Of a stretch of DNA of 64,000 nucleotides, positions 1 through 64,000 are shown piece by piece. The stretch is taken from NCBI RefSeq assembly GCF_964194155.1, contig NC_135909.1, forward strand, positions 62,001-126,000, in the 5' to 3' direction. The position numbers and the translations under genes were made by a program. Position 1 is the first letter of the stretch. Each line of letters starts with the position of its first letter. Below the pieces are notes generated by a model. It did no database searches and was not told the origin of the DNA. It was given only the letters and a program-made list of their open reading frames with translations. The DNA is from Cetorhinus maximus. Lineage: Eukaryota.

Positions 1-704
1 GAGTCCTGGACCAAAGGAGCTGCCTGACAACAGCATTTTAATTGGCTCCTGACCAGATGACCAGTTTGAGTGAGAACAGTGCAGCTGAATAGCTCCTAGA
101 CTGAAAGGAAAAGACTTAAAACCACCTCCTCCAGTGTGTGGAGGATTCCAGTAATTCCACAATAATATCTAGCTTTTTTTTCCCCCTCCTCATATCTCGA
201 TAACCTGCTCTCTCTCGGAAAATCCCAGTCAAGAGGCAAAGGGGAAAATCTCTGTTAGCTCAGCCAGTAAACTAAATACTGAAAGTGCTGGAAAACCACC
301 TTGTGTTATCAAGAACTAAAAGGAATTTGGCAGACAGCGATCAAAATCAACCCATCGAATCCTGTACTCTGGAATTGGAGCTATTGAACTGTTTTATCCC
401 ACCCCTTAAAATCTATGTTTTTGTGTGTCTTTTATGTGTGCTTTAAGGGATTTAAGAAGAGGACAGGGTTTAAGTTATAGTGTTAGAAGTTAGCAGTTCA
501 TATATCTTTCTTTTGCCACTAGTTAAAGACAATTTGTTCAATAAACAGTCTACAAACCTGGTGCTTGTATTCTGTTAACCTAGATTAAACAGTTAGGCAG
601 AATTGGGACAATCTGGTGGTTTGGTCAAACTTTTCACATTTGTCGCAGCTTGGGGGACAGTGGGGCTTGACATTACAGCGCATTATCCCCAGTGAGTTGT
701 GACA
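1..704 (+). mobile_element. Probable 3' part of an LTR (solo-LTR-like) in STIP1 intron 4
   Basis: Non-coding, AATAAA near 541, ends in ...TTGTGACA at 704 where an unrelated SINE resumes mid-body; architecture resembles the element at 39372-40547. 5' end is outside the window. Confidence 0.4.
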
Positions 705-900
705 AAAGGACAGCAGATTTCCTTCCTTATAGGACATTAGTGAACCAGATGGGTTTTTATGACAATCAGCAGATGTTTAATTCCAGATTTTTATCGAATT
801 CAAAATTTCACCATCTGCTGTGGTCCCCAGAGCATTACCCTGGGTGTCTGGAGTATGAGCCCAGTGACAATACCACGATGCCATTGTCTCCCCCAGTTTA
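705..900 (-). mobile_element. tRNA-derived SINE fragment (abundant family; other copies at about 14500-14670, 15585-15770, 18110-18320, 21450-21710, 42660-42950, 63165-63500)
   Basis: Shared core (AAAACCCATCTGGTTCACTAATGTCCTT..., CTGGCCTACATGTGACTCCAGACCCACAG) recurs in all listed copies; the 18150 copy has a B-box-like GTTCAAATCCC. Confidence 0.65.
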
Positions 901-1702
901 GTATAGCTTTAGCTAGAACAGATTCATGATTTTACAAAGGTCAGGTCTACAGTTTTTAAATAATAAACCTTGTAATATGCTCAGTTTTCTTCTATAAAAT
1001 GGATGGATTTAGAATAACATTCTACATTCTGCTTAGAAAGAGACACAGTCACATTAACTCTGCACTTCTCTCAAACATCACAAAAAATTGAGAGTTATTT
1101 CCTTGATGGTTCAGCCATTTAGACAAAAAGGGAAAAAAAAAAATCTAGATTCAACCTATAGCCAGGAAAGTAATACAGATGCTACTTGGGTTAGGGAAGC
1201 AAAGGAACAAAGGGTTTCCCTTCCCAACTGCGAATGAATGATCCCTTATGGGAGCGCACGTGAACTTTGGGCCCAGGGCTGAAAACGAATGGTTTGTCTG
1301 CCAACATCAATTCCTTACGTTTTCACACGAAGCACTACCGGAGCATAGCTAATGTGTCGAATTGTATTGCTGAAAGCACCTTCAGAAAAGGGCAACAGAG
1401 AAGACTGGTAAAGAAATTAAAACCTGCCGCATGGGCTTAAATAAATGGCACAAACTGGGATTATTTCATTCAATGTCCACTGCACAGTACTCCCTTCACC
1501 AGATCTGAAATCCATGTTCCAAAACTATGGATTTAGACTTGGAGTAGGAATTAAGTATTCAATGTGGCCAGAATAGCAGTAAAAACGCTGTATAAAATGA
1601 GATATGAGCCAGCATTCTAGGTGACTTCAAGATCGATCTTGTATCTAACTTAAAAACTCCTCCAAATAGTAAAGGTAAACTCTGAAAAAGGACTGTACGC
1701 AC

Positions 1703-1844
1703 GTGGCTAAATCAGCTGGTTTGTTTTTCAACTGTTCAATCATTTCTCTGTAGCTAGGGTCGCTCAGCAGTGCCTTTGTCCTGGGGTCACTCTCCAGCTT
1801 CTGGTACAGGTCTGGGGAAGCGAACGGGTTCATGAACTTCTTTT
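1703..1844 (-). CDS. STIP1: Stress-induced phosphoprotein 1 (HOP), coding exon 4 (142 nt)
   Basis: Encodes (E)[46 protein letters not shown](T), the STIP1 DP1 region; acceptor tttctttgcAG (1846-1845), donor GTgcgt (1702-1701); phase matches exon 3. Confidence 0.95.
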
Positions 1845-2063
1845 CTGCAAAGAAATCATACAGCTATAATGTCCAACAACAGGAATTACCCTGCATTTTA
1901 GTGCACTTCTGCACTGAAAATATCATTCAGTAAATGTGAATACAGCAACACAGCACAGGGAGGCTTTTGAACAGCAAAAGAAAACTTTGAATCATCCACT
2001 AATTCTAAACAAGCAGACAGAATGATCAGGGATGGATTGCAAACAGCGACATGCCAAACTGTT

Positions 2064-3011
2064 ATAAGACCATAAGACATAGGAGCAGAAATTAGGCCAT
2101 TCGGCCCATCAAGTCTGCTCCGCCATTCAATCATGGCTGATAAGTTTCTCAACCCCATTCTCCCCGTAACCTTTGATCCCCTTACCAATCAAGAACCTAT
2201 CTATCTCCGTCTTAAATACACTCAATGACCTGGCCTCCACAGCCTTCTGTGGCAATGAATTCCATAGATTCACCACTCTCTGGCTAAAGAAGTTTCTCCT
2301 CATCTCTCTTCCAAAAAGGTCTTCCCTTTACTCTGAGGCTGTGCCCTCGGGTCCTAGTCTCTCCTACTAATGGAAACATCTTCCCCACGTCCACCCTATC
2401 CAGGCCTTTCAGTATTCTGTAAGTTTCAATCCGACCTTCCCTCATCCTTCTAAACTCCATCGAGTATAGACCCAGAGTCCTCAAACGTTCCTCAAAGGCA
2501 TATGTTAAGCCTTTCATTCCTGGGATCATCCTCCTCTGGACCCTCTCCAGGGCCAGCACATCCTTCCTGAGATACGGGGCCCAAAATTGCTCACAATATT
2601 CTAAAATGTGGTCTGACCAGAGCCTTATAAAGCCTCAGCAGCACATCCCTGCTTTTATATTCTAGTCCTCTCGAAATAAATGCCAACATTGCATTTGCCT
2701 TCCTAACTACCGACTCAACCTGCAAGTTAACCTTAAGAGAATCCTGGACTAGGACTCCCAAGTCCCTTTGCACTCCAGCTTTCTGAATTCTCTCCCCATT
2801 TAGAAAATAGTCTATGCCTCTATTCTTCCTACCAAAGTGCATGACCTCATACTTCCCCACGTTGTATTCCATCTGCCACTTCTTTGCCCATTCTCCTAAC
2901 CTGTCCAAATCCTTCTGCAGCCTCCCCGCCTCCTCAATACTACCTGTCCCTCCACCTATCTTTGTATCATCTGTAAACTTAGCCAGAATGCCCTCAGTTC
3001 CTTCATCTAGA
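2064..3011 (-). mobile_element. 5'-truncated CR1-clade LINE (young copy) in STIP1 intron 3
   Basis: RT C-terminal peptide AKFTDDTKIGG...LVRPH; 3' tail CCTATGTCTTATGGTCTTAT; near-identical to the copy at 25470-27488. Confidence 0.92.
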
Positions 3012-3576
3012 TGAAGATGAAGATCTGGTTCCTTCATCTTTATCTTCATTTCATGGCAGCAATGCGCTGAAGGGGATTATCCACCTGATGTTCATCCCAC
3101 TGATAACAATGGATGAAAATCAAGCAGTTCTATAAAAGTTGGCTCTGCTAGGTTACTGCCCAAACATCGAAGAGACAAAACTACCTTGTTATGTCAAAAA
3201 CATCTCAAAAGTACTTATAAGTTTGCTCCAATCCGTTCCCTTGCCTCACCTGCTTCAAATCCCCTAATGAAACGATAGGCACGTGAACTGTTCCAAGGCA
3301 CTCGAGAGCAACTCAGGTTTTCTTCACAAGGAAGATGTGGCTGTTACTCAGTGTTGCCTTTCCTCCCTGATCATCAGATGGGTCACCAAACTAAGACTGA
3401 CACTTCAGAAACTGCACACACAAATCTTGTCCAGTCTGTGCAGTGATTAAATAATTCACTTCATTTTTGTGACAGCTAGGTTGTTACAATAGTGCCATAT
3501 TGTACTCTGAACTGAAAGACAAACTGCCAACTCCACCCGACATTAAGTAGTTTGTATCTGCTAGCTAGCTTCTTAC

Positions 3577-3718
3577 CTGCTAGCCTGGCATCCACATTCT
3601 GCATTCCATCCTTCAGCTGTTGGTTTCCAGGTTCATGCTTCAGTCCCTCCTCATAGGTTTTCTTTGCTTCTTCAAAGCGGTTGAGGAATTCCAAAGCCGC
3701 AGCCTTCCTCGAGTAACC
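3577..3718 (-). CDS. STIP1: STIP1 coding exon 3 (142 nt)
   Basis: [47 protein letters not shown] (TPR1 end); acceptor AG 3720-3719, donor GTaaga 3576-3575. Confidence 0.96.
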
Positions 3719-3944
3719 CTAAACGTGGCACAATTATTGAAACAAATAGTTTCAGGCAGCGTTAGTTGATGAATGGAGGATGGCCAGGACAACAGGAGAA
3801 CTTCCTGAGCTTCTTTTACATCCATCTGAACAAGCAGCTAAGGCCTGGAGACAACATCTCATCCGAAACACAATAACTCTAACAATGGTCCTTTGGTAAC
3901 CTAGGCCAATATTTAGTGGAGTCAGTGCTCAAGCTTGGGCAGTC

Positions 3945-4250
3945 TTACTCATAACTAGAGGCCATCAATATAAGACAGTCACTAATAAATCCAATCAGGA
4001 ATTCAGCAGGAACTTCTTTTGCAAGAGGGGGGGGGGGGGAGAAATGTGAAACTCGCTCCCATAGGGAGTGGTTAAGGTGAATAGTATAGATACGTTTAAG
4101 GGGATTCTAGACAAGCATTTGAGGGAGAAAAATAGACAGTTATGATAGATTTAGATGAGGAAAGGCTGGAGGAGGCTTGAGAGGAGCAAAAACACTGGCA
4201 TGGACTAGTTGGTCTGAATGGCCTGTTTCTGTGCTGTATACCTATGTAAT
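3945..4250 (+). mobile_element. CR1 LINE 3' fragment (similar decayed CR1 3' ends at about 5585-6120 +, 13020-13240 +, 16860-17430 -, 18710-19170 +, 24200-24540 -, 54690-55100 -)
   Basis: Degenerate TRGHxYK...FRRNFF coding remnant and GAATGGCCTGTTTCTGTGCTGTA...TATGTAAT type tails. Confidence 0.7.
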
Positions 4251-4721
4251 CCAATCAGCTAATGCAGCAGACTCAGGAATGTTAACTTTGCCCAGTTAGC
4301 AGCACCCACTGGAGTTGGAAAGTTGTGGGTTCAAGCCCCCACTTCCAGACCAGAGATCATAATCCAGGTTAATCAACAGTGCAGCACCTGGTCAGAACTG
4401 CACTGACCGAGACTGTCAGAGAAAATTCCTCTTGCTGAAAAGTTCAACTGTCTGCCTGGCCTGGTGGGCCAGGAAAATGTCAAAGATCCTGTAGCATTAT
4501 TTATAAAAGGAGCAGGGAGTTTTAGTGCCTAGCTGACAATCCTTCCTTAACTAACTGAAGGCATTAAAAACACACCAACTTGCATTTATACAGCACCTTA
4601 TCACATCTCCAAAGTGCTTCATGTACAACAAATTATTCCTATGGTGCATTGACTGACTGTGACAATTATTTTGTGCAGATATTAACTGCTTTTCCCCCCC
4701 ACCGAGTGGTAGCCTACATAC

Positions 4722-4931
4722 CTTGCCCCAGTCCGGTTTAATTTCAACAGTTTTGCAGCCATCCTCGTAGGCTTTCTGATATTCCCCCTTTTTGGCATAG
4801 GCAGCAGACCTGTTACTGTAAAGTACATGGTTCTTGGGGTCTAGCTTAATGGCTTCACTGTAACATATGATGGCATCAGCTATCTTCCCAGCACTGAGGG
4901 CTTGATTGCCCTTCTCTTTAAGTTCATTCAC
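4722..4931 (-). CDS. STIP1: STIP1 coding exon 2 (210 nt), TPR1 domain
   Basis: [70 protein letters not shown]; T-rich acceptor AG 4933-4932, donor GTatgt 4721-4720. Confidence 0.97.
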
Positions 4932-7632
4932 CTTAAAAGAAGAGAAAAAAAAAAGGTTACTATACTCGAAGATCCTCATCTCATCTTGTTCGGCTGCACA
5001 AGTCGACAATCTATTACTATTCAACCATACTGATCAATTCCTTAGACATTGAAAGCTCTGGACCAGGATCTACACAGAGCTGTTATAACCATTTTTTTGT
5101 ATTACCAGTTCTTCCTTTCATGAGAGATATTCTATCACGACTTTAATCAGTAAACTATTTGGAAAATGCGAGTGCAGCTTACCGAAACCTGGTTCTGGGA
5201 CCCCATGCTGTGTTATATGTATGACCCACAGCTGAACAGCAGTAAACAAAGTGCAACCACTGACAGGTTCTGAACCCATTCTAAACTACATCGCAGCAAC
5301 TCCTCTGTTCAACATTCCCCAAACACCATGGAGGAGTCAGGGAGTAAACTTCAAATGCAAACATTTTCCTGTCCCTATAACCTTGCTCACAGGCTGAGAT
5401 TACAGAACTATTGAATGTGCTGTTTTGAAGTCAACTCCTCTTCTGCCCAGGGGTAAACAAGTTCTCTTAGCAACTGCACTGTTACTGCTGAGTGGGAGAT
5501 TTAATGCAGGCAATTCAAATGTAGCTTCTGTACTCAGAACCATGACAACAAAGCCAAACTTTTCAAAAGGCACAAAATTTGTTACACTTATCTTAATCTA
5601 CTGCGTGTCCACTGTGTGCAATTTTGGTCTCCTTATTTAAAAAAAGACATAATTGCTTTAGAAGCAATTCAGAGAAGGTTCGGTGGACTCATTCCTGGGA
5701 TGGAGCGGTTGTTTTATGAAGGAAAATTGAGCAAGTTGGGCCTACGCCTATTGGAATTTAGAAGAATGAGAGCTGATCTTGTCAAAACATAAGATCCTGA
5801 GGGGACTGGATAGGGTGGATACCTGGAAGATGTTTCCTTCTGTGGGGAGACTAAAACTAGGGGACACAGTTTAAAAATAAGAGGTCTGTTTGTGACAGAG
5901 ATTAGGAGAATTTTTTTCTCCCAAAGGGTTGTTGGTGTGTGGAATTCTCTTCCCCTGAAAGAAGTGGAGGTTAGACAGATTTTTGTTAGGCAAGGGAGTC
6001 AAGGGTTATTTGAGGGGGGGGCAGGAAAATGGAGCTGAGACCACAACCAGATCAGCCATGATCTTAATGAATGGTACTGGCTCGAAGGGCCAAATGGCCT
6101 TACTCCCACTCCTATGCCAGGCTGCACTGCTTTTCTACGGTAGTCTAAACTTGTCTTTATTCCTGGCATTAGCAGGATAAACCATGCACCCAGTAGATTC
6201 AATCATCTAATTGATCGCTAGGATCAGCATTAGAACCCACCACTACTTATCAATACTCAGTTCGGACAGACCCTCGGATATCTGGCTCTGAATATGCATC
6301 TCGGTAAGGTCAATTGGATCATCAACAGATGAGCCAAAAACCTTTTGAACCTTTAAGAAAGTACTTCCCACTGACACTTTGAATTTGGTTCTGTGTAGTG
6401 CCTTCAATTAACTATTAAAGATTGACAAAGTGTTTTTAATTGTCATTTAATTAGATTTAGGTTTGGGAAAAAGTCTCTCAACAGTTTTCTATAAAAGTAA
6501 CTGTCTTGTTGGAGTCCAGTTAAATCCATCAGGTTATCAAGTGCAGACACTTCTGTCTGATATCCATTATTATATGCAGCACTCAGTCACCAGGCCACAC
6601 CATCCTTCAGTATTGTAAAGACATCACAAAGCTGGAACTTTTCTTTAGCTATCTACGATGTCAACAAACGACTGCTTTTTAACAATTGCACTTTGTGGCA
6701 CAATTCTGTACTCACCTCCAGGTACATAATGCTTTACTCTGACTGACTCTTGTTATCACACTTGATGAATTAATACTGATCAACGAGTAACAACAGCGAC
6801 AAATCTACATGACTTTTTAAAAGTAACTTTTGATAATCCCAGTGATCTTGAACAGCAAATGTGCCCCCCGGGTCACATTAACCTGTAGTGATGCTCAAAA
6901 CTGTCCATGGTGAGAGAAACACATTCAGTAAAACATACAGCTGAAATGATCTGGGGAGTTGGCAAATGCATGCTTCTTGTCCTGTCCTGTCCTGTCCAAA
7001 TACATGCAGGAAGACACTTTCTGCACAGAATTTGGAGGAAATCTGGGTGGCATGAAAACCTTTCTATGGAACAGGGGGTGGGGTCGGTAGAGGAAGGGAA
7101 GTAACTAGGGCTGTTTAGAGTAAAATCATCACCCAATTGAAGTGAACAGAAACACAGTAAAAGTTTGTTCCAGTATGGTCTGGAGTGCTTGTAATGAATG
7201 AATTTGGAATTTCTTCCCTGTCAAAGTTCTCCCACTTCACCATCAGACACTGTCCCCTGACTGCGAAGGCAAGATGGTGTGGTTTGTGGAATGATCAGTA
7301 AGAGAGAGCTGTTCACCAACACACTTGCCCAATGTGAACTATGCAGCAACAAAGTACCAGAGATGGCCAAAAGCTGGAGTTGGAATACAATCCCACTTCA
7401 ACTAGCAAAGACGGTTCTCCCGTCCCCACTAACAGATGAAAGATAAGGATCCCTCTACTCTCCAAACAATCCAACCTCAAAGCACCATTCAGTACACATC
7501 TGAATATTCTAATATCCATGTCATGAACCCTGAAAACAGTTTTAATGCCAATTTTGCAGCGCCAATCTGCAACAGTACATTTGCCTGTGGAGAGAAATTT
7601 GGACCCGAAGTCTCCCAAAGTTTAAAGATCGT

Positions 7633-8116
7633 GGGCTGATTTTAACCCAATCCAACTGAGGTGGATGGGTTATTAAATTACCCAGGTTACTTACAAGCTT
7701 TGAAAGCACAAGAGCTGAATGCTTCTGATTTTAAGCTGCTGAACTGAACAGTGGCATGGACACCTGCCCAAGACACACAGTTCACAGTGGCTCTGACATC
7801 ATCATCATCATCAAGGCTCAACTACAATTTCAACACAGTGGTCTGAGCAGAAAGCTGCAGTGGATTTCCCATAATGTGAAGACAGCGAGGAAGAGAATCG
7901 GAGGTCAGAAGACCAATGTTACTTTGTAGAAACAAAATTCCTGGTCAACGTGCAGCTTCTGGCCAACACGATTTTCTGCTCCTTCCTCCCTAGGACAGGT
8001 GGGAAATTGCCAGTCGAATTTAAACCCGGCCTGGAAGTTAAAGTACTTATATCTGGAGCAGTGGCTAAGTTTCAAATTCACCTGCACAAAACTGGCCCAC
8101 AGTTAAAAATCAGGCC
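7633..8116. mobile_element. Old non-autonomous DNA transposon (Harbinger-like MITE)
   Basis: Imperfect terminal inverted repeats GGGCTGATTTTAAC / GTTAAAAATCAGGCC resembling the GGGC..AATTTT ends of the MITE at 28877; TSD not cleanly preserved. Confidence 0.4.
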
Positions 8117-8706
8117 ATGTGTTTTATCTGAGCTGCTTTCTTGGCCACAGTTTAATTAATACTGAGTGCAGGTAGCCCACAATGGAGGCTTCCTGGAAAA
8201 GAGCTGTTTTAACATACCGTGCTATCCAATAAAAATCTGGACTGTACATTAGGAAAGGAAACACACACTGCTCTGTGATAAAATCCTTGCAGTTCACATT
8301 GTAGTTAGGTTACAATTTCTGTCCCAGAGGTCAGTTTAGGAAGTTCCCAAACAAAACAGTTGGCAAATCCAGAAAAAATACTTCATCCCTGTTTAACTAA
8401 CTGTGAAATTGGTCAAAAAAAGGGAATGATGAGTGGGGCCCAGAAAAGTTACAGGAAATGTACTCATAACAAAATGAATCAGATGACTCAGGTTCCAACA
8501 GAGTTTCAGCTGCAGCAACGCACCATTCCAGCAGGACATCGACACATGGTAGACACACTCTCTCCTCTCCTGTAGGGGCACACGAGTCAAGGTTCCATAA
8601 CAACTGTCATATTTTACTATCTGCACGTACAGAATGAGGGAAATGTTGGGAAACTAGACACCCAGAGCTAGTTCTAAATCAGAAGCGGACCAAGTGACAG
8701 ACACGA

Positions 8707-8910
8707 GAAATGCTCAGCTGGTCAGCAGCATTCTTGGAGAGAGAATCAGAGTTAACGTTTCAGGTCGATGATCTTTCATTCGTTCTGATGAAAGCTCGTT
8801 GACCTGAAGCATTAACTCTGTTTCTCTCTCCACAGATGCTGCCTGACCTGCTGAGCATTTGTAGCGTTTTCTTTATTTCAGATTTCCAGCATCTGCAGTA
8901 TTTTGCTTTT
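8707..8910. mobile_element. Penelope-like element terminal-repeat fragments in fold-back arrangement, with decayed hammerhead motif
   Basis: Imperfect inverted repeat centred near 8780; plus arm GTT-CTGATGA-A-AGCTCGTTGACCT-GAAGC-ATT-AAC (8782-8816); the minus arm retains GACCT-GAAAC-GTT-AAC. Confidence 0.65.
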
Positions 8911-9054
8911 ACACAAAACAATACGCGTCAGATGCATAAAATAATCGTGAAACACACTACCCATTAACAACATGATGATTCTAAGGTGTTACTTCAGGAA
9001 ATAAGTTATACTTAGAAGTTTGAATATGTATAATGGTGCAGAACACTAGGATAA

Positions 9055-9660
9055 CAATTTGTATAGTGTCTTTAACGTAATTAAACTTCCCAAGGCAATT
9101 TACAGGAGCATTATAAAGTAAAGCAGGACACCGAGACACACATGATTTTAAGGACAGGGACCAAAAGATGGTTCAAAGAGGTCGATTTTAAGGAGTGTCT
9201 TAAAGGAGGAAAGCGAGATAGAGGCAGAAGGGTGTGGGGAGCTAATTCCAGAGCTTGGGGCCTAGGTAGCAGAAGACAGGAGCACGGGTGGAGCAATTAA
9301 AGTTGGGGTGCACAAGAGGCCGCTATAAGGGGAGTGCAGAGATCTCAGAGGATTGTGAAGCTGGAGGAGATTACAGAGATAGCGAGGGATTTGAAAAAAG
9401 GATGAGGACTTTAAAAATCAAGGCGTTACTTGACGTGACACTGGTCAGTGAGCACAGGGAACGGGACTTGCAAGTTAAGACACAGGCAGCAGAGCTTTAC
9501 TTGGCCTCAAGTTTGCACCGTATAGAATGTGGGAGAGCAATCAAGAGACGATTGGAACAGACATGTCTATTAGAGGTCACAAAGGCATGAATTAGGGTTG
9601 CAGCAGATGATGAGCTGAGACAGGGATGCAGTGGTGAAAGGTGTTGAGGTGGGATTAGGC
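9055..9660 (-). mobile_element. L2-clade LINE 3' portion, decayed
   Basis: Minus-strand peptide remnant TLIHAFVTS..., and 3' region shared with 14170-14480 and 59310-59900. Confidence 0.7.
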
Positions 9661-10998
9661 TTGTTCTTTCACAACTGAAAACACGCACACACACACAGAT
9701 TTCCCAGGTATCATTAAGGCAGGTTGAGAGCAAAAGCAAGAGAGGGCAGCCCCACTCAGCTGGTAAGAGTCCTCTGCGTTTCAGCTTCTGCTGCTTTAAA
9801 TAAAGTTATCCTGGAAAGCACTTGGCGGCTTGGGAGCCTCGACAGTGAGAAATTTTGATTTGTGAGGTTCTGTTACACTCAAAAATGGACAGCTTTGCAG
9901 TTACAACTTTACAAAAAAGTGGGGGAGGGGGGCTGGTGAAGTAAAGCTTTCCAGAGCAAAAACACTCCCCCGAGACTTGCTTTCCCAGTAACACATACTA
10001 TAAATAGACTCGGTGATGATTGTTGGGACTAATGATGAAGGAATTCCATCTAAAACACCAGCCTATCTTTCTGCAGTTGGATAATTTTTCACTTCTAATG
10101 AACACACACTAGATTCAATTTTAAAAACAGGCACCCACTTTAAAAGCTGTCAAGATTTAAAAACTACCAGAGGGGGAAGGGAGAAGACTACTTTTTAAAA
10201 ATATAATTCAATTCACACCCACAGAAACAGTCCAAATAATGGAAGCTGACAAAAGGAGAGAAAGAGCAGGATTTAAAGTCCCATTTTCCATTATGCACAA
10301 CTCAAAAGCTGTCAAATAGCTGATAACAAGTGCAAAATCCAGGCCAATATTTGAAATCAAAAATTAAGAAGAAATATACATTCTATTTTAAATGAAAAAA
10401 GTTTGTAAATCCATACTCAATATTTAAAATTAGAAAAAAAAACTACACATTTAAAAATAAGTTTATAAATCAGTGCCAAGTATTTGAAAGAAACAAAATT
10501 AAGAAAATATACATTTTATTTTAATAAAATGTATGTAAACCCATACCGACAATTTAAAACGAGAGAAAATAAACATTTTAGGAATAAGTTTGTAAACCGA
10601 TGGACCACAATGGTTCAAGAAGGCAGCTCACCACCACCACCACCTTCTCAAGAGCAATTAGGGATGGGCAATAAATGCTGGGCCCAGCCACATCCTCTGA
10701 AAGAATAAAAAAAAAAGCCCAATATTTAAAATTAGAGCAGATACATTTTTTTTCCCCCCAAACGAAGAATTTAAAAATGCATACCAAACATTTAAAGAGA
10801 TATATATATATATATGAAGTGAAAAGAGATCATGTAAATTTTGTTTTAAGACCAAGCTTTAAAAAATTTAGCACAGAGGGGTTCACCTAAAGGAGGCTAC
10901 TGAAGGGATGATATAGATTTTATTAAAAGCAGGCAAGCCTATGTCCCCCAAATATTTAAGATTGAAGAAAAAAAGATGCAACATGTATGTATATATTA

Positions 10999-11178
10999 CA
11001 CACGTATATAATACATACGCGCACACGTATATAATACATACGCGCACACGTATATAATACATACGCGCACACGTATATAATACATACGCGCACACGTATA
11101 TAATACATACGCGCACACGTATATAATACATACGCGCACACGTATATAATACATACGCGCACACGTATATAATACATA
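10999..11178. repeat. Perfect 23-bp minisatellite (CACACGTATATAATACATACGCG), about 7.8 copies, STIP1 intron 1
   Basis: Units start at 10999, 11022, 11045, 11068, 11091, 11114, 11137, 11160 (last one partial). Confidence 0.97.
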
Positions 11179-11689
11179 TGCACATACATTACACACATGT
11201 ACAAAAATGATACATATTATATAAAATATATACACAGGTATTATAAATATACAAAAATGAATATATATATATATATAGACATATATACACAAATTACAAA
11301 TAAATATACCAAGTGATATTTATACACACAAAAAAAAAGTTTGCAAACCCCATTGCAAATAAGGAGGGAAAGACACGTTTCATTTTGAAGGGAGATTATA
11401 AATATTGGGCATGGGACAGAATTAAAGGTTCTCGGATTTTTCCCTTGGTAAATGGGAATGTGAGGAGTTGGAATGGAAGACGTTCAATGAAGGTTAGTTT
11501 TCATTTTGAAAGATTATTTTATCTCCTTAAACGTGATTGAGCTCCACCCCATTGGCCTGTGCAACATCAACCGCAGCTCACCCTGGCCTCATGCTGCCCT
11601 GGGTTATGATGGGGGGGGGGGGGGGCGGTTGATCCCCGTCTTATGTTGGACCAGGGACTGTTTTTTTTGGGTGTTTTCAGCTCTCTTAC

Positions 11690-11704
11690 CTTCGCCTGCT
11701 CCAT
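11690..11704 (-). CDS. STIP1: STIP1 coding exon 1 (MEQAK)
   Basis: gtgATGGAGCAGGCGAAG|GTAAGA; phase-0 join to exon 2 gives [13 protein letters not shown] (mammalian STIP1 starts [11 protein letters not shown]); lies in a CpG island. Confidence 0.9.
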
Positions 11705-11722
11705 CACCAGTTCACCATGCGC

Positions 11723-11742
11723 CTTCTCGAACTTACCAGAAC
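11723..11742. promoter_or_regulatory. Heat-shock element (HSF site)
   Basis: cTTCtcGAActTACcaGAAc: four alternating nGAAn units with one mismatch, about 20 nt upstream of the STIP1 ATG; STIP1 is an established HSF1 target. Confidence 0.8.
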
Positions 11743-11749
11743 TCACGCC

Positions 11750-12430
11750 GGAAATCCCACCCCCGCCTCCCGTTCCCATTGGCCCGCTGGCCCATCGCTC
11801 ACCGTTCGGAAATCCCGCCCCATCCGCTCCCACTGGCCGACGACCCCGGCTTCCCTCCGTTCCGATAGGTCCACCCGATGATCAATCGTTGTGCGGAAAT
11901 CCCCGCCCCCCCCACCGCCGCCTCAGGCACACCCTATTGGTCGCGGCGCCACGGCTTTTCCACTCCCATTGGTCTTCTTGATAATCAATCACCATCCTCT
12001 GTGGCGGGGGGGGGGGGGTGTGTGAACTTCGCCAACTGTCCGTTCCCATTGGCCGCCGCTCCAGGTTTATTCAGTTTCGATTGGTCCGTCTGATAATCAA
12101 TCATTCCCCGGAGATCCCGCCTCACCAGCTCGGTCCCATTGGCCGCCCGCCGTTCCCGAGAGCTTCCAGTTCCGACTGGTCCATTCGTTAATCAATCACA
12201 GTCCAGCGGCCGGATAGGAAATCCCGCCTATCAATCGCCGCTCATTGGCCAAAGCGGCGTGGAGGGTGGGGGGGGTGGGCGGGTTGCTCTGTCAATCAGG
12301 AAGCGGCGAATCAGAGGCTCCAGCCGCCTCGGCACGCAGAGTCCGACCCGCCTCCGCCAAAGGAGGCCTGTGATTGGTTAATATCCTCCGTCGCTACCTT
12401 TCGACTGGCTCCGCCGGCCGTCAATCATGT
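11750..12430 (-). promoter_or_regulatory. STIP1 CpG-island promoter with multiple CCAAT boxes, GC boxes and PBX-type motifs
   Basis: High GC/CpG; ATTGG at 11778, 11936, 11968, 12048, 12080, 12138, 12244, 12373 (all the same orientation); repeated (A/G)TCAATC and GGAAATCCC motifs. Confidence 0.85.
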
Positions 12431-13639
12431 CAGTGACTGACAGGTTTTTCAACCTGGGGGAACATTCTGGAGCTTTGCTGAAGGAGTCAATTCACTTTTA
12501 GAGTCGTTATAAATAAATTGCAACGCCCAATTGCAATTCCAATTATGTACCTGGCTGGGCGTGCAGCTTCAGAAATGCAAAAATATGCAAAAATAAATAA
12601 ATATGCAAATGTGTGCAAAAAATAAAATCAGAATTTTGGACCTTTTTTATGGTTTTAATTCACTTCAGGCTTTCTTTCCTCCCCACCTTTGCTTCCCTCC
12701 CCAAGCCTTTGGCAATTTACTTTCATATGGCTGCCACGTCGAGTAAAGAATTTGTATTTTCCAATTCTCACAGCCCAGCAAGTGCTGAATGAAGTGCAGC
12801 CACTGTTGTTGAGTAGGCGCACAGCAAGATCCCACAAGCAACAATGTACAAAATCATGTGTGGAGTCATATACTTCTGTGGCAAAATGTACAACCTCAAC
12901 TCACTTAAATTGCATCATTTACAACCACAGACACGCAAGAAATACCAAGTCAAATAACATGCAACAATGCTTTTTCAGTGTAATTGTTATCACCAGCTCA
13001 ATTTCTTTTGCAAGGATAAGCTATTGATTTTTCTATGCAGTGAGTTATTGTCTGAAATACATTGCCTGAAAGGGTGGAAAAAGATTCAATAATAACTTTC
13101 AAAAGGGAATTAGATAAATACTTGGGGGGAGGCGGAATTTACAGGGCAGTGGCGGGAAGCACAAGGGAGTGAGACTATTGAAATAACTCTTTTTAAAAAG
13201 CTGGTAGAGGCGCAATGGGCTGAATGGCCTCCTGTGTGCTGCTGATTGCAAAAGAGAAAAATAAACACAGAATTAAGCTACTCGGCCTAACCAGTCTGTG
13301 CAACTGTTGATATTCCAAGTGAGTTTTCTCCCAGCCTACCTAACTTATCTCAGTTTTATTTTCTATTCCCTTTTCTCTCCTGTACTCGTCCAATTTCCTT
13401 TTGAAAGCATCTAAGCATTCACCTCAACCACTTTCTGTGGTAGCGAGTCCCACATTTTAGCCAGTCTAAGTAAATAAATTTTTCCTGATTTCCCCTTTGG
13501 ATTTATTTATGGCACCTAGTTTTGGATTCTCCCACATTCTCCCTATTCCCTCTACTGCCACATTATGAGTACTAACAGATCTCCTCTTCTCTTTTCTTAA
13601 CATCTCAATTTAAAAATTTTAATCCATGAATTCAGAGAC

Positions 13640-14180
13640 CTCCCTATCTCTGTAATCTCCTCCAACCCTACCTATCTCTGTAACCTCCTCCAGTCCCTAC
13701 AACCCTCCCTATCTCTGTAACCTCCTCCAGCCCCTACAACCCTCCCTATCTCTGTAACCTCCTCCAGCCCCTACACCCCTCCCTATCTCTGTAACCTCCT
13801 CCAGCCCCTACAAACCTCCCTATCTCTGTAACCTCCTCCAGCCCCTACAACCTTCCCTATCTCTGTAACCTCCTCCAGCCCCTCCAATACCCCCTATCTC
13901 TGTAACCTCCTCCAAACCTCCCTATCTCTGTAACCTCCTCCAGCCCCACAACCCTCCCTATCTCTGTAACCTCCTCTCGCCCCTCCAATACTCCCTATCT
14001 CTGTAACCTCCTCCAGCCCCACAACCCTCCCTATCTCTGTAACCTCCTCCCGCCCCTCCAATACTCCCTATCTCTGTAACCTCCTCCAACGCTACAATAC
14101 TCCTTATCCCTGTAATCTCCTCCAGCCTCTACAAACCCCCCCCATCTCTGTAACCTCCTTCAGCTCCTACAACCCTCCGT
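13640..14180. repeat. About 37-bp C-rich minisatellite (CCCTCCCTATCTCTGTAACCTCCTCCAGCCCCTACAA), about 15 variable units, embedded in an L2 3' end (about 13600-14480, +)
   Basis: About 15 CTGTAA-containing units; the sequence continues into a typical L2 3' end (GCCGTGCCTTCAGCTGCCTGGGCCCT...CCTTAAAACC). Confidence 0.9.
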
Positions 14181-14870
14181 GGATCTTTGCACTCCTCCAA
14201 TTCCGGCCTCTAGACCATCCCCTGATTTCCATCACTCCACCGTTGGTGGCCGTGCCTTCAGCTGCCTGGGCCCTCAGCTCTGTGAATTCCCTCCCTATAT
14301 CTCTCCATCTCTCTCCTCCTTTAGGACACTCCTTAAAACCAATCTCTTTAACTTAGTCTTTGGTCAACTGCCTGATATATCCTTAGGTGGCTCATGGTCA
14401 AATTTTTTTGTCTGAATTAGGCTCCTGTGAAGCAGCTTGGGGGATGTTTTACTACATTTAGTAGTGCTATATGAATGTCAGCTGTTGTTTGTTTTCTTTA
14501 TTCTTTCATGGGATGTGGGCGACACTGGCAAGGGCAAAATTTGTTACCCATCCCTAATTACCCTTGAGCTGAGTGGCTTGCTAGGCCATTTCAGAGGGCA
14601 GTTAAGAGTCAACCATATTTCTGTGGGCCTGGAGTCACATGTAGGCCAGACTGGGTAAGGATTCCCTTCCCAGGAATCAGCCGAGTGAACCTTCTCTGTT
14701 CTGATTGGTTGAAGTATCGCCATGGAGAAAGAAACAGGGAACCATAGGTTCCCTAAGCTCCTGGGTAACTCACAAAAGGCATAAGGTTTGAGTACCTTTT
14801 GCAAAGAATGGGCCTGGCATTTGAATGCATGTTGCTTCTAGCAAGTGTGAATGAACCATGTTACAAGTTT

Positions 14871-15040
14871 ATAAAAACAAAAAACTGCGGATGCTGGAAA
14901 TCCAAAACAAAAACAGAATTACCTGGAAAAACTCAACAGGTCTGGCAGCGTCGGCGGAGAAGAAAAGAGTTGACGTTTCGAGTCCTCATGACTCGAAACG
15001 TCAACTCTTTTCTTCTCCGCCGATGCTGCCAGACCTGCTG
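14871..15040. mobile_element. Penelope-derived fold-back insertion with 13-bp TSD
   Basis: Arms 14933-14984 / 14990-15041 (52 bp, 2 mismatches); TSD ATGTTACAAGTTT at 14858-14870 and 15041-15053; same family as 44980-45504. Confidence 0.85.
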
Positions 15041-15877
15041 ATGTTACAAGTTTGACTGATTAACTTAAATTGGTTGGTTGTTGGTGTAGCTATTGGTTAC
15101 GGTAGCTGTTGGCTATATATTTAGAGAGTAAAATACCACTCGGAAGGATCACTGGCTAACTCTGACCTCTAGCAAAGGGTATTTACTGCAGGTTTAGAAA
15201 TTACTTAAAAGTTCAGAAGTACATCAATAAAGTGAATCTGCTTGGACAAGATTTCACCTGTAAGATATGTTTTGCCCCATATCGTACTTAGCCCTGCTAG
15301 AACCGACAGAATAAATTTTACTAATTAAGTGGAAATAAGTTTGCACCTTGTTGTAGCAACAGTGTTGTTATGACAGTTTTCACAATTTGGTTTTAACATG
15401 CTGCAATATATATATTTAAAAAAAAAAGAAATATTTAGACGAGCACTTGAAACATCAAAGCACGCAGGGCTACAGGCCAAGTGCTGGGAAGTTAGATTAG
15501 AATAGATAAGTGCTTGATGGCCAGCATGGACACAATGGGCCGAAGGGCCTGTTTCTGTGCTGTATGACTCTATGACTCTAAGCGCATTAGTGAACCAGAT
15601 GGGTTTTAACAACAACTGATGATAGTTTCATGGTCACCATTAATGAGACTAGCTTTAAATTCCGGATTTATTAATTTGAATTTAAATTCCACCAGCCGTT
15701 GTGGGATTTGAACCCGTGTCCCCCAGAGAATTAGCCTGACCTTCTAGATTACTAGCCCAGTGACATTGTTTAAAAATACCATGACCGTACTATGATCCTA
15801 CAAACTCTCTCAAACACTGAATCTGGTGGTATTTTAATTTTGAGAGTGTGGGAAGGGCACCCATAGAAATGGGGCAG

Positions 15878-16110
15878 AGAACTACAAATCCCATAAACCC
15901 TCGCTCCGGGTCACCGCCCCCACTGCTCCCTGATTGGTCCGCCTTTGGGGGTGGCGGTCATGTGCCCCGGAAGAACTAGCCTCGTCAGTGAGGATTAAGC
16001 GAGAGAGAGAAAAAAAAAATCAAAATATTGCAACGGGTTCGACGGTGCAGCCACCTGCTCGTAGGTGCAAAACAAAAAAAAGGCGATAACGGTGTTTCGG
16101 GAGCGGAGCG
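15878..16110 (+). promoter_or_regulatory. MACROD1 promoter / 5' UTR (CpG island to about 16420)
   Basis: ACTACAAATCCCA (ZNF143/THAP11-type) at 15881-15893, ATTGG at 15933, GC boxes, CCGGAAG (ETS/GABP) at 15967-15973, half-CRE CGTCA near 15983. Confidence 0.75.
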
Positions 16111-16405
16111 ATGGAGAAACTCGTCGTCGGGGTCGGCCGGAGCCGACTTCATTGGAACGGGCGGCCGTTGGTGTGGGCGCGCGGCGCGGCTTCGAACGCG
16201 TTCCGAGTCCAACGGTCGCCACGGCCGGCGGCCGGCGGCGGCTTGGCGCCTGCGCGCTGGCTGTTGCCCGCCGGCCGCGGGCCCCGCCGCCCTCACTCGC
16301 TGCCGTCGAGCGCAGCGGCCGCTGGCGTCTCCACGTCGCTCGGCCGCATGTCCGCCAAAGGGTTTACCCCCGCTCACCTTGACGCCGACTGGAAAGTGGC
16401 GAAAA
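16111..16405 (+). CDS. MACROD1: ADP-ribose glycohydrolase MACROD1, coding exon 1 (mitochondrial presequence-like N-terminus)
   Basis: gcgATGG start; Arg-rich, acid-poor leader ending ...MSAKGFTPAHLDADWKVAK (cf. MACROD1 DWKEAK); phase-1 donor A|GTAAGT at 16406. Confidence 0.85.
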
Positions 16406-18453
16406 GTAAGTATTTCACCGCCACTCCACACAAAGCTCCAAGTTTACCAAAATATATTTCACTCATGTTGCTGGAAATAAAAGTTGGGTCAAAGGGGCGG
16501 GTTTTAAGGAGTGTCTTAAAGGAGAAGAGCAGCTGAGGGAGGGAATTCCACAGATTAAGGTTTAGACACCTGAAGGCAATGGTGAGGCCTCGGGCATCAA
16601 GTGATGTGCAAGAGGTGACTATTATTGGTCATCATTTCCGATCAATATTTGTTAATCAGTTTTACTATAAACACTAGCACCATCTGGTCACAGGCTTTTA
16701 AACTCTGTGGAATGAACCTTTGCCCATGACCACCTTTTGCATATTTACAAACCACTTGCATTCATCAAGTCAACATGGGCATTATTATTTACTACTTTAC
16801 CATAAAACAGCAAAACCCGAGAGGAACTGTTAAAACGAAGGCACGTTGTAGCAGAGGTAGGCCATTCAGCCCCTTCGAGCCTGCTCTCCCATTCAGTAAG
16901 ATCATGGCTGCTTTGATTGGCGTCTCAACACCCACTTTCCTGTCTGCCCCCCCCCCAAAACCCTTGAGTCCCATGCTTTATTTAGATAGTCAAGCCTAAC
17001 TCTGCTTTGAATAAATTCAATGACCTTGCCTCCAATGCTTTTGGGGGAAAGGAATTCCATATACTGATGACTCAGAGAAAAAAAAATCCTCATCTCCTTA
17101 AATCTCCCTCTTCTTCTCAATCTCCTTCTTAATCTCCCTCTTATTCTTAAACTGTGTCCCCCTAGTCCTAGTCCATCCCCTACAAATGGAACCATCCTCC
17201 CTATCTACCCTATCAAGCCCCCTCTCAGTATCTTACATGTTTCAATAAGATCATTTCTCATTCTTCTAAACTCCAATGGTTATCGACTCAACCTGTTCAA
17301 CCTTTCTTCATAAATTAAGCCCTCATCCCAGGAATGAGTTGAGTCGACCTTCTCCGAACTCCTCTGAACCAAATTATATCTTTTTTTTCAAATAAGGGGA
17401 CCAAAACTGTACACAATATTCCAGATGTGGAATATAAAATAAAATAAGAGTTAAAATTACTGTACACTCCTTAATCTCTTGACCTCCTCCCTGTCTTATT
17501 CAGGGACTTTTTATAGTTTATGGAATTCAAAATAAAATCGACAACAGGCAGGTAAGCAGAACACTCACTTTGCCTCACCTCCTCTCCTCACACATGCAGT
17601 TTTTGAGTTTAAAAAGAAACAATAAATTTCATCTAAATAAAGCTTTAGAAATCCACCATATTCTCCAAAATTATTGGAACAAAAGTTACTGAATATCCAC
17701 GGCTAGAAGCTAAAGAAAAATATTTCACCACTACAGTTGTCTGGTACTTCGCCATCATGGGAATTTATGTACACTGCAAACGCTCAGGACGTAACATTCA
17801 AAACATTGTAAGGTCACAGCTATGGGTAAAAAGTATCAAGTCCAATTGCAGGGATTTGGAAGAGTTTTTCAAGTGAAAACTTTAATGAAAGTATAAAAAT
17901 ACAGTAATTTATCAACTTATTGTGCGACATGTCATTTGTTTTGGTCCCCATTTGCACTTTAAGTTAACTAAGTTTGTGGGGAGAGGGGGCTGCAAGAGAC
18001 TCAGGTGCTGTGACTCGGGGAAGAAAAATTTGTCCAGGGTTCCTGGGACTGACTGCTGACTGTACATGTGTGTGGGCATGAGGGGTGTCGACTCTGCCTT
18101 AACATTCAGGAGTGCAGTAACAGAGAGGCCACTGGACTAATGATCTGTGAGTTCAAATCCCATCATGGCAGTTGGGGATGGAATTTAAATTTAGTCTTGG
18201 AATAAATTCTGGAATAAAGCTAGTATCATCAATGGTAACCGTAAAACTACTGGATTGTCTTAAACACCTATCTAGTTCACTAATGTCCTTTAGAGAAGAA
18301 AATCTGACATCCTTGAGCCAACATGCCTCTGCAGAAAGAGGTACCGTAAATATTGGTCAAGACTTGCAATAGGCTGTTTATGGTTGGGTCCAGGAGGAAA
18401 TTCAGGGCCATAAATACAGAACCTTTTTTGTTTTTGTTTTTTTTTCCAAAAAG

Positions 18454-18555
18454 AGCACTTGGAGAAAATTGATCGCACAGAAAGACGAAGTTACTACAAA
18501 GCTGAAAGATTTGTTATCCTCGATGAGATTCAAACATGGAAAGACTTTGCTGAAG
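18454..18555 (+). CDS. MACROD1: MACROD1 coding exon 2 (102 nt)
   Basis: (K)HLEKIDRTERRSYYKAERFVILDEIQTWKDFAE; long T tract plus AG 18452-18453, donor G|GTGAGT; phase 1-1. Confidence 0.9.
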
Positions 18556-21500
18556 GTGAGTCAGAGATTGTTATACGTAAAAGGACAAACTAAGCTCGAA
18601 GGAGATAGGTCCATCAAGAAGTTAGTACTCTGAAGGATGAAACGTTTCCTATGTTCCCTTTCAGCCAGGAGAAGAGTGGAGGGAGGGTGTGGTCTACAAT
18701 TCTACTGAAGATTTACAAGGATGTTGCCAGCAATGTGTGGGTGTACATATCAGGAAAGGATGGACAGGCTGGGTCTTCTCTCTAAAGAAAAGAAGGCTGA
18801 GGGTGACCTAATAGAGGTCTTTAAAATTCTGAAAGATTTTGATAGAGTGGATACAGAGAGAATGTATCCTCTTGTGATGAAGAGCAGAACTAGAGGCCAC
18901 CAATATAAAATAGTTACTGAGAAATCCAACAGAGAATTCAGGAGAAACTCCTTTACACAGAATGCTGAGAATGTGGAACTCCTACTACAGTTGCTGAGGC
19001 AAATGGTATAGATGTATTTAAGGGGCTAGACAAGTATATGAGGGAGAAGGGAATAGAGGGTTACGACAATATATTTAGATGAGGAAAGATTGGAGGAGAC
19101 TGGACTCGAGCATAAACACTGGCAAGGACTGAATGGCCCGTTTCTGTGCTATATATCTTATGTAATCTGATGTACAATTCCTCTCAGTGTCCCTGAATCA
19201 GGAAACAGTCAAATAAAAACAGAAATGCTGGAAATACTCAACAGGTCAGTGTTTAGAGAAACAGAGTTAACATTTCCAATGACCTTCCTGGAAGAAGTTA
19301 AGAGATTTAACAGTCTGTAAACAAGTACAGTCATGGAAAGAAGATGTTAGGGGGGGCAGGGGGGAGGCAGTGTTAGGGGTGCTGGGTATGGTGGGAACAA
19401 TCAGCCAAGGTTTCCAATCTCAATTATTAGCTGGTGATCTTTGCTGGAAGTCTGCATGTGTGAAAGTTTGATGAACAGAAGATTGGACCCGGCTCTGGCA
19501 GTGTCTAGATCGCCGGATACATTTTTTCCCTCCTCGGTGCACAAAAGAAGAGTGGCCATTTCATTGAGGTACTGTAACCTTTTCCCAGTGCCGTTCTGAA
19601 TCCTCACAAGAGATGCAAAAAAGTTAGTGGAGCGGATAGAATAAAACTAATTGTAATCAATGAACTTCACAATTCAGAGCCCATCTAAGCCTTACAAAAT
19701 GCATGTGTTTGAGAAGAAATGTGTATAGATATGATTAAATTATTGCAAAACATCAACTTATCCAGTTCTGACAGCTCAGTAGGAAATTAGTCCCACTTCC
19801 TTCAAATACATGTTATAGACACACGAGGGATGACAGAATAATAAATGTACTTAATCTCTGCCAAAGGCAGTATAAATATTTTACACCAATATTATTCCTA
19901 CAAGAGCTTGAAAGCTGCAGAACCAGTAACCGACAAAACTCAGCGAGTCATATATTTCTCAAAAAACAACCTGTCCCGTCAGTATACAAAACATTGTGTG
20001 CTCTATATTATCCATCCATTAGCCAGAGGCACTCTGTAAAGATTGTATTTTTCAGCATGTGGGAATGCGATGAAAAGACCACTGAATGCCATTGAAATGA
20101 AGTACCAGTCCCTGACACACATTCTCCGTTGTAGGCTAATCATAGTACATGGCTCGTATTGATTTCAAGGTGTTCCAGTTTATCATTGTGATGTGAAGTC
20201 ACCCGAAGCAGTTTTAGGTCAGTGATATGAGCCCATTTCCAGGAAATGATTATACGTTGCCTCGGTTGACGCATTTACTGTGTCAACCAAGGCTCAGTCG
20301 TCGCACCTTCAGCTCACAAGGCTGTAAAAGGTCCCATGGCACTATTTTGAAGAAGAATGGGAATTTTCTCCAGTGTTCGGGCCAATATTTATTCCGTGAT
20401 CGGCATCATATAAACCGATTATCCAGGTCATTATCACATTGCTGTCGTTTGAAACTGTGTGTGAACTAACTGCCCCATTTCCTGCATTACAATGGTGACT
20501 ACACTTCAGAAAGTACTGAATTGGCTGTAAAATGCTTTGGTGTTCGTGAAAGGCACTATATAAATGCAAGTCTTTCAATTCTTTTTTTGGCTTCACACCA
20601 GCTACAGTATAACTACAATTGGCATTAAAATAAAGTTTAAAAACTCTCCAGGTGGTTTGAATTTTCACACACATATTGCATGTTCACTCAGATTGCTTTG
20701 CCTGCTTCTCATCACTGCAGGGCAGGAACCTGTCTCAGACTCATATGTATAATAAAACCAGGTCAGTACAGTTATTGCTCCATAGCTAAGTCTGATCGTC
20801 TTATTCTGGGAAATCTATTAATTTTAACTCCTACTTTATAAACTCTGCTTTATTAAGGAATTGCTTTTTATGCAAGCTCATGTAGAGAATAAATGCCAAA
20901 ATGGACTGTTTGGGCTGAATGACCCATTTCTGTGTTATAACTTCTATGTAATTTTAAGCAATACTTTCAGGGATAGCAATGGTTTATCATCGAGTTTTTT
21001 TAAAAATTCATTTACAGGATGTGGGTATTGCTGGCCTGCCTGGCATTTACTGCCCCAGAGAAGTTGGTGGTCAGCTGCCTTCTTGAAAACAACTGAATGA
21101 TTTGCTAGGGCAGTTAAGAGTCAATCTTTTCCTTCGGCAACACCTTCCAAACCCACGACCTCTACCACTTAGAAGGACAAGGGCAGCAGACACATAGGAA
21201 CACTGCCACTTGCAAGTTCCCCTCCAAGCCACACACCATCCTGACTTGGAAATATATCGGCCGTTCCTTCACCGCCACAGGGTCAAAATCCTGGAACTCC
21301 CTTCCTAACAGCACTGTGGGTGCACCTGTACCACATGGACTGCAGCGGCTCAAGAAGGCAGCTCACCACCACCTTCAAGGGGCAATTATGGATGGACAAT
21401 AAAAGCTGGCCTAGCCAGCGACACCCACATCCCATAAATGATAAAAAAACACATTGCTGTGGGTCTGGAGTCACATATAGGCCAGAGCGGATTAAGGACA

Positions 21501-21975
21501 GCAGATTTGCTTCTCCAAAGGGCATTAGTGAGCTAGATAGGTTTTTAAAACTACCCATCAGTTCCACAATCACCATTACTAATACTAGCTTTTTATTCCA
21601 GATTTATTAAATTTCCCAGCTGTTGTGATGGGATTTGAACTCAAGTCTCTGAATTATTAGTTCAGGCCTCTGGATTACTAGGGCAGTAACTTGAACAATA
21701 TACTACCACTATCATTAAGTAAAAGTGGCTACTTAGAAACTAAATCTACTTTAATTTCTTTTTCCAGTCCCGTTATTGCTGCTCTGGTTAGAAAAACAAA
21801 CACAGCTCATTATTTTACACGTAGCAAAGTCAATTTTTTTGGTTTGTGTAGAAAGTAAACTTGGAAAATTCCTGTGTCAATACATTATAGAATTGTTCCA
21901 GAGTACCTTCATTCTGATTAACAAAACAATGAGTAAATGCCCAAAAATCCTTTTGAAGATCTGTTTCCCTGGAGC

Positions 21976-22551
21976 TTAAGGATTTTTTCTGTGTTTAATA
22001 GAAAACAGCTTTTTAACCATAGTTTTTTCACTTCCGTGGTTTGCACTCGACACATCCTTCTCTAGGCTTTGAGCTTGTTGAGTGGAGATTAATCCGCTTT
22101 TGTAACATTCCAGTTCTTCCTGTGCAACAAGCAACTGAGCCTTCAGTTTGTTGCGTTCTTGCAATACATCCCTCAGTTCCTGGAGTGTGAAACGTGGTCG
22201 ATTTGGGTCGTTAACATCCACCACTAGTTTGTCCGGCCCAGTGTTCTGCTGCTTCTCTGAATCGCTTCTCGCCTCTTGGAGTTCTCTCCGAAGTCTTTCT
22301 GTTTCCGTCCTCAGGTTGTCGCGTTCAATTTTCAGCGTATCTGCTGTAAGGTTCTGCTTGTCCACCAGAGACTCAAATATTTCTAGAACTCTGATTATCT
22401 TGTACTGCAGCTCAGAGACTGTGTGGTTGTCTTCCAAGCTGCTGAGTTTGAATAAATCACGGCCAATGATGTAAGACATATCGTAGACATCTTCAGCTGT
22501 GAGCTCGAATGGATCTTTGTCAAATGCTGATGTAGGATTCAATTCCTCCAT
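21976..22551 (-). CDS. RILPL2: RILP-like protein 2, intronless ORF (191 aa) nested antisense in MACROD1 intron 2
   Basis: RH1 motif PFELTAEDVYDMSYIIGRDL...IIRVLEIFESLV, RH2 motif DPNRPRFTLQELRDVLQERNKLKAQLLVAQEELECYKSGL and C-terminal EKTMVKKLF all match RILPL2; no stops or frameshifts. Confidence 0.93.
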   Translation of the reverse strand: MEELNPTSAFDKDPFELTAEDVYDMSYIIGRDLFKLSSLEDNHTVSELQYKIIRVLEIFESLVDKQNLTADTLKIERDNLRTETERLRRELQEARSDSEKQQNTGPDKLVVDVNDPNRPRFTLQELRDVLQERNKLKAQLLVAQEELECYKSGLISTQQAQSLEKDVSSANHGSEKTMVKKLFSIKHRKNP

Positions 22552-22699
22552 CGATTTTCCTTCCAGTGTCTCCTCACTCTCCTGCCAGACTAAAACTGAA
22601 AATAAAACCAGCTGATCATCTAAAATGAAGAACTGTTGTTTTACAAATGGCTTACTTCAGAAAAGCTTCACTCCATAATATTCATTATAACATAGGCAG

Positions 22700-22846
22700 A
22701 TTTCCGTTGGAGTACTATAACCGTTTTCCACACTTCCTCTTTGTGTACCCAAGTTTCACATGACAGGAAGCAGGAGGGTTGTTTGATTGACAGTTTTTTT
22801 AAACCAACCCAGGGTTTTGTTTGGCAATCCCCAGTTGCTTAGCAAC
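22700..22846 (-). promoter_or_regulatory. Putative promoter of nested RILPL2: RFX X-box, PBX/MEIS-PKNOX decamer, E-box, ETS and MYB-like motifs
   Basis: GTTGCTTAGCAAC 22834-22846; TGATTGACAG 22784-22793; TCACATGAC near 22756; CAGGAAG near 22764; CCGTTG near 22704. Confidence 0.6.
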
Positions 22847-25469
22847 ACCCACAGAGATGTAGAATTTGTGCTTGTGTTTTTGTTCTGCTTGCAAAAGAAC
22901 TTTTCTGATTCTCTAATAGGCTGCCTGAAGTCCTAGAATCAGCATTTTTCCTCATTTTCTTTCAAATTTTATTTTAATTTTCTTTTCATAAACGCTGCAA
23001 TCCAATAATGCTGAATTAGAGCCATAGAGTCATTTACAGCTCAGAAGGAGGCCATTTGTTCCATTGGCAACTTATGTTGGGCACCAGTTTCAAGAGTGCC
23101 AACTGCATGCCAGCATCTCAGCCAAGCCATCCTGGTCCTGATAGGCTATTTCACCATTGGGGTCATCACCCAGTATATATGTACACTTTCCAGCAGAGAC
23201 TCCTGGATAGAGATTGAAAGTGGGAGATCTGGGTGATTCACTCCACTTCCTGATTGCTGAGGGCAAGTGTCATGCTCCTGCTGACATCCTGGCTGAGGGC
23301 AACTAAGTCAGCACAGAACAGTGATTGAATATGTAGCTTGCTGGTTCTGTGTGACTCAGTGCAATGCCATGGACTGCATTTACCCATGAGGTTATTGAGG
23401 GGGAAGAGTTTGGTTTTTCAACTTTATTTTTAAACATTCATGTTTTTTCTCTTATTTCTTTTTTAAAGATATTCTGTCCCATATCAAAGCTGTTTTAATT
23501 TTTGAAATAAGCTGTTTCATGCTACCCATTCCTCTTGAGACTGCTGCTTTAGTGGGAGAATTGAGGCAGTTATAACTATTGGCAAGACAGCCTCACCCTA
23601 CATTATTTCATTTAAATACATGTGCCAGAGCCTCAGCTTTGCTCCTTTCCTAGCTGGGAGCCATTCCATTATCTGCAGCCTTACTGCGCACACATCCTGC
23701 ATGTCACAATCTCTGTAATCGCATGATTGTTACATGCAGGATATGGTCCATGCAATGGACATTTCTTCTCAGCTATACCCAACATCTTCCTAGCAGATTG
23801 CCTCCCTAATGCATTAACTTAGTATATTTATCATTAAGTATCATTGGAAATGTGTATTTTTAAAGTTGGGGAATTGATTTCTAAACCTAGTCAGCCTCTC
23901 CAGCCTGAGTCAGACTCAGCTAAATTGACAAGCAACAAACCTTGAAATGAGCAGGCAAGGGAATGCTGTAAACCTGACTGGAGCCTATTTCAATTGACAA
24001 TTTTGTTCAAAATATTATCACAGGAAGTTACCCTGAAATGCTTTAAAAAATGGGTCTGCGGATAAATACATCAGTGTGTTATGCGCTGGACTGATGTGTA
24101 TAGGTTTGAGTGCTTACTTTTTCATAACCAGCTCTAGGATCTTGGCTATACCATTGGAGGAGGTGAAGAGCAAGGTTCAATTAAAAAAAGGAAGTATTTT
24201 GCCATAGAATATGACGTCGAATATATCGGACAGAAACAGGCCATTCAGCTCAACAGGTCAATGCCAGTGTTTATGCTGCACATTAGTCTTCTCCCACCAT
24301 ACTTTATCTCGCCCTATCATCATACTGCCCTATTTCATTTCCCTTGTGTAATTATTTAGATTCCTCTTAACTACATCTATGCTATTAATTTCAACCACTC
24401 CTTGTGGTAGCGAGTTCCATATTCTCATCGTTCCCTATAAAAAGAAGTCTCTTCTGAATTCGCTATTGGATTTATTAGTGATTGTCTTATATTTATGGCC
24501 CCTAGTTTTGGTCTCCCACACAAATGGAAACATCTTCTCCATGGTTGCTAAGCATTGACCCCTGCTAAGAAGCTCCTTGACTTTGTGGCCACCACCTAAG
24601 TCCATTGATCCGACGACATTAGGCACTGCTGTACCTTGTTTTGAAGTCTAATCTCAGTTTGATTGTTGGGCTCACAATGCACGGGTAAAATAGAATCTGA
24701 CCCTGTTTGTACCCTTGAATCACAGACAGAGCGAGAGAGGACCCATGCTCCAATTATCACCTCTTTAGTATTGCATTTCTGTAGCACCTAGCACAACCTC
24801 AGGATGCTCCAAAATGCTTCACAGCCAATCAAGTCCTTTTGAAGTGTAGGCACTGTTGTAAAGTAGGAGGAAACATCCTCTGGCAAAATAAGGCAAAGAT
24901 AGCAGTTGCCAATTCACCCATCACACTTCCAAGTTGTCATCTGCCCACATCTTTCATTGAATAGCTGAAGACTGATGGTGTGAGGTCAGAGAGTTTTAAT
25001 TCCTTTGTCATATCAGTTCTGCCATTTTTGCATTGAGCAACCAGAGCAAAGTGCGAAGGCCCATCATGTAGGACGAATCAAATTTGACAGAATTAGAAGA
25101 CTATGCAAATGAGTAAAATAAAAAGGGAAAACTGCAAATGCTGGAAATATGCAGTGGGTCAGTCAGCACCTGTAAAGACTAAAAACAGTGTCTGGTATTT
25201 TAGATTTGATTGTAGAAGGAAGTAAAGAGTCATGCAATTTTAAGATTCTAGGGAAGAAACAAACAACAGACTTTTGAGTTTTGGTTTCAACACTGTAAGG
25301 ATGCAGAGTGGAGAAGACAATCTGCCGATGCTGGTTTAAAAATAGGTCAGAGAAAATGCCCAAGTTTCTGTTCCCTGTGGTAGTTCACTCCCATGCAAGG
25401 GGTTAAGAAGGACCAAGCCACTTCCCAGATGAGTGGCAAGAGGCGAATCCCATCGGACACAGATGACAA

Positions 25470-27488
25470 AGGGAGGACGAGGCAACCATGGCTGACAAGG
25501 GAAGTCAGGGACAGCATAAAAGCTAAAGAGAAAACATACAATGCGGTGAAGAGCTGTGGGAAACCAGGGGATTGGGAAGCCTACAAAGACCAACAGAGGA
25601 CAACTAAAAAAGAAGTAAGGAGGGAGAAGATTAAATATGAGGGTAAACTAGCCAGTAATATAAAAGAAGATTGCAAGAGTTTTTTTTAGATATATAAAGG
25701 GTAAGAGAGAGGCAAAAGTGGACATTGGGCCGCTGGAAAATGATGCTGGAGAAGTAGTAGTGGGGAACAAAGAAATGGCGGAGGAACTGAATCTGTACTT
25801 TGCGTCAGTCTTCAAAGTGGAAGACACGAGTGACATCCCCAAAGTTCAAGAGAGTCGGGGGGCAGAGGTGAGTACGGTGGCCATTACCAAGGAGAAGGTG
25901 CTAGGAAAACTGAAAGGTCTGAAGGTGGATAAATCACCTGGACCAGATAGATTACACCCCAGAGTTCTGAAGGAGATAGCTGAAGAGATAGTGGAGGCGT
26001 TAGTGGTGACCTTTCAGGAATCACTCGTGTCAGGGAGGGTCCCAGAGGACTGGAAAATCGCTAATGTAACCCCCCTGTTTAAGAAGGAAGTGAGGCAAAA
26101 GACGGGAAATTACAGGCCGATTAGCCTGACGTCGGTCGTTGGTAAGATTTTAGAGTCCATTATTAAGGATGAGATTTCAGAATACTTGGAAGTGCATGGT
26201 AAAATCGGGCAAAGTCAGCATGGTTTCATCAAGGGGAGGTCATGCCTGATAAATCTGTTAGAATTCTTTGAGGAGGTAACGAGTAGGTTAGACAAAGGAG
26301 AGCCAATGGATGTTATCTACTTGGACTTCCAGAAGGCCTTTGACAAGGTGCCACACAGGAGGCTGCTCAGTAAGATAAGAGCCCATGGTGTTAGAAGCAA
26401 GGTACTAGCATGGATAGAAGATTGGCTGTCTGGCAGGAGGCAGAGAGTGGGGATAAGGGGGTCCTTCTCAGGATGGAGGCCGGTGACTAGTGGAGTTCCG
26501 CAGGGGTCAGTGTTGGGACCACAACTTTTCACTTTATACATTAATGATCTAGATGAAGGAACTGAGGGCATCCTGGCTAAGTTTGCAGATGATACAAAGA
26601 TAGGTGGAGGTACAGGTAGTATTGAGGAGGCGGGGAGGCTGCAGAAGGATTTGGACAGGTTAGGAGAAAGGGCAAAGAAGTGGCAGATGGAATACAACGT
26701 GGGGAAGTGTGAGGTCATGCACTTTGGTAGGAAGAATAGAGGCATAGACTATTTTCTAAATGGGGAGAGAATTCAGAAATCTGGAGTGCAAAGGGACTTG
26801 GGAGTCCTAGTCCAGGATTCTCTTAAGGCTAACTTGCAGGTTGAGTCAGTAGTTAGTAAGGCAAATGCAATGTTGGCATTTATTTCGAGAGGACTAGAAT
26901 ATAAAAGCAGGGATGTGCTGCTGAGGCTTTATAAGGCTCTGGTCAGACCACATTTAGAATATTGTGAGCAATTTTGGGCCCCCATATCTCAGGAAGGATG
27001 TGCTGGCCCTGGAGAGGGTCCAGAGGAGGTTCACGAGAACGATCCCAGGAATGAAAGGCTTAACATATGAGGAACGTTTGAGGACTCTGGGTCTATACTC
27101 GATGGAGTTTAGAAGGATGAGGGAAGGTCGGATTGAAACTTACAGAATACTGAAAGGCCTGGATAGAGTGGACGTGGGGAAGATGTTTCCATTAGTAGGA
27201 GAGACTAGGACCCGAGGGCACAGCCTCAGAGTAAAGGGAAGACCTTTTTGGAAGAGAGATGAGGAGAAACTTCTTTAGCCAGAGAGTGGTGAATCTATGG
27301 AATTCATTGGCCAGGTCATTGAGTGTATTTAAGACGGAGATAGATAGGTTCTTGATTGGTAAGGGGATCAAAGGTTACGGGGAGAAGGCGAGAGAATGGG
27401 GTTGAGAAACTTATCAGCCATGATTGAATGGCGGAGCAGATTTGATGGGCCGATTGGCCTAATTTCTGCTCCTATGTCTTATGGTCTT
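25470..27488 (+). mobile_element. 5'-truncated CR1-clade LINE nested in the Tx1 element; RT domain ORF 25718-27070
   Basis: NYRPISLTS, YLDFQKAFD, SGVPQGSVLGP, FADD; tail CCTATGTCTTATGGTCTT; direct repeat ATGACAA at 25463-25469 and 27489-27495; +1 frameshifts in homopolymers near 25685 and 26980. Confidence 0.95.
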
Positions 27489-28876
27489 ATGACAAGGGCT
27501 GCTGCTCTTCAGACAAAAAAGGGCAAGGGCGGCACCTACAGAAGAAGTGGCAAAGCTCTAGGGAACTGGAGGAGGAGACACCCTAGCTCCAGAACATTGG
27601 AGACAATGAAGAGACCAGTGCCCCCCAACTTTGCCCTCAACTTCATGAGGCCTGCGCACCCAACTCCGGGAAGCCGAGAGCAGCAATGCCCTGGAGGGGG
27701 AATGGATTGGACAGACTTCTCCAACAGAGAATAATTCAAACTTCGCCCCTTGCACAAACCCCCCCCCCGATGCCACCTGAGCAGAACATTTCTAATGGGG
27801 CGGTTCAGGAAGGTTTCCCCAGCCCATCCAAAGTGAGACAATTTGCAAACACCAAGGGTATGCAGGAGCAGACCAAAGGACTGGAACTGTCAAAGACAAA
27901 AGGTCTGGTAAGCAACAAAATGCTTTAAAAATGGGGATAAAGATTGTATCCATTAACACGCATAGTGTTAAATCTACTACGCGATGTGTTGCGACCTTGG
28001 ATTACCTTGCCAAGCTCAAAGCTGACCTGTTTCTGCAGGAGTGTGCGATACCGCACCTCAACTCCTACAGGCAATGGTCATGATGGTGGTCCCATGGGCC
28101 ATCAATCTGGTCGGGAGGAAACGGCTCACCTTCCTCTGGCCTGGGTATCCTGCTGCGGGGAGGAGACTTCGCCATCTCCGAGGTTAAGGAGGTGGTGGGC
28201 AGGCGCCTCCTCGTAGCAGACGTATTGTACAACACTGCTCCACTTTGGTTAATTGATGTGTGTGCCCCGGCTCAAAACAGTGAGTGGCTGGCAGTCCTTC
28301 AGTAGCTCCCACTGCTGCTTCAACTTCCAGTCCGGTTATTCTTGGCGGTAACTTCAACTGCATCATCGATGCAGCTGGACGATCCAGCAGGGCCGAGAGC
28401 AGACTGGACGCCACGTTCAGATTTCTGATGGAAACAATAAAGAATGCCAAGCTGAACGATGTCCTCAGCAACCCTGCAGATGGAGTGCAGCATAGATACA
28501 CCTGATCGTGGCCAGACGGGTCCAGCCATTCCAGGATAGACTTCCTGTTTGAGTCCCGAGCGTTCACAGTCAGATCCACCAACATCAAGCCAGTGTTCTT
28601 CTCTGACCACTGCCTCCTACTGGCCGCCTGTCACTTACAGGAAGACCAGAGGGCTGGCAGGGGGACATGGAATCTGAACATGCAACCCTGACCCCAGAGA
28701 ACATTGAGGAACTCAAGAGGGATTACAAAGGTTGGAGAATCTTGAAGCCCCTCTTTGAGTCCCTGACATACTGGTGGGAAGCGATCAAGGAGAACATCAA
28801 GAAATTTTTCATTCTCAAAGGTGTTCAGAAAGCTAGAAAGGGACAGAGGGAAACGTCCCAAATCCAGAAAAACATG

Positions 28877-29445
28877 GGGAAGAATTTTCGGGTCAGTGAG
28901 CAGGGGCATGGCGGGTGTCCCGACGTCACCACGCGCCATTTAGATTTTCAGTTCGGTGGGCGCACAGCCGAGTCGGTTGCATGCCTGCCGAACTGTCAAA
29001 GGCCTATTAAGCCCATTTAAATAGTCATTAAAACAATTAACGGAGCTGCTCATCCAACCTTAAGGTTGGCGGGCAGGCGAAGAGCCCAGGCGGCCTTCGC
29101 ATTTCTCATGGAACCTCATCCATGGGCGGGATGAGGCTTCATGAAGATTTCATTAATTAAATAAAATTTTTAATCAAAATTCATGAACATGTCCCAGCTC
29201 ATGTATCACTGTCACATGAGGGGACATGTCTCAAAACATTTTCTATTCTTTATTTACATTTTTAAACCTTAAACTAATCTCCCTGAGGCACAGAGGTGCC
29301 TCGGAGATTTCTGTGCTCTTTCGCGCGCATGCGAAAGAGCGCAGGCCCCGACTCGGAATTCGGCGGCGCGGCTCCGATCGGGGGTGCCAATCGGGTTCGC
29401 GCATGTCCCCGCACAACCCCCACCGATGGGGGGAAATTTCTGCCC
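28877..29445. mobile_element. Non-autonomous PIF/Harbinger-type MITE nested in Tx1 ORF2
   Basis: TIRs GGGAAGAATTTTC / GAAATTTCTGCCC; 3-bp TSD ATG (28874-28876, 29446-29448); removing it restores the host frame QKNM-KNLLWL. Confidence 0.85.
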
Positions 29446-32400
29446 ATGAAGAACCTGCTCTGGCTGCGGTCGATGGGGGTCGATGTCAAGGAGAACTCCA
29501 AGAGGTGAAGAGCCAGCAAGCCTCAATCTTTGCCTCGGAGGCCTCCAAGATCAGCTTCTAGCCCAGAGCCTGCTCCATGGAGCAGGATGAGACATGTTCA
29601 TGTTTCTTCTTCAAGAGGTACACAGAGAGAGCTCTGATCAGCAGCCTGAAGGAAGAAAACGACTCAGTAAAGTCATTGCAGTCCGACATTTTGAGGATCA
29701 GCAAATCTTTTTATGCCAGATTATATGACATGAAGCCCACAGGCGGCACAGTCTCCCAGTCCTCCCCGTCCTCTATCATGGAGGCCTTAGACGACTGTTC
29801 ACAGGAGAGTCTGGACAAACCGCTAATTCCTGACGAACTGACTAAGTCCCTTGAGTCGTTCGAGAAGAGTAAAACTCCTGGAAGCAGCGACTTACCGGCT
29901 GAGTTTTATTCGGCTCTGTGGGACTGGATCGGCCCAGACCTGCTGGAAGTGTACAAGAGTATGCTCCTGTCCAGCAGCATGTCAGAATCCATGAGGAAAG
30001 GTATCATCACCCTCATCTACAAGCGGAAGTGGGAAAAGGAGGAAATTAGAAATTGGTGACCCATATCACTGTTGAATGTTGACTATAAGATTCCGCCCAA
30101 CGTCATCGCCAATCAGGTCAGGCCTGCTCTGGAGTTAGTGATCCACCCTGACCAGACCTGCGCTATACCCAGCAGGAAGATCTCTGACAGTCTTGTGCTA
30201 CTCAGGGATACGATTGCCTATGTGGACACCTGCCTCTTCAGCCTGGACCAGGAGAAGGCCTTTGACAGAGTATCGCACACCTACATGGTGGATGTGCTCC
30301 CCAAAATGGGATTTGGGCAGGGAATCCGCACTGGATCCAAATGCTCTACACAAACATAAGCAACGCAGTTTCAATCAATGGGTGGGAATCGGAAAGCTTT
30401 CCAATTAAATCTGGAGTCAGGCAGGGCTGCCCTCTCTCCCCTGTCCTGTTTGTGTGTTGCATAGAACCCTTTGCTGAGTCCATCAGGAAGGACTAGGCAT
30501 AAGAGGAGTGACGATCCCACGCAGTGGAGGCACTCAGGCCAAAGCCTCACTGCACACGGACGATGTCACCGTCTTCTGCTGGGATCTGCTGTTGGTGCGC
30601 GGACTGATCAACATCTGCAACCAGTTCGAACTGGACTCGGGAGCCAAGGTAAATCATGGCAAGAATGAGGCCATGTTCTTTGGGAACTGGGCCGACCGAT
30701 CCTTCATCCCCTTCACCATCAGGTCACACTACCTGAAGATGCTGGGGATATGGTTTGGAGGGACCAGGGCATGTGTTAGGAACTGGAAGGAGCGAGTGGC
30801 TATGTGAAAAGAAAACTGAGCGTGTGTGAGTGATGCTCCCTCTCCATTGCGGGTAAGAACCTGGTCATCAGGTGTAAGGTACTCTTGGTGTTGCTGTACG
30901 TGATGCAGGTCTGGCCCATTTCCCCTGCACTGTGGCAATCACCTGAGCCATCTTTTGCTTTATGTGGAGGTCTAAAATGGATCATGTTCGCAGTGACACG
31001 ATGTACAAACCTCAAGATAAAGGAGGAAAAAACGTGCCCAACATTGCCCTCATCCTGATGGCCACCTTTGTGTGTGGTTGTATCAAGCTGTGCATAGACC
31101 CTCGGTACACAAACACCAAGTATCACTACTTGCTGAGGTTCTACCTGTTTCTGGTGTTGCGAACGATGGGTCTGGTCAAGCTGCCGCGGAACGCTCCAAG
31201 TAGTTGGACCGTGCCATACCACCTGTCCCTCGTGGAAAAACTTTTGCAGACCTTTGACCACAAGTCCATCAGGCAATGGTCGGCACGTAACGTCCTAGAG
31301 GCCCTGCAGGAAAAGGAGATGGTGGATCCTATCGGATGGTTCCCCAAGCAGACTGTCAAAGCCATTTGGCAGAATGCCTCATTGCCAGAACTTTCCAACA
31401 AGCACCATGACGTGGTTTGGTTGGTGGTGAGAAAGGCCCTCCCCATCAGATCCTTCCTACACACCAGGAGTCTCACCCCCTCCACACGCTGCTCTCATGG
31501 TGGCTGTGGTGAGGAAGAGACCGTTGTTCATCTCCTTGTAGATTGTGCCTTTGCAAAGAAGGTCTGGAGAGAAATGCAGTGGTTTTTGTCAAGGTTCATC
31601 CTGAGCAGTTCTGTGACACAGGACTCTGTACTCTATGGGCTGTTCCCAGGGGGACACACTGAGACGAACATCAACTGCAGCTGGAGGATCATCAACTTGG
31701 TGAAAGACGCTCTTTGGTCTGCCTGAAACGTGTTGGTCTTCCAGTGCAAAGAGTTGTCCCCGACCAAGTGTTGCGACTGGCACTTTCCAAGGTCCAGGAC
31801 TATGTGCTGAGGGATGCACTAAAGTTTGGGGCAGCTGCCGCAAAGGCGCAATGGGGAAAAATTGCTGTCTAAGACTTTTCTGCCATAGTGCCCTGAGGAG
31901 CTGAGAATTGTATAGACCCCTTGGGCTGTATGACTCACATTGAATATATGCAGTGAAAACTACATGTATCAGAATTGTATTGAAACACCTCAGAGTGCAA
32001 CATGATCTATTTTGATAACTTGAATACCATTGCACTGCCTGACTGACTATAATGACCATGTTGAAATGTCTGTAATGTTCATTGATTGTATTGAAGCACC
32101 TCATGATCTATGTGGAAAACTGAAATATTATTGCACTTTTTGTGATGGCCATTTTGAAATGTTTGTAATGTTCTTTCAGATATTTTATGAATAAATATAT
32201 TTTTCAAAAAAAAAGTTCACTCCCTTCCTGTAGTGAAGCTTTCTGCTCATTTGTGCCCATGAGGGGGGACATGATTCAGAACAGAAATTCTGTGGAAAAT
32301 TGAGCTAGAAGCTGGTGTCTTGCCACTCTAGTGCAATGCATTGGAGATCCACTTTGCTGGATCATCTTTCTTCCCCACTCACTATGTCTTTGTGGTATGA

Positions 32401-33959
32401 AGGAGCAATGTTCTCTTTTCTACTGTAGGGAAAAGCAAGGTGGAAATCAAAGTAATGCCTTCATCCTGTCCCATTCCCTGAAAGTGGAGCAACTCAGATG
32501 GAGTTTTGCTGATTCCTGATGATTTTTATCATCTCTGTCCCACTCCAAAGTACTGATGAATTCTTTTATGTCAATAACTGAACAAAGATGCTTTGTGCAT
32601 CTTGTGATTACCTTGTGCTAAGGTAATAATTTGCTTCTGAGGACTATGTCAGTACATTTTATCATAGGAAAAGTACAGATTGAAAAATGGCGATTTGGCA
32701 AATCAAAGCTGATCCTTCTTGTATCCTAGCTTCAACATACCATCCAGCCTCAATGTTTTCTGCTGTATTACAATACCTGACAAAAGATTCTAACTATTTC
32801 TTATTGAGTAAAGACAATCTTCTGATTATCTGTTGTAAATTTAGCCTCCTCTCATTTCCTTTTATGTCCTCTTGTGTTACTGCTTTTGTGCACTTTAAAA
32901 CCTGAGCTAGTTTACCATATGCATTGATAACATTTAATGTTTAAATATTAAAGACAGCCCTGTAATTACCTTGCCACGACTTTTATTCACAGAGAACACG
33001 TGCCTCTTGTATCTGATTTTTAAAACCTATTTTAAAACTGTTCTTTAGATCCAATATTTTACCGATTTCAAGAGGTCAGTACCTTAATGACGTAATCGCT
33101 AATATCACCACAGATGTTGCAAAGGGTATCACACAGGAGCAGAGGAAAATGAGACCTGCACCTTCCTGAAGGAACCACCCTCACACCGAATTTATCATGG
33201 GTTTAAATGGCTCTTCTACTCTTGTGGTCCCTCCAGCAATTCATTTGGTGATGCTCCAAGTTGGAGAGGAACTAGGCGGGGGCGGAATGGGGTAAATTGG
33301 ACTCGACCTACCCCAAGACTGCTTAGCTTCCCAACTGGTGATATACCTGAAAAGAGATCATGGTGCCTGCCTGCAGAAGTAGAGAGGAAATTGGATGAAG
33401 TTGTTCACAAGCCTCTTTATGGTTGGTCTAAGAGGACATTGATGGAGGTCCGGATGCTGGCTACCAGCCAATCCTTCCAACTCACTTGCAGAAACTCTGG
33501 TGGAAAATTGGACGCGTTAGGCTGTTTCAAAAACAAATGCATAACTGTGGGGCTAATTGTAAATCCTGCTGGCCAAAAGAAGCCGTGTTTGATAAGTAGC
33601 TTAATATATTTAACCCAAATTGGTCCAGTAATCTGACATGATTGCAACACAACGGGAATTAATGAAGATTGGTTAGAAATAGTTGAGTAGGCTAAAAGAA
33701 AGAAAAGCTGTGGTTGAGGAAGATTGAAGAACAATTCTCATTATTCTCAAACACACACAGACACACCTGATGATTCTAACCCAATCAGCTGCCTAAAATT
33801 TTGTATGGAAGGTACTGCTATTGAGCAGTTTCGCAGCTTCGGTAGCAGAGACCTCTGGTTTGCTGGGCCAAGCACAATTGGGATACATCCAGATCACCAA
33901 GGTGTGATGATGGCTGGCTGCAGACGGTTTAAGAACAGACAGAGAAACATGAGTGAAAG

Positions 33960-34340
33960 ATTTATTTTCAAAAAATATATTTTATTCATGTGTATAGCTA
34001 CATTACATAACAGTCAAATTTAACATTACATAAAATGCAAAACAGATCAGTTTCTTTCCACACACTCTGAGGTGCCTCACTACACTTAGAATTATAGGTT
34101 AAATCTGCAGTATTCATTTCATATTAAACATGCAACCCACAAGGTTTTACACAGTTTTCAGCCCCTTGGTGCTCCATGGCAGGAGCACCATAGACTGTGG
34201 CATTTCCAACTGCGCCTTTGCGGTGGCTTCCCTGAGCTTTAGTGCCTCCCTCAGCATGTTGTCCTGGACCTTGGAACATGCAGTCTGCAACAGTCTGGGA
34301 CACGGACAACTCTTTGCACTAGAAAACCAGCAAGCTCTAG
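33960..34340 (-). mobile_element. Tx1-family 3' fragment
   Basis: Minus strand SKVQDNMLREALKL matches SKVQDYVLRDALK at about 31785-31825; similar AATAAA(A)TATATTTTT end. Confidence 0.8.
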
Positions 34341-34552
34341 ACCAAGTCCATGTGGTGTCGGTACACTCACAGTTCTGTAAGGGAGGAAAAAAAAATAATT
34401 CTGCTCTCAACTGAACATAAGCTATGACTTTATTTGAATTTATATATTAACTTGCTTGTTGGAATAGATGATTAAAATTATTCATTCTTGGGCTGTGGGT
34501 GACTCTAACAAGACAGTATGAATTGTCTATAGTCAGGTGTCATGAAGACATT

Positions 34553-34921
34553 GGGCTGAATTTTGCCGTTGGCGAGCAGGAGGCGGGGCCCGCTTGCCAA
34601 CGCACAAAATGTCGCGGGATGATGTCGGGGGGAACCCCCAATGTCATCCCACCCCATTTAAATCTTCAGGAAGCTGGGCCTGCAGCAAAATCAGCTGCGG
34701 GCCCGCCGACCTGTCAATGGCCAATTGAGGCCATTGACAGGATCATTAAAACAATTAAAGGACCTGCCCGTCCAACCTTAAGGTTGGCGGGCAGGCCAGG
34801 AGCCCCTGAATAGAAAAAACATGAAACCTCATCCACTGGCGGAATGAGGTTTCATGTAGGGATTTAAAAAGTTAATAAAGTTTTAATGAAATTTATTAAC
34901 ATGTCCCATCTCGTGTGACAT
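34553..34921. mobile_element. Partial copy (left half) of the same Harbinger-type MITE family
   Basis: Starts GGGCTGAATTTT; shares CCAACCTTAAGGTTGGCGGGCAGG and the downstream hairpin with 28877-29445. Confidence 0.8.
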
Positions 34922-37900
34922 CGTGCTTTTGTTTTATGACAATCCAACAGTTTTCATGATTTTTCTTTTCCCCTGGTGCAAGCCTACATTCCAGCTTCAC
35001 TGAATTCAGTTTGACAATTTTGCAGTGGTGGGATTTGAAGCCACAATCTCTTGGTTATCACTAAACTAGCGGATGTAACTCTCCTGTCACTCTTCACTCT
35101 CCTACTAATGCAGTTGCTCTGGAACTCTTTGAATAGGCTGATTCATTCAAGCACAGAGTAGAAATTAATATGGCATTTATAATGTTTTATGCATGTATTT
35201 AACAAGGTAATGAGAGATCACATATGAGGAAATAGAACATTTTATTCGATTGCTTTTGTTGAACCATGATGTTCCGTACAAGTATCATTTATGTGTGAAG
35301 TGGCTTTTAAAAATCATCTCAACACTTCAAACTGATCAGCAGTATGGTGTACTCATCAGTGCTGTCAAGGAGCAGAGGTGTGCTGAGAATATGCACTGAC
35401 AATATGATAGTCTATTGTTTACATTGATTTTAATTCCACTGGTTCAAATCTTCAACCTCTTTTCCAATCATTTATTCACTGCTCTCACATTGTTTGTTCT
35501 GGGGATTGTAAAAATTATAATAACTGCTCTTGGATTGAGATTAGCTTCACCACTCTGTCTCCTAATAACACTTTTGCTCCAGAGCATGAGGGGAAAAGTA
35601 AACTCCATGCAGGAGGCAATACTGTTACAAGTTAGCATGGATCAGAGTAAAATTAAATTAATTGCACATTTTTTAATATCACTTTTTAAACTACTCATAA
35701 TTAAACTCAGGCACCAGCTTTACCACTTATACAACTTTAATTTTACTTGGTAATAAAGGTAGGATTTTACACAAATACTTGTAAATAGATTTAGAATTTT
35801 ATTAAACCACTTAATGGAATGCAAAATGGACACCATCTTTACCACTTACCGACTTATTTGTATCACTTGGTAATAATCGAGAGGTATTCGCAGTTTAAGA
35901 AGTGTCACATAAATGCAAAGACATTAATAATTTGGTCAAATTACTTATGGAAGGCTTAACAGAAGCTATTAGAGAGTTGGTCTAATGTGAAGTTTTATTT
36001 AATGATCTCACCAAAGAGGTTTCAAAGTTCAAGAGTTTTTTCTAAAAATTAAATGCCCCTTCAGCAATTAAAGCTCTTTGCTGCGGTAAACCCACAAACT
36101 CGGCATAGTTTCATTTGAAAATGGCAGTGTTTTTGATTTCGGGGGAGCAGAGCTTTTATATGGGTAGCACAATAGGTTGGTATTCTAGTGCACCAAGTCA
36201 CAAGTAGTAGATTGGATGTATTGGCCCAGGGACAGTTTTTCATGTCTTTGCACTTGTTTGACATCAAAGTAAAATGAATTTCAATATCAGATTTAGATGC
36301 AGCATGTAAATTGTAAGTGGTAGGGGTGTGCTGACCAGAGGTCAACTGCATTTGTTTTCTTCACTGATTGTCCTGTAAACTTACTTGTAACTTGGCTCAC
36401 TTGTGAGTTATCTGGTCAGCTAAACTTTTAAAGACATTTTATGAATGGTTGCAACTTTTTGACACTGCAAGGATAGCTTAGTGAAATGTTGATCAGAGGT
36501 AGTCAGTTTAAAAAAAATGCATTAAATATTTTTTGAAAAAGATTCCCTGCTAGCTTAGCTAATTGAAGCTGTGAGTATTTGAGCCACACTAGATAAGGAA
36601 AGAGCAGGTGCAATTGCTGGCTGATGTGGTTAGCTTCCCTTAGCTGGAACAGAGGTGGGAGCGTAGCTACTTAAGTGGAGTTAGACAGGAAAAAAAATCA
36701 GCTGAGGTTCCTAACACTGACCACATGCAGTGAGCCCTGATGCAAAGTACAAACTTGTAGAATGGGGTGGGGTCAGCAGGGGTATCATTTGGTTTACCAG
36801 AATTGACAGTGGAATATTTCAGTTACTGCTGTGTAGTGCAGTTCCATGATACGCCAACAGATGTCATCATCTAGCACTGTGAACATCAACTCATTTTGCA
36901 ATCATTCAACAGAGAGTACCTGGATGTGTTGACTGTAAGGTTAAAGTCAAATTTGACTCCATTTTAAATGTATCATCGGAGAAACCATCTTTCAAAGCCC
37001 CGTCCGCCCTTTGGTAAAAAATCTCACGTCAGTATTTGAGGAGGAGCAGGGGAGTCCACTTGATGACTTGGGATAATGTTTATCCCTCAACCAGTGTCGC
37101 TAAAACAGATTAGCCCAGAAATTGGATCTAGTGCAACATATGCTGCGTGTGTCTAATGAGGCTGGTGGAGGGCCAAAGAAAATTGGTCCTCTGGCCTCAA
37201 TTTTATATTATCAGCTAACTATAAACACTGTTCACGGCCTCTGCAGCAGCAGCTCTAGTCCCAGGAAGGAGCAGAGTAATTAAGGAAAGCTTGGGAGAGG
37301 GGAGGCATTTGAGAGTGGGGTGAATGGTAGCCAGCAGTTGTCCCTGGATTTAATAAAGTAAGGAAAACAGCTGAAACATAACTTTCTGGTGGCAGCCTCA
37401 AGAGGTTCTTTAAGGATTCTCTGGTTTAGCTGCCAAATACTTGAAAACACTGACAGAAACATGCATAGAGCATGAAAATCAAATTTTGCAAAGAGAGCTT
37501 TAAACAGGTGTGGGACCACTCTGCATATGGAGAGGCCCTAACTCATCTTTCAGGTGTGCGTCATGGTTGTTCATGGAGGAGCTGTTACCAATATGGCAGG
37601 TGGCTCACTTCCGATGTGGAATGAGCACAGGCACAACACCTGCCATGTTGGACCTGTTATACACCTGTAAGACTGATGCAGCATGATTCCATTGTCTGGC
37701 CATTTATCTCATTGCTGATTGTGGGAGCTTGCTGTATGCAAACTGGCTTTGTAATGTTTTGGGACACGCTGAATGCATGAAGTTCAAAAGTAAAGTTTTC
37801 TTTCTTCTCGTAAGACAATTCAAATTTTCATACAGGTACCGTTTGGCTATTTTGTTAGAAGGTGTAGGTTGCTAATTTTCTATTAAGCTGTTCTGATAGA

Positions 37901-38024
37901 GAGTGGCGCCTGTGTCCACTGTTTGTACCTAGAGTCTTTTACTCAAAAATCAGTTCTGATATAGCTTTGTGATGGTTGTTCTGTAATGCAATTATTTAAT
38001 TTTGTCTACTATTTATTTTTGCAG

Positions 38025-38141
38025 AAGAGAAGTTTAAACAACCGTTAACTCACTATGAGAAGGACGACGTTATGAATCAAAAGCTTTCACTCTTGCAGGA
38101 GGACATCACCAAGCTGGAAATTGATGCAATCGTCAATGCAG
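38025..38141 (+). CDS. MACROD1: MACROD1 coding exon 3 (117 nt), start of macrodomain
   Basis: (E)EKFKQPLTHYEKDDVMNQKLSLLQEDITKLEIDAIVNA; acceptor ttttgCAG 38022-38024, donor G|GTTGGT; the DITKLEIDAIVNA signature is diagnostic of MacroD-type domains. Confidence 0.94.
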
Positions 38142-38749
38142 GTTGGTACATTGGTACATGACATGCGGGCAAATGTAATCAATACTGTACCACAACTGGA
38201 TTCAATCCTGACCCATCCAATCGATGGTGCAATCCACAGTCCTACAAAAGCACCCACCTGGTTAAAGGCAGAAAGAAAGGAGGGAAAAACCTTTCCCAAT
38301 TTCAGGAAAACATTGGTAACTTGCTGTCATCCTAGACTTGGCACTTAGTCTCTGGCAGTCTGGACCTCAAAGTTAAGGCAATTCACTCCTTTTTTCACTT
38401 ATGTTTCTTCGAGCTGTTTGTGCCGTGTTCTTAGTTTTGTGGGAAGGATCATTTTTAATGCTGTGTTTCATTGTTGGATTATAATATTTCCGAAACCACC
38501 ACACCATGACCTGTTAGCATCATCAACTTGAGTTAGATGCCAAATTAATGGGAGTATAGATTTCAACATTATATTTGGCCAACAAAAACTATATTTATGA
38601 ATCTGTTTGATGTGTGGAGAGGAAAGTTTCCCCAGCCTAAAATAACCAAACGATTTACAGAAGAATGTCGGTGCTCATGATTCATGACAGTCTCTGCTAA
38701 CAAACAATTTACCCCTCCAGCTGAAGAGGAAATAATTAGAATCAGCCAA

Positions 38750-41110
38750 GACGGATTTCAGAAAAGAAGACTGTGCTCAAAACCTGAATCGTTGGACAAA
38801 AGGATTTCTTGCAGAGGTGACAGATATGATGGATGTAGTGTACCTGGACTTTTGGAAAGCCTTTGATACCACACAGCAGAACAATGGAGAAAGGGTTGAA
38901 TGAATCAAAGGGTTTGAAATGAGGGGGAGAGTAGTAAATTGGATTAAAAATGGAGAGTAGAAGATAAGGACAATTTCTCAGAGCTGTTGGAAGTGTGCAG
39001 TGGTGTCCTACAGGCTTTGGTTTGTGACCTCCTCCATTGACTGTGTATGTAGGGCTAGAGGCAGCGCTGCACAAATTTACACACAATAGTAAAATAGAAG
39101 GCATGGCAAATAATTCTGAGGATGAAAGGAAGCTACAAGAATGGAATGGACGAAGAAGTGGAAGATGGAATTTAATATCAGTAAATATGAGGTGGTTAAA
39201 CAGGGGGAAAAGCTGGGTGATTATACCGGGAGAAAGTTAGGTGATGTGGAACAGTGGAGGGATTTGGGGTTTCCGGTTCACGAGACCTTACAAGCAGCAG
39301 CACGAGTAGATAAGGCTATAAGATGCTCGGGGTATAAAGGGTTTATGGTGAGAGGCATTGGATATATATATTGTCATGAAACTCGAATACGTACCTCAGA
39401 GGTCGGAAACTCCAGCTCCAGTGGGCCTCGGGCCTTCTGCACATGCGCCGGCCGAGAAATAGCTGCACATGCGCAGTTCGTGTCCCGTACTGTCTTTAGG
39501 CAGGAGCTGGCCTGCGAACCTACACAAAAGCAAAAAAGCAAACAAGAGAAACGGCGCGAAACTGCAGGCCAGGTGACCTGAACCGGACCGCCATTCTAGA
39601 GAAGGTGTGCCGAGGAGCAGAACACAGGAGGGGGATAGGGAAAGGTCTCAGAAGAAAGTCCCAAGCAGGGCCAAAGACAGGGATCAGAAAGAGGTCCGGG
39701 AAGTCAAGATAAAAGAAAGGAACTAAACAATCGGCTCCGAGTTAAAGAGAGAGCCACAAGGATTAGACTTGAAGCAAAGTGGGCTCGACAGAAGCCCTGA
39801 AGGTTGGTGACTCCTTACTGCGGGCCTTTTGGAGCAGTGGTGTTTTGCTTGGCACAGCCGAAGATCTGAAATTGTGCTTGGAAGGTGAAGCTTGAGTGTA
39901 CTATGAGATTCAGGGGAAAGGATTCTTAGAAGGCAAGATTGAAACCCTGGAGGTGGATCCTTGTGGAAGCCATCGGAGTGGGAGTGACGTTTGAAGAGAA
40001 TTCTAAGGCGAGATCTTTAAATGTGGAGATTGAAATCCCTTGTGAGAAAGACAAAGTTTCAGTGAGACTGGTTGGCTCACAGTGTGACAGATGTCTGGGT
40101 GGGTTGTTGAGAAATCCGTGGAATCTGCTTTTTCGCATCTGTCATTACGTTGTGTGTCTGACCACAGTTGACCTATAAATTCACATGTATCTCAGACTTA
40201 CCTGTAACATTAGAGTATAAGATAGATATTGTAAATTATTTTATCTTTCTGAATTTGTTTAGGTCTGTAAAGATATTGCTGGGGTAAAAAGAATAGTGTG
40301 AGTTTAAATCATTTTCTTGTGATGGTATTGAGATCTTTCCAACCTTTTTGTCTGGTGTAATATTGTTCATTTTTCTTGTTTAATAAGTGCTTTATTCTTT
40401 GTGTTAGAAGTTTACCAGCAGACTCCTGTGAATTTGTTCAGTAGTTTTTCTCCGCTGTTTCTAAAAAAAACAAAAGTTAGGATTTAACAAGCCAGGTTTC
40501 ACTCTGGGATCTTATTTGTCCAGTATTACCAAGCTGGGATCGTAACTATATATATACATTTTTTAAAAAGATGTCATGGTGAATCTATGTAAAAACCTTA
40601 GTAAGACAAGATTTGGGGTACTGTTTGCAGTTTAGGCTCCACACTGTAGGAAGGATGTTGAGGTAACATAGAGTGTATAGTGCAGATTCCCAAGAATGCT
40701 GCCGAGTACAGCATGTGGAAACACATAGAAAGATTTTGAAAAATTGGGACTGATTTTGTTTGGAGAATTGAAATTATGGGGTGATTTTAATAGAGATGTT
40801 TTAAATTATGAAAGGATGGGGCATAATTGGTAGAAGTATTCACATGATTGAAGTCTAGAATGGGGGTCATAGCTATAAGGTTAAATGTATTTTTTTATGA
40901 ATAGGGGACAGGGGCAACCTTACTACACAGAGCTGTGAGGCTTTGGATTGCAGCATCAGAGTTAGCAACTGAGGCAGAGACCATGTCAACTGTTAGAAGT
41001 AGGTTAGAAAGAAAGGTGGTTGAAGTAAAGCGGATTTGGGAACAGAGAGGGCACAAGGGATTAGAACTACTGCTCCGGTGGAGGATTAGCACCAACTGAA
41101 TTATATTGTA
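38750..41110 (+). mobile_element. Old decayed CR1 LINE interrupted by an LTR-like insertion
   Basis: Remnants of VYLDFxKAFD (about 38838), KWKMEFNISKYEV (about 39157), and after the insertion DVMVNLxKxLVR (about 40570). Confidence 0.75.
39372..40547 (+). mobile_element. Probable solo LTR (about 1.18 kb) inserted in a (TA)n tract
   Basis: Starts TGTCATGA, ends TCGTAAC(T) (imperfect terminal inverted repeat); TATATA on both sides; the CR1 sequence resumes collinearly across it; no gag/pol seen. Confidence 0.7.
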
Positions 41111-42111
41111 ATATCTGTGTAATTCTTTGTAACTGGAATTGTCTTCTTAGGTGCTTGTCAAGTTGCTTTTAAAGGACTGAAAGAACTTCATATGCACCTA
41201 CTGTTGGCACTTCATTTCAGATGGCGATGATTGGTATCTAAGCTAATTCTTTTTCATACACATGACTGCTACTCCTACCATTCCTATCCATTTCAAATAA
41301 TCTGTCTAACTCGAGTGTATCCAATCCCCAAATCGTTTTTAAAAATTCAATCTCATTCCCCCAAAGCTGGATTTTAATTGGAAAGCAAACACCTGTCTGG
41401 TACCTTGGACAGCTCTGATCAAATTTGTTCTGGAGCACTGTGTTAACAATCCATTCACATTAGGGGCACAGTCAAGCTAGAAGGGTGATATCTGCATTGC
41501 ATAACACTCTGTGCATTAAAATATCTGGATAATAGTTTAACTTCTGGGATGGTGATGGTAATGCGGCTTTGCCAGCCATGCAGTTTTGTAGCAGGCAGTC
41601 TGATTTTTCTGATCAACCCTTTCTGGAACTTCTAAAATGTGGACCAGTTACAAAGTCTGATCTTTAAAATAAATATAAATTTTTCCATGAAATCTGTGTC
41701 TCTCAATACAGAGGCATGAATGAGTGATTATGATTTTCACTAAGTTCTTATCACCTGCAAAGAAAATATGTTTTAAATGGTTTTCAACCCTATATCGCAC
41801 AAGAGAGTTCAAACTGCTGCTGCCCTCCACCATGTTAGATGTAAAGTGTCATTTGCCACCTTTGAGATTTTGACACCATGGGCAAGTGGGTGGCAGGGTG
41901 GGTGGGGAGGAGTGATGTGCTCACTAGATGTGGTGTGAACAGAGGTCCTCACCAGCCCTGCATAATTCTCCTTGCCCGAAAGAATTTCTCATGATGTTTA
42001 GCAATCTGATGCAATGTATCCCTCTACTGCACTATTGTCATCTTGATCACAGCATTAGCCTCTGTTCCTTTTAACGCCAAAATGTCTTAAAAAGTTTCAT
42101 ATCTGTGTTTA

Positions 42112-42560
42112 TCAGCTGTAGTGCAGTTGGTAGTGCACTCACCTCTGTGTCGTAAGGTTTCAGGTTCAAGTCCCACTCCAGGGCTGGAGCACAAAGATCA
42201 AAATTGATGTGCTAGTGAGCAGTGAGGGAGTGCCACACTGTTGGAGATTCCATTTTTTGGATGAGATGTTAAAACCAAACCAGGCCCTATCTGCCTGCTT
42301 GGATGAATATGAAAGATTCCACTACACTTATAAGAAGAGCAGGGGAGTTCTCCCCGGTGTCTTTGGACCAATATTTATCTCTCAATCCACGTCATTAAAA
42401 CAGATGATTTGGTCATTATCACATTGCTGCTTGTGGGAGCTTACTGTGCACAACTTGGCTGCCGCAGTTCCTACATTACAAGTGACTACACTTCATAAGT
42501 GCTTTAATTGACTGCAAACCGCTTTGACACGTCTGGTGGTTGTGAAAAACCCAAGCCTTT
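42112..42560 (+). mobile_element. tRNA-derived Deu-domain SINE (SacSINE1/AmnSINE1-like); further copies at about 4290-4550, 20330-20575, 37000-37090, 47305-47767
   Basis: A/B-box-like head (GGTTCAAGTCCC); central GAAGAGCAGGGGAGTTCTCCCCGGTGTC...TTGGCTGCC...CCTACATTACAA; L2-like tail CTATATAAATGCAAGTCTTTC in sister copies. Confidence 0.75.
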
Positions 42561-44979
42561 CTTTTGCTTTTGCATTCTCACAAAGCCTCCCTCACACTTG
42601 CATCCCACATGCTGTATATCCTATGTAATCCTAATGTAATCTGCTGTACACCTTGTAACAACGGCAGCTGGTGGAATTTAAATTCAATAAATAAGTTGGG
42701 AATATAAGGAAAAGCTGGTCTCAGCAATAGTGACCATGAAGTTATCATCGATTGTTATAAAAACCCATCTGGTTCACTAATGTCCTTACACGGTCTGGCC
42801 TACATGTGACTCCAGACCCACAGAAATGTGGTTGACTCTTAACTGCCCTCTGAAATGGCCTAGCAAGCCATTCAGCTCAAGGTCAATTAGGGATGGGCAA
42901 CAAATGCTGGTATTGCCAGTGACACCCACACCCCGTGAAAGAATTTTTAAAAAGTGATCTCTTGGTCCTAGAGCAGCAATTTTAGCAATTGAGAGTCAAT
43001 AGGTAATGTCACTATACAAAATTTCAAATTGAAACAATTAATTAAAACTCTGATATAAAATCACTATAAAATAATAAATGTAATACAATTTAACACATCC
43101 TTCCAAATTAAATTTAAAAAAATATATATTTAGTTTTCAGTTCTCAAGGACTGGTTCATTTTTAATTCTGATCTTGTTTTAAGATTAAGGAGCAGAAAAT
43201 TGCAATTTATTTTCAGGAGGTTAGCTCTGCATGTAGATGAAGGGTTATGATCTCTTGCCTCTGAGCTTCCCTTTGTCACCTGTTACTTGAAGGTTTTCAC
43301 TGGCTATGTTTGCTGGAGAAAGATCGCAAAATCACAATTACTGAATTACTGGTTACCCTGAGTCATGAACTCTAAATAATTAAGCAGGTTTGGAAGATCA
43401 CATCTGTCTCTTTAAGCTCAACTCCAATCCTCCAAAAAATATATTTTACTTTGAAGAAGTCTAGAATTTTTAAAAAATCTGAGCTGCAAGATTGTGTGAA
43501 ATTTGTGGACTTAATAGATTTCTTCAAATAATGTGTCTGTTATATATCAAATGAATTCAGATTAATACCTTGAAACTTGTCCATTAAGTATAAAGCACTT
43601 TTTAAAAAATTAACGAATAGAACATTTTCAGTTCAGGCTATGTGCTGTAGTTCATTAGTTGTGACCTCAGATGAACTGATAGTTAATAAGTTATATTTGT
43701 CATTCAGTCTGCTCACCTTTTTCCACACCTATTCCTACTTTCCTGAAGCCACTGACTCCTGCAGATGCATAGCTTGCTGGACATAGCTCTCTGTTCCCAT
43801 AACTCAAGACGCTATTCTTCACGTGTGAATTTAGCTGGTAAGGCTATTTGACAATTGGGGGCATTGCAACTGAACTCAACTGCATTTATGTGTGTGCATA
43901 TCTGAGCAGGTGCCACAGAATAGCAATGGGAATCCTGGCTATTTTTTTTCCCTGTCCTTGGCTGACAGTCAGGTGAATTGTGGCACCACCTCTACCACCC
44001 AAGCTGTGATCAGCATTGATTTAATTCAAGATGGTGGTAGGTATGTGATAACTGGCCTGAGTGTCCCCGGGTTAGGAAAGGGAAAATTCAGGCATGGTCC
44101 CCAATCCTGAAGGCTATATGGAGGCCTTCTTCCCCAAACTGAGGCACTGAGATCAATCAGGTCAGCAGCACGGACCAGAGGTTGAACTTTCGACCTTCCA
44201 CATCGACATTACTGCTGAACAGTTGAGAACTTAGCCACCATTTTTAAAAATCATCTGTAAATTGCAGATTGTAGATTGAAAATCAAAGGCCTATTTAAGT
44301 TAATCACAATGGTTCTGAAAAGAACTGTGGAAACAAGGCGATCCCTTCATTCGAAAGGGAAAGCAACAAGAACATGAGATGGGTGAGGAAGATAATGGAG
44401 AGAACAGACCCTGAAATGGACCGTGAATGGGATAGAAATGCAGAAGGCATGCTGTAACAGGGTGAAAGGATACCTTGAGGAGAGGAGAAAGGCAGAGTGC
44501 ATGCTGGATCATATAAGTTGGGAAAAGGTGAAAAACCACAAATGCAGGAAAACTGTGCTCAAAACATCAAAGGCTGCAAATGGAAAGCATTTCAATCTGT
44601 CCACAACTGGTTTCCATCTGAAACATTGATATCTCTCTCTCTCTCTTTCAGGAACTGGCTGACTTATTCATTCCAAAACCTCCTGTTGGATAAGTTTGAA
44701 ACTGATAAATAGAGTTGAAATACATGTGTATTTCCATGGAATTAATAGAATTGAAATACATGAGTGTTTCTGTGGAATTCTGCTCACCTCACCAGAAATA
44801 ATATCATAATTGCAATTGGCACTGTCACTGAAAAGAGAAATTGAGAGCAGTAATGAATACAAATGACAGTATTTCATTAATTTTACTATCACTCACAGCA
44901 TTCATCATTGTTTTCCTCAACCCAACACCATTTGTCAGATTTGGAATCTCACTTCTCTCTCGGCTGTACCAAATTATTA

Positions 44980-45504
44980 TTCCGGGCTGAATATTGAATT
45001 CAACAACTTTAGATCTTAAACTCCCCCTCCCCCCATCCCCACCCCGTTTCTCTCCCCCCCTTTTTTTTTCAATAATTTATATAGATTCTTCTTTCCCTAC
45101 CTATTTCCATTATTTTTAAATCTAAAACTAAAACCTTGTTAGTCTGTCCACCCCACCCCAACTAGAGCTGTACTTTGAATATCCTGTCTTCCATTCTTAA
45201 TTAGCACTTTTCTTAGACAAATATCACCACCTTCAACACCTCTTTGACCCTTTTGTCTGTGACATCTTTTGATTATCTGTTCCTATCACTGCTTATCTCC
45301 ACAGTCACCACACCCTCAACGTCTCTCTTTCCACACCCCCCCCCCCCCCCCCCCCCCCCACCTTAAACCAGTTTATATTTCTCCCTTCTCCTAACTATGC
45401 TTCAGTTCTGCCGAAGGGCCATGAAGGCTCGAAACGTTAACTGATTTCTTCTCCGCCGATGCTGCCAGACCTGCTGAGTTTTTCCAGGTAATTCTGTTTT
45501 TGTT
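44980..45504 (+). mobile_element. 5'-truncated Penelope-like retroelement: last codons of GIY-YIG ORF, 3' region and hammerhead-like motif
   Basis: SGLNIEFNNFRS* at 44981-45019 (GLN motif typical of PLE endonuclease C-termini); hammerhead-like fold 45402-45444; TSD CCAAATTATTA at 44969-44979 and 45505-45515. Confidence 0.8.
45402..45444 (+). ncRNA. Minimal type I hammerhead ribozyme-like motif (variant core)
   Basis: Stem I TCAGTT/AACTGA; core CTGCCGA-A; stem II GGGCC-ATGAA-GGCTC; GAAAC-GTT with palindromic ACGT in place of helix III. Core deviates from CUGANGA. Confidence 0.55.
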
Positions 45505-47079
45505 CCAAATTATTACTGTTTGTCGAGGCTGCAGATTTTCTGAGAGGGGGTAACTCAATCATTTTTTTATCATCCTTTTTAATTGTGAGGATGACATTTT
45601 TTTCTCTCTCAGATGCATGGGCAAGAGACTGATCGGGGCTCCTCCTACAGTGTTCGAGGACTGGTCACATGGAGGTCCACAGAAACATCGCTTGGGATGA
45701 TTATGCCTTGAATTTTATAGGGAAGCACCAAGTCTCTCCTAGGCACTTCAACTGAGGCATTCTGTAGTGCTCTAGAATCCGCACAACTCCGGGCTGCTAA
45801 CTAATTAATTTGAAATGAAACTTTAATTTAAAAACCTACCTGACTGTGAAAAGCAAATAATGACCAGATGAACCTGCTTTCCGTTTCCAGCATTATAATT
45901 TTTATTTCATATTTTCAGCATTTACGAGATTCTCCTTATTCCAGTTCTGCTGGATATTGCCCAGCATCCTTTACACATTTCTGTCCTCTGAATACCCTTT
46001 CTCACAAACCATTTTTCCAGTTTGCCTTCTATGTTTCTGCCCATGGAACTAGGCCGTTTAGCAGGGAAATCATGAAGCACTTTTTTACCAACAAATGGTA
46101 GCAGAAATCTCTTCCCAAGTGGGGATATGAATCAAAGGCAGGTAAATAGAATTGAGGTATAGATCAATCGTGTTCTAATAAAACGGTGCACTGGGTTTGA
46201 AGGGTGAAATGGCTTCTTCCTGTTCCTATCTCATTTGCAGTCACTTTAGTTTTCGATTTCCTTTATCCTTTGCATCCATCTCATCTTGTTGCTTCCTCAT
46301 TCGAATTTACCATGCTTTCATATCTTCCAAAATAAATTTGTACATTAGTTTCAATATACCATGCATTCCCTAATTTTATTATTTAATCTAAACTATGCTC
46401 GACAGAACAGTTTACTGTTCCGAACTTAATCTCTGGTTATACCAAAAATCTTTCTTTGCTTTCTGTTCTGTTTATTACTATCTCAGGCATCAATTCACTT
46501 TTGTTCAGCCTTCCTGTGCTTCTCATTTGGCTTCTATCTTGAAACCTTTTTTGCTTTATTTTGAATGCATTAATTTCAGAAATGTTTTGAATATTGTTAC
46601 AAATTGTGGAAATACTGCCAAATGCCTGCTGATGGTGCTGTTGAGCTGGCAAAAAAAAAAAAATCTGTTTTCCTTAGCTGGCTCTGTATTACCCTTTCCA
46701 AATTCTAAATCATCTTGTTCTCGAGACCAGTGATTTTAGATGCACAAAATGTCAAGACACAAAATGTATCAAGGTCTGCTATAAATCATCAACTGTGCAA
46801 ATGTAGAGTAAGGTGGTTGCATTGTAATTGACATCCAAAGTCCCTCTCCATTTGGGAAAATTAAAGGCCGGTTCAAAAAAATGGATTCTTTCACGAGCGT
46901 TTCATTTTTATTAACCTGATTTAAGTATTCTTTGCACAGTAGCCCAGATCAGTTACTCTGTAAGCAGAGCAACTCTGTAACAGCCCAAAAATACACAGAA
47001 AGAATAGAAACTTCTTATGCTCTGTGCAGACAACATACAGGGTGAGCAATGCACATTCCTTTTGTCCTTGTAATAAGTA

Positions 47080-47205
47080 TGTGCGCGTGCACCACACATG
47101 CACAAACACACACACACAAACAAATGTGTACACACGCACAAACACACACATAAATGCGTACACACACACACAAATGCGCACGCGCACACATACACACACA
47201 CACAT
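47080..47205. repeat. Imperfect (CA)n-rich simple repeat
   Basis: Interrupted CA runs with CAAATG(T/C)G spacers. Confidence 0.85.
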
Positions 47206-48181
47206 CTTGCCGAAGGCATTTCTGATGGCGGGGAGATGGAGAAGGGAGAAATGCATAATGTGATGTATCAGGATGTGGAATGTAATGATAAAAGCATAAA
47301 GGTGTCAGCTGTACCTCAGTTGGTAACACACTCTTGAGTCAGAATGTTGTGAGTTAAAATCCCATTCCAGAGAATTGGGCACAATAGCTAGGCTAATACT
47401 TTCAGTATTGTACAGAGGGACTGCTGCCCTGCCAGTAGTTGCCATCCTTCAGATGATGTGTTAAACTGAGGCCCTGTCTACTTTCTAAGGTGAATGTAAA
47501 ACATCCCATGGCCACTATTTCAAAGAAGAACAAGTGAGTTCTCCCTGGTGTCCTGGCACAAATATTTATTTCTCAATTAACATCTCAAAAACAGATGATC
47601 TGCTCATTATCACGTTGCTGTTTGTGGGAGCTTGCTCTATGCAAATTGGCTGCCACATTCCCTACATCACAACAGTGGCTACACTTCAGAAAGTACTTCA
47701 TTAGCTAGAAAGCGCTTTGGGATGCCCTGAAGTCATGAAAGGTGCTATAAAAATGCAAGTCTTTCTTTATGATAATCGAACTAATACTTCTATGTTGTTA
47801 CAGGAATAGCTGTTGTTTAAATTGTGAGTATTAGTGATCTCACCATATTGGGATCATTTGTTGAGCAAGAAGGAATTAAATTAACATTGAGAATGGAAAA
47901 CATGGAAGGAGTTTCTTTAGCTTCAATAATTCGCACGTTAGTAATTTCCTTGTTTGAGTCTCTTATTTAACACTCTTTAACCCCACTATTCCACTATGCC
48001 CCCCCACCATCACTATGTTGGTTTAAGGTTACAGTAGAATTACAGTTTTTGGTAATTTTCTTTCAAAATGGATTTCTGTTGGGAATTGGATTAAAGGGAT
48101 CTTTGTTTTCATCTGCTGCTTTGTGTCTGTGCTCCCAAATTGACTCCCGCGCTGGCTCAGTCCAGATGCTCTTTTTTATAT

Positions 48182-48419
48182 CAAAAACAAAACAAAAACA
48201 GAATTACCTGGAAAAACTCAGCAAGTCTGGCAGCATCGGCGGAGAAGAAATCAGTCAACGTTTCGAGCCTCCATGGCCCTTCGGCCATGGAGGCTCGAAA
48301 CGTTGACTGATTTCTTCTCTGCCGATGCTGCCAGACTTGCTGAGTTTTTCCAGGTAATTCTGTTTTTGTTTTGTTTTGGATTTCCAGCATCCGCAGTAGC
48401 TTTTAGCTTTTTGTTTTTA
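48182..48419. mobile_element. Penelope-derived fold-back insertion: 95-bp near-perfect hairpin with 14-bp TSD
   Basis: Arms 48184-48278 / 48283-48377, one mismatch, loop CTTC; TSD GCTCTTTTTTATAT at 48168-48181 and 48420-48433. Confidence 0.88.
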
Positions 48420-49789
48420 GCTCTTTTTTATATGTTTTGTGCTCATCAAGTTGAGGGATGTTCGTGCTGAAAGTCTGGAAGGAAAATACATAGTTCTTGA
48501 AATCCACAGTATCATAGTGTCATAGAATCTTGCAGCTTGGAAGGAGGCTGTTTGGCCCATGTATCTGTGCTAGCTCTTTGAAAGAACTCTTCAGTTAGTC
48601 CCACTCCCCTGTTCTTTTGAATCAATTGAATCTGCTTCCACCCACCCTTCCAGGCAATGCTTTACAAATCAGAACAACTCACTGTGTAAAAATGTTTCTC
48701 CTTATCTTCCCCTTGATCAACATAGAAAAGTAAGGCCAGTCCGAGGACTTTTTAGTACACTTTCATGATTTTCTTTTTTTATTTCTTGACTACAGATGTA
48801 TGTCTCAAAAGTTATCATTTCAAAATGATTATTCTATCTCAAAACTCACTTTCTCTCAACTGGCTTGTTTTGCCTGCGGCTGCTAGACTTTATGCTGATG
48901 AATATATGTGAGTCTGCTTGGATAGCTTCGGGACTATTTACCATACCTTTTGTCATGTATTTTTTCCATTTGATCTGTTAAGTCTTTTCACTGAATCCCT
49001 GAGACCCAATTCTCCTCTCTGCAATATGTCTGTAAATAGGATTTGACATTTGTATTAAGGCTACAATGTGCCAGATGTATGTGTCAAGCTCCCCTGATGG
49101 CTCAGCTGTTTAAGGTAGAGTGAGTGGTTTGCGTTATCCAGACTGGGAATGGCCCAGATATGAAAAACGGATTGTGCGGGATTAGCTGATCTCAATTGGG
49201 GTGATATCAAGGACATTGCAATTGCCCTCTGCATTACTGGGCTAGTGAGAAATTCATCTAGGTTCCCTGCTTCTGGTCTATTATACTTCAGTGCGTGCTA
49301 GAAGCCATGTGAGACCTGATCCTGCAGGTGCACATTGTCTAAACGTAAAAGTGAAAAATGATTGCTCGATGCCAGAAACTGGATCATTCCATGGAGCCCT
49401 AACCTAGAACAGAGGGTGAAAATTAACAGGAGGAGGATTTTAAAAAAACACTGAAGGTTATTCTTTATCAGGTTCTTTTAAAATGCTGCGGTACCTTAAG
49501 GCCAGTTCCTGTGACAGCACAACCAAGTTCTGCAGATAAAGAGCATGGATTTTGTCGTGGGTTGATCCAATTTCTGAGGACTGTAACAGTGTGGTCTACA
49601 CGTTTATATCTTAAAGAAATTGTAACAGTGAAGAGTGGCACGAAAATAACACAGAAGCTGCTAACAACCTCCAGGCACCATATAATTACAATTGAGAAAT
49701 AATAACATGCAGGATACTGAAGTAGTAGCATTTTACAGCAAAAAAACAAGCAAAAAGCTTGTCAATTTTAATAGGTATCCTCTTATTAC

Positions 49790-50630
49790 ACCCACAAATT
49801 GCGAACACAATTCTCATAAAAGAAGAAACATGTTCATTTAGAGATCACTTTCTTTCCAACCGTAGCCAGAGCATCTCCAACAGTGGCTTCTTTCCCTACC
49901 CCCGCAATGTTATAGCTGGAGTTTGGCCAAGAATTGCTACTTGACTCCTTCCTCTTCCTCAGCTACGCACTGTCCCTTGGCAACTTCATCCAAACCTATG
50001 AACGAGATGACCTCCTGATCCCCTCCACCCCTGTATCCTCTTTGTTCTGCAGACCGTCCACTTCCACCTTGGTACCATTGCCCACTTTAGCCCTGCCTCA
50101 GCCCATCAGTGCTGAAATTATTACCCCTGCCCTTTTTACCTCCAGTCTCGACTATTCCTGTGCTCTCCTTGATGGCCTCCCATCCTCCATACTATAAACT
50201 AAGACTCTGCTATCCCCTTCCTGTTCGACACTAAATCCTACTCATTCTTCATTCCATACAGACCTATATTGATATCCTGCCCCCAATGTCTTGAATTTAA
50301 AATTCACAGCTCCGTGTTTAAATTCCTTTATGGCCTTGCTTCTCTCTATCTCTACAAACTTCTCCTGCAGCTGTAAAATTCCCCTCGAAATCTCCATTTT
50401 CCTGACTTTGGTTCTTGGGCATGGCTCTTCTCTTTGCCTCACAATTGCTGTCTATGTCATCAGCCATCCGGTCCCCATTGTCTGAAACAGCCTCCCTTAA
50501 TCAACCCACATCTCTGCCATTTAAGAGCCTCCTGAAAACTCACCTCTTCGATAAAGCTATTCAACACACCTCCCAATACCTCGTCCTCTGCCTCAGTGCC
50601 CATTTTTGACTGATCATGAAGCACCTTGGA
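49790..50630 (+). mobile_element. Decayed L2 LINE
   Basis: Remnant FTSSLDYSCALLDGLPSS and FKSLLKTHLFDKA, typical of L2 ORF2 C-termini. Confidence 0.7.
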
Positions 50631-51764
50631 GCCTAATTCCTATAATACAATTGTACTTTTTTAGACCACGATACAAGAAAAAAAATACACTTAATGATAT
50701 ACAGTATATTAAATCACATAAAAGTTGAACATATAGTTCTGTAAGAAATTGAACTAAAAGCTTGCATTTGTATAGCCTTTAACAAAGTAAACAATTTAGA
50801 AATTTAGAAACTTAATTTACAAAGATGTCCCATTAGCAGTAGAACAATACTATTGTTCAAACATGGTTACTGTTTTAAGCCCTGCAAAGCAGCAATAGAC
50901 CAGTATCTGAGAACTGGTCTTTTATAAGCTGTCCAAAGCTTGTGAAGGCCTTTGTTATTTTCCCACTGTTTGCTGTAAATATCAAATGCTGTTTTGAAAT
51001 ATGGACACGCAATTGACAGCCATTTTTTGTTCTTTAATGTGTTTTTAAAAAATATATTTTTTAAGATCGAGTTTGCCAATGTGGGGGAGAAACTCTGTTT
51101 GGCAAGTGATACCAAACTGGAGAGCTGGAGAACACTACAGGGGCTGTAGTGTTACCTTGTCTAATTTTACCACTGACGAACACATCAGCTTGAGATGGAA
51201 AACACTGAACAAAAGAGGCTTTAAATATCTTTCTCCACAGATGTTGTCTGACCTGCTGAGAATTACCAGTGTTTTCTGTTTATAATTTAGATTTCCAGTA
51301 TCCGCAGAGAATTGCTTTTGTGTCCGGCTATAAAATCAATAACTATTGCACAGCTTCTTACCTTAACTCATTCTTTCCCGCAACTTCAAAACTATGAACC
51401 TCCTTACTTCCCCCAGTCAATTCTTCATCCGGCACTTCATTTCATGTCCAACTTTGCAGAAGACAGTAAAGTTGGAGGCGTAGGAAATAATTTTGAGGAC
51501 CTAAGAAAACTCCAAGCAGATAATATGATGGTGGAGTGGGCAGAAAAGTAAAAGATGTAATTTAATATCAGTAAATGTGAAGTGGTTTAAAAAATGTGCT
51601 ATACTTTGAAAGGGAAAAAGCTGGATTATGTGAAGGAGCAGATGAATTTGGTTTTTCTATGGATAAAGCCATAAAAAAGTCAAGATATAGAATATTAAAA
51701 TCAGGATGTAAAGCTGAATCTGTATAAAACTTCAGTGAAATGAGCATTTTTGGGCTCCATACTG

Positions 51765-51982
51765 GAGGAAGAAAGAGGAGGTGCGGTGAGGTGAGTGATG
51801 GGGATGGGACTGCCAGGAAGAAGAGGAAAGCCTAAGCCCAGATGGAAGGATGCAGTGACAAGAGACCAAAACACAGCAGGATTGGAAGAAGAATGGGTGA
51901 CTGACAGGAGGAGAGGGAGAAGGGTGTTCAACCAAAATGTGGCCACCCTAAGTAAAATGGGAAAATCTGAAAGAAGAGGAAG
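51765..51982 (+). mobile_element. RTE-clade (Rex3/Expander-like) LINE 3' end inserted in a decayed CR1 (about 51440-52300)
   Basis: LPGRRGKPKPRWKDAVTRD...DRRRGRR resembles the RTE C-terminal GxRxxGRPxxRWxDxVxxD motif; GAA-rich tail; ACTG repeated at 51761 and 51983. Confidence 0.65.
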
Positions 51983-54900
51983 ACTGTGGGAAGAATGTTA
52001 AGATAATAGGAAACACTACAGACTCACTAGGATGCTGCCTAGTCTTGAGGAAGTACAAATATGCATAACTCAGGGTTGTTTCCTTTAGAACAGTGAAGAT
52101 TATTGGGTGGAAGTGAAGCCAAATAGAACAGAACAGATAGAAACTGACCATTTCCAGCAATCAAGGAATCTACAACGAGGCAGGTGAAACATTTTTTTAT
52201 GTACACAGGGGTTCTGAGGCTGTGGAATGTTAGTGATTGAAGCAGAGACTGATCTCAACATTTCCTAATAGATTAGTTGAAAAACGCTGGACACACTTGC
52301 CTGAAGGATGCTGCAAGCAGCAGCCTGATCTTGCACTCCTATTAGCTGACTGCATTGAAATGATGTCCAATGTCCAATATTGGTGGAGGTGTTGGGCATC
52401 ACCATTCAGGCACAGGAAATGTTCTCTGCATCCCAAATTTCTCGGCCATAAGATTAAGTGTGTGGAAAAGGAAAATCTGGAATAAATTGTGATGGTAGGG
52501 CAAGGCTCATCTTTCATGTATGCTCTGCCCGAAGGCAGGTCCTTAGCTCTTTGTCTGCTGATCCTTCATCCTGAGCCATTTTTCTTTGCAGTTTTCTGTC
52601 AGTGCTGGTTTGCCATTGCCTTCCACTCTCAGGCGCAGGGTGAGGAGGCAGGTCTCAAGTCTACCTCGGTTGGAACAGGAATTGAACCTGCGCTGTTGAT
52701 GCTAATCTTAACCATATGGCTAGTCATCTAAGCTAACTGGCCCCCAGGGCAAAGGAGCAGAGGTTTAAATTAGTAAAAGGCGGTTGGCGGATATCAAGAA
52801 ATTATTCTTCAAACAAGAAATAGACGCCGAAGTAGAATAGTGGTTGGAAGCCTTGGAATTGTTTAAGAAACTCTTGGATATTGTAACTGGGTGACCTTAG
52901 GATTTTTCTACCCGAATGAATTAAGGTGATCCAAAGGGCCCTCCTCATGTGTTATCATCTTGTAATTCACTGTGAACTTTTCCCTAAGTGAAAGAAAGAG
53001 AAAGACACAGGGTTTAGAAGGAAAAAGAAGTAGAAACAGAATTGTTTGGCTGAGAGGCAGGCAGGCAAGAGGTTTCTGTTAATGTGGCTCTCATTCCCTC
53101 CCTGGCTATGTAAAAGAAAACGATGTAGATTGATGTCCTTAGATTTTGTTTTCTCTGCCATTCTGTGGAGAAATGCCCAATTTTTCCAGTGTTTTGGCTG
53201 CAATCGAGAATTGGTCTGCATGAGAGACCAAGATTGTCTGAATCAATATGTAAATTTGCTATTTGTTTTAAAAATACAATTGCATTCGGTCACAATTTAC
53301 CTGATGATTTATCTATTAATAAATATGTGTTTAATCATCAGCGTCAAAGTTTATTTTATCTGAATGAATCATCAGCACTTAAAAGAACACAAAGCATGTT
53401 ATGCTGATGGCGTGTTGAATGTGCTTATTTCACATTGTAACTTGAAATTTAATCTCTGATTTGTCATGCTTCATCAGTCCCCTAACCCTATATTCCTGTC
53501 CCTGATTTCCAAGGCAGTGTGATCCCTTTATCTAAAGTGTAAAGAAGGTACTAATGAACTGGATTGTGTTTCTAATTGAACAGAAACTACAATTTCTAGT
53601 TCATTTAGACTAAAGGATAAAGTTAAGTGAGTGATTGCTGCATTCCCATGCGGAGGGAAGTTATTGTGCATTGTAGGGGGAATTAGGAATTAATTCTTGT
53701 GCAGCTCCGGTTCTTGGGGCCGTTCCTGCTCTGAAAATTCAATTGGGAGTTGGCTAAAACCATTGAAAGAAAGATAAAAATCAGATCAAAGGAACATTAA
53801 TTTATTTCTCAGCTCTGGTGGCATTTTATCTGACTAATACCACTATCACAGCAGTCTATAAATAAGTAGTTTCTTCTTCAAACTCATGAAATAAAAGACA
53901 GGTCCTGAGCAAATAAAAATTCCCTCTTTCGTTGCTGAGCTGGGCATGTTAAAAAAAACTGCTGATGGCAAACGGTGAAGGATTAAAAGTTCAGGAGACC
54001 TTGGACCTATAGTCCTATGAGCTGGGTTCAATTGGTTGATTTTGAGAAAAGGGTTGTAGCAAGATAATGAGCATGACAGGGCTAATGCTATACAGATGGT
54101 TAACGATGTGATGGCTATTGAAGAGCCAGAAAGACTAAGTGCAGATGTCACTGCATTTAAAGCCCTTTTAATTAAAAAAAGAGAGATGCAGTGGGTTAAA
54201 CACAAAGAACTGAGGGTACGTTCAGCTTCAGCACATCACAACAAAGTTCCCTCTTCCGGTGTCACTCAGGATTTATTGGACCCCCTACTCTTTAACAATG
54301 TGTGCGGCTGACTTTAACAGGCATGTATCTGTAGTTATACTAGCAGGCCTTTGTAAGAAGACAAAGTAACTGTTTTGCCCATTACCATCCATTTAGAAAG
54401 TGTCTCGTTTTTTAAAGAGGTAGCTATACTTTTTTCCTCTAGAATTTGTTGAACTTTTCAATTATAATGAAAACATATTTATGTTTCTTTGTATTGGAAA
54501 TTAGGGAAAAAATAACTTTTTGAAAAAATGTGGATAATATTTAAAAGCTTTTATTAGTTTGTGGAACATTTGACATGAAAAATCATTCGGCGCCTATTTT
54601 TCATTATCACCATTTTGTTGGTGAGGAGGGATTTTGTATAAGAGATGTGGAGATACCTGAAAGATGAAGGATAAGTACTAAAATATAGGAACATATGAAC
54701 AGATGAGGCCATTCAGCCTCTGAGGTCTGTTTCGTCATTCAGTGAAATCATGGCTGATCTACAACATAACTCCAATTCCTCACCTTTGCCCCATATCCTT
54801 CAATACCTTGGTTAACAAAAATCTATCAATCTCAGATTTAAAATTAACAGTTGATTTAGCATCAAGTATCGCTTGTGGAAGAGAGTTCCAAATTCCTACC

Positions 54901-56666
54901 ACCCTTTGTGTGTAGAGTGTTTCCCTGAAAGATCTGGCTCTAATTTTTAAACTATGGCCTTTCGCTTTAGACTCCCCAGCCAGCAAAAATAGTTTCTCTC
55001 TATCTGTTCCCTTTAATATGTTAAACTTGGACCAAATCACCCCCTAACTTTCTAAATTTCAGGGACTACAAGCCTAGATTGTATAGCCTCTCCTTGTCAA
55101 TCCATGTGCAATCCTTCAGTGCAAGCAGCGAGTTATTTTCTACTTTGGTTAAAATTGTTTCTGACAGTGGTGAGTTACTCTTTGAACTGTGTTTAAAGGA
55201 GATAAGTGGGCAGACATGAGTCACATTGTTTGGTGTGAGGAATAATTCATACTGTTGAGTCATAGAGAAAACTTAATAGCATGTCTGAGAAACAACAAAA
55301 GGAGTGGATGACTATCAGTCCACATAGTTGTTTTTCTTAGAAAGGTGTTTGGCTGATTTTGAAATGTAGTAGCTATAAGGGGGACAAAATCATTTGAAAT
55401 TATTTCAACCTAAGAGAATGGATTAAGGAACAGCAATTAGATTTTTATAGCTATGTCTTTAGGTATCTCCATCAAGTTTTAGATGTTGCACACTGTATTA
55501 AAATGACAAGTCACAGTTGGACAGACTTGTGCATGCAGATACAAAATGGAACAAGCCATGAATAGATATAGTTAGAAAGAAAGGTGGAAACTGTGTGAGG
55601 CAAAGTCAAGGAGAGGGTTATCCAGAGGGAAAAAGCCAGAAACAAACCCAGCTTTAATTGGCAGCATGTTTTTAAATGCCCATGATCTGTTTCTCAGTCT
55701 GCCTGATACTAAATATTAAAGTGGTAGCTGTTGGAGAATGCACTGCAATGCTCCCAAACCTCTTCCCCAGTCATTCTCTAATGGTCAAACCGTCTCTTCA
55801 GGCCATACCGTCCCATTCCCAGATTGTAGAATGGTTTCCAGACCTTGAGACCCTTACTCTCCATTCTGTCGATCGGATCGTAAGATTCATCACTCAGTAA
55901 TCCCATTACTAGCCTCAATAATAATCGAACCCCACTCCCTCCATCCCAGTGCCCTAGACCCTAGGAATGCAAAAATGTCACCATTAGCACACTAACTTTG
56001 AAGGTGCCTGGAATCTTTTTTACAAGTGGCCACAATACAGTTGAAAGACATAGAAGGTTCTAACCTTAGATTGGCCATCTGATGGACCAAGATTCACAGG
56101 TACAGTAAGAGGGAAGAATATTGCTCAGATTGTGGCTTTCTGTTTAAGCAGTGGCCTTCCTGGAACTAATGTAAACAATGCAGAAATGTTGTGACTGCTG
56201 AGAGCTGTGCAAAATGCCTTAGGTGATGTGTCTCCGATTCTTAGTTTTGTATGATGAACATGTAGCTTTTGGTTTCACTTCAGATGGTTGATATTTGAAA
56301 AATCAAGGTTACAAATCCTCTATGTTTATACAAAGCAGATTCAGCAACACTGGTGCAACTCGTGCATGCATGCACTAAATTATGTTTGCAACTTTTTATT
56401 GTTCTGACCACAGTGTTGAAGCATTGTCTTTACAAGCCAGCAATGTCAAACATGTAACCTGTCCAGGAGCAGAGCCAAAAGATCAATCCAGGAGCAAGTG
56501 CCACCACAGACAAAAATTCACTTGTGCCACCACAAGCACTTTCACCCCACTTCAGAGTAAAATAATCTCCCGCAGAGGGTCTTGGATGGCACTGTTGCAG
56601 CATAGTTTATGCTGTAAGATAAATGGGGTATAAAATGAATGACAGAGCAGCCTATTGCTGAGGGGT

Positions 56667-56711
56667 TATTAACATTAGTGAATTATCTTCTTCCTTTTTG
56701 CACAGGTAAGA
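56667..56711 (+). other. Candidate recursive splice site (3'ss immediately followed by 5'ss) in MACROD1 intron 3
   Basis: TATTAAC (branch-like) ... TATCTTCTTCCTTTTTGCACAG|GTAAGA; AG 56704-56705, GT 56706-56707. Confidence 0.5.
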
Positions 56712-58734
56712 AATAATCCCTGAAAAGCCTTTCATACCACTTTATATTTAGCAGTTTCTCAGAAATCCTCCTGTGTGTTAATGCAATTTCAAACTGTGTG
56801 CAGTCCAGGAAGCACGTCCCTGTTGCCTGTATATATTATTTGTGGAGCTTTGCTCTATGTGCTTAGAACCAGCGGTTGATGTGCATGCCTTAAGCACTCC
56901 TCGTCAGTAATGTAGGCTTAAGATGAAATGAAAGGTTTCATTTCAGTTTCCACGTCTAATCCGTTGGAGAGGGTGGGAACTTCAGCAACAGCCTAATTGA
57001 AGTGTTCCATTTCTTTAGGTATTTCTTTGAAGTGAGAGTTGTACTCGCTGATCTCTGGGGAATTGGAACTCTGAATAAATCCTTCTTCGTTTTTAAAAGT
57101 AATGAACAGTAGTGTTGACGGGGACTTGAGTTTGAGAGATTCTTTAGTAATGAACTTGGGTTCTGATGAAGTAAAGAAGCACGTTATTTTTCTTTGATTG
57201 TATACGTTAGGGCAGAAACTAAGAGGCTTCGCTGCTGGTACATTGCTTTAAGAATTGGCTGCAGAATTGGGGTTAAAATGCTGTAGCCTTATTTTCGATG
57301 TAATGAAGCTCTGCCAGTCACAGAGCTTTGCATTTTCTGCCTTTATAATCTATTATTCGGTACCTAAGCAAATGTATCATAAATGTTTTTATAATTAGAT
57401 ACCCTGAGTGAAGGACCCTATAGCGTGGGGCACTACCAAAGTTGAAAGATAATACAAGTTAGAAGAAAAAGGTAATCAGACAATGGTGATTAGATGAAAC
57501 CAAGATTGTGGGGTGGAATTGGATTGAACAGTCTGCTGCTATCATGCATTGTGTCAAAGAATGGTAGATTGTTGCTTATTTTTCCCAATGGTGAATTACT
57601 GAAGTAATCACAATTGAAGGGATGAGATACTTACTAATAAGAGGTTAGGTTACTTTCCCCACGGGAAAGGAGAAAAGAAGGTTCAAGGGATTGAGTTAGT
57701 CTTGGCCATTCTTGTGAAGTATTAAACACGACGGTGATACTGAGCTGTACACTAGGTATTTGAAAGAGGAAAAGACAGATTAACGTTTTGGGTGAGACCC
57801 TTTTTCAGTGCTGGATTCTGATCTCACCTGGAACATTAAACTGCCCTTCAGATGCTGATAGAGCTGTGCATTTTCAGAATTCTATGCTTTTTATTTCAGA
57901 TATTTAGCCAGCATTCATGGGTTTTTATTGTTTTCTCGCTTAAGACTGTGGCTGGATCAAAATCATTGGGAGCAGGTAATATCCCACCCTCCCTTCTGGG
58001 TCATGGGGCATTCCACAGAGAGTCTCTTAAAGAATTTTCAGTGTTTATTCAAGGTTTTAATTCTTAACTATTTGTCCAGATATAGGTCAAAGATAAATGA
58101 GCTAAACCTGTGGCTTCCCCCGATAGATCAGAAAATATTGACTGATTTATCTTCTGTAGAGCTCCCCACCCCTTCTGCCCCAACTGCCTTTCTCTAGTAA
58201 TGCATCCTAATGATTATAGAGTGTTAGCGCAGTCTGATATACTCCACTTTAATTCTTTTTGGTTTGCAGTTTGTGATATACTGTGCTTTTAATGATTTTT
58301 GTGTTAAATGGCTAGTCAAACTATGTACTTAATAAAACAGTATTTTAAAAGTTGTCTGTGACATAATTAGTGCGGATTTATGGAATAATTATTAGCAGCT
58401 GAGCATGAAGAAATTGCATGTTAAGAATATGTTATATTACTTTGGAGTTGTGAAATTAACGTGGATAGAGCCATGCGTTGTAATTTGCATGCCATTATGA
58501 TTTATTGATATATTCGCTTCTGAAATATTGCCAGCTACTTTCAAATTCTAAAACTGCAACCAATGGAATTCCATGGTCCTCTTGCCATCAACTGCACTTA
58601 GAAACCTGACTGTTAGGGCAGCGGCAAATGCTCAATTTCTCGGCGGGCCTTGTAAACTGCTGCCAGATTCCTTGATGTCGGTCTGGCTATAGAGACAGGC
58701 TCTGGGTGAAAATGCAAACTGGGGAATGCCACTG

Positions 58735-58990
58735 TTCTTTCAATGCCTTTGTGGATAAAGGCGTGGCCTAGTAAGAGGCCAAGCTGTGCAGACCAGCAAG
58801 ATCCTAGGTTTAATCCCCAGTCTGAGTTGACAGCATCTGAGCCATAGATGGATCAGTGCAGTTGGCCTCTGTCCCTGGTCTAAGGAGAGAAAAAGTGAAC
58901 TGGGCTCCAGCTCTTGATTAACATCAGTGACCTTTCCTAGAAGTGTGTGCGTGAACATGAGGTTGGGTGAGATATTGATACTCTACTAGT
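58735..58990 (+). mobile_element. Ancient, highly decayed SINE-like family (similar patches at about 23060-23400 -, 36545-36790 +, 43700-44230 -, 49090-49330 +)
   Basis: Loosely shared order of motifs: CAGACCAG-AAG-TCC-AGGTT-AATCCC, TTAGCTGATCTCAG, GTTCC-GCT-CTGAT...CAGTGACC; visual similarity only. Confidence 0.4.
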
Positions 58991-59311
58991 ATCTCCGGAA
59001 CTGTAATGCAGGAAGAGGCTGAATTTCCCCACTTCAATTGCAATTGGTTCTGGCGTTGATGGAGGCCTCAAAGTGCAGGTCAATTGATTGTTCTAGTTTA
59101 AACTTTTGTTTGACAGCAAGTGGTGAGGCAGAAAGTCCAAACTAAGGGAAAGAGGAGGCCTAAAGAGTCATTTTTTATCAAGCTTACAACTAACCAAAGG
59201 AGTACTGGACAATGTTGGAGCTGCACTGTACATCACTACAGAGTGGTAGGCAGTAGGTTTCTGCCTACAATTCCTATTGCGAGAAGTTAATTAGCCTCAG
59301 CAATATAAGAA

Positions 59312-60780
59312 CAACAATTTGCATTTATATAGTGCCTTTAATGCAGAAAAACATCCCAAGGCACTTCACTGAAATGTTATCAGACAAAATTTTTCATCAA
59401 GCCATGGAAGGAGATATTAGGAAAATTTGATCAAAGAGATGTTTTAAGGAGAGGGGTGAGGAGAGAGACGGAGAGTTTTTGGACCTAGCTAGTTGAAAGC
59501 ATGGCTGCCAGTTGAGGGATGAAAGAAGCCAGAAGTGGACTAGAGGACAGAATTGAAGGACCACTCATACCACAGATCTTGGAAGGTTGTAGAGCTGGAG
59601 GAGATTACAGAGCTGGAGAGAGGGGCAAGGTAATGGGGGTATTTGGACATGAGGATGAGAATTTTAAAGTTGAGGCTGGACCTGGAGCAAACATAGGTCA
59701 ATGAATACAGGTGTGATGGGTGAACTGGATTGGTGTGAGTTAGAATAATGCAGAGTTAGAATACATGCAACAGAGCTTTGGATGAGCTGAAGTTTATGTA
59801 GGGTGGAAGATTAGAGGCCAGCCAGGAGAGCATTGTAATTTTGGAGTCTGGAGGTAGCAAAAGCATGGATGATGGTTTTAGCAGTAGACAGGCTGAGACA
59901 GCAGGGTGGTGGATGATAGTTTGCAGCTGAAAATAAGCTGTCTTAATGATGGAGAGGATATGTGGTCAGAAACTTAGGATCAGCTAGGATGCTGAGGTTG
60001 TGAACAGTCTGGTTCAGTCTCAGACTTTGTACAGGAAAGGGCATGGAATCAGTGGCTAAGGAATGAAGTTTGTGCCCGGGGCTAAAGGCAATGGCTTTGG
60101 TCTTCTCAGTATTTAATTTGAGGAAATTTCTACTCATCCACTGCTGGATGTCAGACAAGCAGCATGACAAATTATGAGACAATTGAGGGGTCGAGAGAGT
60201 TGATGGTGAGGCAGAGCTGAGTGTTAACGGTGTGCATGTGGAAAATGATATTGTGTTTTCAGACGGTATCGCCAAATAAATAGATGAGAAAAAAGAGGGG
60301 AGCAATGTTGATCCTTGGGGGACCCAGAGGCAACAGTGCGAGAGCAGGAAGAAAAGCTATTGCAGGAGATTCTCTGGATATGACTGGATAGATAAGGAAT
60401 TAGGCAAGGGTAGCTGTATATTAGAGGAGAAGGAGGATGGTGTGTTCAACTGTGTCAAAAGCTGCAGACAGATTGAGAAGAATAAAAAGGGATAATGCAC
60501 CACTGTCGCAAAGGATGTCATTTTAGACTTTGATGAGGCCTGTTTTAGTGTTGTGACGGAGGCAGAAACCTGATTGGAAAGTTTTAAGCAGAGTTGTGGG
60601 AGAGATGGGCACAGGTTTGGGAAGCGACAACATATTCAAGGAATTTGTAGAGGAAAGGGAGGTAGATTGCAAGGACGGAGGAGTCAAGAGCAGGTATTTT
60701 GAGGAGGGGGGTTCTACGTTAGATTTGAAAGTGGAAATGCAGTTGTAGGGAGGTGCTTGGCGGTAAGTAAATGTAGTAAA
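59312..60780 (-). mobile_element. Decayed L2 LINE (RT and 3' end)
   Basis: FQSGFCLRHNTKTGLIKV and LSCCLSDIQQWMSRNFLKLNTEKTK remnants; tail rc of CACTATATAAATGCAAATTGTTGTT. Confidence 0.85.
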
Positions 60781-63700
60781 ACATCCCAGGTCGTTTAATT
60801 TCAATAGACAAGACACTGCACTTCATTCTTAGACACTTCATAAACCCTGAGTGTTGTAGGCAGAGTGTGGATCAGATCCAAAATATCCTTGTCAAATGGA
60901 GGTTGTATGAATTGGGGAGACTTTGGAGAAAAATGTAAAAGTTAAGTTACTAGTGAAGGCAGGAAGCACCAAGTCTTTATTTTTTAAATTTTATTTTGAA
61001 GAGAACAAGGAAATGTTCACATATATATGTACAAGAAAAAAAGTCAGCGTCTTAGTCTGAACACACACTTAACATTGAAATTTCAAGGCACCTACAAAAA
61101 GAGGCCAAAGGGCTTCACAATGCACTTTGGTTTTATCTTCTGAATATCCTTGTTTCTGTGGACTAATTCTCATGGTTAAAAACACAGCAAGCCAATCCTA
61201 AACAATACAATACCTAGAAAATTAAAAAGGAATGACTATCTTTTTTATTATAATGGCTATTGAGCTTAACTAATTAACCTGCTCCCCTTGATTTATTGTG
61301 TTGTGTAATTATTCACATTTTGCAACAGGTGCCAGTGCTGATATTAATAATTCACATTTTGAAAGCTAGACCTTTGTAGGAAAAGAGTGTGGTATATAGA
61401 AAATTGTGCATTTCTGCAGATCCAGTATTTACGTCCTTGATCTCTGAAGTTCATTTTCTATGTATTCACTCCTTGCCCCTCAAACTCCATTCTAGATTTG
61501 TACAGGACATTTAGAATGATGGGGACAGGCAACATTCATACCGATGTTTTGGGCATCTGTGATATTTAGCGTACAGCACCTTTTAACTAGCTTTAGAAAA
61601 ACATTACTGGGTCAGTTCTCTGCCAAGGTGTATATTTGCCCAGTACAGCCCAAGAATGGTAAATAACGTTATGCAATGGCATGGCCTGGATTTTGTGATT
61701 GTAATAATGGCAAAACTGTCAACATTCACTGCCATTACAACTATGAAACTGACAGCAACTTCTGGCATTAGCACATGTGCAATTAAACACAAAAATCCAG
61801 AACCCCTGCTCCTAGGATGTGCCATTGAAAATTCTTGTAGGTGGTCATCCTCTGAAAACACTTGAATTAATGTGAATTTCCACTTTTACATTATTAGACT
61901 CACTGTAAAAACCCTTGAAAATATTACACTTTGTTGAAGGAGTTGTAACTGGGTTTTTAACAATGTGCTAAGTTTATAATTACTGATCAATAATCTCTCT
62001 GGCCCTGAAAAACTGATTTTATATTTGTGGAATGTCAAATTTCTCCATTCTGATAAATTCCCAGAGGTTTTTAGAGTAATAAAATGTATATTCTCTTAAA
62101 TTTGTTTGATATTTCAGTTTCTACCTTAATCCGATATATATGTCCCAATTTTATTTCACTTTCTGTGAAATAATTAAAATGTGAAGGATAATCAGGTGGT
62201 TTTTAACGACCTGGTGCGCTGTCTGTGAGAATTCTGCAATGTGATTGACTGTTTAACCAGCTGGTCGACATTCCTGTTGCTGAGAGCCAGAGATTCCCTT
62301 GAATTGATGTCAGAATCAAAGCAATGCTGGGGAAAGGGGAAACCAGACCACAGAGATTACTAAATCTTCTGTGGGCAGCCTTCTTCGAGGTCAGCAGTGA
62401 GTGCTGTCATTTTGCGGCTGACTACGAAATCTATATTGTTTCTGCACTGAGCTGTACTTCTCAGTAATGGCCAGGGTTCTTTGTATTCTCATTGGACCAT
62501 TCTGCCAGCTATGTCAGAGATATATCAGTCTGTGCAGTTCATGACACCAACTGAGAGAATATTTTATTTGGTAAGCAGGTTACCATATGCATTTTCCACA
62601 GCACAAGTGTGTACCATAGCCAACAATTTGATCTAATTTAAATGGTTGCTTCAGGATTCCTTAGTAATTGCTTAGTCTGGGATTTATATTGAGGAGAGAA
62701 TGTAACCATTCTTTTCACTGCAATTAAGGAACTATTAGGGCAAAGAATCCTTTGCACGTTGGGAAAAAAATTAATTTTGATGAGCAACGAACAATTCTAA
62801 ATGCTATATGGTGTGAACCTGAAAAGCGTTTAAGTGCAGTCATTTTAAATTTGCAACAGCTGAGGCCTCTGAGAATGTAGCAAATTTTATTTGTCAGCGA
62901 AAATTTCCTGATTTACAATAGTCTCTTGGATGCTGTTCTGAAGATGTTGTTATCTGTATAAATGTGGCAGACTGTCAGTAAGCATTATTGTCCTAAAAAG
63001 ATGAGAAGTGAATTATGGTAATCTTTGGCTTCTCCTAGGGTTGCCTTGTTTTGCCAAGTGAAAACCAGATCAGAAGTAAAGCTGGGGCAGATTCGAGGTT
63101 TGAGTTCTGTGATTTGCTTTACTGGTGGTAAAACAAAATGAATCAAAACTTTAATTTGTAGAACGTCATCATGAGGATGTGGGCTTCTCTAGCAAGGCCA
63201 TGTTTTATTGCCCTGAGAAGGTGGGTGTGGACTGCCTATTCGCTAGGCCAGAGGGCAGTAAGGGTCAACCATGTTGAAGTAAGACTGGAGTCACATCAAG
63301 GCCAGGGCAGCAGGTTTCCTTCCCTAAAGGGCAACAGTGAACAAGTTTGGTTTTTACAATGATCTGACAGCTTCATAGTCACTTTTACTGATACCAGTTT
63401 TTAATTGCAGAAAATTTTAATTCTAATTCTCAAAACTCTCATGGTGGGATTTGAACTCCTGCCTGGATTATTAGTTCAGCTACTTAACCACTACACTACC
63501 GTACCATTAGGGCCCCAATTATTAATAGTTCTGCATCATGGAAACATATGGAAAAATTAACTTTTATCTTTTGTGGTTATCAGATGTGCAATATACCTTT
63601 AAGAAGAATGTTCTAATAGAAGATCACATGATCTTATTATCCAATAACAGTGTAGTGTGGGCTACCTTAGTCGTCTGTAGTCAGCAGTTAGTAGTTTAGA

Positions 63701-64000
63701 ACAAGAGTCTGTAATGTAGAGACAGGGTTTTAGTTGTAAGTACCCAAGTGTAGCTGCTGAGTTCCTTCGTAAATAAATAGAATGTGTTCTACGTAAGAAC
63801 CGTCTGCTGATTTGCTATGTGTACGGTACCAACTCGGTCATCCTGAAACAAGTGTGCAACCCGGATCTATTAGTCCAGCTAAACTAGTGACAAGGATCCA
63901 ACATCTCCAAAGTAAAATTTTTGGTGTCTGATTTACCTCCCAGAAATGCCTAGATAATCTTCTCAGAAAGTGAACTTTCCTCAGTAAAATTGGTCAACAG

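What the first reader, a model, noticed from the sequence alone, without database searches (positions are those of the whole stretch)
21750..22850. Intact intronless RILPL2 nested antisense in MACROD1 intron 2: probable functional retrogene
Seen: a full-length 191-aa RILPL2 ORF with RH1 and RH2 motifs, no introns and no disablements, while neighbouring retroelements are full of lesions. No poly-A remnant or TSD is visible, and there is an ATTAAA on the minus strand at 21755-21750. Known: mammalian RILPL2 is multi-exon and lies next to SNRNP35/RILPL1, not in MACROD1. It binds myosin-Va and Rab GTPases and acts at cilia. Inference: an old retrocopy kept under selection, either as an extra paralogue or as an 'orphan' replacement for the parent gene in this lineage.
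Basis: partly seen in the sequence, partly recalled or inferred. Interest (0 to 1): 0.85.

Follow-up and report, generated by a model that had tools for sequence, protein, structure and literature searches.

The report
Ancient shark RILPL2 retrogene replaced parent
In this shark the only intact gene found for the cilia-trafficking protein RILPL2 is an intron-free copy lying backwards inside another gene while the original lies broken at its ancestral site; the copy likely arose from an mRNA before sharks, rays and chimaeras split and may have carried the parent's cilia-gene promoter switch with it.

Summary
Confirmed and extended. The 191-aa ORF (21976-22551, minus) lies in MACROD1 intron 2 and lacks all three coding introns seen in bony-vertebrate RILPL2. 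The parent is in this genome at the ancestral SBNO1-KMT5A-RILPL2-RILPL1-TMED2 site, but dead: start lost, repeat insertion, two stops, exon 2 not found. The copy is not lineage-specific: orthologues exist in 22 named chondrichthyans, share MACROD1's contig in 12 of 13 other species with data, and have a consecutive accession in the chimaera. Three sharks (Heterodontus, Heptranchias, Pristiophorus) still encode both genes, so the parent was probably lost several times after long coexistence. Contigs of four probable RNA runs cover the ORF unspliced (strand not shown). Two new details: an RFX X-box 282 bp upstream has a near-identical twin upstream of the dead parent, which suggests an inherited promoter; and the key myosin-Va contact Phe56 is Tyr in 32 of 32 copy-type sequences. 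Verdict: an orphan retrogene, a known kind, not found in print. The scan noted two other nested chondrichthyan retrogenes, not this one.

The parts
21976..22551 (-). RILPL2 coding sequence, 191 aa, single exon
   Evidence: 190 of 191 residues identical to P0001
22291..22491 (-). RH1 domain (aa 21-87), myosin-Va-binding module in mammals
   Evidence: Pfam PF09744; alignment to 4kp3_C
22402..22404 (-). Tyr50, equivalent of mouse Phe56, the residue that inserts into the myosin-Va tail pocket
   Evidence: Tyr in 32 of 32 scored copy-type rows, Phe in 5 of 5 parent-type and 95 of 95 scored bony-vertebrate rows
22009..22203 (-). RH2/RILP domain with X-cap Arg118 and Arg120 and Lys137 (human R130, R132, K149)
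22245..22246 (-). Site of missing intron 1 (phase 0, after Gln102)
   Evidence: intron at the equivalent place in L040, L041 and the C12 remnant
22096..22097 (-). Site of missing intron 2 (phase 2, in Ser152)
   Evidence: L040 and L041 donors; acceptor of the alternative last exon at the C12 remnant
22006..22007 (-). Site of missing intron 3 (phase 2, in Leu182)
   Evidence: L040, L041 and C12 remnant donors
22834..22846 (-). RFX X-box-like palindrome, 282 bp upstream of the ATG; putative promoter element, probably inherited from the parent
   Evidence: only strict site in the window and in 164 kb of this contig; twin at C12:124316926-124316938
22552..22819 (-). Unspliced 5' leader (inferred); RNA contigs end between 22641 and 22819
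   Evidence: tables 2 and 8; weak collinear similarity to the parent's upstream DNA
19630..21975 (-). Probable long 3' UTR with embedded repeats; main 3' end near 19630 (inferred, strand not shown)
   Evidence: contigs of X1 and X8 stop at 19638 and 19629, X3 depth drops nearby, X2 runs on to 18526; no listed contig bridges the repeat at 21160-21457
16111..16404 (+). MACROD1 coding exon 1 (host gene)
   Evidence: spliced contig
18450..18554 (+). MACROD1 coding exon 2
38024..38140 (+). MACROD1 coding exon 3

Best explanation
This is an intact, intronless RILPL2 gene in MACROD1 intron 2 whose multi-exon parent is broken in the same genome, and it most likely arose by retroposition in the common ancestor of chimaeras, sharks and rays and now probably does the parent's job (an orphan retrogene). 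Shown: three conserved coding introns are absent; the parent remnant sits at the ancestral locus with several lesions; copy-type proteins form one clade that includes the chimaera; parent-type proteins survive in three sharks. Inferred: (1) a parent transcript that began upstream of the normal promoter was reverse-transcribed and inserted antisense into MACROD1, bringing along the RFX X-box, so the copy could be expressed like its parent from the start (about 0.6); (2) the two genes coexisted for a very long time while the parent's C-terminal motif drifted; (3) the parent was lost more than once: in chimaeras, in rays, and in a lamniform-orectolobiform-carcharhiniform lineage (about 0.65, resting on absence from protein hits except in this genome); (4) the protein works as mammalian RILPL2 does, binding phospho-Rab8/10 through RH2 and myosin-Va through RH1 at cilia, with a Phe-to-Tyr change in the myosin contact.
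For: Introns: teleost-like L040 and bird-like L041 carry introns at three positions (two directly flanking exon 2, one after exon 3) that the C12 remnant shares; the ORF reads through all three. Dead parent: C12:124,298-124,317 kb between KMT5A (Pfam SET, PDB KMT5A) and RILPL1-TMED2; start codon absent, about 380-bp repeat in exon 1, TAG and TAA, 16-base deletion, exon-3 acceptor lost; exon 2 scores no better than shuffles. The remnant groups with parent-type proteins at 100/99 on a long branch (0.5 against 0.04-0.12). Orthologues: 22 named species. Control: 0 of the 4 bony vertebrates that I found in both lists share a contig. Callorhinchus XP_007909620 and MACROD1 XP_007909621 are consecutive. 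Tree: copy clade with chimaera 100/96; full-length AU test rejects chimaera outside, p 0.007. Expression: one contig per run covers the whole ORF in 4 of 4 laid runs from 4 studies, none covers 23314-23983. Selection: of 4 listed coding differences 3 are synonymous and 1 is Ile/Leu; all 18 gap letters of the X1 contig fall outside the CDS. Promoter; mouse Rilpl2 has RFX1 and RFX3 peaks at -56 and -27 and an RFX2 ChIP-seq call.
Against: The intronless state is shown only for this genome and, through collinear contigs, two close relatives; exon structure in chimaera, rays and other sharks was not seen. Contigs do not give strand, and the runs are only guessed to be RNA (X3 has a spliced MACROD1 contig). 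The core-only AU test does not reject chimaera outside (p 0.20). Absence of the parent elsewhere rests on the best 120 of 758 hits. The coding-versus-flank difference is p 0.005 on listed sites but p 0.18 if all five unlisted differences were coding. Upstream homology without the X-box is weak: local score reached by 20 of 300 shuffles, anchored global score by 10 of 1000 shuffles and 3 of 2506 unrelated tiles; the X-box was first noticed by eye. A shared promoter also fits DNA-level duplication. No proper dN/dS was computed.
Confidence: 0.8

Rival explanations
1. The whole gene, promoter and introns included, was duplicated at the DNA level into MACROD1, and its three introns were lost afterwards, for example by recombination with its own cDNA.
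For: The X-box and weakly the leader are shared with the parent, and the X-box lies 15 bp upstream of the farthest contig end. Only about 3% of expressed mammalian retrocopies inherit a parental promoter (PMC4772013 section 6).
Against: It needs two rare events. No similarity to the parent locus was found further upstream (score 42, shuffles mean 36, max 48) or in the proximal 3' UTR, though age could have erased it. All three introns are cleanly absent.
Confidence: 0.13
2. The copy is not a plain replacement but a diverged paralogue with its own role (altered myosin-V preference); the parent was lost because RILPL1 covers for it.
For: Phe56 is Tyr in all 32 scored copy-type rows and in none of 100 others. 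Both genes persist in three sharks. Rilpl1 and Rilpl2 appear partly redundant in mouse cells (PMC3571868 passages).
Against: All phospho-Rab contact residues are invariant; four of the six hydrophobic-patch residues are identical to mouse and two are conservative; the copy keeps the C-terminal KKLF-type motif (33 of 33) that the parent type lacks (5 of 5). This rival is compatible with a retro origin.
Confidence: 0.2
3. A young or non-functional processed pseudogene that happens to be still open.
For: No strand-resolved RNA and no protein data here.
Against: Full-length orthologues in 22 named species including a chimaera; the parent is the decayed one; indels avoid the CDS.
Confidence: 0.02

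Closest known systems
Orphan retrogenes (Ciomborowska et al. 2013, PMC3548309; Carelli et al. 2016, PMC4772013)
   Same: Intronless functional copy whose multi-exon parent is pseudogenised in the same genome.
   Different: In the human set the parent was mostly lost almost at once (section read); here parent and copy still coexist in three shark orders. Nine of ten mammalian orphans use CpG-island promoters (passage); this one has no CpG island and a candidate inherited X-box.
CHMP1B retrogene of placental mammals
   Same: Retrocopy in a common ancestor; parent kept in some lineages and lost independently in others.
   Different: Much older here (chimaera-elasmobranch split, over 400 million years, recalled) and nested antisense in a host intron.
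Promoter-inheriting retrocopies (about 3% of expressed human and mouse retrocopies, PMC4772013)
   Same: Sequence upstream of the copy's start aligns to the parent locus.
   Different: Those have dS 0.08-0.39; here similarity is near the detection limit and is anchored by one transcription-factor motif.
Mammalian RILPL2 (PDB 4KP3, 6RIR, 7LWB)
   Same: RH1 plus RH2 layout; R130, R132, K149 equivalents invariant.
   Different: Single coding exon, other chromosome, Phe56 replaced by Tyr.

Membership tests
RILPL2 orthologue | RH1 and RH2 domains in about 190-210 aa, closer to RILPL2 than to RILPL1 or RILP | tested here: met
   RILPL1- and RILP-like loci lie elsewhere in the genome at 33-57%
RILPL2 orthologue | X-cap arginines and switch-1 lysine for phospho-Rab binding | tested here: met
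   RPRFT and the lysine in 33 of 33 copy-type rows
RILPL2 orthologue | Phe56 for myosin-Va binding | tested here: not met
   Tyr in 32 of 32 scored copy-type rows; aromatic, effect on binding untested
Retrogene | Precise absence of the parent's coding introns | tested here: met
   three of three
Retrogene | Location unlinked to the parent | tested here: met
   C32 against C12; different contigs in Heterodontus and Heptranchias too
Retrogene | Poly-A remnant and target-site duplication | tested here: inconclusive
   none seen by eye; not expected to survive at this age
Retrogene | Transcribed on the coding strand | tested here: inconclusive
   covered by contigs of 4 of 4 laid runs; contigs give no strand
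Retrogene | Purifying selection (dN/dS below 1) | tested here: inconclusive
   no orthologous DNA for dN/dS; indirect support from open orthologues in 22 species and 3 of 4 listed differences synonymous
Orphan retrogene | Parent lost or pseudogenised in the same genome | tested here: met
Orphan retrogene | Functional equivalence to the parent | not testable with these tools
   needs rescue and expression data
Promoter-inheriting retrocopy | Region upstream of the copy's start site aligns to the parent locus | tested here: inconclusive
   17-bp X-box with flanks matches at 15 of 17; remainder p about 0.01 (global) or 0.07 (local)

The most novel reading that the evidence does not exclude
A stem-chondrichthyan retrocopy captured its parent's RFX X-box promoter, was therefore born expression-equivalent, and has been replacing the parent in slow motion for over 400 million years: both genes survive in hornsharks, sevengill sharks and sawsharks, while chimaeras, rays and most galeomorph sharks each lost the parent, and the survivor carries a fixed change in its myosin-Va specificity residue.
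Probability: 0.4. Interest if true: 0.72.

Novelty: new member of a known kind. Interest (0 to 1): 0.56.

Why it matters
It gives a natural time series of gene replacement: living species with parent plus copy, with copy plus a readable dead parent (this genome), and apparently with copy alone. If the X-box is inherited, it explains how a retrocopy can replace a broadly needed cilia gene without evolving a new promoter, and this can be tested by comparing expression of the two genes in species that keep both. In practice, entries named 'RILP-like protein 2' in cartilaginous fishes are mostly this copy rather than the syntenic orthologue of human RILPL2, a hidden-paralogy trap for phylogenomics.

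Tried and rejected
Borrowing of a distant or host promoter through a spliced leader: the four long contigs end within 16 bases of their last aligned base and no joint upstream is listed, but the joint and loose-end tables were cut. CpG-island promoter: GC 0.38, CpG o/e 0.28 at 22501-23000. Search for parent exon 2 and exon 4 remnants: no better than shuffles or trivially low. Homology upstream of the X-box or in the 3' UTR: not significant. Non-coding local alignment over a wide region found only a repeat (score 39; 43 of 300 shuffles as high). No listed holder was on record as RNA. ESM Atlas on the RILPL1-like exon gave RH1 only, no gene name, so the RILPL1 and RILP labels rest on position and recalled sequence features. 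The metagenome scan gave no chondrichthyan locus among 7 loci, but supplied two outgroup genes. A loosened X-box pattern hits the teleost-like gene 214 bp upstream of its ATG; the pattern was loosened after the fact, so this is a lead only. The original myosin-Va structure paper was not held. No structure or complex was predicted: the pair is a solved textbook pair and no shark myosin tail was at hand. A search of the 50%-identity representatives for further parent-type proteins was not obtained, so the parent's absence in other species stays open.
Full report
Observation. The minus strand holds an open 191-aa frame at 21976-22551 with Pfam RH1 and RILP domains above their cut-offs; its best solved relatives are RILPL2 chains. 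MACROD1 coding exons map on the plus strand at 16111-16404, 18450-18554 and 38024-38140, one RNA contig joins exons 1 and 2, and a 648-aa FLRT-like ORF lies antisense just beyond the window after exon 3 (FLRT1 nested in human MACROD1 is recalled). So the ORF is antisense in intron 2, as stated. The genome is a lamniform shark: the protein is 99% identical to a Carcharodon record and MACROD1 exons 1 and 3 are identical to a Cetorhinus record.

Introns are truly missing. Two vertebrate loci recovered from metagenome contigs (7 loci in all) serve as outgroups. L040, 91% identical to a teleost RILPL2 in exon 1, has introns after exon 1 (phase 0), in the Ser after 'YK' (phase 2) and in the Leu of the 'KL' motif (phase 2). 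L041, bird-like, shows exons 2 and 3 with the same boundaries. The window ORF reads straight through all three sites (22246/22245, 22097/22096, 22007/22006).

The parent is in the genome and is dead. Genome searches with the copy and with a parent-type protein find, besides the window, only RILPL1-like exons on C12, RILP-like exons on C9 and a broken RILPL2 on C12; only the best candidates are scored in such searches. The neighbourhood reads SBNO1(-), KMT5A(+), remnant(-), RILPL1(-), TMED2(+) (SBNO1 rests on a sub-threshold Pfam hit and recalled sequence). Mouse and Xenopus Rilpl1 and Rilpl2 are likewise neighbours (PMC3571868, passages). In the remnant the ATG is absent, an approximately 380-bp repeat splits exon 1, there are two stops and a 16-base deletion, the exon-3 acceptor is gone, and exon 2 scores no better than shuffles in an interval that is 6297 of 8100 bases repeat-like. 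Its exon-1 and exon-3 donors sit at the conserved intron positions. A DNA search finds no second copy of the window gene.

Age and distribution. The protein search returned 758 hits, of which I saw the best 120; cluster look-ups added members. Copy-type proteins are full length in 22 named chondrichthyans. Heterodontus, Heptranchias and Pristiophorus each have a second, parent-type RILPL2. As a proxy for synteny I compared contig lengths: the copy type shares its contig with MACROD1 in 12 of 13 other species with both on record (the miss, Rhincodon, has the copy on a 5.9-kb scaffold), often with near-consecutive accessions, for example XP_067878002/003 and XP_038643472/473. The parent type lies on other contigs in Heterodontus and Heptranchias, and 0 of the 4 bony vertebrates found in both lists share a contig. 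In Callorhinchus the RILPL2 and MACROD1 accessions are consecutive (XP_007909620/621). Trees put the chimaera protein with the copy clade (100/96; 97/94 on the core alone) and the C12 remnant with the parent type (100/99, branch 0.5; Ascaphus was dropped from that tree by a pattern miss). The AU test rejects 'chimaera outside both' on full length (p 0.007) but not on the core (p 0.20). The simplest reading is duplication on the chondrichthyan stem, with the parent lost at least three times given the recalled species tree; only the loss in this genome is shown.

Expression and selection. No holder is on record as RNA. I laid 4 of the 11 guessed-RNA holders, from four studies and two related species. 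Each has one contig across the whole ORF from about 21457 to 22641-22819, and none covers 23314-23983. Cover of similar depth continues on the other side of a repeat; X1 and X8 stop at 19638 and 19629, while X2 runs to MACROD1 exon 2. This suggests an unspliced transcript of about 3.2 kb, but contigs give no strand and a plus-strand intronic MACROD1 read-through is not excluded by these data alone. Of the four coding differences listed, three are synonymous and one is Ile185Leu; coding 4 of 576 against flanks 19 of 677 gives p 0.005, or p 0.18 if the five unlisted differences were all coding. All 18 gap letters of the X1 contig lie outside the CDS.

Promoter. A palindromic X-box-like site lies at 22846-22834, 282 bp before the ATG and 15 bp beyond the farthest contig end. 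I first noticed it by eye and the consensus used is recalled. It is the only strict site in the window (0.19 matches expected, 6 of 100 shuffles as high) and in 164 kb of this contig. One of only three strict sites in 290 kb around the parent lies about 260 bp before the dead parent's start, with matching flanks (15 of 17 bases). The DNA between box and start is weakly similar: 20 of 300 shuffles reach the local score, 10 of 1000 shuffles and 3 of 2506 unrelated tiles reach the anchored global score. Mouse Rilpl2 has RFX1 and RFX3 peaks at -56 and -27 (PMC7498320 supplement rows) and an RFX2 ChIP-seq call without expression change (PMC4498915 supplement row). Inheritance of a parental promoter through an upstream-initiated mRNA is known for about 3% of expressed retrocopies (PMC4772013, section 6). 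I put inheritance at about 0.6; convergence or chance make up the rest, and DNA duplication would also explain it.

Protein function. Human R130, R132 and K149, needed for phospho-Rab8a binding (PMC7139218, passages), are invariant in copy, parent and bony-vertebrate rows. Of the myosin-Va contacts (PMC6831827, passages), V31, S35, G39 and L42 are identical, V59 and M62 conservative, and F56, the specificity residue, is Tyr in 32 of 32 scored copy-type rows against Phe in 5 of 5 parent-type and 95 of 95 scored bony rows (8 of 140 rows not scored). The copy keeps the C-terminal KKLF-type motif (33 of 33); parent-type proteins lack it (5 of 5), which suggests the parent is the one drifting even where it survives. 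The function as a ciliary Rab-myosin adaptor is inferred from mammals, not tested.

What is known. Orphan retrogenes are an established class; in the human set the parent was mostly lost almost at once, with CHMP1B and TRMT12 as exceptions (PMC3548309, abstract and one section). Literature searches for RILPL2 with retrogene, shark, intronless, chondrichthyan, retrocopy or MACROD1 listed nothing on this case (listings only, top 15-20 seen). The protein is already in RefSeq under the plain name 'RILP-like protein 2'. Earlier scan notes describe two other nested chondrichthyan retrogenes and none like this sequence.

Verdict. A real, ancient orphan retrogene with a readable dead parent: new member of a known kind, made more interesting by long coexistence, probable repeated parent loss, a candidate inherited RFX promoter and a fixed change at the myosin contact. 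Interest 0.56.

Noticed in passing
L012:5726-6067 (+) = G000:C12:124,325,726-124,326,067: A lone dynein heavy-chain exon (Pfam AAA_6, E 3e-21) between the dead RILPL2 and RILPL1; I saw no neighbouring dynein exons in the ORF lists, so possibly a stray duplicated fragment.
   Followed up: partly
G000:C12:124,317,000-124,347,000: No SNRNP35-like ORF was seen between RILPL1 and the RILPL2 remnant, where mammals have that gene (ORF lists read by eye).
   Followed up: partly
G000:C32:130,745-132,691 (-), just beyond the window: 648-aa FLRT-like single-exon ORF antisense after MACROD1 exon 3, so this MACROD1 appears to host two nested antisense single-exon genes; MACROD1 exon 4 was not reached in 100 kb past the window.
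   Followed up: partly
window 17983-18555: RNA contigs of X1 and X2 cover MACROD1 exon 2 and run on into intron 1: either a longer antisense 3' UTR overlapping the exon or host pre-mRNA.
   Followed up: no
P0013, P0248, P0249, P0246, P0011: Ray entries have several isoforms or several accessions for the copy, with differing N-terminal extensions, hinting at gained 5' exons in batoids.
   Followed up: no
window 4551-4979 (-): TPR-repeat exon, likely STIP1 (recalled), head-to-head with MACROD1; CpG-rich stretches at about 11500-12500 and 16000-16500.
   Followed up: no
L040:452-464: Degenerate X-box-like site 214 bp upstream of the ATG of a teleost-like RILPL2 (loosened pattern).
   Followed up: partly
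window 25775-27070 (+): Open 431-aa reverse-transcriptase-like frame of a LINE in the same intron (class recalled).
   Followed up: no

Follow-up and report, generated by a model that had tools for sequence, protein, structure and literature searches.

A candidate recursive splice site in the 253-kb third intron of MACROD1 of Cetorhinus maximus

The window analyzed here is a 64,000-nt stretch of the 4-Gb genome of the shark Cetorhinus maximus (contig C32, positions 62001-126000). It carries the first exons of MACROD1 on its forward strand, which we mapped by tblastn with P0001, a protein of this species that NCBI names MACROD1-like. Coding exon 1 lies at 16111-16404 (100% identity; its end is approximate), exon 2 at approximately 18450-18554, and exon 3, 117 nt long and ending in phase 1 with GCAG, at 38025-38141 (tblastn match at about 38024-38140). 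How long is the intron that follows? The initial annotation gave it 26 kb. Exon 4, which has 30 nt and specifies the macro domain's glycine-rich loop, lies outside the window at C32:353498-353527; intron 3 therefore measures 253,356 nt and runs far past the end of the window. Exon 5 starts near C32:535941. An FLRT-type gene (LRR plus fn3) is situated antisense within intron 3, at C32:132703-130748 on the minus strand. Two further minus-strand features occur in the window. At 21979-22656, antisense within MACROD1 intron 2, a frame of 226 codons runs without interruption and has RILP and RH1 domains; it may be a gene of RILPL type that lacks introns, or a retrocopy. A TPR-domain exon at 4554-5033 is consistent with STIP1 lying head-to-head with MACROD1, as it does in mammals.

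The site under study spans 56667-56711 on the plus strand, which is the sense strand of MACROD1. A branch-point-like TATTAAC (56667-56673), containing TTAAC, places the branch A at -34; 14 consecutive pyrimidines out of 14 follow at 56686-56699 (17 of the 20 nt upstream of the AG are pyrimidines), and the acceptor CAG (56703-56705) abuts GTAAGA (56706-56711). One additional AG is located at -29, 5 nt past the branch A. This arrangement had been pointed out in the initial annotation and is present as described. Its distance from exon 3, put there at about 18.5 kb, is 18,564 nt from the exon end at 38141, only 7% into intron 3 and 12 kb before the FLRT gene. The description of the surrounding sequence as free of recognizable repeats is likewise borne out: the site DNA is single-copy, a genome search returning the self-match only, and contig depth over 55928-57900 is at baseline. 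One RNA run (X6, 11 million letters) matched here with repeat-like pieces only and gave no coverage at exon 3 or at the site, and run X3 gave none at the site. An Rfam search returned two matches at E<=1, neither of them at the site and both scoring far under the gathering threshold. The pyrimidine fraction is 0.85, which falls inside the span of 0.6 to 1.0 shown by 20 mouse recursive splicing (RS) sites. The yTnAy branch motif is also found in 11 of 30 other genome-wide motif matches.

On joining to exon 3, GTAAGA would give the donor CAG/GTAAGA. We scored acceptors and donors by our own weight matrix, assembled from human splice-site frequencies, and not with MaxEntScan. By this matrix the rebuilt donor scores 7.3, versus 1.8 for the weak donor of exon 3 itself, GTTGGT (38142-38147). 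It also outscores the donors downstream, AGG/GTGGGA at 56973 (+267; score 2.4) and GAA/GTGAGA at 57032 (+326; score 2.5), and no strong donor competing with it occurs in the next 700 nt. A cryptic RS-exon may extend over 56706-57031, with weak donors only after it; a fully matching downstream donor that would delimit a clear RS-exon was not found within about 350 nt. An in-frame TAA lies at 56714-56716, so that a retained product of exon 3 and the site would read ...IVNA-G-K-K-stop.

These features could also belong to a cryptic exon that begins at this acceptor and serves as a poison exon or as an alternative last one. In that case exon 3 would be joined to it and translation would stop after Gly-Lys-Lys, and the RNA would either be spliced on from +267 or +326 and degraded or be polyadenylated before the antisense FLRT gene. 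The very strong acceptor, the in-frame stop and the AATAAA motifs at 57074 and 58331 speak for such an exon, and in the available part of Moon and Zhao 2022 (PMC8797253) 46 of 84 mouse AGGT junction candidates are unannotated exons. Set against this are the rebuilt donor, which is far above both downstream donors, and the state of the first AATAAA, at 57074, which carries a mutation in organism B, a relative with about 97% identity. Moreover, G-K-K follows exon 3 in 0 of the 17 MACROD-like proteins retrieved, which is a weak negative because degraded RNAs are rarely annotated. We regard this exon as distinctly unlikely.

How unusual is the juxtaposition? The acceptor scores 11.1 and, with the rebuilt donor at 7.3, the site totals 18.4, the best of 1,064 sense AGGT in intron 3, where the runner-up reaches 11.1. 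The acceptor alone ranks fourth among the 16,939 sense AGs of the intron, the true exon 4 acceptor counted in. Across 1.73 Mb strand-bases of MACROD1 and MACROD2, no second site combines an acceptor of at least 8 with a donor of at least 6. Under thresholds chosen after the site was seen, chance should yield, in one sense intron of 253 kb, 0.005 sites (11/7.2), 0.02-0.03 (threshold 10) or 0.09-0.13 (threshold 8). Per genome, counting both strands, the expectation is 155 to about 4,000 sites, or 155-650 at an acceptor of 10-11 and a donor of 7.2. Genome pattern searches, whose counts are lower bounds and whose reversed-pattern control is rough, gave at least 53 forward versus at least 47 reversed matches for the motif and at least 31 versus at least 43 for its GTAAGA class, with no excess in either case; the strict GTAAGT class gave at least 13 versus at least 12. 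Comparison of the local with the per-genome rates therefore makes the site unusual for intron 3, yet chance copies are expected genome-wide: the motif is an outlier for the intron and not for a genome-wide scan. The initial annotation had cautioned that such motifs can arise by chance, which holds for the genome (at least 155 chance sites, no excess) but much less for a 253-kb intron in which 0.005-0.03 are expected.

Might the motif, then, be essentially unused, one of a hundred or more such juxtapositions in a 4-Gb genome and singled out for its place in a long sense intron? The per-genome expectation of 155-650 and the missing excess of its class over reversed controls would be explained in this way, as would an A at +6 unlike the validated mouse sites and the failure to find a paralogous or mammalian counterpart. 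Chance accounts less readily for the low local expectation, for the coincidence of sense strand, unique DNA and branch motif with a core intact in organism B and nominal constraint downstream, and for the likely real RS orthologues among the stricter motif matches, which are described below. On balance an unused chance motif seems somewhat unlikely to us.

The comparison with organism B covers 8,637 nt of flanking pieces with 232 differences (2.7%). TATTAAC, CAG and GTAAGA are all unchanged. The 45-nt motif contains two changes versus 1.2 expected (56677 A>T and 56679 T>C) as well as a 3-nt deletion at the tract start (56686); an intact 26-nt core has a probability of about 0.5 by chance. The change at 56677 abolishes the AG at -29, the sole AG between branch and acceptor, and the tract is shorter but still pure, so that the changes are compatible with an acceptor. 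Downstream, positions +1 to +300 hold three substitutions versus 8.1 expected (nominal P 0.04, for an interval picked after viewing the table), and low divergence extends over 56689-57073 with three substitutions in 385 nt versus the 2.7% background, which after scan correction is not significant (P 0.083). This pattern is compatible with constraint and, coming from one relative with low power, is not proof of it. The same comparison bears on a further explanation, in which an upstream exon missing from the annotation, such as 56414-56705, has GTAAGA as its donor and a pyrimidine-rich end that is incidental. A moderate acceptor (score 5.0) does lie 292 nt upstream and the donor is strong. However, a branch motif, 14 straight pyrimidines and CAG are the signature of an acceptor, and the upstream 300 nt carry seven substitutions versus 8.1 expected and thus no constraint. 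We consider an upstream exon highly improbable.

The paralogue MACROD2 (contig C14) has an intron 3 of 143,858 nt that also hosts an FLRT gene and begins, as in MACROD1, with the donor GTTGGT. The context of this donor, GCAG/GTTGGTAC, is identical in MACROD1 (window 38138-38149) and MACROD2 (C14:9442507-9442518), though non-consensus. There is no comparable site in shark MACROD2 intron 3, where the best sense total is 12.2, and when the MACROD1 site with 700 nt on either side was compared by blastn with shark MACROD2 (380 kb), the best match had E 0.44. Three human MACROD2 sites, listed in one of the catalogues discussed below, presumably all fall outside MACROD2 intron 3. The initial annotation had looked to conservation among cartilaginous fishes and in the MACROD genes of other vertebrates for a decision, and the answer is divided: the core is kept in one relative, but neither shark MACROD2 intron 3 nor the junction-supported human sites searched provide a counterpart. 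Among annotated proteins, truncated or site-containing isoforms were absent from 8 matches out of 29 candidates, from 1 match out of 3, and from cluster members. Three cartilaginous fish have annotated isoforms that skip exon 4 (P0009, P0005 and P0012); such forms are likely to be impaired in ADP-ribose binding.

Sibley and colleagues reportedly listed about 435 putative RS sites in 2015. Four other human and mouse catalogues were searched, and in their available parts no MACROD1 site with junction reads appears. Zhang 2018 (PMC6110456), as far as its accessible parts go, reports 342 human RS candidates, a median of 329 kb for introns with saw-tooth coverage, and ENCODE junction reads for 60% of conservation-filtered putative sites. 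In the same material human MACROD1 is not found in the candidate or saw-tooth tables, and at least nine sequence-only putative sites are given for its intron 3, of which those 12.7 and 15.7 kb past exon 3 have PhastCons values of 0.52 and 0.58 (PMC6110456). Bass and Salzberg 2026 (PMC13622621) gives 3,022 human sites, with three junction-supported MACROD2 rows in Table S2, and a MACROD1 row was not found in the workbook. The gene name MACROD1 was also not found in the supplements at hand of Hoppe 2023 (PMC10156609) and of Moon and Zhao 2022, which may use identifiers or images. Searches of the literature found no recursive site in MACROD1 or in cartilaginous fish; the Sibley 2015 supplement could bear on novelty. 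The statement in the initial annotation that no description was known for MACROD1 accordingly stands for junction-supported sites in the catalogue parts searched, but has to be qualified by the presence of the human gene in the sequence-only list of Zhang 2018. A putative human MACROD2 AGGT at chr20:14094343 (hg19), in intron 3 and 28 kb after exon 3 with PhastCons 1.0, was weighed as a homologue but set aside, there being no row for it in the candidate tables searched and no strong site at that place in shark MACROD2.

The mouse data permit a closer comparison. According to the available part of Moon and Zhao 2022 (PMC8797253), 15 of 20 validated mouse RS sites have AGGTAAGT and none has AGGTAAGA; the MACROD1 site is AGGTAAGA, with A at +6, so that 0 of 20 share it, a difference that reflects a tendency and not a strict rule. 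The same excerpts place mouse RS sites in introns 1-2 of long brain-specific genes, with host introns above 51 kb, and state that for half of the sites downstream intermediates were not seen (PMC8797253). In its length MACROD1 intron 3 agrees with these long mouse host introns and with the human saw-tooth introns. The RS-exon model and the zebrafish cadm2a case are treated in the accessible parts of PMC5126111 and bioRxiv 2025.08.14.666599, and a lungfish preprint, as far as available, holds that ubiquitous fixed RS sites are not needed for giant introns. The label "zero-nucleotide exon", under which the site was first put forward, is a term from flies; in vertebrates the accounts have a cryptic RS-exon begin at such a site.

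Do sharks possess such sites at all? The strict GTAAGT pattern, with its at least 13 hits (three in one tandem cluster), identifies 11 distinct loci among the matches listed, and two of these 11 are followed, in the same orientation, by ankyrin genes downstream. The ankyrin gene on contig C21 is ANK3 (100% to Callorhinchus ankyrin-3) and that on contig C1 is ANK2. The ANK3 site (C21:36266689, plus strand; L113:4990) combines a TACTAAT branch motif, a pure tract and CAG/GTAAGT. It precedes the common exon 2 by 369 kb and an alternative first exon by 231 kb; the human ANK3 RS site, from the part of Zhang 2018 available (PMC6110456), is 229 kb before exon 2. A second AG/GT follows in both species, a GAG/GT 112 nt downstream in the shark and an AGGT 111 nt downstream in the accessible human data. 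The ANK2 site (C1:80439144, plus strand; L114:5045), 364 kb before exon 2, is a CAG/GTAAGT that opens an exon-like stretch of 62 nt, which closes with a short reading frame and a donor. Its human equivalent, at chr4:112904455, precedes exon 2 by 270 kb; the coordinates in the available tables have it open a 60-nt exon (PMC6110456, PMC13622621). The shark sites thus agree with the human RS sites as to gene, strand and order and in the spacing of the downstream donor, and are likely to be their orthologues, a conclusion drawn from position and spacing, not alignment.

It is therefore likely, from the genomic sequence, that sharks keep vertebrate RS sites, and the ANK3 and ANK2 sites would date to at least the jawed-vertebrate ancestor. 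The flanks of the two shark sites do not align to each other; that these similar sites predate the duplication of the genes may be conjectured. Motif matches were not found, with either genome pattern, near four shark PDE4 loci, nor was one found near shark ANK1, and searches with Sulfotransfer_2 and Syndecan did not pin down HS6ST and CADM genes in this genome. Further strict matches of tract and AG/GTAAGT form a shortlist of shark RS sites (L115, L116, L117, L118, L083, L098, L109 and C2:111893377), and a simple motif search can evidently supply such a shortlist. Though a by-product, the likely ankyrin orthologues are the firmer result and matter more than the MACROD1 site. As controls they have weak downstream donors too, and differ from it in what it lacks: GTAAGT, human counterparts and purer tracts (12.3 and 13.1).

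If the MACROD1 site is recursive, how would intron 3 be removed? In a first step the exon 3 donor, CAG/GTTGGT, would be spliced to the AG at 56705 by way of the branch A at -34, and an 18.6-kb lariat, the predicted first sub-intron of 18,564 nt (38142-56705), would be released. In a second step the rebuilt CAG/GTAAGA, which outscores the original donor, would be spliced across 234.8 kb to the acceptor of exon 4, past the antisense FLRT gene; this predicted second sub-intron of 234,792 nt ends outside the window at C32:353497. After both steps the mRNA would bear no trace of the site. Were the second step to fail, a stop would be met three codons in, and such RNA would likely be degraded.

We judge the chances that the site is used for recursive splicing, in some if not all of the transcripts, to be about even. 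Constitutive use under selection is unlikely and occasional, near-neutral use rather doubtful; all gradings given here are matters of judgement and not computed posteriors. The stepwise removal proposed in the initial annotation draws support from an anatomy that fits the vertebrate consensus, from the position of the motif as an outlier of a 253-kb intron and from similar motifs at ANK3 and ANK2. It is weakened by the absence of a GTAAGA-class excess, by the +6A shared with 0 of 20 mouse sites, by borderline constraint and by the failure to find a counterpart in shark MACROD2 or among human MACROD1 sites with junction reads. The site is thus a plausible, unproven candidate for a known class and is mechanistically not new; if used, it would add one more example, in a gene and a fish group that our searches had not turned up. 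A bolder version, which we think very unlikely, is that a constitutive site, which only cartilaginous fish possess or which mammals have lost, replaces the weak exon 3 donor by a strong one before FLRT and so controls exon 4 inclusion. If this were true, recursive splicing would adjust the balance between full-length MACROD1 and the form lacking the loop.

Fly giant introns often carry several ratchet points in a chain. The MACROD1 site resembles Drosophila ratchet points in that acceptor and donor stand side by side within a giant intron, but it is the one site of such strength in 253 kb. With the low-level human sites of Zhang 2018 and Bass and Salzberg 2026 it has in common an AGGT, a long intron and a strong acceptor; unlike them, this putative site lies in a gene without a row in those tables. 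Vertebrate RS sites are known, from the available parts of two catalogues, in ANK3, CADM1, CADM2, PDE4D, ROBO2, OPCML, NTM, HS6ST3, LSAMP and CDH4 (PMC8797253, PMC6110456). MACROD1 is not among these host genes, and its site differs from theirs by an A at +6 (AGGTAAGA where AGGTAAGT is typical), by its position in intron 3 instead of introns 1-2 and near that intron's 5' end, and by having no mammalian conservation found. What it shares with them is the essential architecture: YAG/GTAAG after a strong tract and a branch point (by our own matrix, not MaxEntScan), on the sense strand of a very long intron of 253,356 nt, 18.6 kb from exon 3, with a strong rebuilt donor (7.3) that beats those of the RS-exon and an early stop if that exon is retained.
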